Shown here: piece by piece, positions 1 to 64,000 of the stretch
How the letters are laid out: every line of letters begins with the position of its first letter
Position numbering within the stretch: the first letter of the stretch is position 1
Source of the DNA: Gammaproteobacteria bacterium
GTDB taxonomy: Bacteria > Pseudomonadota > Gammaproteobacteria > Porifericomitales > Porifericomitaceae
Reading direction: 5' to 3'
DNA length: 64,000 nt
Assembly (NCBI GenBank): GCA_014238615.1
Contig: JABAAT010000024.1
Coordinates: 104,234 to 168,233 of the forward strand
Notes under the pieces: generated by a model
The model's input: only the letters and a program-made list of their open reading frames with translations
Databases searched by the model: none
Told to the model about the DNA's origin: nothing
Program-made: the position numbers and the translations under genes

Positions 1-50
1 CTCCCCATCATGCGCATGGGGGAAACCCTGCGCGCACTGCACATCCAAAG

Positions 51-701
51 ATGAACGGCCAGACGCGGCGCGGTGCCGGAGGCGGCCTCCTGGCGTGGCT
101 GTTCCTCCTGCTCCTGGGGCCGCCAACGGCCGCGCTGCTGTATGCCTTCTGGCCCTACCCGAAAGCGCGCGGCATGCCCCGCCTGGTCGCCAACGTGCAA
201 GCCGAATACGCCCTTTTGCACCGCCTGGAACCCGAGGCGATACGGCGTGCGCAGCGCGTGGACGCCGCCCTGCACGAACTGCTGTTCCGGCGCACCGGCC
301 TGGAGACCCTGCTACACCCTCCTCCCGGTGCGCGGGACGGCAGTACACCGCGACTGCGCGGTCTCTCTGATTTCCCGCTGGTCCTGCGCTATAGCCTGCG
401 CCTCAGCGCACTGCGCGTGGGAGTGCTGCTGGGCGTCCTCCCGCTGGTCCTGGCGCTCAGTCTGCACGCGATCATCGACGGCGCGACCGCGCGCCGCCTG
501 CGCCGCCTGCGCGCCGCGCGGGAGAGCAGCTTCCTCTACCACCGCTACAAGCTCACCCTGTTCTGTTCCCTGTGGGGCCTGGCCGCCTGCTACCTCCTGC
601 CTCCCATCATCCTGGATCCCCGCTGGATCATCCCCCCCTTTGTCATCGCCTTCAGTGCCACCCTGCGCATGACCACGGCCTGCTTCAAAAAATACCTTTA
701 G
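51..701 (+). CDS. Hypothetical inner-membrane protein (216 aa). Hydrophobic N-terminus and at least 3 predicted TM helices. The Arg-rich loop and C-terminal FKKYL end resemble DUF4400-type membrane proteins (tentative).
   Basis: Intact ORF with GC3-rich codon usage typical of the host. The hydrophobic segments LLAWLFLLLLGPP, VGVLLGVLPLVLALSL and LWGLAACYLLPPIIL are present. No confident family assignment is possible from sequence alone. Confidence 0.45.
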   Translation: MNGQTRRGAGGGLLAWLFLLLLGPPTAALLYAFWPYPKARGMPRLVANVQAEYALLHRLEPEAIRRAQRVDAALHELLFRRTGLETLLHPPPGARDGSTPRLRGLSDFPLVLRYSLRLSALRVGVLLGVLPLVLALSLHAIIDGATARRLRRLRAARESSFLYHRYKLTLFCSLWGLAACYLLPPIILDPRWIIPPFVIAFSATLRMTTACFKKYL

Positions 702-726
702 AGAACGCTTTTCGGGGAAAACTGCC

Positions 727-2313
727 TCACGGTTCGGGGGAGTCAGGGCCGGCGTCAGCGGGGCCGACGGCATCCTGTTGAGCACGATCCCGGGTGTGGA
801 TTTGCGCCCGGGCCCGCGTGCGCGCCCGGGCACGAGCCACCGCCTGCTCAACATAGGTACGGCGCTCCCCGGGTGTCCCGGGGATACTCTGCTCCTGGTC
901 TTGCTCTCGGGCGGCGCGCCACGCACCCAGTCTTTGCCCGCGCTCCAGGTTGCGGAGTCTCGCGTGGTCCACTTCCTCACGGCGGTGTTCCTCCCGGACG
1001 ACGGCCTCCTTGGCATCCCGGTAACTCTCCACCAGAGGCAGCCGGCTGGGACAGACATAGGAGCAGCAGCCGCATTCGATACAGTCAAACAGGCCCAGGC
1101 GCCGGGCCTGTTCCTGACCGTCCAGCGTATCGCGCCGGAGGGACGCTTGGTACAGCAGCTGCGGCAGCAGGCCGGCGGGGCAAACCTCGACGCAACGGCC
1201 GCAACGGATACAGGGCAGGTTTGGCGTGGGCGGCTCCGGGGGTTCTTCCATGACCAGAACGCAGCCCAGGGTCTTGGTGATCGGCGCGTCCAGGTCCTGC
1301 AGACGCTCCCCCGTCATGGGGCCCCCGGCGATGACATGGTGCGTCTTCCCCAGGGGATGTTCGTGGCACTGGGCCAGGCAGTGCCGCACCGAAGTGCCCA
1401 ACAGCACCTGCAGGTTGCGGGGATGGTCCACCGCGCCGGTCACCGTGACGTAGCGGGAGATGAGGGGCTCACCGTGCGTCACGGCACGGTAAACGGCGAC
1501 CGCGGTGGCGACGTTGTGCACCAGCACGCCGCTGTGGATGGCCAGTTCACCGCTCGGCACCTGCTTCCCGGTCACGGCCTGGATGAGTTGTTTCTCACCG
1601 CCGATCGGGAAGCGATCCTCCAGCCCCAGCAGTTCAATCTCCTCGTCCAGGTGCGGCTGCAGAATACACGCCGCCTCGGTCATGCTCTCGCGTAGGGCAA
1701 TAATGCAGCGGCCGGCTTGTAAGACGCGGCGCAGCATGCGGGCGCCGTGCGCGACGCATTCGGCTTTTTCGCGCAACAGGCGGTCGTCGCAGCTGACATA
1801 GGGTTCGCACTCCATGCCGTTCAGGATGAGCATATCAACCGCGTTTTCCCGGCCCTCACGCACCTTGATGTGGGTCGGGAAACCAGAGCCCCCCAGACCC
1901 ATGATGCCGCAATCAAGAATGTGATCCTGCAGCACGCCGGGTGGCTGCTCCTGGTACCCTGCCACGGGACGGAGCTCGCACCAGCGGTCCTCGCCGTCCG
2001 GCTCAATCAGGATACAGGGAGTCCTGGCGCCGCCCCGGCGCACGCCGGGATGGGGACGCACACCAAGTACGCGCCCGGAAGTGCTGGCATGTACCGGCAC
2101 GCTCACGGCCTCCCCCGAGCGGGCTACATGCTGGCCCTTGAACACGCGATCTCCCGGTTTCACCAGCACTTCGGCCGGCCGGCCGAAGTGCTGATCCAGG
2201 GGTAAGGCGATGAGGGAAGGGATCGGCGCCCGGATCGAATCGGCTTCGCTGGAAAGCGTCTTGTGCTGTTCCAGCGACAGACCGCCGTGGAAGCGGCTCG
2301 GCAGGACCTTCAA
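727..2313 (-). CDS. rnfC: RnfC-like electron-transport subunit (NADH-binding plus two 4Fe-4S motifs) with an Ala/Arg-rich C-terminal tail. The likely start is a TTG at 2313; the ORF could extend to 2577.
   Basis: Aligns to RsxC/RnfC at the motifs GGSGFPTHIKV, NGMECEPYVSCDDRL, CIRCGRCVEVCPAGLLPQ and CIECGCCSYVCPSRLP. The conserved FHGG N-terminus begins just after the in-frame TTG. The 88 residues upstream in the maximal ORF have no RnfC similarity and overlap rnfB. Confidence 0.75.
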   Translation of the reverse strand: MKVLPSRFHGGLSLEQHKTLSSEADSIRAPIPSLIALPLDQHFGRPAEVLVKPGDRVFKGQHVARSGEAVSVPVHASTSGRVLGVRPHPGVRRGGARTPCILIEPDGEDRWCELRPVAGYQEQPPGVLQDHILDCGIMGLGGSGFPTHIKVREGRENAVDMLILNGMECEPYVSCDDRLLREKAECVAHGARMLRRVLQAGRCIIALRESMTEAACILQPHLDEEIELLGLEDRFPIGGEKQLIQAVTGKQVPSGELAIHSGVLVHNVATAVAVYRAVTHGEPLISRYVTVTGAVDHPRNLQVLLGTSVRHCLAQCHEHPLGKTHHVIAGGPMTGERLQDLDAPITKTLGCVLVMEEPPEPPTPNLPCIRCGRCVEVCPAGLLPQLLYQASLRRDTLDGQEQARRLGLFDCIECGCCSYVCPSRLPLVESYRDAKEAVVREEHRREEVDHARLRNLERGQRLGAWRAAREQDQEQSIPGTPGERRTYVEQAVARARARTRARAQIHTRDRAQQDAVGPADAGPDSPEP

Positions 2314-2315
2314 GG

Positions 2316-2813
2316 TCAGCGCCGCACCACCGCCGCAGGGGGCTCCGTGGGAGCCGCCTCCAGAACAATGCAGGCCGTGGGACAAACCGGCAGGCACAAT
2401 TCGCAACCGGTGCAGTCCTGCGCCAGCACGGTGTGCATGCGGCCCGGTGCGCCCACGATAGCGTCCACCGGGCAGGCGCGCAGGCAGCGTACACAACCGA
2501 TGCAATCGGCTTCCCGCACCCGGGCCACCCGGGCCACCTGCAGACTCCCCCGGCCGGGAGCAGGCGGCGGCTCGCAACCCAGCAGTTCAGCGAGGGCCGC
2601 CAGGGTGTACAGCCCACCAGGCGGGCAGAGGTCAATATCCTCCCGACCCGCCGCGACCGCCTCGGCATAGGGGCGGCAGGCGCTGTAACCGCAACGGCCG
2701 CATTGAGTCTGCGGCAACAGGGCGTCCACGGCGGCCGTGCGCCTGGCCAAATCATCGGTGACTTCTTCGGTGACCGTGGGAGGAAGGCTGCGACGATTTT
2801 CCATAAACTTCAA
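2316..2813 (-). CDS. rnfB: RnfB-like ferredoxin (165 aa) lacking the usual N-terminal membrane anchor.
   Basis: LPQTQCGRCGYSACRPYAEAV matches the RnfB/RsxB cysteine cluster. It is followed by two 4Fe-4S ferredoxin motifs (CIGCVRCLRACPVDAI, CTGCELCLPVCPTACI). The N-terminus is hydrophilic (MKFMENRRSLPP) rather than a TM helix. Confidence 0.75.
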   Translation of the reverse strand: MKFMENRRSLPPTVTEEVTDDLARRTAAVDALLPQTQCGRCGYSACRPYAEAVAAGREDIDLCPPGGLYTLAALAELLGCEPPPAPGRGSLQVARVARVREADCIGCVRCLRACPVDAIVGAPGRMHTVLAQDCTGCELCLPVCPTACIVLEAAPTEPPAAVVRR

Positions 2814-2929
2814 TTATCTCATTCGTTCATCGGGGCAGGGGGAAACCATGCAAGAGCGGCGCTGCAACCTAAGGTCTTTCCCTCTACACTGTAGCAGCGT
2901 TTCGACCACTCCCCGCTGATGACACCCTC

Positions 2930-5167
2930 TTGAAGCCTGACATTTTCCCTGCCCACGGTCACCCGGCGGCACTGCCGGCGTTGCTGCTGGCCTTAGTCCT
3001 CGCATTCCCGGCCCAGGCGCAGGCGCGGGAACCGGCGGTGCAGACTCCGGGTGCTTCTTTATGTCCTCCGCACCCGGAAGCACCCCCCGCCCCATCCGAA
3101 AACGCCCTGAAGCTCAGTTCCGAGCGCTCGGAGTACAGCGGCGACGGGCGTCTGCTGCTGGAAGGCGATGTGCGCATATCCCATGGGCGACGGCGCCTGA
3201 GCGCGGCACACGCGACCTGGCTGCAAGCGGAAGACCGCGTGGATTTAGAGGGTGATATCCGCTACCACGATCCCCAGCTGTGGCTGGAAAGCGAACGCGG
3301 CAGCCTGCATCCGAACGCGCGCCGGGCGCACTTTGAAGACCTCCGCTACCGCCTGGCAGGACGCGGCCGGGGTCGCGCCGAACTCCTGGAGCGCTTTGAA
3401 GCCATCACGCGCCTGCGGAACCTGGACTACAGCTCCTGCCCGGGGCAGTCCCCCGCCTGGCAACTCAAGCTGCGCGAGCTGGAACTGGAGCACGCGGCCG
3501 GGCAGGGCACGGCGCGCGGCGCGGTCTTCAAACTCTTCGGGGTGCCGGTGTTTTACCTCCCTTACCTGAACTTCCCCATCGGCAACCGCCGCCAAAGCGG
3601 TTTCCTGCTCCCGGTGCTGGGTCTCGGCAGCCGCAGCGGCCTTGACGTGCGCATGCCTTACTACTGGAACATCGCTCCCCAGCGTGACGCAACCCTCAGC
3701 TTGCGTATCCTGTCCCGGCGCGGCGCCATGCCGGGTCTTGAATACCGCCAGCTGCACCACAACGGCCGCGCCCTTTTCTACGGGGAACTGCTGCCTGCCG
3801 ACCTGGCTGATCGCAAGCGCCTGCGCGGCCTGCTCCGGCTGGAGCTGGAGCAATCCCTGCCCGGAGGCTGGGAAGCCGAGCTGGACTGGCGCAGTGTCTC
3901 CGATCACCGTTACCTGGAGGACCTGGGGGACACCCTGAGCCAGACCAGTGAACAGCGCCTGGAACAGCGCCTGGAACTGCACCGGCAACGCGGCGGCCTG
4001 CGCCTGACGGCACGGCTGCTGAATTTCCAGGAACTGGCTTCATCCAACGCCGCCGCCGCGAACCGTCTGCTGCCGGAACTGGAAGTTGCCTACGCCGCCC
4101 AGGGCGCCGACCTGGATTTCGGGCTACGCGGGACCCTAAGCCGTTTCCAGGGCGGCGCCGAGGCGAACGGGCTACGCCTGGATTTACTGCCGCAACTCGG
4201 CTACCGGCTGCGCTACGGCGGCAGCTACCTGCATCCCCGACTGACCCTGCGCTACACCCACTACGAACTGGAGCGGGATGGCGCGGCTGGTAAGCGGAAT
4301 GCCAAGCGCCTGCTTCCCGAACTGCGCGTGGATGGAGGACTGCGCCTGGCCGCCGGTGGACACCGCGGCGCCGCGGGATGGGAGCGCTTCCTGTACCTGT
4401 TTGAGCCGCGCCTCCTGTACCGTTTCGCGCCCTATCGTGAGCAATCCAGGCTGCCGCTGTTTGACAGTACCCGCGTGGATTTTTCCCGGGCCTTCCTGGA
4501 AGCCAACGTGGATCGCTTCAGCGGCGCGGATCGAGTCGGGGATGACAACCGCCTGGGTCTGCTGCTCGGCGCACGCGTCCTGGATCCGGAAACCGGCCGG
4601 CAATGGGCGGAGCTGACCCTGGGTCGCTACTTTCACCTGCGCCGCCAGCGCCTGCGCCTGCCTGGAGAACCTCCAGACACGGAGCGCGCATCACCGTTGC
4701 TGGCGGCCCTCCAGTGGAATCCGGCGCCGGACTGGCGCTGGCACGGCGAACTGCATTGGCGCCTGAAACAGGGCATCCTGACGCACGCTGTCAGCGCCCT
4801 GTACTATCGTGTCGGCCGCGCCCGGATCTTCAACCTGGGCTACAGGTATCGGCGGGACGCGCTGCACTTGCACCAAGTGGATGCATCCTTCCACTGGGAA
4901 TTGGGGCCGCGCTGGGCTCTCACCGGCCGCTGGCAGCGCTCGCTGCACTCATCCTCGCCGCATGACCTCGAGCTTTTTCTCGGCGTGGAGCGGCGGCATT
5001 GCTGCTGGACCCTGCGCCTGCTCGGGCGCCGTTTCGCACCTGGCGGTGTGGAAGGCTATGAAAACGGTCTGTTTTTGGAAGTGGCCCTACACGGTCTGGG
5101 ACACCTGGGGTATGATATTGTGGGTTTATTCAGGACCGGGCTACCCGGCTACCCGGGAGGTGACTGA
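2930..5167 (+). CDS. lptD: LPS-assembly outer-membrane protein LptD (OstA/Imp).
   Basis: 745 aa with a signal peptide (ALPALLLALVLAFPAQAQA). It has an N-terminal OstA-like domain and a long beta-barrel region with aromatic-rich C-terminal strands. Conserved lptD-surA-pdxA-rsmA synteny supports the call. Confidence 0.9.
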   Translation: MKPDIFPAHGHPAALPALLLALVLAFPAQAQAREPAVQTPGASLCPPHPEAPPAPSENALKLSSERSEYSGDGRLLLEGDVRISHGRRRLSAAHATWLQAEDRVDLEGDIRYHDPQLWLESERGSLHPNARRAHFEDLRYRLAGRGRGRAELLERFEAITRLRNLDYSSCPGQSPAWQLKLRELELEHAAGQGTARGAVFKLFGVPVFYLPYLNFPIGNRRQSGFLLPVLGLGSRSGLDVRMPYYWNIAPQRDATLSLRILSRRGAMPGLEYRQLHHNGRALFYGELLPADLADRKRLRGLLRLELEQSLPGGWEAELDWRSVSDHRYLEDLGDTLSQTSEQRLEQRLELHRQRGGLRLTARLLNFQELASSNAAAANRLLPELEVAYAAQGADLDFGLRGTLSRFQGGAEANGLRLDLLPQLGYRLRYGGSYLHPRLTLRYTHYELERDGAAGKRNAKRLLPELRVDGGLRLAAGGHRGAAGWERFLYLFEPRLLYRFAPYREQSRLPLFDSTRVDFSRAFLEANVDRFSGADRVGDDNRLGLLLGARVLDPETGRQWAELTLGRYFHLRRQRLRLPGEPPDTERASPLLAALQWNPAPDWRWHGELHWRLKQGILTHAVSALYYRVGRARIFNLGYRYRRDALHLHQVDASFHWELGPRWALTGRWQRSLHSSSPHDLELFLGVERRHCCWTLRLLGRRFAPGGVEGYENGLFLEVALHGLGHLGYDIVGLFRTGLPGYPGGD

Positions 5168-5188
5168 TTGTCGGCAACTGATACAAAA

Positions 5189-6592
5189 ATGCGCGACCCC
5201 TCGAAATTCCCCTCCCTCCCCCTAGTACACTCCTCCAGGCGGTCCCCCGGCAGGCGCGCCCCCGGATGCCTGCTGCTTTTGTCGGCGCTCTGCATCATTG
5301 CATGGGGACTTGCCTGGAAAACAGCGTGGGGACAGCAGCAGGCCGTGCGCATTGACAGCATCGCCGCGATCGTCAACCACGACGTGGTGCTGGAAAGCGA
5401 ACTCAGGCAACGCGAGCAACTCATGCGGGAGCGTATTCTTCAGGAAGGGTTGCGTCCCCCCGATCCCGAACGTTTGCGGCAGGACACCTTGAGGCTGTTG
5501 ATCCGCCAAAAGCTGCAGCTACAGCGCGCGGAACAGGGAAATATCCGTATCACGGAAGAGCAGCTGCAGCGCTTTCTGGAAAGCTTGGCGGCCCGTAATA
5601 ACACCACGCTGGAGGGATTCCAGGAGATCCTGGAGCAGGATGGCTTCGATTTCAAGCGTTTCGTTCAAGATGTAGGCGATGAGTTGACCATCAATAAGCT
5701 ACGCGCGGAACAGGTGGAAAGACGCATCAGCATCTCCGACCAGGAGGTGGAGCGCCACATGAAAAGACAGAGCGTGCAGGGGGACGAAGTGGAATACCGG
5801 GTCGGTCACATCCTGCTAGCCCTGGACGAGCAGGGTGATGCGGAACAGGGCGCCGCCAGGCAACGCCTGGCCGAGGAACTCAGTGAACGGCTGCGTGCCG
5901 GAGAGGATTTCCGCCAGGTGGCCCTGGAATATTCGGACGCACGCAGCGCCGCGGAAGGCGGTAACCTGGGCTGGCGGCCGGCCGGGAATCTGCCGCAATT
6001 GTTTGCGCCCCTGGTCATGACGATGCAGGCCGGGGAAAGCAGTGCCCCCATCCCCAGTCCCAACGGCTACCACATCATCAAGCTGTACGAACTCCGCAGC
6101 GGCGGTAAACCGATCATGGTGCGCCAGACCCGAGCCCGCCAGATCCTGCTCACCCCGGGAAACGAAGAAGAGGAAGCGGCGGCGCGCACGCAGTTGGAAA
6201 AACTGAAGGCCCGCATCGAATCAGGAGAGAACTTCGCGGCACTGGCGCGCATCCATTCCCATGATCTGACCAGCTTACCGCGGGGCGGGAATCTGGGTTG
6301 GATCTCCGAAGGCTCCCTGCCCCCAGACCTGGAAAGCGCCCTGGATCGGTTGGAGCCGGGCGAACTGGGCGGCCCCTTCCGAAGTGTCCTGGGCTGGCAC
6401 CTGGTGGAAATCCTGGAGCGGCGCGTGACGGACAACCTGGAAGAGCAACAGCGCGACCAGGCCCGCAAACTCATCCGGCAACGCAAAATTCAGGAAGCTA
6501 CGGAAGAGTGGCTGAACCTCCTGAGAAACGAAGCTTACATCGAATATCGCCTGCACCAAGACGACACCACGCAGAGCGCGAGCGCGGGTTGA
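5189..6592 (+). CDS. surA: Periplasmic chaperone / peptidyl-prolyl isomerase SurA.
   Basis: A signal peptide is followed by the SurA N-domain and two parvulin PPIase-like domains (GWHLVEILERR). It sits immediately downstream of lptD. The ATG at 5189 is preferred over the TTG at 5168. Confidence 0.85.
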   Translation: MRDPSKFPSLPLVHSSRRSPGRRAPGCLLLLSALCIIAWGLAWKTAWGQQQAVRIDSIAAIVNHDVVLESELRQREQLMRERILQEGLRPPDPERLRQDTLRLLIRQKLQLQRAEQGNIRITEEQLQRFLESLAARNNTTLEGFQEILEQDGFDFKRFVQDVGDELTINKLRAEQVERRISISDQEVERHMKRQSVQGDEVEYRVGHILLALDEQGDAEQGAARQRLAEELSERLRAGEDFRQVALEYSDARSAAEGGNLGWRPAGNLPQLFAPLVMTMQAGESSAPIPSPNGYHIIKLYELRSGGKPIMVRQTRARQILLTPGNEEEEAAARTQLEKLKARIESGENFAALARIHSHDLTSLPRGGNLGWISEGSLPPDLESALDRLEPGELGGPFRSVLGWHLVEILERRVTDNLEEQQRDQARKLIRQRKIQEATEEWLNLLRNEAYIEYRLHQDDTTQSASAG

Positions 6593-7626
6593 ATCCGGCG
6601 CCCTTGGCCGCCCTCCCGCTGGCCGTCTGCCCAGGAGAGCCGGCCGGAGTCGGCCCGGAACTGTTGCTACGGCTGCTGAGCGAGACCCCGCCGCCACCGC
6701 CCTTGCTGGTCTTCGCCAACCCGGAGTTGCTGCGCCGGCGTATCCGCGAATTGCGCCTGGAATTGCGTCCGCGCTTGGCGGAAGCGGAACCCGAAGAGTT
6801 CCACAAACTCCCACCGGCGGCACCCGGAGAGTTCTGGGTACGACCAGCACCCCTGGCCCGTGTGCCGCCTCCCGGGAAACCCGATCCCGCAAACGCTGCG
6901 GGTGTTCTGGAAGCCCTGCGCCTGGCCTGCCGGGCCTGCCTGGCTGGTTCCTGCAGCGCCCTGGTCACGGGCCCGGTCTGCAAGCGCAGTATGCACCGGG
7001 CAGGCATCGCCTTCCCCGGGCATACCGAATTTCTGGCTTCACTCTGCGATACAGACACTCCCGTGATGCTCCTCGCAGGCGGCGACCTGCGCGTCGCGCT
7101 GGCCACCACGCACTTGCCGCTGGCCGCCGTGGCGCGCACCCTGAACAGCGCATACCTGGAGCGCGTACTGCGTGTGCTGGACGGCGATCTGCGCCGCTCT
7201 TTCGGATTCTCCGCGCCGCGAATCGGCGTGCTCGGCCTCAATCCCCATGCCGGAGACGGCGGCGCGCTGGGGAACGACGAGCAGGAGTGGATGCAACCCC
7301 TGCTGGAACGTCTGCGGGCCGAGGGCCTGCAACTCCTGGGGCCGATCGCGGCAGACACCGCTTTTCTCCCGGAACAGCGCGCCCGCAGCGACGCCCTGCT
7401 GGCGATGTATCACGATCAGGGGTTGCCGGTGCTCAAGGCGTTGTACTTCGACGAAACCGTGAACATCACCCTGGGCCTGCCTATCGTGCGGACCTCGGTG
7501 GATCACGGCACCGCCTATGACTTGGCCGGCACCGGCCGCGCCCGCCACGACAGCCTGCGGGCCGCCATGCACACGGCCACGCTCCTGTGGCGGAAACGCG
7601 CGGTCGCGGCGCCGGCGACTTCTTGA
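6589..7626 (+). CDS. pdxA: 4-hydroxythreonine-4-phosphate dehydrogenase PdxA.
   Basis: PGEPAGVGPEL, the HTEFL region and MYHDQGLPVLK are PdxA hallmarks. The TTG start at 6589 overlaps the surA stop (TTGA) and gives a 345-aa product. The tracked ORF from 6298 is an out-of-family N-terminal extension lying inside surA. Confidence 0.85.
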   Translation: MNPAPLAALPLAVCPGEPAGVGPELLLRLLSETPPPPPLLVFANPELLRRRIRELRLELRPRLAEAEPEEFHKLPPAAPGEFWVRPAPLARVPPPGKPDPANAAGVLEALRLACRACLAGSCSALVTGPVCKRSMHRAGIAFPGHTEFLASLCDTDTPVMLLAGGDLRVALATTHLPLAAVARTLNSAYLERVLRVLDGDLRRSFGFSAPRIGVLGLNPHAGDGGALGNDEQEWMQPLLERLRAEGLQLLGPIAADTAFLPEQRARSDALLAMYHDQGLPVLKALYFDETVNITLGLPIVRTSVDHGTAYDLAGTGRARHDSLRAAMHTATLLWRKRAVAAPATS

Positions 7627-8438
7627 AAAACCCGCGCCGCCGCCTGGGCCAGCACTTTCTGGACGACACGGAAGTGGCTGAACGCATCGCCGAGTTGGCA
7701 ATCCCGGAAGGCCCTGGCGTGCTGGTGGAAATCGGCCCCGGCCGCGGCGCCCTGACCGCCCCGCTGCTGGAGCGTTGTGCCAGGCCGTGGGGGCTGGACG
7801 CGGTGGAGATCGACCCGATCCTGGCCACGGGGCTGCGCCGCCGCTGGGGAGAAAACAGCGGCCTGCGGCTGCATGAGGCGAACGCCCTGCACTTCGACTT
7901 CGCGGCCCTGGCGAAACTGCGGCGCAAACTGTACCTGACCGGCAACCTGCCCTACAGCATCTCCACACAACTGGTGTTTCGGTTGCTGCGCCTGGGGGAA
8001 CGCCTGGGCGGGATGCTGTTTATGCTGCAGGCAGAAGTCGCGTTGCGCGCCTGTGCGGCGCCCGGGGGCAAGACGTACGGTCGCCTCTCGGTGATGCTGC
8101 AAAGTTATTGTGAGACCGAGTTGCTGCTGCGCGTGCCGGCCAGCTCCTTCAAACCTCCCCCGCGCGTGGAGTCGGCCGTGCTGCGCCTGCGCCCCCGCGC
8201 ACCGGGGATACGCGTGCCGGCGGCCTTGGGAGAACTGACGCGGCGCGCCTTCAGCGCGCGCCGCAAGACGCTGCGCAACGCCCTGCGCGACTGCTGCGAG
8301 GCGCGCGACCTGGAAACGGCCGGCCTGGACCCGGAAGCACGCCCGGAACAGATCCCCGTGGAGGGCTGGCTGAAACTTGCGGCGCACCCGGGAAAGCGCA
8401 TCGAAGCCGCGTTGCGCGGCCTCCCCAGTCAACCGTAG
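7587..8438 (+). CDS. rsmA: 16S rRNA (adenine1518/1519-N6)-dimethyltransferase RsmA/KsgA.
   Basis: RLGQHFLDD, VLEIGPGRGALT and LTGNLPYSIST motifs are present. The start is uncertain and may lie slightly downstream, since the ORF overlaps the pdxA end by 40 nt. Confidence 0.85.
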   Translation: MAETRGRGAGDFLKNPRRRLGQHFLDDTEVAERIAELAIPEGPGVLVEIGPGRGALTAPLLERCARPWGLDAVEIDPILATGLRRRWGENSGLRLHEANALHFDFAALAKLRRKLYLTGNLPYSISTQLVFRLLRLGERLGGMLFMLQAEVALRACAAPGGKTYGRLSVMLQSYCETELLLRVPASSFKPPPRVESAVLRLRPRAPGIRVPAALGELTRRAFSARRKTLRNALRDCCEARDLETAGLDPEARPEQIPVEGWLKLAAHPGKRIEAALRGLPSQP

Positions 8439-8474
8439 CCACAAGTTCCCGCTGACGCGGTACTGTACTTCACC

Positions 8475-9038
8475 ATGCACCCCACGAACGACAAACTGCC
8501 TCTCCCCGGCGGCCTCCTGGGAACCCTGGTCCGGTTCCTGGAGCTGCCGGTGGAATACGCCGGGCGCCTGGCGGCCTGGCTGGTGCCCGTTCTGATGCTG
8601 CTCATCGTTTACGACGTCGGCATGCGCTATTTCTTTCACAGCGGTTCGGTGCGCCTCCAGGAGCTGGAATGGCACCTGTTCGCATTGGTCTTCCTGCTCG
8701 GGGCCGGCCACACCTTGTGCCATGACCAGCACGTGCGGCTGGACCTGCTGCGCCAGGGCCGCTGGATGAATGAGCGGCGGCGTCACTGGGTGGAAATCCT
8801 GGGCAGCCTGCTGCTGTTGCTGCCCTTTTGCCTGCTGCTGATAGACAGCTCACTGCCCTTCGCGGAACAGTCCTATCGACAGGCCGAAGGCTCCCCGGAT
8901 CCTGGCGGGTTACCGTACCGCTGGTTGCTCAAGGCCGTCATCCCGTTCGCCTTCCTGTTGCTGCTGCTGGCCGGACTGGCACGCCTGCTACGCTCCGTCG
9001 CGGCCTTGCGCGCCCGCTCCCCCAGCCCAGATTCCTGA
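8475..9038 (+). CDS. dctQ: TRAP transporter small permease (DctQ family).
   Basis: 187 aa with 4 TM helices of DctQ type and the typical N-terminal layout. It is immediately followed by a DctM gene. Confidence 0.8.
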   Translation: MHPTNDKLPLPGGLLGTLVRFLELPVEYAGRLAAWLVPVLMLLIVYDVGMRYFFHSGSVRLQELEWHLFALVFLLGAGHTLCHDQHVRLDLLRQGRWMNERRRHWVEILGSLLLLLPFCLLLIDSSLPFAEQSYRQAEGSPDPGGLPYRWLLKAVIPFAFLLLLLAGLARLLRSVAALRARSPSPDS

Positions 9039-9060
9039 TCCCACACGGCGGCTTTCCCCC

Positions 9061-10383
9061 ATGGATACCTCCTACTGGGCGCTGACCATGTTCCCGGCCC
9101 TGCTGCTACTGCTGCTGCTCGGCTATCCCATCGCCCCCACCTTGGGCGCCGTGTCCCTGGGCTTCGGCCTGCTCTTCCTGGAACCGGGGTTTTTCGATCT
9201 GCTGCCCCTGCGGATCTGGGGCATCATGACCAATTTCACCCTGCTTGCGGTGCCCCTGTTTATCTTCATGGGCATGCTGTTGCAGCGCTCCGGCCTCGCC
9301 GAGGAACTGCTGGAGACCACCAGCCTGCTGTGCGCCGGGCTGCGCGGCGGCATGGCGCTGGCGGTGATCGCGGTGGGCGCACTGTTCGCCGCCGCCACCG
9401 GCATTGTCGGCGCCACCGTAGTCACCCTGGGCATCATCGCCCTGCCCGGCATGCTACGTCACGCTTATGCGCCGTCCCTGGCTGCGGGCACCATCACCGC
9501 CTCCGGCACGCTGGGGCAGATCATCCCCCCCAGCATCGTGCTTATCTTGCTGGGGGATATCCTGGGGTTGTCGGTAGGCAAACTGTTCATGGCGGCGCTA
9601 CTGCCGGGGCTGCTGCTGGTGCTGTTGTTCATGGTCTATGTGCTGATACTGGTGCGGTGTCGTCCGGCCATGGCGCCGATGCCGCAACGCCTGGATCAGG
9701 CTTCCAGGAAACAGCTGAAACTGCGGGCCCTGCGTAGCCTGATGCCGCCGCTGCTGCTCATCGGCGGCGTTCTGGGCTCTATCTTCTTTGGACTCGCGTC
9801 CCCCACGGAAGCGGCTGCAGTGGGCGCGGCCGGCGCCCTGCTGCTCGCCGTGCTGCTCGGAAGCCTGCGCCTCCAGGGAGTCCGGGAAAGCGCGCGGCAG
9901 ACGGTACGCCTAAGCAGCATGGTGTTCCTGGTGCTCATCGGCGCCACTTCCTTCGGCCTGGTGTTCCGGGGCATGGGCGGCGACCGCATCGTGGAGGAAC
10001 TGTTGATCGCCATGCCAGGCGGCCCATGGGGCTTCCTGCTGGTCAGCATGCTGTTGCTCTTCGTGCTCGGCATGTTTCTGGACTTCCTGGAAATCTGCTT
10101 CATCGTGGTGCCGCTGCTGGGGCCCATCGCGCAGCAGCTAGGCGTGGACACGCTGTGGTTCGCGGTGCTCATCGCGATTAACCTGCAAAGCTCTTTCATG
10201 ACCCCGCCTTTCGGCTTTTCGCTTTTTTACCTGAAGGCGGTCGCACCGCCCGACCTGAAACTGGGGGTGATCTACCGCGGAGCCCTGCCCTTCGTCGCCA
10301 TCCAGGCAGTCGTATTGCTGCTGGTGGCGGCCTGGCCGGCCCTGATACATTGGCTGCCGGGACTCGTGGAGCGCGCGTCTTAA
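9061..10383 (+). CDS. dctM: TRAP transporter large permease (DctM family).
   Basis: 440 aa, polytopic, with DctM-type repeats. It sits directly downstream of dctQ. Confidence 0.85.
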   Translation: MDTSYWALTMFPALLLLLLLGYPIAPTLGAVSLGFGLLFLEPGFFDLLPLRIWGIMTNFTLLAVPLFIFMGMLLQRSGLAEELLETTSLLCAGLRGGMALAVIAVGALFAAATGIVGATVVTLGIIALPGMLRHAYAPSLAAGTITASGTLGQIIPPSIVLILLGDILGLSVGKLFMAALLPGLLLVLLFMVYVLILVRCRPAMAPMPQRLDQASRKQLKLRALRSLMPPLLLIGGVLGSIFFGLASPTEAAAVGAAGALLLAVLLGSLRLQGVRESARQTVRLSSMVFLVLIGATSFGLVFRGMGGDRIVEELLIAMPGGPWGFLLVSMLLLFVLGMFLDFLEICFIVVPLLGPIAQQLGVDTLWFAVLIAINLQSSFMTPPFGFSLFYLKAVAPPDLKLGVIYRGALPFVAIQAVVLLLVAAWPALIHWLPGLVERAS

Positions 10384-10396
10384 CTTCAGGACTGCA

Positions 10397-10430
10397 AAAA
10401 GAAAACCCCGCGCAGGGGGACTGCGCGGGG
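10397..10430 (-). terminator. Rho-independent terminator of groEL. The hairpin is shared with the convergent dctM.
   Basis: A perfect 10-bp stem CCCCGCGCAG/CTGCGCGGGG with a 5-nt loop at 10406-10430. On the minus strand it is followed by TTTTCTTTTT. Confidence 0.7.
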
Positions 10431-10485
10431 CATAAAAGCAGACAAATTTAAAAATAGACAGGACGTTGGAGAATCCAAAGCCTCC

Positions 10486-12485
<2,000 letters not shown>

Positions 12486-12596
12486 ACTTTCATCCTCTCC
12501 TCAACATGTAAAGTTTACGACTGGATTTAGGGAGTGTCTCAGGACGTCCGGAGGCTGTGCACAACCGGCGCAATCGGCCATCTGCCGATTATCTTG

Positions 12597-12652
12597 TTGG
12601 CACTATCCCCCGGTGAGTGCTACTATTATAGGTACCCTTCCGGGAAATACAA
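12597..12652 (-). promoter_or_regulatory. groESL sigma70-type promoter (TTGTAT-N16-TATAAT) immediately followed by a CIRCE-like inverted repeat (the HrcA operator).
   Basis: On the minus strand the sequence reads cTTGTATttcccggaagggtaccTATAATag-TAGCACTCaccgggggaTAGTGCCAA. The inverted repeat TTGGCACTA-N9-GAGTGCTAC (plus strand 12597-12623) matches the CIRCE consensus TTAGCACTC-N9-GAGTGCTAA at 15 of 18 positions. Confidence 0.65.
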
Positions 12653-12821
12653 GCCTCGGGCGCATTGCTGCCGAGCCGGGCTCCGCGGCCACCCGGAACC
12701 ACCAAGCGGTGCCGGGACGGCAACGCTTCCCGGGTGCTCCACGGGGCCTGCCAAGCGCCTGCCCCAAGCCGCAACGCAGGCGACGGCGGGGAAGCAGCGG
12801 CACTCCGTTATCATGTAGCTG

Positions 12822-13247
12822 ATGAAAAAGCCCACCACCACGCACTCCGACTCCGCCGGGGAGGCCGTGCTTCTGGTGCTCTGCAGCTGTCCCGGAGGAG
12901 ACGAGCAAGTCGCCCGGCAGATTGCCGCTGCATTGGCCGAACGGCGCCTGGCCGCCTGCGTCCATATTATCCCGGGCCTGCCCGCCCTGTTCCGCTGGGA
13001 GGGACGCCTGGAACAACAAGCCGAATGCCTGCTGCTGGCCAAAACCACGCGGGCCGCCTACCCGCGCCTGGAGCAGGAAGTGCTTGCCATGCATCCATAC
13101 AACGTCCCGGAAATCATCGCCATACCGCTCGCCCGGGGCCTGGAAAGCTACCTCTCCTGGGTCCGGGACAACACCCTGGCGGATACCCCGGACAGTCCAG
13201 CCGATCTGAACCGCGACTCCCCGGCGGCGCCCGGCACCATCACATGA
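12822..13247 (+). CDS. cutA: Divalent-cation tolerance protein CutA.
   Basis: 141 aa of the CutA1 family (VLLVLCSCPGGDEQVARQIAAALAERRLAACV). Its stop overlaps the dsbD start (ATGA). Confidence 0.85.
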   Translation: MKKPTTTHSDSAGEAVLLVLCSCPGGDEQVARQIAAALAERRLAACVHIIPGLPALFRWEGRLEQQAECLLLAKTTRAAYPRLEQEVLAMHPYNVPEIIAIPLARGLESYLSWVRDNTLADTPDSPADLNRDSPAAPGTIT

Positions 13248-15181
13248 ACAAGCCACGCGGCCCACTCCACGCCCAAAGCCGCGCCGCAGCCTGGCTCCTG
13301 CCGTGGTTGCTCGCGCTCGGCACGGTCCACGCCGCAGTCGGTGACAGCCTCTCCGATTTCCTGGGCCGGGATTCCTGGCACGACGACATCCTGGAAGTAG
13401 AGGAGGCCTTCCCGGTCATCGCCGAGCTGCAGCCAGCGGCGCGGCGTATCCTGCTGCACTGGGATATCCAGCCCGGTTACTACCTGTACCGCGACAAGTT
13501 CAGCTTCGCGGCGCGGGCGCTGCGCCTGGGCGAGGCCGGGCTGCCGGAGGGCGTGCCGGAGGAGGACCCGGAATTCGGCATGGTGCAGGTGCTGGAAGGC
13601 AACCAGACCATCACGCTGCCCTTCATCACGGAGGATAGCGGCCCGGTACCGGCGCACTTGGAAATAACCTACCAGGGCTGCAAGCGTGACACCCTCTGCT
13701 ACCCGGTAGCACGGCACGGCTTTGAGCTTCCCCTTGGAGACAGCGGCGCAGGCGGGGGCTCCGCCGTCTGGATTCCCGGCACGGCACTGGCGGCGCCCAC
13801 CGCCGTTGTCGCAGAACCCTCGCCCGTCATACCCGGCGGCGCTATTCAGGATTTCTTCAGCACCCTGCGCAACGGCAACGCCTGGCTCATCTTGTCGGCC
13901 TTCTTCGCCGCCGGCCTGTTACTGGCCTTCACCCCCTGCATTCTGCCGATGCTGCCCATCCTTTCCGGGATCATCGTCGGCGAACGGGCCTCCGGGCGGC
14001 GGGCCTTGCTGATCTCGGGAAATTACGTCCTGGGCATGGCCCTGACTTACGCCCTGTTCGGCCTGGTTGCCGGGCTCATGCACTACAACCTGCAGGCCGC
14101 CCTGCAACTTCCCTGGGTGCTGATCCTGTTCAGCGCGATCTTCGTGGCCCTGGCCTTGTCCATGTTTGACGTCTTCTCCCTGCAGGCGCCGGCGGCCCTG
14201 CAAACGCGCCTGGCGGCGCTCGGGAGCAACCGCGCCGGGCTGGTCAAGGCATCCGTGATGGGCGTTGCCTCGGCGCTCATCGTCGGCCCCTGCGTAGCAC
14301 CCGCCATCGTTGGAGCGCTGCTGTTTATCAGCGTCGCCGGTGAACCACTGCGCGGTGCCATGGCGCTGTTTACCCTGGGCCTGGGGATGGGTGCGCCGCT
14401 GCTGGCGGTCGGCGTTCTAGGCGGACATATCCTGCCGCGCGCCGGCCTCTGGATGGTGCGCATCCGGCAGGGCTTCGGTGTGCTCATGCTGGGAGTCGCC
14501 CTGTGGCTCCTGGGCCGCGTGCTGCCGGATGACTTCATGTTGCTGTTGTGGGCCGCCCTATGCATCGCGGTGGGGATCGTTTATCTGGGCGCTCTGGAAC
14601 CAGCGCCCACGCCGCGCCTGCTCGACCGCTTCCCCAAGGCGCTGGGCGCCGTCCTGCTCATCTATGGAGCCGCCCTGCTGGTCGGCGCCACCGTGGGCGG
14701 CGGCAGACCGGCCCAACCACTGGCCGGGCTGCGCGGCTCCGAAACAGGCGATGCCGCCTCAAGCCAGGCCGACTTCCGCACCATCAGCGACTACTCGGAA
14801 CTGCAGGCCGCCCTGGACGAAGCCGGGCGCATCGGGCAACCCACCCTGCTCAAGTTCCACGCCGAATGGTGTGTGACTTGCAAAAAGCTCGACGACGTCA
14901 CTTTCCCGGCTCCCGAAGTACAGGCCGTTCTGTCCGGGGCCATGCTGCTGCTGGCGGATGTCACCGACTACGAGGCGCACCGGGGGCTGCTGCGGAAACT
15001 GGACCTGGTGGGGCCACCGGCGGTGCTGTTTTTCGGCGCCGACGGTCGGGAGCGCAGCGTCTATCGGCTCCAGGGCTTTCTGAACGCCACCGATTTCAGC
15101 CGGCGCGCGCGCCAGGCTTTGTGGGGTGACGGGGAAAGCGCCCGGGGAAGCGCGGGGCAGGCGGCGACGGGCGATGCGTAA
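13244..15181 (+). CDS. dsbD: Thiol:disulfide interchange protein DsbD (646 aa).
   Basis: It has a signal peptide, an N-terminal DsbD alpha domain, a central 8-TM domain containing a CxxC (CVAP not shown; conserved membrane Cys pair), and a C-terminal thioredoxin-like domain (WCVTCK). The maximal ORF from 12665 is a frame artefact across cutA. Confidence 0.85.
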   Translation: MNKPRGPLHAQSRAAAWLLPWLLALGTVHAAVGDSLSDFLGRDSWHDDILEVEEAFPVIAELQPAARRILLHWDIQPGYYLYRDKFSFAARALRLGEAGLPEGVPEEDPEFGMVQVLEGNQTITLPFITEDSGPVPAHLEITYQGCKRDTLCYPVARHGFELPLGDSGAGGGSAVWIPGTALAAPTAVVAEPSPVIPGGAIQDFFSTLRNGNAWLILSAFFAAGLLLAFTPCILPMLPILSGIIVGERASGRRALLISGNYVLGMALTYALFGLVAGLMHYNLQAALQLPWVLILFSAIFVALALSMFDVFSLQAPAALQTRLAALGSNRAGLVKASVMGVASALIVGPCVAPAIVGALLFISVAGEPLRGAMALFTLGLGMGAPLLAVGVLGGHILPRAGLWMVRIRQGFGVLMLGVALWLLGRVLPDDFMLLLWAALCIAVGIVYLGALEPAPTPRLLDRFPKALGAVLLIYGAALLVGATVGGGRPAQPLAGLRGSETGDAASSQADFRTISDYSELQAALDEAGRIGQPTLLKFHAEWCVTCKKLDDVTFPAPEVQAVLSGAMLLLADVTDYEAHRGLLRKLDLVGPPAVLFFGADGRERSVYRLQGFLNATDFSRRARQALWGDGESARGSAGQAATGDA

Positions 15182-15222
15182 GGCCCGTCCACCGGCGTAA
15201 CCAGCGGGGCTAACGAAGAACA

Positions 15223-15750
15223 ATGCCCAGGCCGTCACGCGGCCGCGCTTCGGCAGGCGCGGCCGCCTTACTCACATGCGTCCTCACCGTGGCCGCGCCA
15301 GCCGGGTGCTTACACGTTGAACAAGCGGATCACGGGGCGTTGCCGAAGCTGACACTGCGACAGCTGGACGGCTGGCTACGCGAACTCTCGGAAGAATGGA
15401 GGGGCCGGGTGCTGCTGGTCAACCTGTGGGCTACCTGGTGCCTGCCCTGCCGCAAGGAGATCCCCGAATTCATTGAACTGCAGGAGCGGCACGGCGCTGC
15501 GGGGTTGCAGGTCCTCGGCATCGCTCTGGATGAGGAGGAGCGGGTCAGGCAATACTTGGCCGACCATGCGGTGAACTACCCGATACTGCTGGCCGGAGAT
15601 CAAAGCTATCGGCTGACTGAAGAACTCGACAACCCGGAATTCCTGCTGCCTTTTTCCGTCATCGTCAACCGCTCCGGCCGCATCGTTTTCCGGAAAACAG
15701 GCCGTCTGCACAGCGCCGAAGCGGAATCCGTCCTGCTCTCCCTGCTTTAG
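15223..15750 (+). CDS. Periplasmic TlpA/ResA-like thioredoxin-fold thiol-disulfide oxidoreductase.
   Basis: WATWCLPCRKEIP is a CxxC motif in a TlpA-like fold. It has an N-terminal lipoprotein-like signal and sits downstream of dsbD. Confidence 0.75.
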   Translation: MPRPSRGRASAGAAALLTCVLTVAAPAGCLHVEQADHGALPKLTLRQLDGWLRELSEEWRGRVLLVNLWATWCLPCRKEIPEFIELQERHGAAGLQVLGIALDEEERVRQYLADHAVNYPILLAGDQSYRLTEELDNPEFLLPFSVIVNRSGRIVFRKTGRLHSAEAESVLLSLL

Positions 15751-16010
15751 GCCCCTGCACCGCCCCGCTCCCGGGACGAAGCGCCCGCCGTGACGAAACG
15801 TGTTGATGCTTTTTACAGCACTTTTGGTCACGGCCGGGACGGAGAGGCTGACGGCTTGAAAATTGAAAATCGAAGGGCTTTTGTCTTATAATCAGCGGGG
15901 AAGTTCTTTGAAAAGAATCGATCTTCTCGTCAAATAACCAGAATCCGGAGGGAACTCTCCCCTCTGGAAATCTGGAGTGTTGAAGTATTCCGGAGGCATA
16001 TTCATTCGTC

Positions 16011-16457
16011 ATGGCAAAGCTCGTACTGGTGTTGCACGGCCCCAACCTGGGCCGGCTCGGTCAAAGGGAGCCGGAAATCTACGGTACTTCCACCTTGGCC
16101 GAAGTGAACAGTACCCTGCAAGACCAGGCCGCCGACCTCGGCCTGGAGCTACGCTGCTTCCAAAGCAATGCGGAACACGCCCTGCTGGAATGCATCCACG
16201 CCGCGGCCGGGGAGGCATCCTTCATCATCATCAATCCCGGGGCCCTGACGCACACCAGCGTGGCCCTGCGCGACGCATTACTGGACGCGGGACTACCCTT
16301 CATCGAGGTGCACATCTCCAATCCCTATGCACGTGAGCCCTTCCGCCACCACTCCTATTTGCGGGACGCGGCCACGGGAGTCATCTGCGGGCTGGGCGTA
16401 CAGGGCTACGAACTGGCCCTGCAGGCCGCCGCCGGCCAGCTGCGCGCGACGCACTGA
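16011..16457 (+). CDS. aroQ: 3-dehydroquinate dehydratase type II.
   Basis: [20 protein letters not shown] and [16 protein letters not shown] are AroQ signatures. Conserved aroQ-accB-accC synteny supports the call. Confidence 0.93.
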
Positions 16458-16464
16458 AGCCGCC

Positions 16465-16893
16465 ATGGACCTGCGTAAGATCAAAAAGCTCATGACGTTG
16501 CTGGAAAATTCCGGCCTGGATGAACTGGAACTGCGCGAGGGTGAGGAAACCATACGCCTGCGCCGCAACAGGGTTCTGGAGCACGAAACCGCCCCGGCGG
16601 CGACGCCGCAAGACGGGGAGCGCGGAAAACAACAGCCGGAGACGGAACAGGAGGCATCCGGGCACACGGTTCGATCCCCCATGGTGGGCATCTTCTACGC
16701 TTCCCCCAAGCCGGACAGCCCGCCTTTCGTGAAAATCGGACAGCAGGTACGCAAAGGCGAGGTGCTGTGCATCATTGAAGCGATGAAAGTCATGAACCAA
16801 ATTGAGGCTGACGGCGACGGTGTGATCACTCGGGTTCTGGTGGAAAACGGCGCCCCGGTGGAATACCGGCAGGCCCTTTTCCAGCTGCGCTGA
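16465..16893 (+). CDS. accB: Biotin carboxyl carrier protein of acetyl-CoA carboxylase.
   Basis: The biotinyl domain motif [12 protein letters not shown] is present, with an Ala/Pro-rich linker. An ATG at 16465 gives 142 aa. Confidence 0.93.
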
Positions 16894-16922
16894 CGAGTCC
16901 CGCCGCCACCCACGGCGCCGCC

Positions 16923-18269
16923 ATGTTCAACAAGATTGTGATCGCCAACCGTGGCGAGATCGCCCTGCGCATCCTGCGCGGCTGTAAAGAGCTGGGTATC
17001 CAAACCGTGGCTGTTTACTCCGAGGCCGATCGTGAGCAGAAACATGTCCTGCTCGCCGACGAATCGGTTTGCATCGGCCCTCCGCCCCCCTCCGACAGCT
17101 ACCTGCATATACCGGCCGTCATCAGCGCCGCTGAGATCACCGACGCCGAGGCCATCCACCCAGGTTACGGTTTCCTTGCCGAAAACGCTGACTTCGCCGA
17201 GCAGGTGGAGCAAAGCGGCTTTTGTTTCATCGGCCCCCGCCCGGCTACCCTGCGTCTCATGGGCGACAAGCTGCGCGCCAAGGAAGAAGTTCAGAGGCTC
17301 GGCCTGAACTGCGTCCCAGGCGGCACCGGGGCCCTGCCCGAGGGGTCCGAAGCCTGCCTGACCATGGCCAGGCACATCGGCTTCCCCGTGCTCATCAAGG
17401 CCGCCGCCGGCGGTGGCGGACGCGGCATGCGCGTGGTCCACAGCGAAGCCATGTTGCTGAACGCCGTGAGTCTCACGCGCGCCGAAGCCGGAACAGCTTT
17501 CGGTGACAACACCCTGTACCTGGAAAAATACCTGGAGCGCCCCAGGCACATCGAGATCCAGGTGCTCGCCGACGGCAAGGGGAACTGCATCCACCTGGGA
17601 GAACGCGATTGCTCCATACAGCGCCGCCATCAGAAGCTGATCGAGGAGGCCCCGGCTCCCTTTATCGAACCCAGGCAACGTGAAAACCTGGGGAAACGCT
17701 GCGTCGAGATCTGCCACTCCCTGAACTACCGCGGCGCCGGCACCATGGAGTTCCTATACGAAAACGACAACTTCTACTTTATCGAGATGAACACCCGTAT
17801 CCAGGTGGAGCACCCGGTCACCGAGATGATTACCGGCATCGACCTGGTCAAGGAGCAGATCCGTCTCGCCGCCGGGGCCGAGCTCGGCATCAAGCAAAAA
17901 GAGTTGCGCCCGCGCGGATGGGCCATCGAGTGCCGCATCAACGCCGAGCACCCGGAAACCTTCCGCCCCAGCCCCGGCACCATCACCCACTACCACGCCC
18001 CCGGAGGCCCCGGGGTGCGCATGGACACCCACATCTACCAGAACTACAGCATTCCCCCCTACTACGACTCCCTCATCGGCAAACTGGTTGCAAGCGGCAA
18101 CAGCAGGGAGGAAGCCCTGGCCCGCCTGGACAATGCACTGCACGAGATCATCATAGAAGGCACGGACACCAACCTCCCCCTGCTACGCCGCCTGGTAAGA
18201 GACGCCGACTTTCGGAACGGAGCACTGCACATCCACTTCCTGGAACAATGGATGAAAAGCGAAGGCTGA
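16923..18269 (+). CDS. accC: Biotin carboxylase.
   Basis: 448 aa with full-length identity to AccC ([19 protein letters not shown]...). Confidence 0.97.
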
Positions 18270-18459
18270 ACCCGGCGCCCCTCAAGGCTCCCCCCGCGCA
18301 ACACATACGAACGCGGACAACCACCCCACGTATATGATCCCCCGAATCAAAACCCTGGTGCCGAGGCAAAAACGCAAAAGGTTCTGTCCATCTTCTCCAG
18401 CCTTGCCGGTGGGCGCTCCCACCTGGGACATGGGCGCGGGCTTTGCTTCGCTCCTGTTT

Positions 18460-21400
18460 CTAGGGGGCGATGACCGGTCCCTTCTTGATGAGCTCCAGGA
18501 GTCGCTGTTTACTCTTCCTGGTCCATTGCTCTACGTCTTCCGGGGTGCGTAGAGCGGCGCCTTGGAGTTCCGCCTGCTGTGCTTCCGGTTCTGTTTGCCG
18601 CACTGCCTGCAGGAAGGCCTCTCTGAAGAGCTGTGGGAAAGCGGCCTTGTTCCTGCTCCAGGTTTCCAGGGAAACCTGCTCCAGGGATTGTCTTAGCTCC
18701 TCCGTGGTGCCTATGGGGCCCTTGTCTATTTCCTGGTCCAGCCCGGCCGCAACCAGGATCTTGTACTGCTCTTCCTCTTCGAGTTTCCGCCAGCTCGTTG
18801 CCTCCTGGAGCCTGCCTTTCTCCTGTTCGTAAGCCGCCGCATACCCCTGCTCGGCCGCGATGAGGATGTTGCGTAGTTCTGTTGCCAGTTTCTGCTCCAT
18901 GATATCCATGGGATTTTCCGACTGGAGCAGGTTGCGGTTCTGCCTGATTGAACCAAGTTGTTGACTCAGCTCCCTGGCGATGGGGAGGCCTTTTGCGTGT
19001 ATCAGCAATTCGAGGAGTTGCCTGTATTGTCTTGTGCGCTTCTGTTGGAGCTCTGCCTGCTCTCTCCATTCCTGGATCTCCTTTTGGAGTTGCTTGCGCC
19101 GGGCGTGGATGGCCTGTAACCTCCCTTCGCCTGGCCTGCCCTGCATGTCCTTGAGGTGACTGGTGTCCGGGGGCTTAGGGAAGGGGGGGTCTCCTCCTAT
19201 TCTTTCGGCCAGGGCTGTCACCTCGTTCAAGTATTTATCCGCTGCATCCGCCTCCTCCCCGGGTTGGCACGAGATGCCCGCTTCCTGGAACAGCTCCCTT
19301 AGCTCAGTGAGCTGCGGGGCGCCGATGGTGGGGCTCTCTCCGTGGAATTCCGCGGCGTGGATCTTTCCCTGGACCATGACGTCCGCCCGCAGGGGTTTGC
19401 CATCGAGGCTCGCGTGCAGGCGGCCAGCGTCGCAGAGGCTCATGATGACGCTGTCTATGACGTCCCTGGGCCAGCCGTATGGGGGTGCCGCGAAGTGCTC
19501 CCTGATCTGCCCGCCCTTCCTGCCGGGTCCTACCTGCTCAAGCACCATGGCGCATACGGGATGCTGCTCCACGGGGCCTCGATATCCCAAGGGTCCCAGG
19601 GGGGCGTCCGAGCCTGCCTGGGTGAGATCCAGAACCTGCCTCCAGCGCTTGTCGTCCACATGGTGGAATTCGTGGAACAGGCGCTCCTGTGCATTCCTTG
19701 CCCCCTGGATGAGCTTCTTGATGGTGCTCGCCTCCTGGATTTCCTCGCCCCCGCCCTGGAAGATCCTGACCTCCCGCATGAGCTTTTGCACCAGCCTCTT
19801 GCGTTCCTGCTCGGCGTCCCGGACCCGGGTCGCCAGTACCCGGCGCACCTCCTCGTCCTCGGAGGAGACGGGGGAGCCCTTGTCGGCCAAGGTTTCCCTG
19901 GCCGCTTCCTCGCCGGCGATCGCTACAGAGAGATCGTCCGAGTGTTCCCTGGGAATAAAGGCATACAGCAATGGACTCTCTGTGCCGGCGGCACGGGCGG
20001 TCTGCTCTACTTCTTTCTCCCCGGTGTTCCAGCCGTCCCGGATCCAGACGGGGATGGCGGTGCTGTCTCCCCTGGGCGCCTCGTGACCGATGTGCCAGGT
20101 GAGCTTGCGGGGTGTCTTGTATTCTCCCTGCATCAGGCTGATAGACTCCACGTACTCCTTGGTCTCCTCCTGGAGAACCTCGGTGCGTGTGACGCTGAGC
20201 CGCGCCTGGTCTTCCATGAATGCCTTGCGACGTTTTCTGAACTCCTTCTCCCATTCGCTTCCTTCCCGGGTCTGCAAGGCGTATTCGTCCCCCTCCAACT
20301 TCACCAGGATGCCCTCCTGTACCAGCTTTTCCAGGGCTTCCGGGAGTTCCTGCCGCAGCTTGTCGCGATCCCGCTCCAGGTCTTTCACCAACAGGTCTGT
20401 CAGGCTTTCCGTGGTAGCGCGCACCCCCAGATCGGCTTCCTTCCCGCGCGGCAGCCTGCCGATCAAGAACACCAGGCTGCAGATGCCGGCGCGCAGATCA
20501 CCCCCGGGGGTGCCATCGCCCAAGGCGGTGATCCGGTCATGGACCTCTCGCGGCAACTGGCCGGACTGCAGCAGGTTGGATGCGATCTGCCCGTACAGGA
20601 AGTCCGTGGGCACCACGGTGCCCAGGGGATCCTCCGCGGTGGCGCGGGCCGCCTCGTAGATGATGCGCAGCTGTGTGCGCAGCCGGTCGGTGCCGCCAGT
20701 GTGGTGCAGGGAGCGCAGGATTTCCACCCAGAAGCGGCGCCGCACCGGAAGCAGCGGGTAGTCCTGGATCAGGGCTTCCTCGTCCTCGGCGGCGGTTTTA
20801 AGCCTGGTGTGTGACAGCTGCCGGTGCGCCTCGCCGGAATTCCATTCCAGTATTTCGCGTAACGAGGAGATGCAGTTCTCTTTCTTGGCCAGCACGACCT
20901 TGCGCACGACCTGCTCCACGTCGTTGTCGGAAAGCTGGACGTTCACCGTGAAGAGGCCCTGGAGCGGCTGCAAGGCGGAGGCAGCCTGCAGGGCCGACTG
21001 ACCGATCCCCAGGAGCAACAGCTTGCCGCCGAAACGCTTGCCGCAGGCCTCAACCACCTCCTGGAAATCCTGGGTACGCGAGCTGTCCTCGCCGAGGTAT
21101 GGCTGGACCTCGTCCAGAAGGATCGCGGTACAGGGGATGGCCGAGCGCTCCGTCAGGACCTCCCGGATGGTGGCCACGAACTCATCGGTGTTGATGTCGT
21201 CCACATCCTTGTATTGTGCGCGCAGCAAGACGCCGACGTCCTTTGCATCTTTGGCGAAGTTCGGATTGATTTTCAGCAGGGTCTTCGAGACGTAGGGGCT
21301 GACGTACATATCGCGCAGCTCCTGTTCAAAATTGCGCTTCTCCTCATGGAGCGCGGCCACCATGGGAGTGTACAGCTTGTTCCGCCTGAGCCACAGGGTG

Positions 21401-21915
21401 AACTTCGCCTGGGGGTAGCTTGCGGGCAACCTCGCCGATCTGAACACAACGGCCAGCACCGCCAGGCGCACGCTGCCCTTGCCGCCGACATCCGCCCCCA
21501 GCGTCCCGGCCGCCGCATGCAGGCCGCTGCCGCTACTGCCGAGGGTGGAGAGTTCCAGGAGCAGTTCTTTGATCTCCCCCGACACTCCGGCCAGGGAGCG
21601 GGCCTTCGCGCCGTCTTCCGGGAATTGATAGTCCTCCCACAGGAAGCGCAACACCTTGGCCAGGTGAGATTTACCGCTGCCGTAGGGGCCGCTGACCCAG
21701 ACCGCGGGCTGTTGCGGCTTGTCGCAGTGCTCAAGATAGGATTGCAGGATGCGGATCAGCCCCTCCTGGTATCCCCCGTCACAGACAAAACGCTCCAGCT
21801 CAAAGCGCAGAACCGCGCGGTTACCCGAGGTCATGGCATCGCTCAGCTCGGCGACCCCGTCGTTCAGAAGCTTGTTATCCCAAGGAGCTTTTTCGTAGAT
21901 TTCCTTGTTTTTCAT
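18460..21915 (-). CDS. BrxC/PglY-like BREX-type P-loop ATPase (about 1152 aa). It is an orphan with no other BREX components.
   Basis: The N-terminus MKNKEIYEKAPW mirrors the BrxC start. A Walker A motif (VWVSGPYGSGKSHLAKVLRFL) sits at the BrxC-typical position, with a Walker-B-like ILLDEVQ. The long alpha-helical C-terminal region includes PYGWPRD. The ATG at 21915 is preferred, though the ORF extends to 22026. Confidence 0.7.
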   Translation of the reverse strand: MKNKEIYEKAPWDNKLLNDGVAELSDAMTSGNRAVLRFELERFVCDGGYQEGLIRILQSYLEHCDKPQQPAVWVSGPYGSGKSHLAKVLRFLWEDYQFPEDGAKARSLAGVSGEIKELLLELSTLGSSGSGLHAAAGTLGADVGGKGSVRLAVLAVVFRSARLPASYPQAKFTLWLRRNKLYTPMVAALHEEKRNFEQELRDMYVSPYVSKTLLKINPNFAKDAKDVGVLLRAQYKDVDDINTDEFVATIREVLTERSAIPCTAILLDEVQPYLGEDSSRTQDFQEVVEACGKRFGGKLLLLGIGQSALQAASALQPLQGLFTVNVQLSDNDVEQVVRKVVLAKKENCISSLREILEWNSGEAHRQLSHTRLKTAAEDEEALIQDYPLLPVRRRFWVEILRSLHHTGGTDRLRTQLRIIYEAARATAEDPLGTVVPTDFLYGQIASNLLQSGQLPREVHDRITALGDGTPGGDLRAGICSLVFLIGRLPRGKEADLGVRATTESLTDLLVKDLERDRDKLRQELPEALEKLVQEGILVKLEGDEYALQTREGSEWEKEFRKRRKAFMEDQARLSVTRTEVLQEETKEYVESISLMQGEYKTPRKLTWHIGHEAPRGDSTAIPVWIRDGWNTGEKEVEQTARAAGTESPLLYAFIPREHSDDLSVAIAGEEAARETLADKGSPVSSEDEEVRRVLATRVRDAEQERKRLVQKLMREVRIFQGGGEEIQEASTIKKLIQGARNAQERLFHEFHHVDDKRWRQVLDLTQAGSDAPLGPLGYRGPVEQHPVCAMVLEQVGPGRKGGQIREHFAAPPYGWPRDVIDSVIMSLCDAGRLHASLDGKPLRADVMVQGKIHAAEFHGESPTIGAPQLTELRELFQEAGISCQPGEEADAADKYLNEVTALAERIGGDPPFPKPPDTSHLKDMQGRPGEGRLQAIHARRKQLQKEIQEWREQAELQQKRTRQYRQLLELLIHAKGLPIARELSQQLGSIRQNRNLLQSENPMDIMEQKLATELRNILIAAEQGYAAAYEQEKGRLQEATSWRKLEEEEQYKILVAAGLDQEIDKGPIGTTEELRQSLEQVSLETWSRNKAAFPQLFREAFLQAVRQTEPEAQQAELQGAALRTPEDVEQWTRKSKQRLLELIKKGPVIAP

Positions 21916-22514
21916 AAGCTCTATAACTCCGTTGCTTGAAGTGATAGGAACGGCGTGGTAGCCCCAGCCGTCCCGGGCACCCAACAGGCGATGGTTATTA
22001 TCTTCATATTCGCCGGGCGGCTTCAAAATCCCCCGTGGACAGCGTGGAGAACTCCATAACCCTGATCATATAGTAACCCGCCGGGTATTCCAGAATGTGG
22101 GCCGGCACCACGCGGGCCGGGCAACGGCCCAAGGCACCGGGAATGGAGGGGCTCCCCCCACGGCAGGCGTTTTGCGCCGCCACACGGCACTCGGCGGGAT
22201 ACCGGCCATTCCGGACCTTCCACGCACCCGGCAAGGGAAAATAACTCTTCTGAGCGGCGCCTGCGGCCTGGCTGCCCCTGCCTGGGCCAACTGCTTTCCC
22301 GCACCTCCTCCGAGGGACGCCGGGATCTCCGCCCGCCGCCAGGCCACGGCGGGAACACACCCGTGCCGTCTTACAACTGTTTACATTGACAGGGAAGCTG
22401 ATAGTTACTACTCTCACAATAATCCGTGCGTTGGCCAGGCTACCGGCCTGGAACGCTTTCCAAGCTTTTCAGGACTGCAGGCGCCGCACTCACAATCCAT
22501 AGGGAGGTGATGCC

Positions 22515-23510
22515 ATGGAATCATCTAATGACACGCAACCACGTAATATCGTGATCTGTTGTGACGGCACGGGAAACGAATATGGGGAAAACAACACAAA
22601 CGTTGTACTGCTGCACTCGCTGCTTGAAAAAGACTCCAGGCAGTTGGCTTTTTATGACCCGGGCGTGGGTACCGGGGGGTGGGAATATGAACATGGAAAG
22701 ATAACGAAAAAATGCGACCTGGCAACCGGCGGCGGTCTGCAGAAGAATGTGGAAGACGCCTATCGCTACCTGATGCATCCCTATCGGGAAGGGGACAAAG
22801 TCTATCTCTTCGGCTTCTCGCGCGGGGCTTTCACGGCCCGCTCCCTGGCGGGCATGTTGCATAAAGTGGGATTACTGACGCCTGGCAGGGAGAATATGGT
22901 GAAGTATGCCAGTAAGATGTATAACACCAAAAACAACAAGGAACTGTCTGCCGACTTCAAGAAGGACTTCTCGCGTTCCTGTCCGGTGTATTTCATCGGC
23001 GTCTGGGATACAGTGAGATCGCTGTATCTGAACGCCGGAAAGCGCTTCCATGATGACACCCTGAACCCCGATGTGAAGTACGGCTGTCATGCTTTAGCCA
23101 TTGACGAAAAGCGTAAAGACTTCCCTCCCTCCCTGTGGGATGAATCATCCAGGACCCCCGAACAAACCATTGAGCAAGTATGGTTTCCGGGGGTGCATTC
23201 GGATGTAGGCGGCTGGTACGATGCGCGCGGACTCTCCAACGGGGCACTGCACTGGATGGCGAAAAAGGCGAAACGCCGCGGGTTGCGGTTGTCCCTGGAT
23301 CTGAAGGAACTTAAGCGCGATTATTCCCCGGATGCGCATGACGAACTGCATGATTCTTATGAGGGAATTTATCGTTTACGTGGAACAAGCGTACGCAAAA
23401 TCCCGGAGGGGGCGAAACTGCACCGCAGTGTGGAGGAACGGATGTCCCGGGAGGAAAACGACTACCGGCCTAAGAACCTGCCGGAGAACCGCTCTTGGGT
23501 GAATGACTGA
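22515..23510 (+). CDS. DUF2235 (Tle1-like) alpha/beta-hydrolase, a putative lipase/esterase (331 aa).
   Basis: IVICCDGTGNE near the N-terminus and the GFSRGA nucleophile-elbow motif, plus HSDVGGWY, are hallmarks of the DUF2235 T6SS-phospholipase-like catalytic domain. It has the lowest GC in the window (about 50%). It is divergent from the BrxC-like gene. Confidence 0.7.
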   Translation: MESSNDTQPRNIVICCDGTGNEYGENNTNVVLLHSLLEKDSRQLAFYDPGVGTGGWEYEHGKITKKCDLATGGGLQKNVEDAYRYLMHPYREGDKVYLFGFSRGAFTARSLAGMLHKVGLLTPGRENMVKYASKMYNTKNNKELSADFKKDFSRSCPVYFIGVWDTVRSLYLNAGKRFHDDTLNPDVKYGCHALAIDEKRKDFPPSLWDESSRTPEQTIEQVWFPGVHSDVGGWYDARGLSNGALHWMAKKAKRRGLRLSLDLKELKRDYSPDAHDELHDSYEGIYRLRGTSVRKIPEGAKLHRSVEERMSREENDYRPKNLPENRSWVND

Positions 23511-26500
23511 CCGGGGGCTCCGGGCGGCGGGGTTGCGCTGTACGGTTCCTGGTTTTGTTGGGGACACCGCAGCCGCCGCCTCCCGGGGTGTCTATGATGA
23601 GGTGATCTCCGGGTTGCAGCTGGAGGCTCTGGCAGGGCTGCAGTTCCTCCACGTGGTTGCTTCCACTTCTTTTGAGGCGGTTGCGGCCCGGTTGACCGGG
23701 GGCACCTCCTTTTAGTCCCTGTGGTTGCCTTCTGCGGTTGGAGGTAATCAGGGATACGGTCACGGGCTGCTGGAAACTGAGCTCCCTGGTGAGGCCTTCT
23801 CCTCCCTTCCAGCGTCCCGCTCCCCCGGAGTTTTCCCTGGCCTGAAAGCGCTCCACCCGGATGGGGTACCTGGCTTCCAGTATCTCGGGGTCGGTGATGC
23901 GGGAATTGGTCATGTGGGTGTGCACCGGGCCGGCGCCCGGGAAGTCCAGTCCGGCGCCCGCTCCTCCCGCCAGGGTCTCGTAGTACTGGAATTCCTCGTT
24001 GCCGCAGCAGAGGTTGTTCATGGTGCCCTGGGAGTCGGCCAGGACGCCCAGCGCGGCAAAAATGCAGTTCACGACGGCCTGGCTGGTCTCCACGTTGCCG
24101 GCGGCGACGGCCGCAGGATACTCTGGGTGCAACAAGGAAGGCCTGGGGATGATCAGGGTCAGGGGTCTCAGGCAGCCCTGGTTCAGGGGGATGGGGTCGG
24201 ATACGAGGCAGCGCAGGGCGTAGAGTACGGCCGCCTCGGTGACAGCGCGCGGAGCATTGAAGTTGCCGGGGTGAATGGGGCTGGTGCCGGTGAAGTCAAA
24301 GCTTGCGGTGCCGTTTGCCGGGTCTGTTTCAATGCGCAGGTGGATCAGGGCGCCGTCGTCCAGGCGGCGCTCGGCCTGTCCCGAGCGGGCGGCGCGCAGG
24401 GCCTCCCTGACGCAGTGCGCGGCGTTGTCCCTCAGGTATTCCGTGTAGGCCAGCACGGTGTTTTCCCCGTGTTGCCGAAGCATGCGTCTCAACTCCTCCT
24501 GCCCGGCACGACAGGCCGCCCACTGGGCGCGCAGGTCGGCGAGGTTGTCCTGCGGGGTGCGGGCCGGGTGCGGGCCGGCCTGCAGCAGCCGAAGCAACTC
24601 CCGCTCGCGCGGGCGCTGCTCCTCTCCGCAGTAGAGGAAATCCCTGATCAGGACGCCCTCCTCTTCGATGTGCCTGGAGTCGGGCGGCATGGATCCCGGG
24701 ACCGCGCCGCCGATGTCGGCGTGGTGGCCGCGCGCGCCCAAAAAGAAGCACAGCGTGCCGTGCTCGTTAAAGAGCGGCTGGATCAGGGTCACATCCGGGA
24801 GATGCGTGCCGCCGGCGTAGGGGTCGTTCGAGACCCAGGCCTGGCCGGGGCGCAGTCTGCTCGCCTGGCGTTGCTTCAGAACGCGCACCGCAACACCCAT
24901 GCTGCCAAGGTGCACGGGGACATGCGGGGCATTCGCCACGAGTCGACCTTCGGCGTCAAACAGGGCACAGGAAAAATCCAGCCGCTCCTTGATGTTGACG
25001 CTGGTGGCGGTGCGCTGCAGCACCGCCCCCATCTGCTCCGCCACCGCCATGAAACGGTTGTTGAAAACCTCCAGGCGCGCCGGGTTCGGGCCCTTGCTCC
25101 TGGCACCCGCCTTGCGGCGGCGGCCTCGACTCCGCTCCAACAGCAGCATGCCATCGCTCTCGTTTCCCTCTTTCAACCGCGCGCGCCAGCCCGGCTCAAT
25201 CACCACCGTGGTGTGCGCTTCCAGGATCAGGCCCGGGCCGGAGCGCGGCGGCTTCCCGCGCAGCGCTTCGCGCGATGCTATCCAGCTCTCACGCCAGCGG
25301 CCGCCGGCCAGGAACCGGGTTTCAGAACGTGCCGCGGCGTCCGGCTCCTCCACGCTGCTTTGCGGCATGGCGCGCAGGGCGCCGGGGGGCGGCGCGGCGG
25401 CCTCAGCCTGCAGGAGCTCCAACACCAGGGGGCGGTCCGAATGCAGGTATCCGTAAGTCCGCCGATGGCGCTCTTCAAAGTCGGCCCGCATCGTCAAGGC
25501 CGTGGCGTAAGGCACCCGCAGCAGGGTATCGCTGCCTTGGTAGCGCAGGGCGGCGCGGTACTCCACGGTGCAGTGCGCCGCTTGTGCTCCCTGGGCGCGC
25601 AGTTCGCCGAGCGCCGCCTCACCCAGTTCCAGGTGCAGCTCTTCCCAGTGCGCCTCCGATGTTTGCTCCAATCGTTGTTCCACGCCGCGTTCACGCACCA
25701 CGCGCAGGCTGGCCAGTCCAGTACCCCAGGCGGACAACACCCCGGCCAGGGGCGGCAGCAGCACCTTGGACATGCCAAGGCGTTCGGCCACCCGGCAGGC
25801 GTGCTGCGCGCCGGCGCCGCCGAAGCAGAGCATGCTGTGCCCGGCGGGGTCGTCACCGTGCCGCGCGCAGAGCCGCTTGATGGCGCGCGCCATGTTGTCG
25901 GTGGCGATCTCCAGGAACATGTCAGCCAGGGTCTCGGCCCGGTATCCTCCACCCACCTGTTCGGCGAGTCGGGCGAGATGCTCGCGCGCGGCGTCGGCGG
26001 AGGGCGGCTGCGCGCCGTCCGCGCCGAACACGGCCGGGAAAGAGTCGGGCAGCAGTCTGCCGGTGCAGAAATTTGCATCGGTGACGGTCAGCGGGCCGCC
26101 GCGCCGGTAGCTGACCGGTCCCGGGTCGGAACCGGCGCTGTGCGGACCCACCTGCAGGCGCCCGCCGGCGTAACGCAGGATGGAGCCGCCGCCGGCCGCC
26201 ACCGAGTGGATCTCCAGCATCGGGGCGCGCAGTAGATAACCGGCGACGCGGCTTTCCATGGCGCGCTCCAGTTCACCGGCCCAGTGCCAAACGTCGGTGG
26301 AAGTGCCGCCCATGTCAAAGCCGATGAGCCGGGTGTGCCCGGCGCGGCGCCCACATTCGCTGCCGCCCACCACGCCCCCGGCCGGCCCGGAATAGACGCT
26401 GTCGCGCCCCCGGAAATGACCGGACGCGGCCAGACCGCCGTTTGACTGCATGAAAAACAGGCGCGGGCCGCCCTTCTGTTCCGCACCCAAAGCCTGCGCC

Positions 26501-27174
26501 AGGCCCCCGAGGCGGCGGCGCAGCACCGGCCCAAGGTAGGCATCCACCAGGGTCGTGGCGGCACGGCTTACCAGGCGCGGCAACGGCTCCGTCTCGCTGC
26601 TCAGCGAGACCTGTGGGAAACCCAGTTCCCGCGCCAGTTCGCCCAGGCGCTGCTCATGCGCGGGATAACGGTGTCCATGCAGCAACACCACGGCCAGGGC
26701 CTCCACCCCCTGCTCCCGCGCCGCCGCCAAGTGCGCACGCGCCAGCTGCTCGTCCAAGGGGCGCAACACCAGGCCCTTGGCCGAGACCCGCTCCTCCACC
26801 TCGATAACCTGCTCATACAGCGCCTCGGGCAAACGAATGCAAAGATTGAAGAGCTCCGGACGATCCTGGTAGCCGATACGCAGCACATCCCCGAAGCCGC
26901 GCGTGGTGAGTAACGCGGTGCGGGCGCCGCGCCGCTGCAGGAGCGCGTTGGTGCCCAGTGTGGTACCCAGGTGCAGCGCAGCAATCACCCCCGGCGCCGG
27001 CACCGCGCCGGCTGGCAGACCCAGCAAGCGCCGCACGCCTTCCAGCACCGCGTCCGGATAGCGATCCGGCGCCTCGGAGAGCAGCTTGAGCACATGCGTG
27101 CGTCCATCCGGAGAGACCGCCACCACGTCGCTGAAGGTGCCGCCCCGATCGATCCAGAAATGCCAACCGTTCAT
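23470..27174 (-). CDS. oplAH: Fused 5-oxoprolinase / N-methylhydantoinase A+B (HyuA-HyuB fusion, OplAH-like).
   Basis: The N-terminus [15 protein letters not shown] is the hydantoinase A start, and the C-terminal half carries hydantoinase B motifs. It totals about 1235 aa. The ATG at 27174 is preferred over the GTG at 27195. Confidence 0.85.
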
Positions 27175-27638
27175 GCCGCGGGACTTCCGGGGCACCGCCC
27201 CCCGCGGGCGACAACGCGAGGCGGGAATTTTGCAGCGGGGCGACCGGCGCCGTGTTCATCACGCATGCACAGATTATATGCCTCACCCGGGCGCGCTTCA
27301 CCCGGCGCCCCCCATCAGCGCGCACGATCGGCGCGCGTGACACGCACGGCACCGCACAAGCAACACGGCGGCCGGGTCGCGAAAAAATACGCAACTTTGC
27401 GCTATGATCGAATGCATCATACCGGCTTGCATAAGGCCGCAGCCTTACCTCAAGCTGTGTCGACATGCTGGAAGAACCTGGTGCACGAAGGAAGCCGGAA
27501 GCTTCGATCCACGGCGCCACCTCATGCACTCGCGGCGCGCTGCGGCCGCCCGCGCAGGGAAGCACTCTCACCCGACATCACGGGAAGTCCGCCTGCCGCC
27601 CCCTCCCGGCTGGAATCCCCACGAATGAAACACCATTA

Positions 27639-28307
27639 ATGGAAATGATTGCACTTGAACCGCCCGACCCGGCGCGCGGCACGGTGCTGCTGTTGCACGG
27701 ACTGGGGGCTTCCGGAGGGGATCTACTCCCCCTGGCCGAGGAGTTGCAACAGCAACACACCCGGGAACTGCGTTTCTTATTGCCGGAAGCGCCGTCCCGC
27801 GCCGTCAGTCTGAACGGCGGTCTGACGATGCCGGCCTGGTTCGATATCTTCGGCCTCGGCCTGGAGAGCCGGGAAGACAATGTCGGGATCCGGGAGGCCG
27901 CGCGGCGCCTGCACGGCCTGCTGGAAGCCGAGGAAAAGCGCGGGACGCCGGCCGCGCGCATCGTACTGGCGGGCTTCTCCCAGGGCGGCGCGCTGGCTCT
28001 CTACACCGGGTTGCGCACGGCTTCTTCGCTGGCCGGCATCGCCGTACTCTCCGGGTACCTGCCGCTGGCCGCCGACCTGCCCGGGGAATTGACCGACGCG
28101 GGCAGGAAAAGCCCCATCCTCATGCAACATGGAATCTTTGACGAGGTGGTGGCGCCGATCCTGGCGGAGCGTTCCCGCGATCTGCTGAAGCAGGCGGGCT
28201 GCCCGCCCCTATGGCAAAGCTACGAGATGCCGCACGCCATCTGCCCCGAACAGGTGGATGCGCTGGGCACCTGGCTGCGCGAGCGTTACACCGCGCCGGA
28301 TGGGTGA
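27639..28307 (+). CDS. Phospholipase/carboxylesterase-family alpha/beta hydrolase (222 aa).
   Basis: GTVLLLHGLGASGGD and GFSQGGALAL (GxSxG), with a C-terminal His, fit PF02230-like esterases. The ATG at 27639 is preferred; the tracked ORF carries an unrelated N-terminal extension. Confidence 0.75.
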   Translation: MEMIALEPPDPARGTVLLLHGLGASGGDLLPLAEELQQQHTRELRFLLPEAPSRAVSLNGGLTMPAWFDIFGLGLESREDNVGIREAARRLHGLLEAEEKRGTPAARIVLAGFSQGGALALYTGLRTASSLAGIAVLSGYLPLAADLPGELTDAGRKSPILMQHGIFDEVVAPILAERSRDLLKQAGCPPLWQSYEMPHAICPEQVDALGTWLRERYTAPDG

Positions 28308-28400
28308 GTCCCTGTCCAGGAAACGCGCGTGCCGAACATTGAATTGAGAATTGAGCAGGGCTGGAAGCCCTCCCGGAAAGCGCTCGGCCCCCAGGCGACC

Positions 28401-29732
28401 TCAGCGGGCGCGGCGCCGAGGTCCACGGTTACCCGGCCGCCGGGACGAGGGTCTGTGAGGGCGGGAGCGGCGGCGGAACGGCGGTGGTGTGATCATCAGC
28501 TCCGGGTCCGTGCTCTCCACCGGAATCTTGTAATCGATCAGACTCTCGATCTCTGGCAGCGAATAGACAAACTCCTCACAGGCCAGGCTCACGGCCGCGC
28601 CCCGTGCCCCGGCGCGGGCGGTGCGGCCAATGCGGTGTATATACTGCTCGGCGCTCAGCGGCAGGTCGTAGTTGAAGACATGGCTGATGCCGGGGATATG
28701 CAAACCGCGCGCGGCCACATCGGTGCTGACAAGAATCTTCAGGGACCCCCCCATAAAGTCCTCCAGCAGCCGCAGTCGGCGGCGCTGGGGCACATCGCCC
28801 GAGAGCACTCCGGCGCTGAAGCCGGCGTCCTCCAGCATATTGCCGATGCGCTCCGCCCCGTGGCGGGTATTGACAAAAGCGAGGCTGCGTTCGGGCTGCA
28901 GTTTGCGCAGCAGGCCGATCAGCAGGGCCGGTTTTTCTTCATTCGATACGTGGTACAGGGATTGGTGCACCTCCTCCACCGTGATCTGCCCGGGGTTCAC
29001 GCGCAGCAACTCCGGGTCATTCATGTGTTCGTATGCCAGTTCCACGGCCTTCCAGGGCAGGGTGGCCGAAAACAACATTCCCAAACGCTGCTCAGGCGGC
29101 GACATGCGCCGCAACAGGTAACGCACGTCTCGAATGAAGCCCAGGTCAAACATGCGGTCGGCTTCATCCAGCACCAGGGCCTCCGCCCGCGTCAAGCGAT
29201 ACAGGTTGCGGCGATGAAAATCAATCAGTCGGCCGGGGGTGCCGATCAATACGTCCAGATCGGCCGTGAACTGCTGTTGTTGTCGTTCGTAATCCATGCC
29301 GCCGTATACCAGGCCAAGGTTCAGCCCCGTATGGCGGCCCAGGGCCACCGCGTCGTTTTTGATCTGCACCGCCAGTTCCCGGGTCGGCGCGATGATCAGG
29401 GCGCGCGGCAGGCATTGTCCGGAGCGCCGTGACACCTCGGTCTGCAACAGGCGCTGCATCAGTGCGAGCAGGTAAGCCGCTGTTTTACCGGTGCCGGTCT
29501 GGGCCTGGCCGGCCACATCCCGGCCCTGCATGGCAATCGGCAAAGTCAGGGCTTGAATTGGTGTACAATGCGAGAATCCCAGATCCCGTAGCGCGCGCTG
29601 CAACGCAGCATGCAACTCCAAGGTATGGAAAGCCGGAGTGTCCGGAGGGGAATTGGACGGGGGAGGATTGGACGCGCTTTCTGGATCGGTTATACTTCCC
29701 CCTTCAGTTGGCTCCCGCCTCAAGTTATTCAA
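28401..29732 (-). CDS. rhlB: DEAD-box ATP-dependent RNA helicase RhlB.
   Basis: It carries the Q-motif, AQTGTGKT, DEAD (VLDEAD), SAT and HRIGRTARAG, plus an Arg-rich C-terminal tail. Its divergent arrangement with trxA-rho matches E. coli synteny. Confidence 0.9.
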   Translation of the reverse strand: MNNLRREPTEGGSITDPESASNPPPSNSPPDTPAFHTLELHAALQRALRDLGFSHCTPIQALTLPIAMQGRDVAGQAQTGTGKTAAYLLALMQRLLQTEVSRRSGQCLPRALIIAPTRELAVQIKNDAVALGRHTGLNLGLVYGGMDYERQQQQFTADLDVLIGTPGRLIDFHRRNLYRLTRAEALVLDEADRMFDLGFIRDVRYLLRRMSPPEQRLGMLFSATLPWKAVELAYEHMNDPELLRVNPGQITVEEVHQSLYHVSNEEKPALLIGLLRKLQPERSLAFVNTRHGAERIGNMLEDAGFSAGVLSGDVPQRRRLRLLEDFMGGSLKILVSTDVAARGLHIPGISHVFNYDLPLSAEQYIHRIGRTARAGARGAAVSLACEEFVYSLPEIESLIDYKIPVESTDPELMITPPPFRRRSRPHRPSSRRPGNRGPRRRAR

Positions 29733-29774
29733 AGAATTCTCTACCTCATGTATTTCTTAAATGTTAATTGACTA

Positions 29775-30104
29775 TTGATGAGCAGCACTATCCTTCACGT
29801 CAGCACCCAGGACTTTCAAGAGAAAGTTCTGAGCGCCGGCCAACCGGTACTGGTGGATTTCTGGGCTGACTGGTGCCAGCCCTGCAAAGCGCTGGCTCCC
29901 CTGCTGGAAGAGGTTGCAGGCGAGTACGCCGGACGCTTGACCATCGCCAAACTGGACGTAGATAACAACCACGAGATTACCACAAAATATGGTGTCCGTG
30001 GGTTCCCGACCCTGTTGCTTTTCAAAGACGGCGACATTATCGCATCCCATGTCGGTTTATTGAGTAAATCGGCCCTGAACGCATTCATCGACAGCAACGT
30101 GTAA
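29775..30104 (+). CDS. trxA: Thioredoxin 1 with a non-canonical CQPC active site.
   Basis: It is orthologous to TrxA throughout (VLVDFWADWC-PCK...GFPTLLLFKDG). The codon at the Gly position is CAG, giving WCQPCK instead of WCGPCK. Confidence 0.9.
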   Translation: MMSSTILHVSTQDFQEKVLSAGQPVLVDFWADWCQPCKALAPLLEEVAGEYAGRLTIAKLDVDNNHEITTKYGVRGFPTLLLFKDGDIIASHVGLLSKSALNAFIDSNV

Positions 30105-30106
30105 CG

Positions 30107-30160
30107 GGGTGCCTTAGGCGCCCCCTCCATCGGCCGGGGAGCTTTTTGTAGACATCCCAG
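30107..30160 (+). terminator. Possible trxA terminator preceding the rho leader.
   Basis: An imperfect GC-rich hairpin (ggggtgcc..ggcgcccc / ggccggggag) is followed by CTTTTTGT. This is a weak call. Confidence 0.3.
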
Positions 30161-30420
30161 CCCTCCCTATCGCTTCAGGCAAGTCTTTCACCCGCCCGGC
30201 GCTTTCTCCGGACACCCCCGGCAGCACAGCCGTTCCTCTCTGGTTTCTGGCATGTTTCTGACATGAAACCCTGAGAAACCCATTCAGGAGTCCCCTCCCA
30301 AACTGCATCATGCGCACACGTACCTCCTCAGGCCACCGCCCACACCCGGGCAGGCCAAGTCAATATACCCGCCCCACTGAGCCTGCCCCACACCACTCGT
30401 CCCAACCCGATGGCGAGCAG

Positions 30421-31710
30421 GTGCAGATCAACCTGACTACGCTGAAACGGCAGTCCACCCAGGAACTCGTGAATCTTTCGAACAGCCTGGGTCTGAACGG
30501 CATGGCCCGCTTCCGCAAACAGGACGTGATTTTCGAGATACTGAAAGTCAAGGCGCAACGCGGCGGGGACATCTACGGCGAGGGTGTGCTGGAAACCATG
30601 CAGGAAGGCTTCGGCTTCCTGCGCTCGGCGGACAGCTCCTACCTGGCCGGCCCGGACGACATTTACATCTCACCCAGTCAGATCCGGCGCTTCAATCTGC
30701 ATACCGGAGACAACGTCACGGGCAAAATCCGCCCACCGAAAAGCGGGGAACGCTATTTTGCCCTGCTGAAGGTGAACAAGATCAACCTGGATCCCCCGGA
30801 TTTCGCCAAGGAAAGAATTCTGTTCGAAAACCTGACACCCTTGTTCGCGCAGGAACGGTTCACCCTGGAACGCGGCAACGGCAGCACCGAGGATCTGACG
30901 TCGCGCATCATCGACCTGGTAGCACCTATCGGCAAAGGGCAACGCGGTCTCATCGTCTCACCGCCGAAGGCCGGTAAAACCGTGATGTTGCAAAACATCG
31001 CGCACTCCATCACCGCGAATCATCTGGAGTGCTACATGATCGTGCTGCTCATCGACGAGCGGCCCGAGGAAGTGACGGAGATGGAACGCTCCGTGAAAGG
31101 CGATGTCATCTCCAGCACCTTTGATGAGCCCGCCCTACGCCACATCCAGGTGGCGGAGATGGTCATTGAGTTCGCCAAGCGGCTGGTGGAACACAAGAAA
31201 GACGTGGTCATCCTGCTGGACTCCATCACGCGCCTGGCGCGCGCTTACAATACGGTGAGCCCCTCCTCCGGCAAGGTGCTCACCGGCGGCGTGGAGTCCA
31301 ACGCCTTGCAGCGACCGAAGCGCTTCTTCGGCGCGGCGCGCAACATCGAGGAGGGCGGCAGCCTGACCATCATCGCTACTGCCCTGATCGAGACCGGCTC
31401 CCGCATGGACGATGTCATCTACGAGGAGTTTAAGGGCACTGGTAACATGGAAATCCACCTGGATCGGTCCGTCGCTGAAAAACGCATCTACCCGTCCATC
31501 AACATCAATCGATCCGGTACGCGCCGCGAGGAATTGCTCACCGGCCAGGATGAGCTGCAGAAGCTTTGGGTACTGCGTAAGCTGCTGCATCCCATGGATG
31601 AGAGCAGCGCGATGGAGTTCCTGATCGAGCGGCTGAAGGACAGCAAGGTCAACGCCGAATTCTTTGAATCGATGAAGAGCATGAAGCGCTCTTCTGGACG
31701 CCTGGGGTAA
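30421..31710 (+). CDS. rho: Transcription termination factor Rho.
   Basis: [16 protein letters not shown] aligns to the E. coli MNLTELKNTPVSEL start. The full RNA-binding and ATPase domains are present. A GTG at 30421 gives 429 aa. The tracked ORF from 30310 adds 37 non-homologous residues. Confidence 0.9.
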
Positions 31711-31711
31711 G

Positions 31712-32668
31712 CTACTTCAGGCGGGACGGCCACAAGCCGCGCCGCGCCGCCACTCCATGCGCCCCCGCGGCGCGCGCGCGCTCCAGGTCGGCCGGCCTCA
31801 GACCGCCTAGCGCATAAACCGGCAGTTCAGCCAGGCGCGCCAGGCGCGCGAAAGCCTTCCATCCCAACGGCCGAGCCTCCGGATGTGTGGGTGTTCGACG
31901 CACCGGGCCCAGCAGGGCGCAGTCGGCTTCCAGGTCCACCGCCATACGCAATTCAGCGTGGTTATGGCAGGATACCGAGAGCCAGGACCGATCCCCCTGC
32001 CTTGATCGCACGCCCCGGTCGCACGCTTCCCGCAGACGGGCGCTTTTCAGGTGCAGGCCGTCCGCGTATTGCGGGACATGACCCGGCTCTCCCCGGTTCA
32101 GGAACAGCAGGGCGCCTGCCGCACGGCACACCGACCCCGCGCGGCGCGCCAGGGCCTCGTAGCGCGGCGCCTCCATGCGGTCACAGCGCAGCTGCACCAG
32201 GCCGGCGCCGAGTGCCAGACCGGCGCGCAGGTGGGCACTGAAATCCTGGGCCGGGTCCTGCTCCGGCGTGACCAAGTACAAGGGCGGCAGCAGCAGCACC
32301 GCCAGGATCGTGCGGTTAGGCGGCGGAATGGGCATGCCGCGCAGCACCGCCGGGTCTTCCCAGCGGCTTTCCATGTGCCGTGGCGGGCGCGGCGCGCCGC
32401 CCCAGGATTCCACCAGCCAGGCCCGCAGGCAAAACCTCGGACCCGACGCATACTGGTAGCGTCGCACGCAGAGCAACCGCGCTTCCTGCACCATCACCCC
32501 CAGTTCCTCGTGCAGTTCGCGCTGCAGAGCTGCCCGGGCATCCTCCCCCGGCTCCAGCTTGCCTCCCGGGAAATGCCAGAGGCCGGCCAGCGGTGGCGCC
32601 GCGCCGCGCATCGTCAGGACCCGGCCCCGGGCGTCCCGCAACACCCCCAGCGACACTTCCACGCGCAC
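31712..32668 (-). CDS. Nudix hydrolase (MutT-like) fused to a thiamine-phosphate-synthase-like (TMP-TENI) domain.
   Basis: The N-terminal Nudix box is GGKLEPGEDARAALQRELHEELG, and the C-terminal ThiE-like region is LYLVTP...LGPV. It is the same secA-argJ-mutT neighbourhood seen in Pseudomonas. Confidence 0.75.
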   Translation of the reverse strand: MRVEVSLGVLRDARGRVLTMRGAAPPLAGLWHFPGGKLEPGEDARAALQRELHEELGVMVQEARLLCVRRYQYASGPRFCLRAWLVESWGGAPRPPRHMESRWEDPAVLRGMPIPPPNRTILAVLLLPPLYLVTPEQDPAQDFSAHLRAGLALGAGLVQLRCDRMEAPRYEALARRAGSVCRAAGALLFLNRGEPGHVPQYADGLHLKSARLREACDRGVRSRQGDRSWLSVSCHNHAELRMAVDLEADCALLGPVRRTPTHPEARPLGWKAFARLARLAELPVYALGGLRPADLERARAAGAHGVAARRGLWPSRLK

Positions 32669-32670
32669 GG

Positions 32671-33924
32671 CTAACTCAGGCCGCCGGCGTTAAAGTCCAC
32701 GTAGCGGCTGTTCAGGTCGGTGGTCCAAATGGTCTCCCGCACCGCGCCGCGGCCCAGGTGCACCAACAGGCGATCGGCGGCGCCCGGGGGACGGGCGGCG
32801 GCAGCCTCTTGCTCCGGCAGGACCATGCCGTCCCGAATCAGCGCCAACGGCCCCAGGTGCACCTGGACCCGGCTGATATCCAGGGCCGGCAGGGGCGCGC
32901 GGCCGAGCGCGGCGAGAATACGCCCGGCCGGCGGTACGCGCGCCTGCAGCGAGACTTTGACCAGCGGTGAACAGGCAATGGTATAGGCCGTGCGCAGGCA
33001 TTCGCGCGACGACCGACCGCCGCTCACGGTGATGCCTAGAACCCGGCTGCTCCCCTCACCGTCCCGCAGCATTTCCCGCGCCAGGTAGCGGCAGATGAGC
33101 AGCAAGGACTGTTGCAGAAGCTCCCATTCCGGTGTCTCCGGGAGTAGCGACGGCCCGGCGGCGCGACCGGTGCTTAACAACACGCAAGCGTCATTCGTGG
33201 AAGTGTCGCCGTCCACACTGATACGATTGAAGCTTTGCCGCACCACCGAGCGTAGGCAGGTACGCAGGGCGCGCGGCGGCAGAGCGGCGTCGGTGGCAAT
33301 GAAGGCCAGCATCGTGGCCATATCCGGACGCAGCATCCCGGCGCCCTTGGCCATCGCGGTGAAGCGCAGCACCCGGCCGTCCGGCAGCCGCAGGCGCGCC
33401 GTTACTCCCTTGGGAAAACGATCCGTGGTGCAAATAGCGCGCGCCGCCGCGGCCCAACCCTGCTCCACGGCGTCCCGCAGCGCGTGCGTCGCCGCCGCGG
33501 TCAACCGCGCCACGGGCAGGCGCCGCCCAATGAAGCCCGTTGAAAAAGGCAACACCTCCTGCACACCGACCCCGCCGCACGCGGCCAGTTCCCGGCAACA
33601 GCGGAACGCATCTTCCATCCCGCCCGCCCCGGTGCCGGCATTGGCGTTGCCGGAATTGATGAGCAGCAGGCGCGGCTGCCGACGCGCCAGGTGTGCGCGC
33701 GCCAGGTGCACCGGCGGCGCCGCGGCCCGGTTACGGGTAAACACGGCGGCGGCGCGCACGCCCTGCTCCAGGGCCAGCACCGCGACGTCGTCGCCCCGCT
33801 CCTTCAATCCGGCCCGGGCGCTGCCGACCCGTAACCCCGGCAACACCGCCAGGTGCGGGTAGCCACGCCACGTGAAACCGCGCGGCAATACGGCACCGGG
33901 AAGCAGCGGCCCTTTTCCGGACAC
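32671..33924 (-). CDS. argJ: Bifunctional glutamate N-acetyltransferase / amino-acid acetyltransferase ArgJ.
   Basis: LPRGFTW...AAVFTRNR, the ATML autoprocessing site and TDLNSRYVDFNAGGLS are ArgJ signatures. A GTG at 33924 gives 418 aa. The ORF to 34104 is an extension. Confidence 0.85.
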   Translation of the reverse strand: MSGKGPLLPGAVLPRGFTWRGYPHLAVLPGLRVGSARAGLKERGDDVAVLALEQGVRAAAVFTRNRAAAPPVHLARAHLARRQPRLLLINSGNANAGTGAGGMEDAFRCCRELAACGGVGVQEVLPFSTGFIGRRLPVARLTAAATHALRDAVEQGWAAAARAICTTDRFPKGVTARLRLPDGRVLRFTAMAKGAGMLRPDMATMLAFIATDAALPPRALRTCLRSVVRQSFNRISVDGDTSTNDACVLLSTGRAAGPSLLPETPEWELLQQSLLLICRYLAREMLRDGEGSSRVLGITVSGGRSSRECLRTAYTIACSPLVKVSLQARVPPAGRILAALGRAPLPALDISRVQVHLGPLALIRDGMVLPEQEAAAARPPGAADRLLVHLGRGAVRETIWTTDLNSRYVDFNAGGLS

Positions 33925-33970
33925 CCGCCCCCGCTCCGTACGCTCCCCGGATGAGCGGCTCACGCGCGAC

Positions 33971-36703
33971 TCAGGGAATCGGCACGTCGGCGCGACCGTG
34001 ACAATGCTTGTACTTGCGCCCGGAGCCGCAGGGACATGCCTCGTTGCGGCCCCGCTTGCGCTCCGCGCGGCGGAAAGGCTTCTTCGAGCCGGGCTGTCCG
34101 CCACGCCGCACCATGGACGCGGGTCGCGCGGAGTCCGTGATGGGATCGGGGGCGGCGGCCAACGGGGTCACACGCTCCACGGCGGCCACTTCCGGGGACA
34201 GCGCCTTGCCAGGTAACTGGGAGCGCGCGGCACCTTCCCCGGGCTCCAGCACCAGGTGACACAGGAAACCGGTCACATCGCGCCGCACGTTGTCCTGCAT
34301 ACTGAGAAACATCTCGAAAGCCTCGCGCTTGAACTCCTGCATCGGGTTGCGCTGGGCGTAACCACGCAGGCCGATACCAAGACGCAGCTGCTCCACCTCG
34401 CTCAGGTGCGCGCGCCAGTGCCGATCAAAAACCCCCATGGTGACCTGGCGGGCAATGTCCAGGAACAGCCCCGGCGGCAACTGGTCCCGCTTCGCGTCAA
34501 GTTGCTCCCGCACCCCCCGCAACACCCGTCCACACAAGGCCTCGAAGCTCACATCCTCGTTCTCACGCAACCAAGCCGCCACTTCCAGTTCCAGGTTCAG
34601 GTCCTGGCGCAGGGTGCGCTGCAGCCCTTCCAGGTCCCAGTTTTCAGGGTGGCTGTCTTTGGAAATATGCGTGCCGACCCGGGTTTCCACGGTATCTTCC
34701 AGGATATCCGCCAGGTCCGAAGAGATGTCCTCGGAGTCCAGCAACCGGTTGCGCAGGGTGTACACCACCTTGCGCTGTTCGTTGGCCACGTCGTCATATT
34801 CCAGCAGGTGTTTGCGGGCATCAAAGTTCTGCGTTTCCACCTTGCGCTGGGCGTTCTCCAGCACCCGGCTCAGCCAGGGGTGCTCTATGGCCTCGCCTTC
34901 GCTCATGCCGACCCGCTGCATGATGCCGGAGATGCGCTCGGAGGCAAAAATACGCAGCAGGTTGTCTTCCAGGGACAGGTAGAAGCGGCTGGAACCGGGA
35001 TCGCCCTGGCGGCCGGAACGGCCGCGTAACTGGTTGTCGATACGCCGCGATTCGTGGCGCTCGGTGCCAATGATGTGCAGCCCGCCGTTCCGCACCACCT
35101 GTGTATAGCGTTTCCGCCACTCCTCCCGGATGCGCTGCTGCTCATCGGGATCCTCTATCGAACGCTGCCTGATCTCAGCATCCTGGTTTCCGCCCAGCAC
35201 GATGTCGGTGCCACGTCCGGCCATGTTGGTGGCGATGGTCACGTTGCCGGGGCGCCCGGCCTGGGCGATGATTTCGGCCTCGCGTTCGTGCTGCTTGGCG
35301 TTCAACACGGCATGCCCGATCTTTTTCCGGCGCAACAGTTCCGAAAGGTGTTCAGACACCTCGATCGAGGTGGTACCGACCAGCACCGGGCGGTGCCGCT
35401 CGCAGCATTCCTGGATGTCCTCAATGATGGCGTGAAACTTGTCCTCCGCCTTGAGGAACACAAGGTCATCGAAGTCTTCGCGGATCATTTGTTTATGGGT
35501 TGGGATCACCAGCACATCCAGGCCGTAGATTTGCCGGAATTCATGCGCCTCGGTGTCCGCCGTACCGGTCATCCCGGACAACTTCCCATAAAGCCGGAAG
35601 AAATTCTGGTAGGTGATGGAAGCCAGGGTCAGGTTTTCCTGCTGCACCGGAACCTTCTCCTTGGCTTCAATCGCCTGGTGCAGACCGTCCGACCAGCGCC
35701 GTCCGACCAGGGTGCGGCCGGTAAATTCGTCCACGATCACCACCTTGCCGCCTTGCACGATGTAGTGGATGTCACGCTTGAACAGCAGGCGCGCGCGCAG
35801 GGCCGCGTGGATGTAATACATCAGGCGCACATGCGCCGGGTCATACAGGCTGGCGCCGGGTCCCAGGATGGCGGCGCGCACAAGCCCCTGCTCCACCCGC
35901 GCGTGCCCCTCTTCGCTGAGGTGCACCAGGCGCAGCTTCTCGTCCACGCTGTAATCTTCCTCCCCCAGGGTGGTGATCAGGCGGTCGATGCGGGGATAAA
36001 GGCTGTTATCTTCCTTCTGATGGCCGGAGATAATCAGCGGCGTGCGCGCCTCGTCGATGAGGATCGAGTCCACCTCATCGACGATGGCGTAGTTCAGTTC
36101 ACGCTGCACCCGCCCCTCCCGGGTCGGCACCATGTTGTTGCGCAGGTAGTCGAAACCCAGTTCGCTGTTGGTACCGTACACCACGTCCGCGGCATAGGCG
36201 CGGGTACGCTCGCTCTCGCTCAACTGCGGCACGATAACGCCCGTCTCCAGACCCAGCGCCTGGTAAATGCGCCCCATCCACTCGGCATCGCGCCGGGCGA
36301 GGTAGTCATTCACCGTGACCACGTGCACGCCTTTGCCGGACAGGGCATTCAGGTAGGCGGGCAAGGTAGCGGCCAGGGTTTTGCCTTCACCGGTGCGCAT
36401 CTCGGCGATCTTGCCCAAGTGCAGACAGATGCCGCCCAGCAACTGCACGCCGAAATGGCGCTGGCCGATGTTGCGCCGCGCCGCTTCGCGCACCACGGCG
36501 AAAGCCTCTGGCAGCAGGTTATCCAGAGAGTTGCCGTTTTCCAGGGATTGTCGAAAAGCCCCTGTACGGCCGCGCAACGCCTCATCGGACAGACCCGTTA
36601 GATCTTTTTCCAGGGCGTCAATTTGCGTCATCAAGGACGTTTGACGCCGCAGGAAACGCTCATTGTGGCTGCCGAACAGCTTGCGGAACAGGGGAACTAA
36701 CAC
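33971..36703 (-). CDS. secA: Preprotein translocase ATPase SecA.
   Basis: 910 aa with full-length SecA identity, including the C-terminal Zn finger CPCGSGRKYKHCHG. Confidence 0.97.
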   Translation of the reverse strand: MLVPLFRKLFGSHNERFLRRQTSLMTQIDALEKDLTGLSDEALRGRTGAFRQSLENGNSLDNLLPEAFAVVREAARRNIGQRHFGVQLLGGICLHLGKIAEMRTGEGKTLAATLPAYLNALSGKGVHVVTVNDYLARRDAEWMGRIYQALGLETGVIVPQLSESERTRAYAADVVYGTNSELGFDYLRNNMVPTREGRVQRELNYAIVDEVDSILIDEARTPLIISGHQKEDNSLYPRIDRLITTLGEEDYSVDEKLRLVHLSEEGHARVEQGLVRAAILGPGASLYDPAHVRLMYYIHAALRARLLFKRDIHYIVQGGKVVIVDEFTGRTLVGRRWSDGLHQAIEAKEKVPVQQENLTLASITYQNFFRLYGKLSGMTGTADTEAHEFRQIYGLDVLVIPTHKQMIREDFDDLVFLKAEDKFHAIIEDIQECCERHRPVLVGTTSIEVSEHLSELLRRKKIGHAVLNAKQHEREAEIIAQAGRPGNVTIATNMAGRGTDIVLGGNQDAEIRQRSIEDPDEQQRIREEWRKRYTQVVRNGGLHIIGTERHESRRIDNQLRGRSGRQGDPGSSRFYLSLEDNLLRIFASERISGIMQRVGMSEGEAIEHPWLSRVLENAQRKVETQNFDARKHLLEYDDVANEQRKVVYTLRNRLLDSEDISSDLADILEDTVETRVGTHISKDSHPENWDLEGLQRTLRQDLNLELEVAAWLRENEDVSFEALCGRVLRGVREQLDAKRDQLPPGLFLDIARQVTMGVFDRHWRAHLSEVEQLRLGIGLRGYAQRNPMQEFKREAFEMFLSMQDNVRRDVTGFLCHLVLEPGEGAARSQLPGKALSPEVAAVERVTPLAAAPDPITDSARPASMVRRGGQPGSKKPFRRAERKRGRNEACPCGSGRKYKHCHGRADVPIP

Positions 36704-36824
36704 AGCGGATTGAAGGGCGGCGGAACTTCAGGGCGGCGGCGGGCGGAGCGGGGAAACGGCGCGACGCGAAGCAGCGTTGCCGACGCTGCCTGAAACCCGG
36801 GAACAGGCGGCCACGGAGCGCCTG

Positions 36825-37826
36825 CTAGAGTTGGGCGGCGGCGCGGGTGATGTAGTTGACGGGATTGACCAGCTTGCCGCCGATCTCAATTTCAAAATGC
36901 ACATGGACTCCCGTAGAACGACCGGTGGAACCCATCCGGGCAATGACCTGGCCTTGCTCCACCCATTCGCCGACCGTCACCAGGTTCTTGCTGTTATGCC
37001 CATAGCGGGTTACGTAAACATCTCCGTGCGAGATTTCCACCAGCTTGCCGTAGGCGCCCTTGCGGCCCGCCCAGGTGACGATACCCGCCGCCACGGCGTG
37101 GATGGGAGTGCCGCGATGATCGGAGATGTCCAGGCCGCCGTGAAACTCGCGACGCCCGCTGAAGGGATCGATACGCATGCCAAAACGGGAGCTGTACCAA
37201 CCCTGCGCGACGCTGCCGGTCGGAATGATGCGCTTAATGAACTTACGCTCCATGGACAGTGAACGCATGAGCTCAAGGCGCTTCTCCACCATTTGCAGGC
37301 TCTGCTCCAGGCGCAGCAGTTCCTCGAACACGTCTTCCGGAACCAGTGCGCCGGAAGACCCTTCGTCAGGCATGGGGAACATGGGCGCCGGCCCACCCTG
37401 CCCCGGGCTTTCCTCTTCGTCAAACTCGGGGGTCTCAAGCTCCGTCGCCTCCAACAACAGGGCGCTCAAGGATTCCAGCTGCCACACATTTCCCTGTAGC
37501 TCACCCAAACGCACCGCCATGGCATTCAATTGTTTCTGCTCTTCCCGGTGCGCGGCGCGTAAGTGCTCTATGAGCCGATCCCGTGTGTCAAGTTGCTCCA
37601 ACAGGTAGCGACTTGGAAGGACGCTCGTCTCGATCGCGACGACAGCGTCTTCATCCTGAAACAACGACACCAGGTGCTCGACCGGCAGATGTTTCCGGTA
37701 AACCGCCGTCGCAAGCAGCAGCACGACCAGCAGCAGGACCCACAAAACCAGCGAGAGAGGCCGCACGATAAGGCATGAGGCGGAACGCCAGCCCCACGCG
37801 GGAATCATGGTGATCTGGATGTGCAT
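36825..37826 (-). CDS. M23-family metallopeptidase with an N-terminal TM and coiled-coil region.
   Basis: The C-terminal LytM domain carries HGGLDI, GYG...HLHFE-type motifs (HVHFEIEIGG). It lies between lpxC and secA, as in Pseudomonas. Confidence 0.8.
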   Translation of the reverse strand: MHIQITMIPAWGWRSASCLIVRPLSLVLWVLLLVVLLLATAVYRKHLPVEHLVSLFQDEDAVVAIETSVLPSRYLLEQLDTRDRLIEHLRAAHREEQKQLNAMAVRLGELQGNVWQLESLSALLLEATELETPEFDEEESPGQGGPAPMFPMPDEGSSGALVPEDVFEELLRLEQSLQMVEKRLELMRSLSMERKFIKRIIPTGSVAQGWYSSRFGMRIDPFSGRREFHGGLDISDHRGTPIHAVAAGIVTWAGRKGAYGKLVEISHGDVYVTRYGHNSKNLVTVGEWVEQGQVIARMGSTGRSTGVHVHFEIEIGGKLVNPVNYITRAAAQL

Positions 37827-37902
37827 AAAACTCCGGTGCGGAACACCTTAATCTATAATAGAATAAACTATAGACAGCAGCAACACGCATAACCCCCGCG
37901 AG

Positions 37903-38358
37903 GTGCCCACATCATCGGCGGCCGGTGCGCTGGTGGAGTATCTTAAACAACTCATGAGTATGCGTCCCTTATCTCACTACCTGGCTCTATACAGTACCGA
38001 AGAGAACCACGGGCTGGTCCCTTCCCTTCTGCACAAACTGCTGCCGCGCGACGCGGCCGCGCACTGCCACGGTGCCTGCGTGCGCGGTGAATACCTGGTC
38101 ATCTTCGTGGAGTCCGGCGTCTGGGCCACGGCACTGCAGCACCGTAAACAGCAATTGCTGGATGCGCTCCGCGATGAGTGCCCCACGCTGCGCGGCCTGC
38201 GGTTGCGCGTCCGTCCGCTGGATGCGAAACTCCCCCGCCCTCCCCGCCGGCGTGTGTCCCCGGAGCACTGCTCCGAACTGCTGGCTATTGCTTCCGGGGT
38301 GCGCGACACGGCCCTGCGGCGTGCTCTTTGTGCGCTCGCCGAGACACTCTCTCATTGA
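37903..38358 (+). CDS. DUF721-family protein (DciA-like).
   Basis: The pattern LxxLLP...C.GA.VRGEYLVIFVESGVWATALQH...L...L fits the DUF721 fold. It occupies the conserved position between lpxC and the M23 gene. Confidence 0.55.
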   Translation: MPTSSAAGALVEYLKQLMSMRPLSHYLALYSTEENHGLVPSLLHKLLPRDAAAHCHGACVRGEYLVIFVESGVWATALQHRKQQLLDALRDECPTLRGLRLRVRPLDAKLPRPPRRRVSPEHCSELLAIASGVRDTALRRALCALAETLSH

Positions 38359-38400
38359 AGCAACCGCCGCCGCCACGTCGCATCAACCACCACGGTCTTC

Positions 38401-39312
38401 CTATACGGCATGCTCTGGAACCAGGAAGCGCACCGGCACATCCTCCTCGTCCTCGTAACTGACCAACTCCCAGGCCTCGGTGTGCTCCAGCAGACTTTTC
38501 AGAAGCACGCTATTTAAAGCGTGGCCGGACTTATAGCCGCTGAAGGAACCGATCAGGCTGTGCCCCAGCAGGTAGAGATCGCCGATGGCGTCCAGGATCT
38601 TGTGCCGCACACACTCATCCCGATAGCGCAGGCCGTGTTCATTCAGCACCCGGTAGTCATCCATCACCACGGCGTTGTCCAGGCTGCCGCCCAGCGCCAG
38701 GTTGCGCTCCTGCAATTGCTCCACCTCGCGCAGGAACCCGAAAGTACGCGCACGGCTGACTTCCTTGACGTAGGAGGTCGTGGAAAAATTAAACTCCGCG
38801 TGGGAATGCCCGGGTGCAAAAGCAGGATGCTTGAAATCGATGGTAAATCCCAGGCGGAACCCGTCGTAAGGCTCAAAAACGGCCCATTTATCGCCGCTCT
38901 CAACCCGCAGCTTCTTGCGTATGCGCAGGAATTTGCGCGGCGCGTTCTGCTCCACGATGCTGGCGGACTGGATAAGAAACACGAAAGGCCCGGAACTGCC
39001 GTCCATGATGGGCACCTCACCGGCATCCAGATCGATGTAGGCATTATCTACTCCAAAACCGGCCAGGGCCGAAAGCAAGTGCTCCACGGTGGACACCTTG
39101 ACCCCATCCCGCTCCAGGGATGTGGAAAGCCGTGTGTCCCCTATGTAGTTGACCTTGGCGGGGATCTCCAGGGGCGGTTCCCGGTCCATGCGACGAAAGA
39201 TAATGCCGGTGTTCACCACAGCGGGGCGTAGCGCCATCTGGATCAGCTTTCCGGTGTGCAGGCCGACGCCTTTAGCGCGTATGCAGTTCTTCAGGGTGCG
39301 TTGTTTAATCAT
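38401..39312 (-). CDS. lpxC: UDP-3-O-acyl-N-acetylglucosamine deacetylase LpxC.
   Basis: [22 protein letters not shown] is the canonical LpxC start. The product is 303 aa. Confidence 0.95.
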
Positions 39313-39818
39313 CTGGCAACACTTTCCGAGTGTGTAAGACTTTCTGGTATGTAAAGACGGGCATCGCGGGACGCCGCACAGGCGGTCCCACCGCGGGAGC
39401 CGCGCCCATACGCCGCGTATGGTTGTCTCAATGGATGATGGTTGCGGGAATCTCCCCTCGGGCCGCTGCTTGAATTGGTATGCTTCCTTCCGGATTCACT
39501 TGCAACACAAGTAGTCCGCCAAATACTCCGCCCCATGGGAAAACTTCGTGGAAGCCACCCTGCAGGGTACGCCCCAAGTGCGCCGCGCACTATCCTGCCC
39601 GGCTTCCCGGACCGCTCCAAGGAGCCTCCGGGCCGACGGCCATGCAAAACGCACCTGGAACCGACCTTCCGAGCCACCCTTCCAGGCCCCCCACGGCTCG
39701 GCAGGTCACACCTCCCCATTCAGGTTGTGTTTACCCTTGGCGCAGGCATCTTCCCATAAAAGCGGCCTCCTGTCAAATACCGCAACGGCCGCTCCATGAG
39801 ACTCAATCCGAGGCGCGC

Positions 39819-40958
39819 TCAATCCGCCTGACGGCGCAGGAAGGAGGGAATGTCCAGGTAATCCTGGTCTTCATCCCGTCCACCGTCCACGATGACTTCC
39901 GGATGCCGGATCGGCCTCAGGCTCGTGCCAGGGTTTTTATCCGAAGCACCCGCGGCGGTGCCTTGATCCAGGCCGGGCGCGGCTTCCGCGGCGGGCACGC
40001 CCAGCCCGGTCGCCACTACCGTGACCCGCAGCTCATCGTGCATGGTGTCGTCAAACACCATGCCGATGAGAATCTGCGCAGCTTCCGAGGCATGCTCGCG
40101 GACCCGCTCACCGACCTGCTGCCATTCGCCGATGCTGCAGTTGGACCCAGCGGTGACGTTCACCAGCATGCCGCGCGCGCCGGCCAGGTTGATATCATCC
40201 AGAAGCGGGCAGGACAGCGCGGCTTCCGCCGCATGCACCGCGCGATCCTCGCCGGAGGCATGCCCGGAGCCGATCATGGCCATGCCGGTCTCCGACATCA
40301 CCGTGCGCACATCCGCGAAATCCAGGTTGATGAGCCCCGGCCGGGTAATCATCTCGGCGATGCCCTGCACGGCGCCCAACAGCACGTCATCGGCCGCCTT
40401 GAAAGCGTCCCTGAAAGAGCAGGATTGCCCAAATACGCTGATCAGCTTGTCGTTCGGCACGGTGATCAGTGAATCCACGTATTCGCGCAGCTCATCCAGT
40501 CCCTGCCCGGCGATGCGTGCGCGGTGCGTGCCTTCAAAAGTGAAAGGTCGGGTCACCACGGCCACGGTCAGGATGCCCAGCTCCCGGGCGATCTGCGCGA
40601 CCACCGGCGCCGCGCCGGTGCCGGTGCCGCCGCCCATGCCAGCGGTCACGAAGAGCATATCGGCGCCCTCCACCGCTTCCCGGATGGCTTCCCGATCCTC
40701 CTGCGCGGCCTTGCGCCCAATGTCGGGATTGGAACCGGCGCCCAGGCCACGGGTGATGCCCACGCCGATGGCCAACTGTTGGTCAGCGGGGATCTCCTCC
40801 AGGTGCTGGCGATCGGTATTCAGGCAGATAAAGTGCACGCCGTTGATACCGGATTGAATCATGTGTTTAACTGCATTGCCACCGCCGCCACCGACGCCGA
40901 CCACCTTGATGAGGGCCTTCTGCCGCTCTTGCTCTGGTTGCACCAGTTTGAATTGCAT
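39819..40958 (-). CDS. ftsZ: Cell-division GTPase FtsZ.
   Basis: GVGGGGGNAV tubulin signature and full-length FtsZ similarity. Confidence 0.97.
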   Translation of the reverse strand: MQFKLVQPEQERQKALIKVVGVGGGGGNAVKHMIQSGINGVHFICLNTDRQHLEEIPADQQLAIGVGITRGLGAGSNPDIGRKAAQEDREAIREAVEGADMLFVTAGMGGGTGTGAAPVVAQIARELGILTVAVVTRPFTFEGTHRARIAGQGLDELREYVDSLITVPNDKLISVFGQSCSFRDAFKAADDVLLGAVQGIAEMITRPGLINLDFADVRTVMSETGMAMIGSGHASGEDRAVHAAEAALSCPLLDDINLAGARGMLVNVTAGSNCSIGEWQQVGERVREHASEAAQILIGMVFDDTMHDELRVTVVATGLGVPAAEAAPGLDQGTAAGASDKNPGTSLRPIRHPEVIVDGGRDEDQDYLDIPSFLRRQAD

Positions 40959-41017
40959 GATGTTATCTCCTGGATGATGGGTTGAATAAAAAAACCAGCG
41001 GCCAGCCGCCGGACTGT

Positions 41018-42238
41018 CTACAGATGCTTACGAAACCACTCGCCGCAACGTTTCCAGAAACCGCCCGCGTCGCGGGCCTGGGCGCGATCCTTGATATTGC
41101 GGCCGAAATACAACAGGCCCACGCCGGCGGCGTAGGCAGGATTGCAGAGCGTGTCGTTCAGACCCGCGCCGGAGCGCGGCACGCCAGTGCGCACCGGTAC
41201 CCGGAAGATCTCCTCGGCCAGTTCCACCACGCCTTCCATGCGCGCGCTGCCGCCGCTCAGCACCACGCCGGCGGCGATGCTGTTTTCAAAGCCGCTGCGT
41301 TCCAGTTCCGTCCGCACCAGGCCGAATAATTCCTCGTAGCGAGGCTGAACCACCTCAACCAGGGTCTGGCGCTCCAGGCGCCGCGCCGACCGATCGCCGA
41401 CCCCCGGCACCTGGAGGTTTTCCTCCGGATTGCTGAGCTGGCCCAGGGCACAGGCATACCGGACCTTGAGTTCCTCGGCGAATTGGCGCGGGGTGCGCAG
41501 GGCCACCGCCAGGTCATTCGTCACTTGGTCTCCGGCGATGGGCAACACCGCGGTATGCTGCACGGCGCCGTCCCGGTACACGGTGATACTGGTGGTGCCG
41601 GCGCCGATATCCACCAGGCAGACGCCCAGCTCCCGCTCGTCTTCCAACAGCACCGCCTGGCTGGAAGCCAGTTGCTCCAGAATGATGTCGTCCACCTGCA
41701 GGCCGCAGCGGCAAATGCTCTTCTGGAGGTTCTGCACCGAACTGGAGGCGCCGGTCACCAGGTGCACGCGCACTTCCAGGCGCACGCCGGACATGCCCAC
41801 GGGATCGCGCACACCGTCCTGGCGATCGATGATGAATTCCTGGGGCAACACGTGCAGCAAACGCTGGTCGTCGGGAAGCGCCACCGCCCGGGCGGCATCA
41901 ATGACCCGCTCCACATCACCCCGGCTCACCTCACGGTCGCGGATCGCCACGATGCCGGTGGAGTTCAGGCTGCGCACGTGACTGCCGGAGATGCTGGCAT
42001 AAACCGAGTGAATTTCGCAGCCCGCCATCAGCTCCGCCTCCTGGATGGCGCCGCAGATGGACTGCACCGTGGAATCGATATTCACCACCACACCCTTCTT
42101 CAGGCCGCGCGAGGCGTGCACGCCCAGACCGATGATCTCCAATTCCTCACCGGGGCGGCATTCGGCCACCAGGGCCATCACCTTGGCGGTCCCCACATCC
42201 AGGCCGACCACCAGTTCTCGATCACCACTGCGTTTCAT
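41018..42238 (-). CDS. ftsA: Cell-division protein FtsA.
   Basis: Actin-like ATPase with FtsA motifs (VGLDVGTAKV, DIGAGTT). Confidence 0.95.
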   Translation of the reverse strand: MKRSGDRELVVGLDVGTAKVMALVAECRPGEELEIIGLGVHASRGLKKGVVVNIDSTVQSICGAIQEAELMAGCEIHSVYASISGSHVRSLNSTGIVAIRDREVSRGDVERVIDAARAVALPDDQRLLHVLPQEFIIDRQDGVRDPVGMSGVRLEVRVHLVTGASSSVQNLQKSICRCGLQVDDIILEQLASSQAVLLEDERELGVCLVDIGAGTTSITVYRDGAVQHTAVLPIAGDQVTNDLAVALRTPRQFAEELKVRYACALGQLSNPEENLQVPGVGDRSARRLERQTLVEVVQPRYEELFGLVRTELERSGFENSIAAGVVLSGGSARMEGVVELAEEIFRVPVRTGVPRSGAGLNDTLCNPAYAAGVGLLYFGRNIKDRAQARDAGGFWKRCGEWFRKHL

Positions 42239-43041
42239 GGTATTTCTCCCACGGCGTCTTCCCCGGCGATTCCTCCAACGCTTCTCATATCCAGGGAGTG
42301 CTCCGGCGCCGCGTGGAGCGCCGCCAGGCCACCGTCATAGCGCAGGTCGACACGCCGCAGCAGGGCCTTCCGCTCGGCGGAGAGAGTCACCGCATAGCGC
42401 AGCAGGCGCCGCACGCGCCGCGCCAGTTGTTCGGTCTGCCCCAGGTAGATGCGGGCGCCACCTCGCAAGCCGGCGACCCAGGCGCCGCGCGTGCTCAATT
42501 CCAGGTTTTCCAGGTACAACCCCGTGGCGGCGAAACCTTTCCGCAACGCGAGGTAATGGCTCAGCACGACGCGCGTGGCGTCGGGCGGGCCGCGCAACAG
42601 CGGCAAACGCGCCGTCTCCGCGTTGCCCCGGGCAGGGAATAATTCGCCGCGGGCATTCAGGAAGCCCTCCTCGCCCCAGCGCACCACCGGCCGCTGCTCG
42701 CGCAGCTCGACCTGCAGACGGTTCGGCCACAAGCGCCGCACCGTGACCGTCTCCACCCAAGCTTCGCTCAACAGCGCGGCGCTCACTTCTTCCAGGTTCG
42801 CGGCGAGCATGTTCCCCCGCAAATGCTGCTCCACGAGGCCACGCAGGCGCGCCACGCGCAGGTGCTGAAACTCGCCCCGTACCTCCACATTCAGGATGGG
42901 CCACAAGGAAGGCATGTGCCGCTGCAACCAGAAAACAGGTACCAGGAACAACACGGCCACCGGCAGCCAGGGCCACAGGCGCCGTTGAACGCGGCGCGGC
43001 GCGGCACCGGTGCGGGCGACAGACGGAGGCCGCTTACGCAT
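42235..43041 (-). CDS. ftsQ: Cell-division protein FtsQ.
   Basis: It has a POTRA domain and a single TM helix. Its position between ddl and ftsA supports the call. Confidence 0.85.
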   Translation of the reverse strand: MRKRPPSVARTGAAPRRVQRRLWPWLPVAVLFLVPVFWLQRHMPSLWPILNVEVRGEFQHLRVARLRGLVEQHLRGNMLAANLEEVSAALLSEAWVETVTVRRLWPNRLQVELREQRPVVRWGEEGFLNARGELFPARGNAETARLPLLRGPPDATRVVLSHYLALRKGFAATGLYLENLELSTRGAWVAGLRGGARIYLGQTEQLARRVRRLLRYAVTLSAERKALLRRVDLRYDGGLAALHAAPEHSLDMRSVGGIAGEDAVGEIP

Positions 43042-44002
43042 TTTGCCCAGCGCCGCGGGGTGCGGCGCTCTCCAGGATGGTCAACACCAGGTCATCAAAT
43101 TCCATGCCCGCGGCGTGCGCCGCCTTCGGTACCAGGCTATGCGGCCCGAGACCGGGGACGGTGTTTATTTCCAACAGATGGAAGGCGCCTCCCCGCTCCC
43201 GCATCAGGTCCACACGGCCCCAGCCCGCAGCGCCGGGCGCCTCAAAAGCCTGCAACACCATGCGCGCCAGTTCGGCTTCCCCGGCCGTATCCAAACCACA
43301 GGGACAGAGGTAGCGGGTGGTGCTGCTCTCGTACTTGGCGTGGTAGTCGTAGAACCCGCCCGGGGTTTCCAGGCGAATCGTCGGCAGGGCGCGCGCGCCG
43401 AGTACACCCACGGTGTATTCCTCACCCTCGATCCAGCGTTCCACCAACACCCGGCCGCCGTAACCCACCGCCTGTTCCAGGGCGGTGCACAGCTCGCCCG
43501 CGGCATCAACACGCACGGCACCGAGGCTGGAACCCTCGCACACCGGCTTGACCATGAGCGGGTAGCCGAGCCGAGCCGCCGCCGCATCCGGCGCGGACTC
43601 CCCCGCACGCCATTCGAAAAACTCCGGGGTGGGCAGACCTCGCGCCTGCCAGATCTGCTTCAGGCGCGTCTTGTCCATGGACAACGCCGAGGCCAGCACA
43701 CCGCTGCCCGTATAGGGCACTCCCAGCATCTCCAGGGTGCCCTGCACGGTACCGTCTTCTCCCGCCCCACCGTGCAGGGCAATGAAGACCCGCGCGTCCG
43801 GCCGCAGGAATTCGGCTGGGAATTCGGTTGGGGTTCGCCGCGCCGGATCGAAGTCCACGGCCGGGATGCCCAGACGCTCCAGGCTCTCCAGCACCATGGC
43901 GCCGCTCTCCAGCGAGATGGAGCGCTCCAACGAGCTGCCGCCCCGCAATACCACCACGGCGCCGTGGTTCCCGGACCCTGCTGCGCGCGGCAGCTTCACC
44001 AC
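43034..44002 (-). CDS. ddl: D-alanine--D-alanine ligase.
   Basis: ATP-grasp fold with Ddl motifs (VAVLRGGSSLERSISL, HGGAGEDGTVQG). Confidence 0.93.
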   Translation of the reverse strand: MVKLPRAAGSGNHGAVVVLRGGSSLERSISLESGAMVLESLERLGIPAVDFDPARRTPTEFPAEFLRPDARVFIALHGGAGEDGTVQGTLEMLGVPYTGSGVLASALSMDKTRLKQIWQARGLPTPEFFEWRAGESAPDAAAARLGYPLMVKPVCEGSSLGAVRVDAAGELCTALEQAVGYGGRVLVERWIEGEEYTVGVLGARALPTIRLETPGGFYDYHAKYESSTTRYLCPCGLDTAGEAELARMVLQAFEAPGAAGWGRVDLMRERGGAFHLLEINTVPGLGPHSLVPKAAHAAGMEFDDLVLTILESAAPRGAGQNA

Positions 44003-44943
44003 TGCTCCCCAGGCGGCGGCACGGCTTCCCCGATGATCACCACTTCCGTCTCAAGAGTCACCCCCGTACGTTTCAGAACCTCTCGCCGCACGCGATTAAT
44101 GAGACGCTCAATATCGGCCGCCGCGGCGCCGCCCTCGTTCACAATGAAGTTGGCGTGCCGGGGGGAAACCCGCGCGCACCCCTCCGCCGCGCCTTTCAGA
44201 CCGCAAAGCTCGATCAGCCGGGCCGCGTGCTCCCCGGGGGGATTGCGAAACACCGAACCACAGCTGTACAGGGACCGGGGCTGCGTGGCGGTGCGGTGCC
44301 GCAGTTGCTCCAGCATACGCTCGCGCACCACCGCTGCGGAATCCATCTTCAGGGCCAGGCACGCACCCGTGAACCACTCGTTCCGCGCCTCTCCGGAGAC
44401 GCGGCGCAGGCTCCGGTAAGCAGCCTGAAAATCCGAGGCCGAACACCGCCGAAGCCGGCCGCTCCGATCCACGGTCTCCACCTCAGTGACCAGCCTCCAT
44501 AATTCGTTGCCGTGGGCACCGGCATTCATCGCCAGGGCACCTCCCAGGGAGCCGGGCACGCCAGCCAGAAACTCCACCCCCGCCAGGCCCAGGCGCGCTG
44601 CACCGCGGGCCATGCGCGGACAGGGCACACCCGCTTCGGCCCACAGGCCGCCTTGAGGGTCAAACTCCAGCCGGTTCAGATCGCGGGTACATATCACGAC
44701 GCCGCGCAGCCCCCCGTCCCGCACCAGCAGATTGCTGCCGCGTCCGACCCAGTAGATCGCCTCGGTGGGCGACAGCTGCTCCAGGAAAGCGCAAAGATCA
44801 CGCAGATCCCGCGGTTGAAACCAGCGATCCGCCGAGCCGCCCGCGCGCCAGGTGGTATGGCGCGCCATTGGTTCCGCGCGGCGTACCCGAGACGCCATGC
44901 GTGCAACAACCCGGGTCGAAACCTCTTTCATGAGCGCCGCCAC
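43996..44943 (-). CDS. murB: UDP-N-acetylenolpyruvoylglucosamine reductase MurB.
   Basis: FAD-binding PCMH domain with MurB motifs (TTWRAGG, GSVFRNP). Confidence 0.9.
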   Translation of the reverse strand: MAALMKEVSTRVVARMASRVRRAEPMARHTTWRAGGSADRWFQPRDLRDLCAFLEQLSPTEAIYWVGRGSNLLVRDGGLRGVVICTRDLNRLEFDPQGGLWAEAGVPCPRMARGAARLGLAGVEFLAGVPGSLGGALAMNAGAHGNELWRLVTEVETVDRSGRLRRCSASDFQAAYRSLRRVSGEARNEWFTGACLALKMDSAAVVRERMLEQLRHRTATQPRSLYSCGSVFRNPPGEHAARLIELCGLKGAAEGCARVSPRHANFIVNEGGAAAADIERLINRVRREVLKRTGVTLETEVVIIGEAVPPPGEQW

Positions 44944-44959
44944 GATGAGAACTCCCGTT

Positions 44960-46033
44960 TCATATGCGCGCCTCGCGCAGGCAATGATCGACCACTTGTT
45001 CCGCAGCGCGCGGTCGCGCCAATTGCTTCCCCGCGGCCGCCATGCGCCACAGGCTTTCGCGATCCCGCTCCAGGCGCCGCAACTCGTCCGGCAGGCGCAG
45101 CGCCAGTTCCTCTTGCGGCAGGGTCAGCGCCGCCCCGCCGCGCGCCAGGCAGGCGGCGTTCCGAGCCTGGTGATCGTCGGCGGCTCCCGGCAGGGGTACC
45201 AGGATGGCGGCCAGACCCACGGCGCAGAGTTCGGAGAGGGTCAGGGCGCCGGCCCGGCAGACCACCAGGTCGGCCCATAGGTAAGCCTCCGCGATATTTT
45301 CCAGGTAATCGTCCACACGCACCTGCGCGCAGGCGTCGTGGTAAGCCTCCCGGGTCGCCGCGCCGCGCCCCGCGCCCGCCTGGTGCCATACTTCCAGGGA
45401 CGGCCGACCGGCCAGACCGCGCAGCAGCTTTGGCATCAATTCGTTCAGTGCGTGCGCTCCCTGGCTGCCACCCAGCACCAACAGGCGCAGCGGCGCGGCG
45501 GCGGCACGCGCCGCGCGGCGCTGCCCGGGAGACGGCAACCCGGTCAATTCCGGGCGCAGGGGATTGCCCACGGTACGCGGCTCCAGGCGCTCCGGGAAGG
45601 CTCCGGGAAAGGCCTGCAGGACACAAACCGCATATCGGCTCAACCATCGATTCGCCAGTCCCGGCACGCTGTTCTGCTCATGCACGCAGAGCGGAATACG
45701 CAACAGGCGCGCCGCCAGGGCACCCGGCACACTGGCGTATCCCCCCATGCCCAGGGCCACCGCGGGGCGCCGGCGGCGCAGCCACCACACGGCGCGCCAA
45801 ACCGCCCAAGCGAAAAGCGGCCACATCGACAATGCCCGCAAGCCGCCGCCGCGTAGCCCCCTGACAGGCAGGCGCAGCAAGGGAATACCCCAGCGCGCCG
45901 CGACCTTTTGCTCCGGCCCGGCCGCACCCAGCCAACAGACATCGTGTCCGCGGCGGCGCAACTCCAGGGCCACGGAGAGCGCCGGGTACACGTGCCCGCC
46001 GGTACCGCCGGCCAAAAGCGCCACCTCAGGCAT
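44960..46033 (-). CDS. murG: UDP-GlcNAc:undecaprenyl-PP-MurNAc-pentapeptide GlcNAc transferase MurG.
   Basis: LAGGTGGHVYPALSVA is a MurG signature. The ATG at 46033 is preferred, though the ORF extends to 46108. Confidence 0.9.
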   Translation of the reverse strand: MPEVALLAGGTGGHVYPALSVALELRRRGHDVCWLGAAGPEQKVAARWGIPLLRLPVRGLRGGGLRALSMWPLFAWAVWRAVWWLRRRRPAVALGMGGYASVPGALAARLLRIPLCVHEQNSVPGLANRWLSRYAVCVLQAFPGAFPERLEPRTVGNPLRPELTGLPSPGQRRAARAAAAPLRLLVLGGSQGAHALNELMPKLLRGLAGRPSLEVWHQAGAGRGAATREAYHDACAQVRVDDYLENIAEAYLWADLVVCRAGALTLSELCAVGLAAILVPLPGAADDHQARNAACLARGGAALTLPQEELALRLPDELRRLERDRESLWRMAAAGKQLARPRAAEQVVDHCLREARI

Positions 46034-47213
46034 GGTCCCCGGGCGGCGGTATGCGCCGCACCTCCAGGCAGGCGCGCAGCAGCAGGCCGAGCAACAGGCA
46101 GGTGGCAAGCATGCTGCTGCCTCCGTAACTGAGCAATGGCAACGGCAGCCCCTTGGTGGGCAGCAACCCCAGGTTGACGCCGATATTCAGGAACACCTGG
46201 CCACCGAGCAGCAACCCGGCGCCATAGGCCACCCAGGCCGCGAAGAAGTGCCCAGCTAATACGGCGCGACGCCCAATGGCAAAACTCTTCCAGAGCAACA
46301 GGCTATATAGCAAAATGACGCTCAGACAACCGATAAAACCCAGTTCCTCGGCCAACACCGCGAAGCTGAAGTCGGTATGCGCCTCGGGCAGATAGAACAG
46401 TTTTTGCACCCCGTCTCCCAGGCCGACTCCCCAGAGTCCACCGCGACCAACGGCGATCAGGGACTGTGTCAGCTGGAAGCCGGAATCAAACGGATCCGCC
46501 CAAGGGTCCAGAAAGCCGAGCAGGCGCTCCATGCGGTATTCCGAGGTCAACAACAGGCAGCCGAACAGGGCGCCACCGATGCACAGCCATGCAGAGAGCC
46601 GCGCCAAGGGGGCGCCGGCAATAAACAACAACCCCAAGGTCAGTCCGAACAACAGCACGCAACTCCCGTAGTCCGGTTCCGCGAGCAGCAGCACGAGATA
46701 CAACGGAGTGATCAGGAACAGCGGCGCCAGGCACACCCAGGCTGAATCCCGCAGCCGCGCGCGGTGCCGCACCAGGTAGCCGGCCAGGTAAACAAGCAGG
46801 CACAGCTTGCTGAATTCGGAGACCTGCACACTGAAGGAAGCAAAGCGCAACCAACGCCGGCTGCCGTTCACCTCGTGTCCCAGCCCGGGCAGCAACACCG
46901 CGACCAAGCCCAGCAGACCGAACAGCAGCAACGCCGGCCCGAGCCACTGCCAGAGCCGCAGGGGAAGGCGCATGAGCAGCGCCATGCCGGCCAGGCCGAC
47001 GCCGCACCACAGCAGCTGCCGTTTCAGGAAGAACAGGGGATCACCGAAGCTCCGCTCGGCCAGGCTGACCGAGGCGCTGCAGAGCAGTACCAGGCCCAGA
47101 CCCAGCAGGAACAGCAGCACCCATAACAGCGTTTCCAGGTCCTGGTCCCGCTTTATGTGCCGGGCGCCGCCCGCCGCGGGGGCGGCGCTCAAGGATTGCG
47201 CGCGAGTCAACAT
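46026..47213 (-). CDS. ftsW: Lipid II flippase / cell-division protein FtsW.
   Basis: SEDS-family polytopic membrane protein with FtsW motifs. Confidence 0.9.
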   Translation of the reverse strand: MLTRAQSLSAAPAAGGARHIKRDQDLETLLWVLLFLLGLGLVLLCSASVSLAERSFGDPLFFLKRQLLWCGVGLAGMALLMRLPLRLWQWLGPALLLFGLLGLVAVLLPGLGHEVNGSRRWLRFASFSVQVSEFSKLCLLVYLAGYLVRHRARLRDSAWVCLAPLFLITPLYLVLLLAEPDYGSCVLLFGLTLGLLFIAGAPLARLSAWLCIGGALFGCLLLTSEYRMERLLGFLDPWADPFDSGFQLTQSLIAVGRGGLWGVGLGDGVQKLFYLPEAHTDFSFAVLAEELGFIGCLSVILLYSLLLWKSFAIGRRAVLAGHFFAAWVAYGAGLLLGGQVFLNIGVNLGLLPTKGLPLPLLSYGGSSMLATCLLLGLLLRACLEVRRIPPPGDHA

Positions 47214-48601
47214 GGCGCAAACTCCGGCAGCGCCAGCACCTGCTTCATGAAATCCTCGCCACGCTCCTCAAAATCCCGGTAGCTGTCGCGGGAGGAGCAG
47301 GCAGGCGCCAGCAGCACCGTATCGCCGGCGCGCGCGCAAGCCGCGGCGATCCGCACCGCCTCCGCCATGGTGGCGCAGCTCCGGGTATCCGTATGCGGCG
47401 CCAGCTGCGCTTCCAGAAGCGCGGCGTCGCGCCCCAGGCACAGGGCCAGCCGCACCCGTCCGCGCGCGGCCTCTGCCAGGCGACCATAGTCGTCATGTTT
47501 CGCCAGGCCGCCGCAGATGAGCAGCAGGGGCGCACGCTCACCCAGCGTTTCCAGGGCGACGCGGGCGGCCTTCACGTTCGTGGCCTTGGAGTCGTTGTAC
47601 CAGGCGACCCCGCGCCGCTCACCAACGCGCTGCAGGCGATGCGGCAACCCCCGGAAATCACGTAGAGATTCCACGACCTCCGGGATATCCAGACCGACCG
47701 CCTCCCCCAGGCACAGGGCCGCCAGCGCGTTACTCCAGTTATGTGGACCGCGCAAACACAACTCCTCTACCGGCAGCAGCGCCTTGCCGCGCCGCATCAG
47801 CCAGTCGCGGCCGGAGCGCTGCACCAGGCCGTAGGCGGCGCGCACCGCGCGCCGGCTGTAGCTCAGGATATCCCCCGAGCAGCGACACCCGTGGGCCAGC
47901 GCGTCATCCAGGTTCACGACCCGCACTTCAGCACCGCGATAGATACGACGCTTGACCCCGGCGTAATGGCGCAGATTCCGGTACCGTTCCAGGTGATCGG
48001 GGCTGACATTCAGCACGACCGCCGCTGCAGCGCCCATCCTCTCCACTCGTTCCAGCTGAAAACTGGACAGCTCCAACACATACAGATCCACATTCTCGTC
48101 CAGCACATCCAGCGCCGGGGGGCCGCTGTTGCCTCCCAGTCCGACACGCCAGCCGCTCGCCTGCATCAGGTGACGCAACAGGTGCACGGTAGTGGTCTTG
48201 CCGTTGGTGCCGGTCACCGCGACCACGGGAGCACGGCTGTGGCGCCGGAACAATTCGATATCCCCCAACAACGGCACGCCGGCAGCCGCAGCCTCCACCA
48301 GCGCCGCTTCGTTCGGAGACAACCCGGGGCTGAGCAGCAGGTAACCGGCCTGCTTCAGCAGTTCCACGCGTAGACCGCCGACGTACACCGGCGCCTCGGG
48401 AAAGTCGCGCCGCCAACAATCCAGGCCGGGCGGGCGGGCGCGGGTGTCGTTGCCGACAAAAGACACTCCCCGCCGCTGCAAAAAACGCGCGCAGGAGAGC
48501 CCGGTCAAACCCAGCCCCACCACCGCCGCGGTATGGTGTCCATGCTCCCGGGCGCTTCCCGGACACGGTTCGGCTTCCCGCAATGAAAGAAGATCCATCA
48601 T
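47207..48601 (-). CDS. murD: UDP-N-acetylmuramoylalanine--D-glutamate ligase MurD.
   Basis: [15 protein letters not shown] is a MurD N-terminal signature, and the Mur ligase domains follow. The start at 48601 overlaps the mraY stop (ATGA). Confidence 0.9.
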
Positions 48602-49680
48602 CGTATCTTCAAGCTCGCCAGCCCGATCAGTACCAGGATCACGGTGATGATCCAAAAGCGCACGATAATCTTCGGCTCCGGCCAGCCTTTGAGTTCAAAA
48701 TGATGGTGCAGCGGCGCCATGCGGAACACGCGGCGCCTGGTGAGTTTGAAGACCGCCACCTGGATGATCACCGAAAGCGTTTCCAGCACGAAGATACCCC
48801 CCATGATCACCAGCGTGAGTTCCTGGCGCACGATGACCGCCACCACCCCCAGTGCGGCGCCCAGCGACAAGGCCCCGATATCACCCATGAACATCTGCGC
48901 GGGGTAACTGTTGTACCAGAGAAAGGCGAGTCCGGCGCCGATGATGGAAGCACAGAACACCGACAGTTCCCCGGCGCCGGTAATATAAGGAATGCCGAGG
49001 TAGTCGGAGAAATACGTATGCCCGCTGAGATAAGCAAAGACGGCGAGCGCCCCGGCCACCAGCACCACGGGCAACACGGCCAGTCCATCCAGGCCGTCGC
49101 TGAGATTGACGCCGTTGCTCGTTCCCACCACGGTGAGCAGCGCCAGGATCGGGAAAAACCAACCCAGCTGCGGATTGATCTCCTTGATAAATGGAACCAG
49201 CAGCTGGGTTTCCTGCGGACTCCCGGCGCCCTGGAACAGGAGCACGGCGAAGCAACCGCCGAGCACACACTGCCAGAGGAACTTCGAGGACACGCTGAGA
49301 CCACCGGAATCGCGGCGACTGATTTTCAAGTAGTCATCAATGCCACCAAGCAGCCCGAAGCCCAGGCAGGTGAGCAACGCCAGCCAAACATACTGGTTAT
49401 CCAACTGCGACCAGCAAAGGGTCCCAGCCGTCACGCAGAACAGGATCAGCAGGCCGCCCATGGTCGGTGTGCCGAGTTTCTTCTGGTGTGATTCCGGACC
49501 TTCCGGGCGTATTTCCTGGCCGATGCGCCGCCGTTCAAGCAGGCGGATGAGAAACGGGCCGAGCAGGAAAGCGAGCAGTAACGCGGTCAGCAACCCCATG
49601 ATGAAACGCAGTGTCAGGTATTGGAAAACGCTGAAGCCGGAGTCGAAGCGCTCCAGGTATTCGGTGAGCCAGAGCAACAT
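48598..49680 (-). CDS. mraY: Phospho-N-acetylmuramoyl-pentapeptide transferase MraY.
   Basis: Full-length MraY ([25 protein letters not shown]...). Confidence 0.95.
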
Positions 49681-49684
49681 ATTG

Positions 49685-51088
49685 CTAATCTTCCAGGGCG
49701 CCGGGCGCCCTCACCAGGGACTCCACCAGGCGCTCCATGTGCGCCAGGCGCGAGCCCTTCACCAAGACGTGCAGATCGGTGTCGGCCGCGTCCCGCACCA
49801 GCGGCGCCACCGACTCCGGCGCCGGGACGCAGGAAGCTCCCGCGCCAAAGGCGGCGGCCGCATGCGCCGCCAGGTCTCCCACGCAGTAAAGTCGTTCTAC
49901 TCCAGCGGCACGCGCCGCGCGGCCGGCCTCCTCATGCAGCCGTGCGCCGGACGGACCCAATTCATGCATATCACCCAGTACCAGCCAGCGCCGTCCCGCA
50001 CAGGCGGTCAGCACTTCCAGGGCGGCGCGCAGGGAACCGGGATTCGCGTTGTAGCTGTCATCCAGCAACAGGCTGCCGCGCGGTCCCTGCCGCGGCTGCA
50101 GGCGTCCCGGAGCCGGGCGGCAGGATGCCAGGCCACGCACGATTTCCGCCCCGGGAACACCCAGAACGTGGGCCGCCGCCGCCGCCGCGAGGGCATTATA
50201 TAAGTTGTGCTTACCGCACAGGGCCAGGCGCACGGAGCCTTCAAACCCAGGCAGGCATAGCAGAAATTGCGCACCCGCGGCGCGCGCCAGCGGCCGCCAG
50301 GCGCGCGCGCTGACCTCGGCCCGCTCCGCCAGTCCGAAGCAGAGCACCCGCCCGGGCGCACGGCACCGCCAGGAATCAATGAAGACATCGTCAGCATTGA
50401 GCACCGCCGTGCCATCCGCCTCCATGCCTGCAAAGATCTCGGCCTTGACCGCCGCTACCCCGGCAAGGTCTCTCAGGCCTTCCAGGTGAGCCGGCGCGCA
50501 CTGCGTGATCAACACCACCCGCGGCCGCGTCCAGTGACTCAACCGGGAAAGATCGCCGGGCCGCCCGGCGCCCAGTTCCAGAACCGCTGAGCGATGCTCC
50601 GGGCCCAGCTCAAACAGGGTCAGGGGCACGCCGATGTCGTTGTTCAGATTGCCGCGTGTCATCAACACCGGGGCCACCGACCCCAGGATGGAACCGAGTA
50701 ATTCCTTGACCGTGGTTTTACCATTGCTACCGGTAACGGCGACCAGCGGTAACTCGAAGCGCCTGCGCCAGTCCGCCGCTAACGCGCCCAGGGCGGCGCG
50801 GCAGTCCGGCACCCCCAGCAGCGGCAGTTTCATGGGCACGCGCAAGTCCGATCGAGGTGGCGCGCGCGACAATTCCACCACGGCGCCGGCCGCGCCGGCC
50901 GCGTCGGCCTGCGCCAGGAAATCATGTCCGTCATAGCGCGGCCCCCGCAGCGCAAAAAACAACTCGCCGTCGCCCAGCCGCCGGCTGTCGGTACCACACC
51001 CCTGGAAACACCCGGACAGGTTCCCGGACCCGGCCCCAAGCTCGGCTCCCGTGACCCGCGCCGCCTCTGCCAGGGACATTTCAATCAA
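49685..51088 (-). CDS. murF: UDP-MurNAc-tripeptide--D-Ala-D-Ala ligase MurF.
   Basis: Mur ligase with GSNGKTT P-loop. Its position between murE and mraY supports the call. Confidence 0.9.
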
Positions 51089-52623
51089 CGGGCCTGCTCC
51101 ACCAGGCGGCGCACCAGTTCCCGATCGCTGTGTGGACGGGCCACGCCGCCCGCATACTGGAACTGCTCATGCCCCTTGCCAGCCACCAGTACGGTGTCGC
51201 CGGGCGCGGCCGCCTCCAAAGCCATGCGAATCGCGCGCTCCCGGCTTACTTCCACGCTGACCCGCTTCCGGCGCCGGACACCGGCCAGGATTTCATCGAT
51301 GATGGCCTGCGGATCCTCGCCCCGGGGATTATCGCTGGTCAACACCACCTGGTCGGCCAGCCAGGTGGCCAGGGCCCCCATACGCGGCCGCTTGCCTCGA
51401 TCGCGCTCGCCGCCACAGCCGAACACACACCACAGGCGCCCGCGCGTCCGGCGTCGCAACACCAGCAGGGCCGCACCCAGGGACTCGGGGGCATGGGCAT
51501 AGTCCACTACCACCAGAACGCCGCGCGGATGCGGGAAGCGCTCCATGCGACCGGCCGGTCCCGCGCGCTCACACTCCAGGGCGGAAGCCGCCGCCTCCGG
51601 CTCATGACCGAGCAACGCAAGCGTCGCCCAACAGGCCAGCAGGTTGGCGCCGTTGAAGGCACCCAAGAGCGGCGAACGGAGACGCGCCGCTCCCCAGGGG
51701 CTCCGCAGCTCCAACTCCAGGCCGGCGTCGCTCTCCCGGCAACGGCCGCTGACCGGCGTGCCCCGGCGGACCCCACGGCCCGGCGCATCACGGCGCAGCC
51801 TGTAGATCACCACCGGCAGTTCCACGGGCAGTTCCATGACCAGGCGCCACCCCCGCCGATCGTCGACGTTGATCACCGCGGCCCCCAGGCGCGGCAGGAG
51901 AAACAGGCTTTTCTTGGCTTCCCAGTAGGCTTCAAGCGAGGCATGATAATCCAGGTGATCGCGCCCGAGATTGGTAAAGATCGCGGCCGTGAAACACACT
52001 CCGGCGACGCGCTTTTGCCGCAGTGCGTGGGAAGAGACTTCCAGCACCGCGTGGGAAGCCCCCGCCTCTGAAAATTCATGCAGGCCGCGCTGCAGTTCCA
52101 CGGCCCCAGGCGTGGTGTTCGGGGAAGGCCGCAGGGCACCGGGAAACCCCGTGCCCAAGGTGCCCATGACGCCACAGGCGCGCGCATTCCCGGAGAGCCG
52201 GCAAAGCGCCCCGGCCAGGAGGCTGCTCACGGTGGTTTTACCGTTGCTGCCGGTGACCCCAATCACCCGGAGGCGGTTCGAAGGATGGCCGTAGTAGCGA
52301 TCCGCGAGGAGACCGATCCGAGCGCGCAGCTCCGGCACTTCCAGCACCGGGAAAGCGGCGTCCACGCGCCGCCGGGCGGCACCGGCGCCGCTCTCCACCA
52401 GGGCGCCAACAGCACCGGCGCGGCGCGCCTCCCCCAGGAAATCCGCGCCGTCACGCTCCAGGCCGCGACAGGCTAAAAACAGGTCGCCGCGCCGCACGCG
52501 ACGGCTGTCCTGGGCCAGCCCCGCCACCGACAATGCAGGTACCGAGGACAACTCCGTGAACCCCGCCAGCAGTTCCGGCAACGCACGCGGCACCGGCGAC
52601 TCCGAAGCTCGCGCGGCCTTCAC
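51085..52623 (-). CDS. murE: UDP-MurNAc-L-Ala-D-Glu--meso-DAP ligase MurE.
   Basis: Mur ligase with [10 protein letters not shown] and the C-terminal DNPR motif. Confidence 0.9.
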   Translation of the reverse strand: MKAARASESPVPRALPELLAGFTELSSVPALSVAGLAQDSRRVRRGDLFLACRGLERDGADFLGEARRAGAVGALVESGAGAARRRVDAAFPVLEVPELRARIGLLADRYYGHPSNRLRVIGVTGSNGKTTVSSLLAGALCRLSGNARACGVMGTLGTGFPGALRPSPNTTPGAVELQRGLHEFSEAGASHAVLEVSSHALRQKRVAGVCFTAAIFTNLGRDHLDYHASLEAYWEAKKSLFLLPRLGAAVINVDDRRGWRLVMELPVELPVVIYRLRRDAPGRGVRRGTPVSGRCRESDAGLELELRSPWGAARLRSPLLGAFNGANLLACWATLALLGHEPEAAASALECERAGPAGRMERFPHPRGVLVVVDYAHAPESLGAALLVLRRRTRGRLWCVFGCGGERDRGKRPRMGALATWLADQVVLTSDNPRGEDPQAIIDEILAGVRRRKRVSVEVSRERAIRMALEAAAPGDTVLVAGKGHEQFQYAGGVARPHSDRELVRRLVEQAR

Positions 52624-54440
52624 GGCGCTGCTTCCATACGCGCTTCCGGAGAACCTTCCAGGGGGGGTTCCACGAGGGAAAAGGGGAGTCCCGCGTAAAG
52701 CACCCCGGGCGCGGGCCGCGCCTCCGGGCGAATGCCAAGTAGACGAAGGGCGTTGCCCATGACAGCCGCGAACACGGGTGCCGCCACGAGCCCCCCGAAG
52801 TACTCCCCGGCGCCAGGCTCGTCAATCATCACCACCAGCACCAGGCGCGGCGCACCCGCCGGCGCGAACCCCGCGAACAGCGACAGGTAGCGATGCTCCG
52901 CATAGCCGCCGGCCTCGGCCTTGTGTACGGTGCCGGTCTTACCGGCCACCCGGTAGCCAGGGACGGCCGCGCGGCGGCCGCTGCCGCCCGGTGCCGTCGC
53001 CGCTTCCAGCATGGAGCGCAGCTGGCGCACCTCGGCGGCGGGGAACACCCGTTGACCGGGCAACGGCCGCGTACGGCGCCGGAAGGTCAGCGGCACCCGC
53101 ACCCCGTCGTTGGCCAGCACGGCATACGCCTGGGCCAACTGCAGGGCGCTCAGGGAGACCCCGTAACCATATGCCGTGGTGGCCTGGTGCAGCGGCGTCC
53201 ACTCTTCGATTGGACTCAGACGCCCCGCGACCTCTCCGGGGAAACCAGTCTCGCTGATACTGCCCAGGCCGGCCGCACGCAACCCCTTCCACAGTAGTTC
53301 CGTGGGCAATGCCAGGGCCACCCGGGCGGCCCCCACGTTGCTGGACTTAATGAGCACCGAACGTAGTTCCAGCAGCCCGAAATTCCGGATATCGCTGATC
53401 CGATGACCGGCGAGGCGCATTTCGCCCGGCGTGGTGTCCACCGGGGTGGAGGAAAAATAGTCACCGCTCAGCAGGGCGCTGAGCACGGTAAAGGGCTTCA
53501 AGGTGGAACCCGGCTCAAACAGATCGGTGACGGCGCGGTTGCGGAAGTGGTCCGGACGCAGGGAACGGCGATTATTCGGATTAAAGGAAGGCTGATTCAC
53601 CAGGGCCAGAATTTCCCCGGTGGCCACATCCGCCAGTACCAGGGAACCGCCACGCGCCCGGTGCCGACTGACCGCCCGCTCCAACTGCACGTAGGCTTCA
53701 TGCTGCAGGCGCAGATCCAGGCTCAGCGCCAGGTTCCGGCCGGGGCGCGCCGCTTCAATGCGTCCCACGCGCTCCACGGCCCGGCCGAGCCGATCCCGAA
53801 CCACTTTCTTGCTGCCAGGCGTGCCGCGCAACCACTCATCGTAGACCAGCTCGGCGCCTTCCTGCCCGGCCTCGTCAACGTCGCTGAACCCCGTGACGTG
53901 CGCGGCGACCGCGCCGACCGGGTAGTAACGCCGATATTCCTCGCCCACAAACACCCCGGGCAACTTCAGCGCCGCCACTCGCGTCGCCAGCGCCGGACTG
54001 ATGCCGCGCCGTAGATAAAGGAAACGCTGCGCGGCGCGTTCCCGCAACCGGGCATTCAGGTCTCCGGAAGAGAGCGCCAGCAATTCCGTCAAACGCCCTC
54101 GCAGGCGCACTCCGGCGCGCGCCAAAAGCTCGGGATTCACCCACACCGAGCGCACCGGGGTACTCACGGCCAGGGGTTCACCGCGTCGATCCGTGATCAT
54201 GCCGCGGTGCACCGGCACATGGGCGGTGCGCAGAAAGCGATCCTGCCCCTCCCGGCGCAGCAGCTCCGAGGAAGCGTGCAGTTGCAGGTAAGCGACGCGC
54301 CCTGACAAACCCAGCGCCCCGCCGACCAGCACGGCCAGGAATAGCAGGTGACGACCCAGACTCATCGACCCAAACTCATTCACGAACACTCGGCGGCGCG
54401 CCGGGCCACGGTTCTTCAGGTAGGTTCGCTGCGTCCGCAC
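52620..54440 (-). CDS. ftsI: Peptidoglycan D,D-transpeptidase FtsI (PBP3).
   Basis: It has a TM anchor, a PBP dimerisation domain and a transpeptidase with SxxK (STLK), SxN and KTG. The start is uncertain: 54440 (which overlaps ftsL) or the internal ATG at 54365. Confidence 0.9.
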   Translation of the reverse strand: MRTQRTYLKNRGPARRRVFVNEFGSMSLGRHLLFLAVLVGGALGLSGRVAYLQLHASSELLRREGQDRFLRTAHVPVHRGMITDRRGEPLAVSTPVRSVWVNPELLARAGVRLRGRLTELLALSSGDLNARLRERAAQRFLYLRRGISPALATRVAALKLPGVFVGEEYRRYYPVGAVAAHVTGFSDVDEAGQEGAELVYDEWLRGTPGSKKVVRDRLGRAVERVGRIEAARPGRNLALSLDLRLQHEAYVQLERAVSRHRARGGSLVLADVATGEILALVNQPSFNPNNRRSLRPDHFRNRAVTDLFEPGSTLKPFTVLSALLSGDYFSSTPVDTTPGEMRLAGHRISDIRNFGLLELRSVLIKSSNVGAARVALALPTELLWKGLRAAGLGSISETGFPGEVAGRLSPIEEWTPLHQATTAYGYGVSLSALQLAQAYAVLANDGVRVPLTFRRRTRPLPGQRVFPAAEVRQLRSMLEAATAPGGSGRRAAVPGYRVAGKTGTVHKAEAGGYAEHRYLSLFAGFAPAGAPRLVLVVMIDEPGAGEYFGGLVAAPVFAAVMGNALRLLGIRPEARPAPGVLYAGLPFSLVEPPLEGSPEARMEAAP

Positions 54441-54708
54441 CCCCCAGTACCTTCCAGGTACCGGCCTGCAGATCGGGGAGCCGCATGTCCAGGCGCTCCC
54501 GCGCCAGGTTGGAAATACGCCCGCGGGCGGCCCAGCTGCCGTGCTCCAGGAGCAACCGGCCCCACTCCTCCCCCAGGTTCAGAAGATCGCGTTCCAGGTA
54601 CTCCAGTTCCATAAACGAATGCCGCACTTCATGGCGCGACCAGACCAGTCCCAGCGCCGAGACGAAGACCAGCGACCCAAGCAACAACAGCTGCACCCGG
54701 AATTTCAT
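54376..54708 (-). CDS. ftsL: Cell-division protein FtsL (110 aa).
   Basis: MKFRVQLLLLGSLVFVSALGLVW is a TM helix followed by a leucine-zipper-like region. The start overlaps the rsmH stop (ATGA). Confidence 0.8.
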   Translation of the reverse strand: MKFRVQLLLLGSLVFVSALGLVWSRHEVRHSFMELEYLERDLLNLGEEWGRLLLEHGSWAARGRISNLARERLDMRLPDLQAGTWKVLGGADAANLPEEPWPGAPPSVRE

Positions 54709-55670
54709 GCGGTGCGTTCCAGTACCCGCAGCAGGGCGCTGCGGCTGCGCCGGTTGGCGGTGCGCTCCGCGAGCCCGGAACGCACCGGCCGGCCCACCAC
54801 GCGGAAACGGGCCGCGGGCGGCGGCGGCGGCTCCAGTGAACCGTGGGGTAAAGCGGCGCGCGCCAGGGAACGCAGCCAGGTTTTCACCAGGCGATCCTCC
54901 AGGGAGTGGAAACTGATGATCAACAGACGTCCGCCGACCGCCAGCAGACCGGGAGCGGCGCGCAGCAGGCATTGCAGCTGTCCCGCCTCGTCGTTGATAT
55001 GGCGGCGCAGGGCCAGGAAAGCCCGGGTGGCCGGATGTCGACGATTTTCCCTGCAGGGCACTGCTCCCTCGATGATCCTCCCAAGATCATCGCCGCGCAC
55101 GATAGGGGCGGAGCACCGCACCCGCACGATGGCCTGGGCGATACGCCGCGCATGGCGCTCCCCGCCCTGGCTCACCAGCACTTCCTCGATCTCCCGGGCG
55201 GGAACGTCCCGCATCCAGTCCGTCACGCTCTCGCCCTGTTCCTGATCCATGCGCATGTCCAGCGGGCCCTCCCGCAGAAAACCGAAGCCGCGCCGTGGAT
55301 CATCCAACTGCAGGGAAGATATCCCCAGGTCCGCCAAAATTCCGTCCACCCCGCTCTCCATCCCGTGCGCCGCCGCCAGCTCCGCGACTTGGCTGAAACA
55401 GGCGTGCGCCGACAGGCAGCGCTGATCCGCATCGTGCCGCCGCCAGGCATGCAGCGCGGTTGGGTCCCGATCCAGCGCCAGCAACCGCCCTTCCGGACCC
55501 AGGAGCTCCAGCACCGCCGCGGCGTGCCCGCCACCGCCCAAAGTGCAATCGATGTAGCGTCCGCCCGCCCGCACCCGCAAACTGGAAAGCACTTCTTCCA
55601 GCAGCACCGGCCGGTGACCGACTCCGGGGCCGGACCCGAAGTCTCCCGGCGCACGGGACATTTCTTCCAC
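54705..55670 (-). CDS. rsmH: 16S rRNA m4C1402 methyltransferase RsmH (MraW).
   Basis: HRPVLLEEV, DCTLGGGGH and SLEDR motifs. Confidence 0.93.
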   Translation of the reverse strand: MEEMSRAPGDFGSGPGVGHRPVLLEEVLSSLRVRAGGRYIDCTLGGGGHAAAVLELLGPEGRLLALDRDPTALHAWRRHDADQRCLSAHACFSQVAELAAAHGMESGVDGILADLGISSLQLDDPRRGFGFLREGPLDMRMDQEQGESVTDWMRDVPAREIEEVLVSQGGERHARRIAQAIVRVRCSAPIVRGDDLGRIIEGAVPCRENRRHPATRAFLALRRHINDEAGQLQCLLRAAPGLLAVGGRLLIISFHSLEDRLVKTWLRSLARAALPHGSLEPPPPPAARFRVVGRPVRSGLAERTANRRSRSALLRVLERTA

Positions 55671-55681
55671 GCCATCCCGGC

Positions 55682-56143
55682 TCAGAAAGGAACCTGTCCC
55701 AGGTACTCCATGATCTCCTCATTTCGAGAGTGCACTTCCTCCAGCCAGCTGCGCCGTTTCTCGTTCCAGCGCTCCAATGACCAGATCTCCAGCTTGTTGC
55801 CTTGTCCCAGGCACATCGCCTGCTTTCCCAGCTCGGCGTGCTCACGCAGCGGCTGACTCAACAGCACCCGCCCGTTGCCGTCGCAACGGCAATCGATGGC
55901 GTTGCCACGCAGCAACTGCTTGGCGTTGCGGTGGTAGATATTGGCGTCCGAGAGCCGATCCAGGTGCGCGTCCAGTTCTTCCCACTGCTCAAGCGGGTAG
56001 ATCCAGAGGGCGGCCTCCAGGGGGCTCACCGTGAGCACCAGGGATAAGCTGTTATTCTCCCGCAACAGGTTTCTATACCGCCCGGGAATCGCGAGGCGGT
56101 ATTTACTGTCCAGCGTGATGATTTGTGAGCCGCGGAAAGACAT
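55682..56143 (-). CDS. mraZ: Transcriptional regulator MraZ (153 aa).
   Basis: Tandem DUF-MraZ repeats (MSFRGSQIITLDSKYRLAIP...). The ATG at 56143 is preferred. Confidence 0.88.
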   Translation of the reverse strand: MSFRGSQIITLDSKYRLAIPGRYRNLLRENNSLSLVLTVSPLEAALWIYPLEQWEELDAHLDRLSDANIYHRNAKQLLRGNAIDCRCDGNGRVLLSQPLREHAELGKQAMCLGQGNKLEIWSLERWNEKRRSWLEEVHSRNEEIMEYLGQVPF

Positions 56144-56183
56144 TTTGGAGACCCGGCCGTGCTGGCCCCTTGGAGGAGATATT

Positions 56184-56217
56184 CCACAAGAAACCATTTC
56201 TTACCACAATTCCCCAC
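56184..56217 (-). promoter_or_regulatory. Candidate MraZ operator: four GTGG-type boxes at exact 10-bp spacing.
   Basis: The minus strand reads GTGGGGAATT GTGGTAAGAA ATGGTTTCTT GTGGAATATC, with CCAC on the plus strand at 56184/56194/56204/56214. The boxes lie 40-75 nt upstream of the mraZ ATG. MraZ in E. coli is known to bind GTGGG direct repeats with 10-bp periodicity. Confidence 0.55.
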
Positions 56218-56218
56218 A

Positions 56219-56248
56219 AGATTACTCTACAGAACCACCCCTGTCAAG
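56219..56248 (-). promoter_or_regulatory. Putative Pmra sigma70 promoter (TTGACA-N18-TAATCT).
   Basis: The minus strand reads cTTGACAggggtggttctgtagagTAATCTtgtgggg, sitting immediately upstream of the GTGG boxes. Confidence 0.45.
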
Positions 56249-56443
56249 TCTGAAAGCAAAAAAATTTCCAAGGTTCCCCGAGGCGAGGTGGGCTGACAGC
56301 CCCCGGCGCCATCCATCCATCCTCCCCCGTGGGAAAGCCGTGCTAAACCCCCGGGCGACCGGACAGGATGCAGAGCTGGGCCGGTCGGGCCAGCGCGGCG
56401 CCAAAACAACCCGGGAGACGACAATCCGGGAGTTTGCGGCCGG

Positions 56444-56503
56444 GTGGCCGCCGCGCGGCGAGAGTGGCCGCCGCGCGGCGAGAGTGGCCGCCGCGCGGCG
56501 AGA
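56444..56503. repeat. Perfect tandem repeat, 3 x 20 bp (GTGGCCGCCGCGCGGCGAGA). Each unit contains the 10-bp palindrome GCCGCGCGGC.
   Basis: Seen directly in the sequence. It lies inside a 1.1-kb stretch (56144-57282) with no convincing ORF. Confidence 0.9.
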
Positions 56504-57282
56504 GTTCAACGGCTTTCAGGAAAGGAGCGGGGAGCCCGGTCGGGCTGGGTCCACGCCTCGGTCACTAAAGATCAGGTTGACGTTGGTGATCAGGCCGGTA
56601 TGCCCGCGGCCCGCGAAAACTTCCGAGTGATGCGCGGACCTTCTCATCCACCTTCAGCGTCCGGCGCCTGGCCTGCCGACTGTGCAGGGCAAGCTCCGAC
56701 CCCACCCGGAGGCGCCCATGGCCGAATTCGCCGGAAACCCCACGGGCAGGCGACTTCCAGCCGGGTCTTGAGGCCCAGCTACAGGATGCCCACCGACTCG
56801 GCCACCGGGTCAGCCGCGAGCCGGAAACACATCCTCCGCCGACCTGCTCCTCTGACCGGCAGGTAACACTCAACCTGCCGTCCAGGGAAAGCCGGCAGCG
56901 GTCCAGAAAGCGCCCTGCCTGATCGTTAGACCGCGGCGAAGGTCGGCTCCCACGGAACCGGAAGTGCGGCTCCGTCCCCATGCGGTCGCTTTCCCCTGTT
57001 GAGTCCGTAGTCATCCTGGGTGATGGAGTCTTCCCTGGAGGTGAGCGAGAGTCTTGGTGGAACGCTGATGCAGCCGGCCGGGCGGCCGCCATTTGCAACC
57101 CGGTTGCGAGCTCACCGCCTGCCGGGAGGTATCTCCAGGGGGCAACACCAGGCCGAACTAGACGCCAGGTTCCAGGGATGCTGCTCTCCCGCGGCGGTGT
57201 TCCAAAACCCACGCCCGCGTGCCGATATCGCGGACAAAGCCTTCATGTATAATTGCACTGTATCTCTCCAGAGGATTCATCA

Positions 57283-58122
57283 GTGAACCAGACTGCGGAA
57301 CAGATTCAAGCCATCCCGGACATCCAGTCCACCCCGGACGCCCGGCGCTTGGCCATCGACCGGGTCGGTATCAAGGATATCCGCCACCCGGTGGTCATCC
57401 GTGACCGCACCGGGCGCGACCAGCATACCGTGGCGCGTTTCAACATGTATGTGCGGTTGCCGCATCACTTTAAGGGCACGCACATGTCGCGCTTCGTGGA
57501 AATCCTGAACCGCCATGAATACGAAATCACGGTGGACACCTTCCGCGACATGCTGGTGGAGATGCGCCGGGTGCTGGATGTCGAGTCCGGCGCCATCGAA
57601 ATGAGCTTCCCGCTGTTCATCTCCAAGGCCGCGCCGGTGTCCAACGTGCAAAGCCTCATGGACTATGAAGTCAGCTTTATCGGCCAAGTGAACAAGGCCG
57701 GACAGGAAGTGATCGTGCGGGTCGTCGTACCGGTCACGACCCTGTGCCCCTGCTCTAAGAAGATCTCCGACTACGGGGCGCACAACCAGCGCTCCCACGT
57801 CACTCTGGAAGTGCGCCTGCGCGAATTCGTCTGGGTCGAGGAGCTGATCGGGATGGTGGAAGAAGTAGCCTCCTGCGAGCTCTACGGGCTGCTCAAAAGA
57901 CCGGACGAAAAGTACGTCACCGAACGCGCCTACGAAAACCCGAAGTTCGTGGAAGACATCGTACGGGATCTCGCGGTGCGCTTGAAGAAAGACCCACGCA
58001 TCGCCGCCTTCAAGGTGGAATCCGAGAACTTTGAGTCAATCCACAATCATTCCGCCTATGCCATGCTGCGCCACGACAAGGACAGGCCGAAGCAGGAGCA
58101 GACCGCGGACAGGGGCTCCTGA
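57283..58122 (+). CDS. folE2: GTP cyclohydrolase FolE2 (MptA/DUF198 family).
   Basis: [29 protein letters not shown] matches the FolE2 N-terminal consensus. A GTG at 57283 is preferred ([16 protein letters not shown]). The tracked ORF starts at a TTG at 57253 that overlaps the TATAAT box at 57248-57253. Confidence 0.8.
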
Positions 58123-58160
58123 CTGATCCGGCCTGACTGATCCGGCCTGACTGATCCAGG
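58119..58160. repeat. Tandem 14-bp repeat (CTGACTGATCCGGC, about 3 copies) carrying TGA stops in several frames.
   Basis: It starts at the folE2 stop codon and sits between the convergent folE2 and GGDEF genes. Confidence 0.8.
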
Positions 58161-58250
58161 TACAGGGGAGTTGAAGATCAAGAACAGGTGGGAGGGGGAG
58201 GAGCAGACCGTGGACACCGCCTGGCGCACGCCGCGAACGGCGCATTGCCG

Positions 58251-59600
58251 TCAGGTATTGCCGCCCAGATTGTCGCCAGGATTGCCGTTGGTTTGGTCAG
58301 CCGCCGTGCTGGAATCACCGGCCGCCGCGTTGGGATCATAAGTTTCCACCCGGTTGCGGCCGGACCGCTTAGCCTGGTAAAGAGCCTTATCAGCAAGTTG
58401 CACCAGGAATTCCGGACTCTGCTCCCGGACCGCCCGCACACAGGCAACTCCCAGGCTGGCTGAGACCACCGGACCGCTTTTCGATGCGGTGAGCCACACC
58501 CTCAAGGAAGGCATCGCCACGCGGATCTGCTCAGCAATGGAGCGCGCCTCCACAAGATCGGTTTCAGCCAGCACCACGGCAAATTCCTCTCCTCCATAAC
58601 GCGCCACCAGGTCACCACCGCGCCGTCCATAGCTTTGCAGGAGACCCGCCACGGCGCGCAGGCAGGCGTCCCCCGCCGGGTGCCCGTAGTGATCGTTGTA
58701 ACGCTTGAAGTGATCCACATCAAGCAGGATCAACGACAACGGCCGCCCGGTGCGGCAGGCGCGGCGCCATTCACGGCCCAGGAAATCATCAAAAAACCTC
58801 CGGTTGGCGAGCCGCGTCAGGCTGTCCTGCTGGGAAAGCTCGGTATAGTGAACCACTTGCTGTAGTGCGTGTTGTCTCTGGAACTGCAAGCGCAGGTATT
58901 CAGCAGCCTGCGCCGCCAGGCGCAACCGCGCCGGAAAATTCAGCACACGACCTTGTCGATCCGGGATCAGTATGGCCAGGCAGGCCAGCTGCAGGACCAT
59001 CTCCAAGCCGACCTCCGGCTGCAAAACAACATGGTACACCTCGGCCTCCAGTACACCCAGCAGGACGAGCAACAGGACCATGGGCGACGGCAACAACAAC
59101 AACACCTGGAAACCGAACAGGCGCCAGGGAGGCCAATAGAGTTCCCGTATCGCGAGTATGGCCAGCAACCACATGCCGAATATTAATGGCTGGGAATCCA
59201 CTAAATCGTGGTACGGCAGCAGCCCGGCGGAGCCCACACCCCAAAGCAGGCCATGCGCCAGCCAGGCGGCTTCATGCAGCTTCAGCGCCTGGGAGCCGTT
59301 CTCCCGGGGCGGTGCCGCGCCCGCTCTCAAACTCAAACCCAGGCTCAGACCCAGGCTCACCACAAGACTCATGATCCAAAGCGGGTACCAGCCGACGGAT
59401 ACCACCTCCCTGCAGACGGTGAACGCCAGGAACATCAGGAAGCCACTGGCCAGGGACAGCCAAAGGGGAAAAGCGGGAGGGGTGGTTTCCCAAGGTAAAT
59501 CCGCGGACCTTTCGGGACGCGGTTTCTCTACGGAGCCCGTGTCGTCAGGCAGTTGCTCCTTGTCCGTGCTGCGCCGCCGATCAACCATGGTATTCAGCAC
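58251..59600 (-). CDS. Membrane-anchored GGDEF-domain diguanylate cyclase.
   Basis: It has an N-terminal multi-TM sensor region. The C-terminal GGDEF domain carries RYGGEEF and a catalytic site compatible with activity. Confidence 0.85.
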   Translation of the reverse strand: MLNTMVDRRRSTDKEQLPDDTGSVEKPRPERSADLPWETTPPAFPLWLSLASGFLMFLAFTVCREVVSVGWYPLWIMSLVVSLGLSLGLSLRAGAAPPRENGSQALKLHEAAWLAHGLLWGVGSAGLLPYHDLVDSQPLIFGMWLLAILAIRELYWPPWRLFGFQVLLLLPSPMVLLLVLLGVLEAEVYHVVLQPEVGLEMVLQLACLAILIPDRQGRVLNFPARLRLAAQAAEYLRLQFQRQHALQQVVHYTELSQQDSLTRLANRRFFDDFLGREWRRACRTGRPLSLILLDVDHFKRYNDHYGHPAGDACLRAVAGLLQSYGRRGGDLVARYGGEEFAVVLAETDLVEARSIAEQIRVAMPSLRVWLTASKSGPVVSASLGVACVRAVREQSPEFLVQLADKALYQAKRSGRNRVETYDPNAAAGDSSTAADQTNGNPGDNLGGNT

Positions 59601-59637
59601 TCACGCCTGGCACACACCGGCATTGCCCTCACAAAAT

Positions 59638-59681
59638 TTGTCCAAAAAATTTGTCCAAAAATTGTCCAAAAAATTGTGATG
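59638..59681. repeat. AT-rich direct repeats TTGTCCAAAA (3 full copies plus one degenerate) at spacings of 13, 11 and 12 bp, upstream of the GGDEF gene.
   Basis: tttgtccaaaaaatttgtccaaaaattgtccaaaaaattgtga. On the minus strand this reads as TTTTGGACAA repeats, 38-80 nt upstream of the start codon. Confidence 0.85.
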
Positions 59682-59986
59682 AGCGTAACAACATACAGCT
59701 AAAGGAAGCATGAGCATGTACAATCTCGAAGCAGGGTTCCGGAAATCGTCCTCAGTACAATACGTCAAGCGAGTTCAGCGCATCCAGGCGCATGTAGAGT
59801 CAGCACCATATCCCTGATGGCGTAACCCTGATGGCATAATAACGTAAACAGGCTTTCCGTGGCTCACCCCGGGCGAACCGCGAACCGCTCCGAGCACGCC
59901 CAGACACACGGCGGCTACCCGTCACCCCAAGGAGTAAACAGCACCATGACAAGCCTTCTCAGCTCCCCACCCGCACACGGGCAGTC

Positions 59987-60751
59987 ATGACCACCGGCCG
60001 CTTGACCGGACGCAGCATGGTGATCACAGGCGCATCCGGAGAAATCGGCGCGGCGACGGCGCGGCTTTGTGCGCGGCACGGCGCACGCATCGGGGTGCAT
60101 TATCATCGCTCGCGGGACGCCGCGACACGCCTCGTGGAAGAAATCCGCGCGGCCAACGGCAGCGCCGAGGCGTTGCGCGCCGACCTCTCCAGAGAGGACG
60201 AAGTCAATGCCCTGGTGACGAAAGCCGGTGCGCGCCTGGGGCACCTGGACGCCTGGTTCAACAACGCCGGCGCCGATATCCTCACCGGAGAGAACGCGCG
60301 GACTGGAGACAACGCGCGCCTGCGACGACTGCTGGAGGTAGATCTGCTGGGCACCATCCTGTGCTGCTGGAAGGTCGCTCCACTCATGCAGAAAGCAGGC
60401 GGCGGGGTCATCATCAACATGTCCTGGGACCTGTCCGGCCAAGGAATGGCCGGGCGCAATCCGGAGATTTTCGCGGCCGTAAAGGGCGGCGTGACGGCCT
60501 TCACCAAGTGCCTGGCGAAATCTCAGGCGCCCCTGGTACGGGTCAACGACGTAGCCCCCGGCTGGATCGAGACCGCCTTCGCCCGCGAGGTGATGAGCCG
60601 CGAATACTACGAAGACGTGGTGCAAAAGACGCCCCTGCAACGCTTCGGCGCCCCGGAAGACGTGGCCCAGGCGGTGCTCTTCCTAGTTTCCCGGGAAGCC
60701 GACTTCATCACCGGGCAGACCATACGCGTGAACGGCGGCCTGGTTTCCTGA
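59987..60751 (+). CDS. Short-chain dehydrogenase/reductase (FabG-like).
   Basis: ITGASGEIGAA is the Rossmann TGxxxGxG motif. NNAG, and a YxxxK inferred in the central region, fit the SDR family. Confidence 0.8.
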   Translation: MTTGRLTGRSMVITGASGEIGAATARLCARHGARIGVHYHRSRDAATRLVEEIRAANGSAEALRADLSREDEVNALVTKAGARLGHLDAWFNNAGADILTGENARTGDNARLRRLLEVDLLGTILCCWKVAPLMQKAGGGVIINMSWDLSGQGMAGRNPEIFAAVKGGVTAFTKCLAKSQAPLVRVNDVAPGWIETAFAREVMSREYYEDVVQKTPLQRFGAPEDVAQAVLFLVSREADFITGQTIRVNGGLVS

Positions 60752-60779
60752 GTCCCGCCCCCCGCGCCACGCGGCGCAT

Positions 60780-61295
60780 TCAGTAACGTAACAGCGTGTG
60801 CACCCGGTGCCCGGCAAGCCGCGCCCGCCCGCCCAGATCACCCAACTCCACCACGAAGGCGCAGCCCAGCACCTCGGCTCCGGCCTGCTCCAGCAGTGCA
60901 CATGCCGCCGCCGCCGTGCCGCCGGTGGCGAGCAGGTCATCCAGCAGTAACACCCGGCCACCAGCGGGAAGCAGTTCCGCGCCCAGTTCCAGGCGGTCCG
61001 CGCCGTATTCAAGTTCGTAATCCACCCCCAACACCTTCCCGGGCAGCTTGCCCGGCTTGCGCAGAGGCACGAACCCGGCGCCCAGCGCAAGCGCGGCGGG
61101 TGCCCCGAACAAAAACCCCCGCGCTTCCACGGCTGCCACCCAGCCCACGCGCGCTTCCAGGAACGGCCGGCAAAGCTCCGAAACGGTCTGCTCCATGGCC
61201 CTCGGGGCGGCCAGCAAAGGTGTGAGGTCCCGGAACAGAATGCCGGGACGGGGGAAATCAGGGATGGAATGAATGTAAGTTCTCAATTCCAGCAT
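60780..61295 (-). CDS. apt: Adenine phosphoribosyltransferase.
   Basis: IPDFPRPGILFRDLTPLL and the PRPP-binding VLLLDDLLATGGT motif. Confidence 0.92.
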   Translation of the reverse strand: MLELRTYIHSIPDFPRPGILFRDLTPLLAAPRAMEQTVSELCRPFLEARVGWVAAVEARGFLFGAPAALALGAGFVPLRKPGKLPGKVLGVDYELEYGADRLELGAELLPAGGRVLLLDDLLATGGTAAAACALLEQAGAEVLGCAFVVELGDLGGRARLAGHRVHTLLRY

Positions 61296-61579
61296 GGTTT
61301 CAACTCATGATTGATGACCGCGCCGCACCCCACGCCCAGCCGCATGAACCGCCGCATAAACCGCGCATGCACCCCTGGCCCGGAACCGGCTTCTTCCCGG
61401 ACGCCGGGGAAAGCGACCCGCCTGCAAAACACGTGGCGCACACCGCGCCCGAACCCCGCAATAGAGCAACCGCCCGCATTCCAGAGTATAATCGCTGTAC
61501 ACTAATAAAGATGGCTGTCGCACCGACTGCGGCGCGCGGCCGCTCCCGTTCAATTCCTCGGAAACTGCAACAGCAAGTG

Positions 61580-62758
61580 ATGGAGACCCCTGTAATCATT
61601 GCGGCCTTGCGCACCGCCGTCGGCAACTTCGGCGGATCCCTGGCCGGCACGACAGCGCACTCGCTGGGCGCCACCGTCCTTAGCGCCCTGCTGGAGCGGA
61701 ACAAAGTGCCCCCCGAACAGGTGGACGAGGTCATCATGGGACAGGTGCTGACCGCCGGTTGCGGACAGAATCCAGCGCGCCAGGCCGCGCTTGCGGCCCG
61801 GTTGCCGCACGGTGTCCCCTGCATGACTATCAACAAGGTCTGCGGAAGCGGCCTCAAGGCCGTGCAGCTCGCGGCCCAGGCCATCCGCTGCGGAGATGCG
61901 GAGATCGTGCTCGCGGGGGGTCAGGAAAACATGAGCCAGGCGCCGCACCTGCTGCCCCGCTCCCGCCAGGGCCAGCGCATGGGAGATTGGAAACTGACAG
62001 ACAGCATGATCCTGGACGGCCTGTGGGACAGCTTCAACGACTACCACATGGGCATCACGGCTGAGAACATCGCCGCACATTATGGTTTTTCCCGGAGCGC
62101 GCAGGATCGCTTTGCGGTGCGAAGCCAGAACCGCGCGGAAGAGGCGCAGAAGTCGAACCGCTTCCGGGACGAGATCGTCCCGGTGCTGGTGCCGCGGCGC
62201 AAGCAGGAAGATCTATGCTTCGATCGGGATGAATTTCCGCGCGCGGGTGTTACCGAAGAACAGATATCCGGCTTGCGCCCGGCCTTCAAACCGGACGGCA
62301 CCGTGACTGCGGCAAACGCCTCCGGCCTGAACGACGGTGCGGCCGCGGTGCTGCTCATGTCCGAAACCCGCGCCAAAAATGCGGGCCGGGAACCCCTGGC
62401 GCGCGTCGTGGGTGCTGCCGGTGCCGGCGTGGATCCGGCGATCATGGGAACCGGCCCCATCCCGGCCAGCCGCCGCTGCCTGAAGCGGATCGGCTGGAAG
62501 GTCGAGGACCTGGACCTGGTGGAAGCCAACGAAGCCTTCGCGGCCCAGGCCATGGCGGTCAACCAGGAGTTGGGCTGGGATACGGAGAAAGTCAACGTGA
62601 ATGGTGGGGCCATCGCCCTGGGACATCCGATCGGGGCATCCGGCGCCCGGGTGCTGGTCACCCTGCTGCATGAGATGCGCCGCCGTGACGAGCGACGCGG
62701 CCTGGCCACACTGTGCATCGGCGGCGGACAAGGGATAGCCTTAGCCGTTGAGCGCTGA
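61580..62758 (+). CDS. phaA: Acetyl-CoA acetyltransferase (beta-ketothiolase, PhaA-type).
   Basis: It carries thiolase active-site motifs (NKVCGSGLKA; the C-terminal GGGQGIA signature is preserved as CIGGGQGIALAVE). The ATG at 61580 gives 392 aa. The tracked ORF has an N-terminal extension. Confidence 0.9.
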   Translation: METPVIIAALRTAVGNFGGSLAGTTAHSLGATVLSALLERNKVPPEQVDEVIMGQVLTAGCGQNPARQAALAARLPHGVPCMTINKVCGSGLKAVQLAAQAIRCGDAEIVLAGGQENMSQAPHLLPRSRQGQRMGDWKLTDSMILDGLWDSFNDYHMGITAENIAAHYGFSRSAQDRFAVRSQNRAEEAQKSNRFRDEIVPVLVPRRKQEDLCFDRDEFPRAGVTEEQISGLRPAFKPDGTVTAANASGLNDGAAAVLLMSETRAKNAGREPLARVVGAAGAGVDPAIMGTGPIPASRRCLKRIGWKVEDLDLVEANEAFAAQAMAVNQELGWDTEKVNVNGGAIALGHPIGASGARVLVTLLHEMRRRDERRGLATLCIGGGQGIALAVER

Positions 62759-62806
62759 TCCCCCCCAAGGCGTCCCATCTTCCCCACCCCCGGAGCCGCC
62801 CCCCTG

Positions 62807-63394
62807 ATGACCGCCACACCGACCACCACACCACCTCCCGCAACGGCGGCCCCCGCAAGCGAAACGGATGCCGCCCCGCGGGAGGAACAACCCCGCCGCG
62901 TCATCAAGAAATACTCCAACCGCCGCTTGTACGACACCTACATCAGCGCCTACGTCACCCTGGAGGACATCCATATGCTGGTGCTGAGCAGCGTTGAGTT
63001 CCAGGTGGTGGACGTCAAGACCGGCAAGGATCTGACCCGCAGCATCCTCCTGCAGATCATCGCCAGCCAGGAAGCGCAGCGCGATTCAGTGTTTTCGGTA
63101 CGAGCCTTGTCCGACATCATCTGCTGCTACAGCGAATCCGTACAAGGCACCACCAATGAATTCCTGCGCGAGGGCATGGAACTGCTGTCTCAGCAGCAAC
63201 GCGACCTGCAGCGCCGCATGCAGGAGATAGCGGTCAATCCGGTGCGCACCATGAGCGAAATGATGGAGCGGAACCTGGCTATCTGGGGAAACATGCAACA
63301 GAACTTTCTCCGCTCCATGGGCTTCCCGGAATCGAGAGACACACCATCCGCCGCGGCGCAGTCCCGGGAATCCCCGGAACCCAAAGACAAGTAA
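62807..63394 (+). CDS. phaR: PHA synthesis repressor PhaR.
   Basis: IKKYSNRRLYDT is the PhaR DNA-binding signature. The N-terminus is Thr/Pro-rich. Confidence 0.88.
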   Translation: MTATPTTTPPPATAAPASETDAAPREEQPRRVIKKYSNRRLYDTYISAYVTLEDIHMLVLSSVEFQVVDVKTGKDLTRSILLQIIASQEAQRDSVFSVRALSDIICCYSESVQGTTNEFLREGMELLSQQQRDLQRRMQEIAVNPVRTMSEMMERNLAIWGNMQQNFLRSMGFPESRDTPSAAAQSRESPEPKDK

Positions 63395-63513
63395 GAAGGC
63401 GCCTGCCACGACCGATCCCCACCAGAAAGCCGAAAGCGCCGTCCCCCACAACCATCATCGCCCCACCAACCTAACCCCCCACGGCGCCAGGCGCGCCGCT
63501 CCTCTACTTCAAC

Positions 63514-64000
63514 TCAGGAGCGATGCCGCAACCACTTGCCGATCCCAGGCGCGACCAGCTTATTGGCCTTGCCGCTGACAAACAACCCGATGTGACCGCC
63601 CGGGAATTCCAGTGCGCTGTAATCAATGCTGCCTGTCAGTCCTTTCAGTGCCTGGGAGGCGGCGGGCGGCACCAGGTGATCCTTGAGAGCATAGACATTC
63701 AACACGGGCATGGTAATGCAATGCGGATCCACCTCCCGGTCGCCGATGCGCACTCCGCCCCGTACCAGCAGGTTCTGCTGGTAGAACTGCTGAACGAATT
63801 CCCGGAAGGCCTCGCCGGCCTGATCCGGACTGTCGAAGATCCACTTTTCCATGCGCACGAAGTTGGCCAGCTTCTGCTCATCGTCCAACAGGTCCAACAT
63901 GCCGAGGTATTTCTGGCCGGTAAGGCGAAACGGCTGTAAAGACAGGAACAGGCTGTTCAGCGAATCACCGGACACATTACCGCAGCTGTCCACAACCAGG
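63514..64000 (-). CDS. phaC: PHA synthase PhaC, class III-like. Only the C-terminal part is present; the gene continues past the window end.
   Basis: The C-terminus ...FPGGHIGLFVSGKANKLVAPGIGKWL resembles class III PhaC C-termini in the alpha/beta-hydrolase fold. Confidence 0.75.
   Translation of the reverse strand, partial: LVVDSCGNVSGDSLNSLFLSLQPFRLTGQKYLGMLDLLDDEQKLANFVRMEKWIFDSPDQAGEAFREFVQQFYQQNLLVRGGVRIGDREVDPHCITMPVLNVYALKDHLVPPAASQALKGLTGSIDYSALEFPGGHIGLFVSGKANKLVAPGIGKWLRHRS

Follow-up and report, generated by a model that had tools for sequence, protein, structure and literature searches.

What does an intact gene for BrxC, the ATPase of type-1 BREX, mean when it stands in a 64-kb stretch of DNA (the window) that holds no other intact BREX gene? 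The preliminary description of this locus put forward two alternatives, namely that BrxC-like ATPases function outside BREX or that the gene is a decaying remnant, and leaned towards function because the open reading frame (ORF) is intact. Here, we weigh these alternatives against the identity of the gene, what remains of its operon, its nearest sequenced relative, its catalytic motifs, and its rate of evolution.

Results

Identity and composition of brxC

The ORF on the minus strand at 18460..21915 (start ATG at 21915, stop codon at 18460-18462) runs through 1151 codons without a stop or frameshift, and its product, with the N-terminus MKNKEIYEKAPW, is, as judged from family profiles, an authentic full-length type-1 BrxC, that is, a P-loop/AAA+ ATPase. 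It scores 690.5 bits against the NCBIfam model NF033441 (BREX_BrxC; cutoff 400 bits) over residues 2-1139 and 1275 bits against the PADLOC BrxC model PDLC02489 over residues 1-1149, in agreement with the preliminary assignment to BrxC, which had been based on the N-terminus, the position of the Walker A motif, and a length of about 1150 residues. The match to type-1 BrxC is collinear and full-length over 1151 residues; with the solved Acinetobacter BrxC (PDB: 9zdx; Kaiser et al., NAR 2026, PMC13326643), the window protein aligns across residues 32-843 at low identity (E = 9e-21). For the winged-helix domain (Pfam PF25791) the score is 18.2 bits against a gathering score of 27, and the region aligns inside the full-length family models. 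PglY of the Streptomyces Pgl/type-2 BREX systems shares its broad P-loop family with the window protein (in PADLOC, the models form one group, BrxC-PglY), but type-1 BrxC is the best model by >1100 bits over the next; unlike those systems, the window has no pglW, pglX, or pglZ, and the sister operon described below is of type 1, with brxL.

GC content and GC3 of brxC (0.622 and 0.792) match those of accC (0.622 and 0.804) and secA (0.628 and 0.798). The foreign composition ascribed to the gene at first is thus ruled out; a GC3 of 0.79 is host-like. A TTG at 22026 (which would give 1188 residues) is an unlikely start codon for brxC, since homologues begin at the MKNK ATG, though the stop codon of brxB is gone. 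A sigma-70-like sequence (TTGAAG-18-GATAAT) is found 82 nt upstream of brxC, within the remnant of brxB, as a consensus match only.

Absence of BREX partners and a remnant of brxB

That brxA, brxB, pglX, pglZ, and brxL are missing from the 64 kb, as the preliminary description had it, holds for intact genes: none of the five is present, tblastn searches of the 64 kb with BrxA, PglX, PglZ, and BrxL of the sister locus returned nothing below E = 0.2, and no large ORF in the window carries a methyltransferase domain. It does not hold for brxB altogether. A 36-codon stub of its 3' end (21928..22035, minus strand), found by tblastn, a BrxB HMM, and DNA alignment and corresponding to BrxB residues 151-186 of 187, adjoins the start of brxC upstream and is in frame with it. 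The stub is 61% identical to BrxB of the sister locus (tblastn, E = 2.2e-10) and matches the PADLOC BrxB model PDLC02469 (E = 4.6e-11; profile positions 154-182 of 184). It lacks an ATG or GTG start, the TTG at 22026 being its sole in-frame start. DNA alignment with the sister locus places a 17-nt deletion where brxB meets brxC; neither the stop codon of brxB nor the ribosome-binding site that originally served brxC has survived.

Homology to the sister locus begins at about 22017-22035. The 479-bp spacer between the stub and the divergent neighboring gene (22036..22514), which would contain the 5' deletion junction, has no similarity by blastn or tblastn to brxA, the 5' part of brxB, the M78-peptidase gene, or intergenic DNA of that locus. 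On the 3' side, where pglX-pglZ-brxL would come next, a spacer of 190 bp (18270..18459) separates the brxC stop codon from that of the convergent accC; it resembles neither the brxC-pglX spacer of the sister locus nor the DNA 3' of accC in the same relative, and a sensitive blastn search of both intergenic spacers against these two loci gave chance-level matches only. One terminator-like hairpin (18436-18451) lies on the plus (accC) strand. Both deletions leave the brxC ORF untouched.

The flanking genes, all of which had been called housekeeping, largely are: ORFs of at least 600 residues in the window encode housekeeping proteins (RnfC, LptD, DsbD, oxoprolinase, SecA, FtsI), apart from one (23725-26235) that has no Pfam match and is an antisense shadow of the oxoprolinase gene. 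By Pfam, accC (biotin carboxylase; 16923..18269, plus strand) and an oxoprolinase/hydantoinase A+B gene (23470..27195, minus strand) were identified, the latter serving as a syntenic anchor. The exception is the gene divergent from brxC (22515..23510, plus strand), a Tle1-like/DUF2235 alpha/beta-hydrolase gene (PF09994, 2.2e-76), which is not clearly housekeeping and is atypical in composition (GC3 0.633 versus about 0.79 for the host). No Rfam family was found in the 64 kb.

A complete BREX operon at the corresponding site in the nearest relative

The nearest homologue of the window BrxC among 5.8 billion proteins (P0002) is 55% identical over its full length, and the two are sisters in 100/100 bootstraps of a neighbor-joining tree. 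Its gene lies on contig ptg000040l of ENA ERZ20067936 (locus L003) in a complete type-1 BREX operon with the order brxA-brxB-brxC-pglX-pglZ-brxL (PADLOC scores: BrxA 315, BrxB 224, PglX 1490, PglZ 874, and BrxL 920 bits). As in the window, BREX there adjoins an oxoprolinase gene (79-80% amino acid identity) and Tle1-like genes, two paralogues that are 51-58% identical to the window gene, so that the latter belongs to the conserved surroundings of BREX; the junction from the 3' end of brxB to brxC is collinear with that from the stub to brxC. The sister locus keeps brxA, a full brxB, pglX, pglZ, brxL, and an M78-peptidase gene, and its island also has an integrase fragment (rve_3), whereas in the window brxC and 36 codons of brxB are all that is left.

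In the relative, accC (84% identical; P0122 on L084) and the BREX locus are on separate contigs (782 kb and 363 kb), and accC is followed by an intimin-like gene, not by BREX; none of the genes 3' of accC in the relative (intimin-like, T2SS E and F) occurs in the window. The brxC-accC junction is therefore the trace of a rearrangement or large deletion that took place either in this lineage or in that of the relative. Synonymous divergence (dS) between the window and the relative is 1.01 for brxC, 1.00 for accC, and 0.79 for the oxoprolinase gene. As the dS of brxC equals that of the flanking accC, BREX is, on this evidence, ancestral at the locus, brxC descending vertically, and would have been cut down later.

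Loss of the arginine finger

Like other type-1 BrxC proteins, the window BrxC has an N-terminal AAA+ domain with the Walker A lysine, the Walker B Asp-Glu pair, and the sensor-2 arginine, followed by a central and a C-terminal region; the roles of these residues and of the arginine finger are those described for Acinetobacter BrxC (BrxC-Aci; PMC13326643). Walker A (GPYGSGKSH, residues 76-84; 21664..21690, minus strand, coordinates checked; VSGPYGSGKSH spans residues 74-84) includes K82, and the position of Phe77, which is Phe in 127 of 128 diverse BrxC proteins, is Pro. Walker B (LDEVQ, residues 267-271; 21103..21117, minus strand) retains D268-E269 and is directly followed by Pro in place of Gln272 (a column that is 91% conserved). 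The sensor-2 arginine R413 (20677..20679, minus strand), which aligns with R430 of BrxC-Aci, is Arg in all 128 relatives; the K82, D268-E269, and R413 columns are 99-100% conserved among them.

In Acinetobacter BrxC, K326 and R330 form the trans-acting arginine finger(s) for ATP-dependent self-association, and the R330E mutation abolishes both restriction and methylation by BREX, although the mutant protein still has basal ATPase activity and binds BrxB:PglZ (PMC13326643). In the corresponding segment of the window BrxC (PLQGL, residues 317-321; 20953..20967, minus strand; alignment to PDB 9zdx_C), Pro317 aligns with K326 and Leu321 with R330. Column 321 is Arg in 127 of 128 relatives and Lys in the remaining one, and column 317 is Lys or Arg in 119 of 128. 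The sister BrxC has Arg at both positions, and relative to its gene both basic residues are gone through single-base changes (CGG to CCG and CGC to CTC). Among 130 proteins, the window BrxC alone lacks the arginine finger. A further change at a conserved column is D404H. Global degeneracy of the protein is ruled out: 5 of 110 conserved columns are changed (105/110 retained, compared with 104/110 in the sister) against a family mean of 4.0.

Rates of evolution and sampling of relatives

In the dN/dS comparison that had been proposed as a test for purifying selection on brxC, the pairwise value against the sister is 0.33, well below 1, although dS is saturated and spans both lineages. Unique changes number 147 in the window BrxC and 107 in its sister (mean chi-square 6.4 over 118 outgroups), whereas AccC shows no rate difference (16.7 versus 17.0); the window BrxC has thus evolved ~1.4-fold faster than its sister, an acceleration that with diverse outgroups falls to a non-significant ratio of 1.12. 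An unconstrained 3.45-kb ORF would have a 50% chance of remaining free of stop codons up to about 0.5% neutral divergence. Were the entire substitution excess of BrxC strictly neutral, one would expect several stop codons to have arisen with it, and since there are none, some constraint on brxC may persist. In the brxB stub, dN/dS against the sister locus is 0.23, and 11 of the 22 codons for identical amino acids differ synonymously.

The exact BrxC protein occurs on eight contigs, with identical context in 8/8, and is the single member of its 90% cluster; the window and the loci L001 and L002 are 99.99-100% identical, hence there are no SNPs from which to calculate a population dN/dS. A BrxC scan of GTDB genome contigs yielded no confirmed relative, and the 80 oxoprolinase loci aligned in GTDB genomes were all at most 52% identical, with no close relative. 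Judged from AccC matches of 66-70% identity, the taxonomic placement goes no further than deep-branching Gammaproteobacteria-like. No PglZ of the sister type was present among the 5.8 billion proteins, the best matches being 50-51% identical and none having the source signature of this genome; P0242 and P0243, the two whose surroundings were inspected, lie in full BREX loci from other samples. The same orphan brxC was not found in a second lineage, and the literature on orphan or incomplete BREX yielded nothing relevant.

Discussion

We consider it likely that of a type-1 BREX operon brxC is the one gene to have survived, a relic that was orphaned recently. The brxB stub, the complete syntenic BREX of the sister, the loss of the arginine finger, and the gene-specific rate acceleration all support decay over function, so that of the two alternatives first raised, the decaying remnant gains ground and the lean towards function does not. 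In the history that we propose, the common ancestor with the nearest sequenced relative would have carried brxA-brxB-brxC-pglX-pglZ-brxL with the oxoprolinase and Tle1-like genes as its neighbors. One deletion would have taken brxA together with the initial ~150 codons of brxB, fusing the 36-codon tail in frame to the start of brxC, and a second deletion or a rearrangement would have removed pglX, pglZ, and brxL just 3' of the brxC stop codon, which was thereby joined to accC at the 3' end of the latter. We infer this order of events, the loss of function, and the recency of the truncation, which is suggested by the brxB stub still bearing the mark of past purifying selection. The ORF may still be open because its orphaning is recent relative to the split from the relative, and its intactness, given the chance of staying stop-free calculated above, does not argue for function as had been proposed. 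According to published genetics, BREX neither methylates nor restricts without PglX, PglZ, BrxB, and BrxC oligomerization; a lone brxC could therefore not run BREX. The gene is probably non-functional, with a residual function possible.

A different reading, which we regard as unlikely, is that brxC was kept by selection after BREX was lost and acts alone or with unlinked partners: it might dimerize C-terminally and serve as a DNA-binding or basal ATPase protein, or else be a regulator or a decoy for the inhibitors with which phages counter BREX, its ATP site having been remodeled. The intact ORF with its host-like codon composition, the nearly complete set of conserved columns including Walker A, Walker B, and sensor 2, truncations that both end just outside the ORF, and a substitution excess without any stop, improbable under full neutrality, are all consistent with such a role, as are the sigma-70-like match upstream of brxC and the activities retained by R330E BrxC-Aci. 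Yet the known activities of BrxC all depend on BrxB, PglZ, and PglX, the arginine finger is missing here alone, and the native operon promoter region has been deleted along with the brxC ribosome-binding site; the sigma-70-like match within the stub is one to a consensus only. The coding signature of the stub, moreover, indicates a young orphan state, in which intactness needs no selection, and the same orphan does not recur in a second lineage. Less likely still is the specific proposal that an orphan BrxC devoid of its arginine finger has been selected, since the remainder of BREX was deleted, for a BREX-independent role, which might be that of a constitutive C-terminal DNA-binding dimer or of a sink for phage anti-BREX proteins such as OrbA-like inhibitors.

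It is very improbable that the operon was instead split after brxC by a rearrangement, with pglX-pglZ-brxL moved elsewhere and still working with brxC. The separate contigs of accC and BREX in the relative do imply a rearrangement or large deletion, but brxA and most of brxB, which is required, were deleted in place; the search for a sister PglZ found only the general 50-51% clade, from which the two matches looked up belong to complete systems of other samples; and the arginine finger is lost. Horizontal insertion of brxC, alone or as a fragment, into a recombination hotspot that holds BREX in the relative can be set aside as extremely improbable: the atypical Tle1-like neighbor and the integrase fragment in the relative's island do suggest a variable region, but brxC matches its housekeeping flanks in dS and the host in GC3, the two brxC are each other's closest kin, and the stub lines up collinearly with the junction of brxB and brxC in the relative.

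The locus also differs from the BREX-related (BR) systems centered on DUF499, in which ORC/Cdc6-like ATPases belong to non-BREX, restriction-modification-like systems (PMC12839542). These exemplify an ATPase outside canonical BREX, the alternative raised at the outset, but the window encodes a BrxC at equivalog level and not a DUF499 protein, one that descends from a canonical operon and beside which there is no helicase, methyltransferase, or nuclease gene. BrxC action outside BREX is not needed to explain the locus; if true, a BREX-independent role would make this the first BrxC to act apart from a BREX operon.

The locus is thus probably an ordinary decaying remnant, not evidence for BrxC working alone, and opens no long-standing question. 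It calls for caution in annotation: in a scan for defense systems, this site would come up as an incomplete BREX or a lone BrxC, and an intact ORF of 3.4 kb tempts one to assume a function. With the brxB stub and the complete syntenic operon for comparison, the locus becomes a snapshot of defense-system decay, a datable case in which a long-resident, fully ameliorated BREX would have been cut down by two events and the catalytic interface of the survivor is already damaged. Such cases calibrate the speed at which defense islands erode and warn against inferring standalone functions from orphan components.

Results

The brxC gene lies on the minus strand at window positions 18460-21915, where the preliminary description had placed it: the open frame runs from a TTG at 22026 to a stop at 18460-18462, and the ATG at 21915, the same MKNK methionine at which homologues start, yields a protein of 1151 aa that starts MKNKEIYEKAPW and carries VSGPYGSGKSH as residues 74-84. 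Its identity as BrxC, also claimed earlier, is unambiguous from profile matches: NCBIfam NF033441 (BREX_BrxC) covers residues 2-1139 at 690.5 bits (curated cutoff 400) and the PADLOC BrxC model PDLC02489 covers residues 1-1149 at 1275 bits (next BrxC model, 118 bits), while Pfam gave sub-threshold matches only, among them the BrxC wHTH domain (18 bits). At lower coordinates, accC is convergent with brxC (190 bp stop to stop), and accB, aroQ, redoxin, dsbD, cutA, and groES/EL lie beyond it; on the other side, a 599-bp gap separates brxC from a divergent Tle1-like/DUF2235 hydrolase gene (22515-23510, plus strand), followed by an oxoprolinase gene (23470-27195, minus strand). Because the other ORFs of at least 600 aa in the 64 kb are RnfC, LptD, SecA, FtsI, and an antisense shadow of the oxoprolinase gene (no Pfam match), the window holds no intact BREX partner; SurA, ArgJ, MurE, MurF, and a thiolase are encoded elsewhere in it, and an Rfam search of the window returned no matches. 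The exact BrxC is present on eight assembled contigs, with identical context in all eight. The foreign composition ascribed to brxC was not borne out (its GC of 0.622 and GC3 of 0.792 match those of accC and secA); the foreign-looking gene is the Tle1-like/DUF2235 gene, which is clearly atypical (GC 0.533 and GC3 0.633, where the host GC3 is ~0.79), shares 41 bp at its 3' end with the convergent oxoprolinase gene, and had no match in the PADLOC search.

In a search of 5.8 billion proteins, the next-best protein after the window BrxC was P0002 (55% identity; remaining BrxC matches, at most 49%), and neighbor-joining trees joined the two in 100/100 bootstraps. This sister protein sits inside a complete type-1 BREX operon of the nearest relative's locus, L003 (PADLOC bits: BrxA 315, BrxB 224, PglX 1490, PglZ 874, BrxL 920), which adjoins an oxoprolinase gene 79-80% identical to that of the window and two Tle1-like genes with 51-58% identity to their window counterpart; the two loci are syntenic on this side. 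The L003 Tle1-like genes are tandem paralogues (3415-6026), and a ~100-bp copy of the oxoprolinase 3' end lying between them (L003 4714-4814, 82% identical to window 23711-23804) suggests a local tandem duplication. Directly upstream of the L003 operon and divergent from it, an HTH/M78-peptidase protein (6807-8024, minus strand) with weak PADLOC matches to CapP (E=1e-12) and RmrA (E=2e-8) could be a regulator of that locus; its gene has no counterpart in the window. In BREX operons of the main clade (L086, L087, and L088), two genes inserted between pglX and pglZ at ~6098-9999 encode an SMC/AAA_23-like ATPase (881-884 aa) and an AlbA_2/SLFN-HATPase_c_4 protein (418 aa) and may together form an accessory defence module embedded in the operon. 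In L086 and L087, four CbiA/ParA-like genes of 206 aa stand in tandem at an exact spacing of 820 bp (16896-19976), which reflects either a tandem repeat or an artefact of assembly.

When the L003 BREX proteins were used as tblastn queries against the window, one match was found beyond brxC: BrxB residues 151-186 of 187 align to 22035-21928 on the minus strand (61% identity, E=2.2e-10), and translation of this segment alone matches positions 154-182 of the 184-position PADLOC BrxB profile (E=4.6e-11). The preliminary description, correct that intact partners are absent, had thus missed a brxB stub at 21928-22035, which proves that brxC was formerly preceded by brxB at this site. DNA homology with L003 begins within the brxB 3' end and continues into brxC; a loss of 17 nt at the junction has taken with it the brxB stop codon and the AAGGA ribosome-binding site seen in the relative, so that the reading frame of the stub now runs straight into the brxC ATG. 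No similarity to L003 was found in the 479 bp upstream of the stub or the 190 bp downstream of brxC. In the comparison of window and relative, the stub has a dN/dS of 0.23, with synonymous differences at 11 of the 22 codons whose amino acid is identical; it retains the pattern of a gene kept under purifying selection during most of the time since the split, from which we infer that truncation was recent relative to that split. Within the stub, ~82 nt upstream of the brxC ATG, lies a sigma-70-like match (21997-22026, minus strand; TTGAAG, 18-nt spacer, GATAAT; 9/12 positions), in a region with three such matches observed versus 0.7 expected; this candidate promoter, if active, would give the orphan brxC a promoter of its own.

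The residues that hold ATP in Acinetobacter BrxC are K78 of Walker A, E269 of Walker B, and R430 of sensor 2, with K326 and R330 supplied by the partner subunit; the R330E mutation eliminates self-association of the N-domain as well as restriction and methylation (PMC13326643). In an alignment with PDB 9zdx_C, window P317 falls at K326 and window L321 at R330. Of 128 diverse BrxC representatives, 127 have R in column 321 and one has K, the window protein being the sole non-basic case; in column 317, where the window has P, 119 carry K or R. Both arginine-finger positions are R in the sister, and the window codons differ from those of the sister by single-base changes (CGG to CCG at 317, CGC to CTC at 321). 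The window protein further departs at F77P in the P-loop (F in 127/128), Q272P beside Walker B, and D404H. Global degeneracy was considered and rejected, as the window protein loses 5 of the 110 columns conserved at ≥90% (family mean 4.0, SD 2.8). The sister, in its intact operon, departs from six such columns (e.g., R338H and P1110L), so that a single departure is by itself a weak sign of decay.

Measured against 118 close outgroups, lineage-specific changes number 147 in the window BrxC and 107 in its sister (mean chi-square 6.4), with the excess spread across residues 1-950, and AccC shows no asymmetry (16.7 versus 17.0); with diverse outgroups, the BrxC rate ratio drops to 1.12 and is not significant. 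Of all possible substitutions in the brxC ORF, 3.9% make a stop codon, and an unconstrained copy would still be open with a chance of 50% at 0.5% divergence and 5% at 2.2%. The intact frame, taken earlier as an argument for function, is therefore compatible with recent orphaning, and we regard a retained orphan function as improbable, if still deserving some weight: were the whole rate excess neutral, several stops would be expected and the ORF has none, so some residual constraint may act on brxC.

In the sample of the relative, BREX and the groESL-cutA-dsbD-redoxin-accB-accC block lie on separate contigs (the block on L084), and accC is followed on L084 by an intimin-like gene and T2SS/T4P genes, with no BREX; the brxC-accC junction thus reflects a large deletion or rearrangement in one of the two lineages. 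Since a rearrangement could have relocated pglX-pglZ-brxL, leaving a split BREX with partners elsewhere in the genome, the sister PglZ was searched, as sole query, against the full protein collection: beyond the self-match, all matches were 48-51% identical and none had the source signature of the window genome. The two top matches are in complete BREX loci of other samples, each with its own BrxC, and several others are on contigs equal in size to those of same-clade BrxC matches. This argues, indirectly, against a split system, which we consider very unlikely. The intimin/invasin-like protein on L084 (11939-17665, minus strand) has 1908 aa, and its gene carries a 225-bp-period repeat with regularly spaced short matches at 13172-15657; dsbD is called as two genes there (363 and 233 aa, 6320-8091) versus one 645-aa gene in the window (12665-15181), a difference that a frameshift or an error of assembly in the relative could explain.

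Between window and relative, by Nei-Gojobori estimates, dS is 1.01 for brxC, 1.00 for accC, and 0.79 for oxoprolinase; the dN/dS against the closest homologue, a comparison proposed in the preliminary description, is 0.33 for brxC (accC 0.105, oxoprolinase 0.18). The matching dS means that brxC and its housekeeping flanks have been diverging for the same length of time, and hence that BREX was at this site in the common ancestor; given this, the equal dS of accC, and a host-like GC3, independent acquisition of brxC is scarcely credible.

Discussion

The brxB stub, the syntenic complete operon in the relative, and the lost arginine finger favour the decaying remnant that had been offered as one of two alternatives, and we think it probable that the locus is a BREX relic. 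A type-1 system long resident at this site in the common ancestor with the relative would have been cut down by two events to brxC and the brxB stub, leaving brxC without its partners, native operon promoter region, ribosome-binding site, and arginine finger; the surviving gene is most likely non-functional and merely undisrupted so far. By sequence and architecture its product belongs to the BrxC family, lacking one defining catalytic feature, the arginine finger, and is a fairly divergent member in a degraded context; the locus qualifies as a BREX system on none of the tests for one and belongs neither to the PglY/type-2 nor to the DUF499 BREX-related systems. Decay of defence operons is well known. 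The locus is a clean example of defence-island erosion and serves mainly to warn against inferring function for an orphan gene.

Follow-up and report, generated by a model that had tools for sequence, protein, structure and literature searches.

The closest described relatives of the protein reported here are the T6SS Tle1 phospholipases, represented by P. aeruginosa PA3290 (4o5p), EAEC Tle1 (6sjl/6ski) and Xanthomonas TleB (9j3f). They share with it the Pfam domain PF09994, the sequence blocks GFSRG, (V)WDTV and PGVHSDVGG, and the core fold (Foldseek E 8e-11 to 8e-8), but they are only 17-19% identical to it, are 520-780 aa long compared with 331 aa, and carry additional domains. A similar fold in a non-T6SS organism context is that of lpg2422 from Legionella pneumophila (4m0m, Foldseek E 3.6e-6), a protein of unknown function which differs from ours in its length of 721 aa and its 14% identity. 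The DUF2235 domain is also the Tox-ABhydrolase-1 domain of polymorphic toxin systems, a predicted lipid-targeting toxin (Zhang et al. 2012, PMC3482391). Tox-ABhydrolase-1 sits as a module at the C-terminus of large secreted toxins (RHS/T6SS/T2SS) that come with immunity genes, whereas our protein is free-standing and has neither. All the literature that we found on DUF2235 concerns T6SS (or T4SS/ESX) effectors or polymorphic toxins; the search returned no work on solo cytoplasmic forms, and none tying DUF2235 to phage defence.

Two defence systems are also relevant. CapV of CBASS is a patatin-like cytoplasmic phospholipase effector activated by cyclic dinucleotides. We use CapV as a working analogy only, that of an intracellular serine lipase able, if activated, to degrade the membrane of its own cell. 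Some plasmid homologs of our protein adjoin SMODS+SAVED genes, which is a parallel on the CapV side, but CapV has a patatin and not a DUF2235 fold, and no signalling gene is linked to our gene or to its close clade. The other system is type 1 BREX (brxA-brxB-brxC-pglX-pglZ-brxL). The stretch of DNA that we analysed (64 kb, hereafter the window) encodes a bona fide BrxC, and the complete set of six genes occupies the corresponding site in a sister genome, but of these the window retains no more than brxC and 36 codons of brxB.

A stand-alone DUF2235 hydrolase

Our preferred interpretation, which we consider probable, is that the gene at 22515-23510 encodes a solo cytoplasmic Ser-Asp-His DUF2235 (Tle1-like) hydrolase in a variable island between accC and oplAH, uncoupled from BrxC and not a T6SS effector. 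The features of the locus are the following.

16923-18269, + strand: accC (biotin carboxylase, by Pfam), a core gene, left flank of the island
18460-21915, - strand: orphan brxC, BREX P-loop ATPase, intact ORF of 1151 aa (PADLOC and NCBIfam)
21928-22035, - strand: brxB remnant, the last 36 codons, stop lost, in frame into brxC (PADLOC BrxB positions 154-182 of 184)
22036-22364, no strand: GC-rich spacer (0.65-0.77, from the GC profile) that separates the brxB stump from the DUF2235 cassette
22365-22514, + strand: 5' region of the DUF2235 cassette, low GC, with a perfect TTGACA (22386-22391) and the ribosome binding site GGGAGG (22502-22507)
22515-23510, + strand: stand-alone DUF2235/Tle1-like alpha/beta hydrolase gene, 331 aa (Pfam PF09994, E 2.2e-76)
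22812-22826, + strand: GFSRG nucleophile motif, residues 100-104 (Ser102 codon 22818-22820)
23007-23009 and 23196-23198, + strand: codons of the triad partners Asp165 (in GVWDTV) and His228 (in GVHSDVGG), from the alignment
23470-23566, - strand: C-terminal tail of oplAH, non-conserved, 31 aa after ..TPGGGGCG (homology to the sister oplAH ends at 23566)
23529-23549, + strand: weak terminator-like hairpin with a T-rich tail (consensus match only)
23567-27195, - strand: conserved part of oplAH (fused hydantoinase A/B, oxoprolinase-like, by Pfam), right flank of the island

The protein belongs to PF09994 (T6SS_Tle1-like_cat, DUF2235) by profile, by its GxSxG and Asp/His triad, and by its Tle1-type fold. 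Residues 10-250 match positions 1-286 of the 287 in the profile with 257.4 bits (cutoff 27). Ser102, Asp165 and His228 are invariant in an alignment of 39 homologs, and the GFSRGA and PGVHSDVGG blocks align with those of the solved phospholipase TleB (9j3f). The 80 residues C-terminal to the Pfam domain are conserved throughout the family and thus do not constitute an extra domain. The preliminary description had proposed a stand-alone catalytic core with GFSRG and with no trafficking domain at either terminus, and this is what we observe, as only the catalytic core aligns. It also called for a signal peptide prediction, and no signal peptide is found; the N-terminus is hydrophilic, and no hydrophobic or transmembrane segment is present (the maximum Kyte-Doolittle value of any 19-mer is 0.76). 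As for the observations it listed against itself, neither loss of the triad nor a secretion signal together with a Tli-like gene was seen.

The structural comparison that it called for also leads to Tle1. For the AF2 model (pLDDT 81.5, pTM 0.86), the top Foldseek matches in the PDB are Tle1 4o5p (E 8e-11), 6sjl, TleB 9j3f and lpg2422 4m0m, each with probability 1.00, at 14-19% identity and with TM-scores normalised to the query of only 0.37-0.47; after the Tle1-type matches come small thioesterases and lipases. The identity to any biochemically characterised Tle1 is below 20%, and there is no NCBIfam model for the clade of this protein. By analogy, we predict a phospholipase A1/A2 or esterase activity. 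Ser102, in the nucleophile elbow GFSRG, would be activated by His228 and Asp165 and would attack a carboxylic ester, and the acyl-enzyme intermediate would then be hydrolysed. The substrate would most likely be an acyl ester of a lipid or phospholipid, if the Tle1 phospholipases A1/A2 are a guide. A cytoplasmic phospholipase under no regulation would poison its own cell; hence either the enzyme acts on something other than bulk membrane lipid, or it is under a regulation that the sequence does not show.

The gene is intact and was horizontally acquired. Its ORF starts with ATG, 7 nt downstream of GGGAGG, and its composition is foreign. As the preliminary description had noted, it has the lowest GC of the window (0.533 versus 0.647 for the 64 kb), and the eight lowest-GC of all 996-nt sliding windows over the 64 kb start at 22151-22551, so that all eight overlap the gene itself or the DNA upstream of it. 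At roughly 22350, the GC drops from 0.66-0.77 to about 0.50. The region 22365-22514, with its TTGACA, is likely to include the gene's own promoter; no full promoter is called there by a consensus scanner. The hairpin at 23529-23549 lies 19 nt past the stop codon, within the tail codons of oplAH. An identical protein is found on 9 metagenome contigs from at least 3 samples, with the same neighbours in the longer contigs shown.

The accC-oplAH island and the BREX remnant

The large ATPase next to the DUF2235 gene is BrxC, with a full-length PADLOC match (PDLC02489, 1275 bits) and an NCBIfam BREX_BrxC match of 690 bits (cutoff 400). It keeps Walker A (G79-H84) and Walker B (D268/E269), and it shares 55% identity with BrxC from the sister genome's complete BREX. 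The brxB remnant has 61% identity to residues 151-186 of the sister BrxB (tblastn), and tblastn with the sister BrxA, PglX, PglZ and BrxL finds no brxA, pglX, pglZ or brxL in the 64 kb. With a full-length BrxC, a brxB stump and the other BREX genes missing, this is an orphan of a decayed type-1 BREX.

The edges of the island are located by comparison with the sister genome. On the left, the DNA homology of brxC to the sister locus starts at about 18468, right at the brxC stop. On the right, the preliminary description took a 41-bp convergent overlap of the DUF2235 gene with the 3' end of oplAH as the edge of the insertion. The overlap is real (23470-23510), and foreign DNA does broadly end there; the junction itself is at about 23566, where oplAH homology stops. 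The overlap arises because the non-conserved 31-aa tail of oplAH reads into the 3' end of the DUF2235 gene; other oplAH homologs mostly end 2-7 aa past GGGGxG, with a median length of 1202 (1234 here). The spacer at 22036-22364 has no Pfam match, no Rfam match and no similarity to the sister locus. There is no Rfam match above noise for a regulatory RNA and no tRNA, and the only repeat bracketing the island (20 nt, 85% match) is probably due to chance. The remaining window is core chromosome: rnfC, lptD, surA, groEL, dsbD, accBC, oplAH, rho, secA, lpxC and the dcw cluster.

The sister genome, whose oplAH is 80% identical to that of the window, has DUF2235 genes at the 3' end of oplAH as well. 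Two DUF2235 copies (GC 0.46-0.49 versus 0.60-0.66 for core genes) lie between oplAH and a RosmerTA-like pair (HTH-M78 + DUF4411), which is followed by the complete six-gene BREX, and a pair AAA_15/21 + SLFN_AlbA_2 lies on the opposite side of oplAH. We considered HTH-M78 as a possible antitoxin for DUF2235 and rejected it: an uncalled DUF4411 ORF overlapping the M78 stop is its expected partner, and BLAST finds no M78 gene beside other DUF2235 loci. A search with oplAH, done for an empty-site comparison, gives one close relative at 80% identity and next matches at 53% or less. The accC-oplAH interval may be seen as a small variable island that holds the DUF2235 gene and the remains of a type-1 BREX (the intact orphan brxC and the 36-codon brxB stump).

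Homologs of the DUF2235 protein

The solo architecture is common. We find 13,685 cluster representatives (at 50% identity) that match the protein at E<=1e-3, and 2,788 at 1e-30; the best 150 representatives are mostly 300-400 aa long. More than 7,998 clusters at 90% identity match at E<=1e-10. In 27 genome loci of DUF2235 homologs (Binatia, Gammaproteobacteria, Terriglobia, Nitrospinaceae, Bacteroidota), there is no conserved neighbour, and after clustering the ORFs only DUF2235 itself recurs between unrelated loci. The 80 immediate neighbours from 22 loci are scattered over 114 different Pfam families and give a few PADLOC matches of a generic kind, and three further homolog neighbourhoods annotated with Pfam are miscellaneous chromosomal contexts. 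A phage origin was also considered and rejected, with no matches in 50,697 GenBank phage records and only 3 distant ones in 2.9 million IMG/VR contigs. These proteins form a very large clade of stand-alone DUF2235 proteins of about 320-400 aa, which probably spread by horizontal transfer of single-gene cassettes.

The finding is mostly ordinary because the gene belongs to a very large family and the ATPase is the leftover of a broken BREX operon. As it stands it has little biological weight, being one more member of a huge, uncharacterised and well-populated DUF2235 clade. For annotation, the Pfam name "T6SS Tle1-like" on short solo proteins should not imply "T6SS effector", and where a BrxC stands alone, remnants of its operon should be looked for before one proposes a new system.

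Alternative interpretations

A different reading, which we regard as unlikely but which we still give some weight, is that the hydrolase is defence-island cargo, an anti-phage effector of the abortive-infection type acting alone or as an accessory to its neighbours, for example a membrane-degrading phospholipase that is switched on during infection. The gene is 0.5 kb from the BREX remnant, and the sister copies are near the RosmerTA-like pair, the complete BREX and the AAA_15/21 + SLFN_AlbA_2 pair; cargo of this type would explain why DUF2235 is kept beside BREX and other defence genes in both genomes of the lineage. Among 12 plasmid homologs, picked blind to context and some of them on mutually related plasmids, 7 lie no more than 5 kb from a recognised defence system (CBASS-like SMODS+SAVED, Septu, type I R-M, ABC-3C and DarTG), and 3 more are near genes for a caspase/S8 peptidase, a nuclease/ATPase or a contractile tail. 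The Septu genes PtuA-PtuB directly follow DUF2235 on the same strand in three genera. However, the plasmid homologs are only 35-42% identical to our protein, and accessory regions of plasmids are rich in defence genes anyway, while in about 30 loci of the close clade (>=55% identity) no defence context is seen. The 331 aa contain neither a sensor nor a regulatory domain. DUF2235 is without a PADLOC model and without a phage-defence link in our literature search, and PADLOC-DB 2.0 has no match to our protein or to the plasmid homologs L117 and L114. A conflict-related role may nevertheless stand because both genomes of the lineage place DUF2235 by BREX and other defence genes and because plasmid homologs are often in defence islands. 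The more general proposal, that short stand-alone DUF2235 hydrolases, this one included, are an unrecognised defence-island cargo of intracellular lipase-type effectors, working alone or as a third member of systems like Septu (DUF2235-PtuA-PtuB), we consider doubtful. If true, it would add a class of alpha/beta-hydrolase effectors to anti-phage immunity and would assign a role to the thousands of proteins that are annotated only as "DUF2235 domain-containing".

It is quite improbable that the gene is a passenger in decay that no longer has a function. The island around it is visibly decaying, as the BREX remnant indicates, and the protein is on a relatively long branch, but the ORF is full length and keeps all the invariant residues of the family including the triad, the ribosome binding site is strong, and the identical protein recurs across the metagenome contigs described above.

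It is very improbable that the protein is an orphan Tle1 effector that depends for its delivery on a T6SS whose genes lie in another part of the genome. Both the name of its Pfam family and its best structural matches point to T6SS Tle1 effectors, and Tle1 of EAEC binds to VgrG directly, with no adaptor domain dedicated to this (title of PDB 6sjl), which we count in favour of such delivery. The protein is nonetheless much shorter than the solved Tle1 proteins and remote from them (14-19% identity), and its clade is solo across lineages of many phyla. No vgrG, hcp, PAAR or tss domain is found in the window ORFs scanned with Pfam (ORFs of at least 250 aa and genes near the locus, with small genes within about 12-33 kb only), in agreement with the preliminary description, and no T6SS genes are found among the 80 neighbours of DUF2235 homologs. 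That description also reported no adjacent immunity gene, and we see no Tli-like lipoprotein gene next to DUF2235; the flanks are the oplAH 3' end and a spacer of about 480 bp, whose ORFs (22027-22514) have no Pfam match and are uncalled in the source annotation. No small neighbour is conserved at the homolog loci either. None of T6SS context, a Tli1-type gene or extra domains, which together mark a T6SS Tle1 effector-immunity module, is observed here.

The preliminary description had suggested instead that the hydrolase and the large ATPase next to it form a two-gene system in which the hydrolase is the effector arm, and this is largely refuted and hardly credible. In its favour, pairs of an ATPase and an effector are widespread in defence, the two genes are direct neighbours (divergently oriented, with about 600 bp between them) in an arrangement that does not change among the metagenome contigs on which they occur, and another DUF2235 clade does adjoin an ATPase (PtuA). 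Yet the ATPase here is a canonical BrxC accompanied by a brxB stump and hence a piece of an operon of six genes, and in the sister genome, which has the whole operon, the TA pair separates BREX from the DUF2235 genes. The co-occurrence is not recurrent, and DUF2235 does not belong to BREX. It is missing from all of 81 other BrxC loci (metagenomes and Sedimenticola; 80 come from an alignment-driven scan of metagenome contigs, and 36 hold at least 4.5 kb upstream of brxC), and BrxC is in turn missing at all of the about 30 loci of close homologs of DUF2235; elsewhere, the two are found together only in the sister genome. The GC3 of the DUF2235 gene (0.633) differs from that of brxC (0.79), which argues for separate arrival; 14 core genes have GC3 values of 0.72-0.82.

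The hydrolase and its family

The DUF2235 (Tle1-like) gene, at 22515..23510 on the forward strand, begins at an ATG 7 nt downstream of GGGAGG and encodes 331 aa that cover the whole Pfam PF09994 profile (T6SS_Tle1-like_cat, formerly DUF2235; E 2.2e-76). The nucleophile motif GFSRG occupies residues 100-104. Alignment to 38 homologs shows Ser102, Asp165 (GVWDTV) and His228 (GVHSDVGG) to be invariant, none lost, and these motif blocks also align to the solved phospholipase TleB (9j3f). The GC content of the gene is 0.533 versus 0.647 for the window, all the lowest-GC 996-nt sliding windows of the 64 kb overlap the gene or its upstream region, and its GC3 is 0.633, compared to 0.72-0.82 in core genes. 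The reading frame, the motif, the lowest GC and the 41-bp overlap with oplAH, all reported in the preliminary description, are confirmed.

The AF2 model (pLDDT 81.5, pTM 0.86, 39-sequence alignment) is an alpha/beta hydrolase. Its best PDB match is the P. aeruginosa Tle1 (4o5p, E 8e-11), and the other best matches are VgrG-bound EAEC Tle1 (6sjl, 6ski), TleB (9j3f) and Legionella lpg2422 (4m0m), followed by small thioesterases, feruloyl esterases and monoacylglycerol lipases. The solved Tle1, TleB and lpg2422 proteins are 520-780 aa long, with 14-19% identity to the window protein, which is a solo catalytic core as had been proposed. Two low-confidence loops in the model (residues 54-72 and 171-177) could, speculatively, form a lid. 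A search of the protein for a hydrophobic segment or a signal-peptide-like N-terminus finds neither. The protein would be a serine hydrolase acting in the cytoplasm, with Ser102 as the predicted nucleophile, His228 as the base and Asp165 as the acid, cleaving a carboxylic ester via an acyl-enzyme intermediate. The analogous Tle1 enzymes are PLA1/PLA2, and on that analogy the ester is probably an acyl ester of a lipid or phospholipid. Because T6SS Tle1 proteins are reportedly toxic only from the periplasm, there is no paradox in a solo enzyme acting in the cytoplasm with no immunity gene beside it. The scanned window ORFs include no T6SS genes, in agreement with the first reading of the sequence.

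When 1.84 billion cluster representatives (50% identity) are searched with phmmer, 13,685 match at E<=1e-3 and 2,788 do so at 1e-30; the best 150 are for the most part 300-400 aa long. More than 7,998 90%-identity clusters match below 1e-10, the top 120 being of about 320 aa with 59-66% identity. Given these large counts and the lengths of the best matches, the family is enormous, and the catalytic core alone is the common form of the clade, not an oddity. The identical protein is present on 9 contigs; the window contig itself appears in ENA as ERZ23489589 scaffold_14. The gene belongs to a known, very populous kind, named in the sources only as “DUF2235 domain-containing protein”. NCBIfam has no model matching this clade, and the DUF2235 papers found in a literature search all concern secreted T6SS, T4SS or ESX effectors or polymorphic toxins.

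The neighbouring ATPase is an orphan BrxC

The window is core chromosome of an uncultured bacterium with high GC. To the left of the locus are, in order, rnfC, lptD, surA, dctM, groEL, dsbD, aroQ, accB and accC, and to the right oplAH, Abhydrolase_2, a DEAD helicase, thioredoxin, rho, nudix-thiE, argJ, secA, lpxC, ftsZ and the dcw cluster. From the end of accC at 18269 to the end of conserved oplAH sequence at 23567 there are only two genes, brxC and DUF2235.

Features of the locus
18460-22035, reverse strand: orphan brxC with brxB stump (PADLOC, NCBIfam, tblastn)
22515-23510, forward strand: DUF2235 hydrolase
23470-23566, reverse strand: non-conserved, lineage-specific C-terminal tail of oplAH, 31 aa

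The ORF at 18460..22026 (reverse strand) matches PADLOC BrxC over its full length with 1275 bits, and NCBIfam BREX_BrxC with 690 bits (cutoff 400). The true brxC start is Met38 of the ORF (21915), which gives 1151 aa. The 37 codons upstream of this start match the extreme C-terminus of BrxB (PADLOC positions 154-182 of 184), with 61% identity by tblastn to residues 151-186 of the BrxB of a relative; the stump amounts to the last 36 codons of brxB. The stop of brxB is lost, and therefore the stump reads in frame into brxC. The BrxA, PglX, PglZ and BrxL proteins of the nearest complete system have no match across the 64-kb window. The brxC gene is apparently intact: in an alignment of 22 sequences the Walker A and Walker B residues are invariant. 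Its GC3 of 0.79 is host-like. The neighbouring ATPase gene is what remains of a decayed type-1 BREX operon, an orphan brxC, and not a stand-alone ATPase awaiting an effector.

Edges of the island

The preliminary description placed the right edge of the insertion at the 41-bp overlap with the oplAH 3’ end. An island edge at this end holds, but the overlap itself is probably not the edge. The oplAH homology between the window and the sister genome (a relative described below) ends at 23566. Most oplAH homologs stop 2-7 residues past a conserved ..TPGGGG(F/Y)G, and the window protein, of 1234 aa versus a median of 1202, runs 31 residues further. These tail codons are read from the strand opposite the DUF2235 3’ end and a weak terminator-like hairpin (23529-23549). 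Incoming DNA probably displaced the native oplAH stop, in which case the junction would be near 23566 and the 41-bp overlap (23470-23510) a by-product. On the left side, GC is low from about 22350-22365 and there is a perfect TTGACA at 22386, which suggests that the DUF2235 cassette spans about 1.2 kb and has a promoter of its own. In searches against proteins, RNAs and the sister locus, the GC-rich (0.65-0.77) stretch of about 330 bp between the brxB stump and the cassette (22036-22364) has no match. A 20-nt direct repeat, imperfect at 85%, flanks the brxC-DUF2235-oplAH block, with one copy at the accC stop (18265-18284) and the other upstream of the oplAH start (27295-27314); in GC-rich DNA such a match is probably due to chance.

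A complete BREX at the same site in a relative

One metagenome contig, ERZ20067936 ptg000040l, carries both the nearest BrxC (55% identity) and the nearest oplAH (80% identity); it represents the sister genome. The databases hold no third member of this lineage.

Gene order in the sister genome
Up to oplAH: Abhydrolase_2, SLFN_AlbA_2 protein, AAA_15/21 ATPase, 174-aa protein, oplAH
After oplAH: DUF2235 (344 aa), DUF2235 (347 aa), HTH-M78
After HTH-M78: brxA, brxB, brxC, pglX, pglZ, brxL, integrase fragment
Sister locus L031, 6319-8024, reverse strand: HTH-M78 and DUF4411, a RosmerTA-like toxin-antitoxin pair between the DUF2235 genes and BREX

This order places a complete BREX at the same chromosomal site in the relative, with DUF2235 genes next to the oplAH 3’ end in both genomes. 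The sister DUF2235 genes have a GC of 0.46-0.49, versus 0.60-0.66 in core genes and 0.54-0.60 in BREX genes. By tblastn the two copies share 58% and 51% identity with the window protein (61% and 52% in a MAFFT alignment), which is closer to Binatia or Gammaproteobacteria homologs (64-66%) than to either. The HTH-M78 gene is capP/RmrA-like and fused, and an uncalled 163-aa ORF overlapping its stop is a DUF4411 protein (E 2.5e-24). This is the usual RosmerTA-type pairing (10.1101/2022.05.11.491447; PMC10440598), so we reject the peptidase as a partner of DUF2235. Also adjoining oplAH in the sister genome (locus L113, 5362-9877) is a pair formed by an AAA_15/AAA_21 SMC-like ATPase (933 aa) and an SLFN_AlbA_2/HATPase_c_4 protein (394-420 aa); in Sedimenticola (locus L032, 16944-21009) the pair is inside the BREX operon, between pglX and pglZ.

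Plasmid homologs and defence systems

GenBank phages lack the DUF2235 gene, and it is nearly missing from IMG/VR as well. Using tblastn, we find 148 plasmid records with homologs of 25-41% identity. Of 12 picked from these blind to their context, seven lie within 5 kb of a recognised defence system.

Defence context of plasmid DUF2235 homologs
Agrobacterium pTi (L114, 2129-8112) and Phaeobacter (L116, 1-8097): SMODS nucleotidyltransferase (NTase), SAVED, DUF2235 (386 aa), 622-625-aa protein
Rhizobium CIAT894: NTase/HNH block and Septu; DUF2235 with PtuA-PtuB at L131, 5007-8550
Sphingobium (L117, 4995-8347) and Methylocystis (L128, 5013-8504): DUF2235 with Septu PtuA-PtuB
Hymenobacter: PtuA-like ATPase and ABC-three-component system
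Emticicia: type I R-M

Three others are near caspase/S8 peptidase, nuclease/ATPase or contractile-tail genes, and two near nothing of the kind. In Sphingobium, Methylocystis and Rhizobium, DUF2235 precedes PtuA-PtuB by 70-150 bp, on the same strand (PADLOC PtuA 364-577 bits), and the three genes may constitute a Septu variant; PADLOC does not include DUF2235. An HD-domain protein of about 825 aa is nearby in two of the three genera. The conserved 622-625-aa protein has no Pfam or NCBIfam match and a weak one to PADLOC PDC-S71. The Agrobacterium block is flanked by ImmA/IrrE with HTH and by DarT with macro.

These contexts, together with the island of the sister genome, point to short DUF2235 hydrolases as frequent cargo of defence islands. 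We regard this as doubtful: the plasmid homologs belong to a different clade from the window protein, whose own close clade has no such context, plasmid accessory regions are defence-rich anyway, and some of the sampled plasmids are related. We lean instead towards a solo accessory hydrolase that has nothing to do with either BrxC or T6SS.

BrxC and DUF2235 do not co-occur in the loci sampled outside this lineage

The preliminary description proposed the hydrolase as the effector arm of the neighbouring ATPase, the BrxC remnant. Among 27 DUF2235 loci from one-per-species genomes (Binatia, Pseudohongiella, other Gammaproteobacteria, Terriglobia, Bryobacterales, Nitrospinaceae, Bacteroidota and Alphaproteobacteria) there is no BrxC, and no gene family common to unrelated loci. 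The 80 immediate neighbours at 22 of these loci fall into 114 Pfam families, mostly housekeeping, with only a few generic PADLOC matches; three further neighbourhoods, for which Pfam annotation was precomputed, are chromosomal contexts of mixed kinds. Conversely, DUF2235 is absent from 80 metagenome loci and Sedimenticola with a BrxC of the window clade, nearly all with brxA and brxB, 36 of which cover at least 4.5 kb upstream of brxC. In the window, about 600 bp separate the two genes, which are transcribed divergently and have unlike GC3. Because of the lack of co-occurrence in either direction, the divergent arrangement and the GC3 difference, the effector-arm proposal is not supported. The earlier interpretation is partly supported, as to the solo core and the island edge and not as to the ATPase-effector coupling. 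What residual value the finding has lies in the defence-island lead, with the orphan BrxC as a cautionary example. The adjacency of brxC and DUF2235 is a property of the variable island of this lineage. In one Gammaproteobacteria genome (locus L008, 9597-11288), a second, longer DUF2235 paralog of 563 aa lies about 0.6 kb downstream of a 322-aa homolog.
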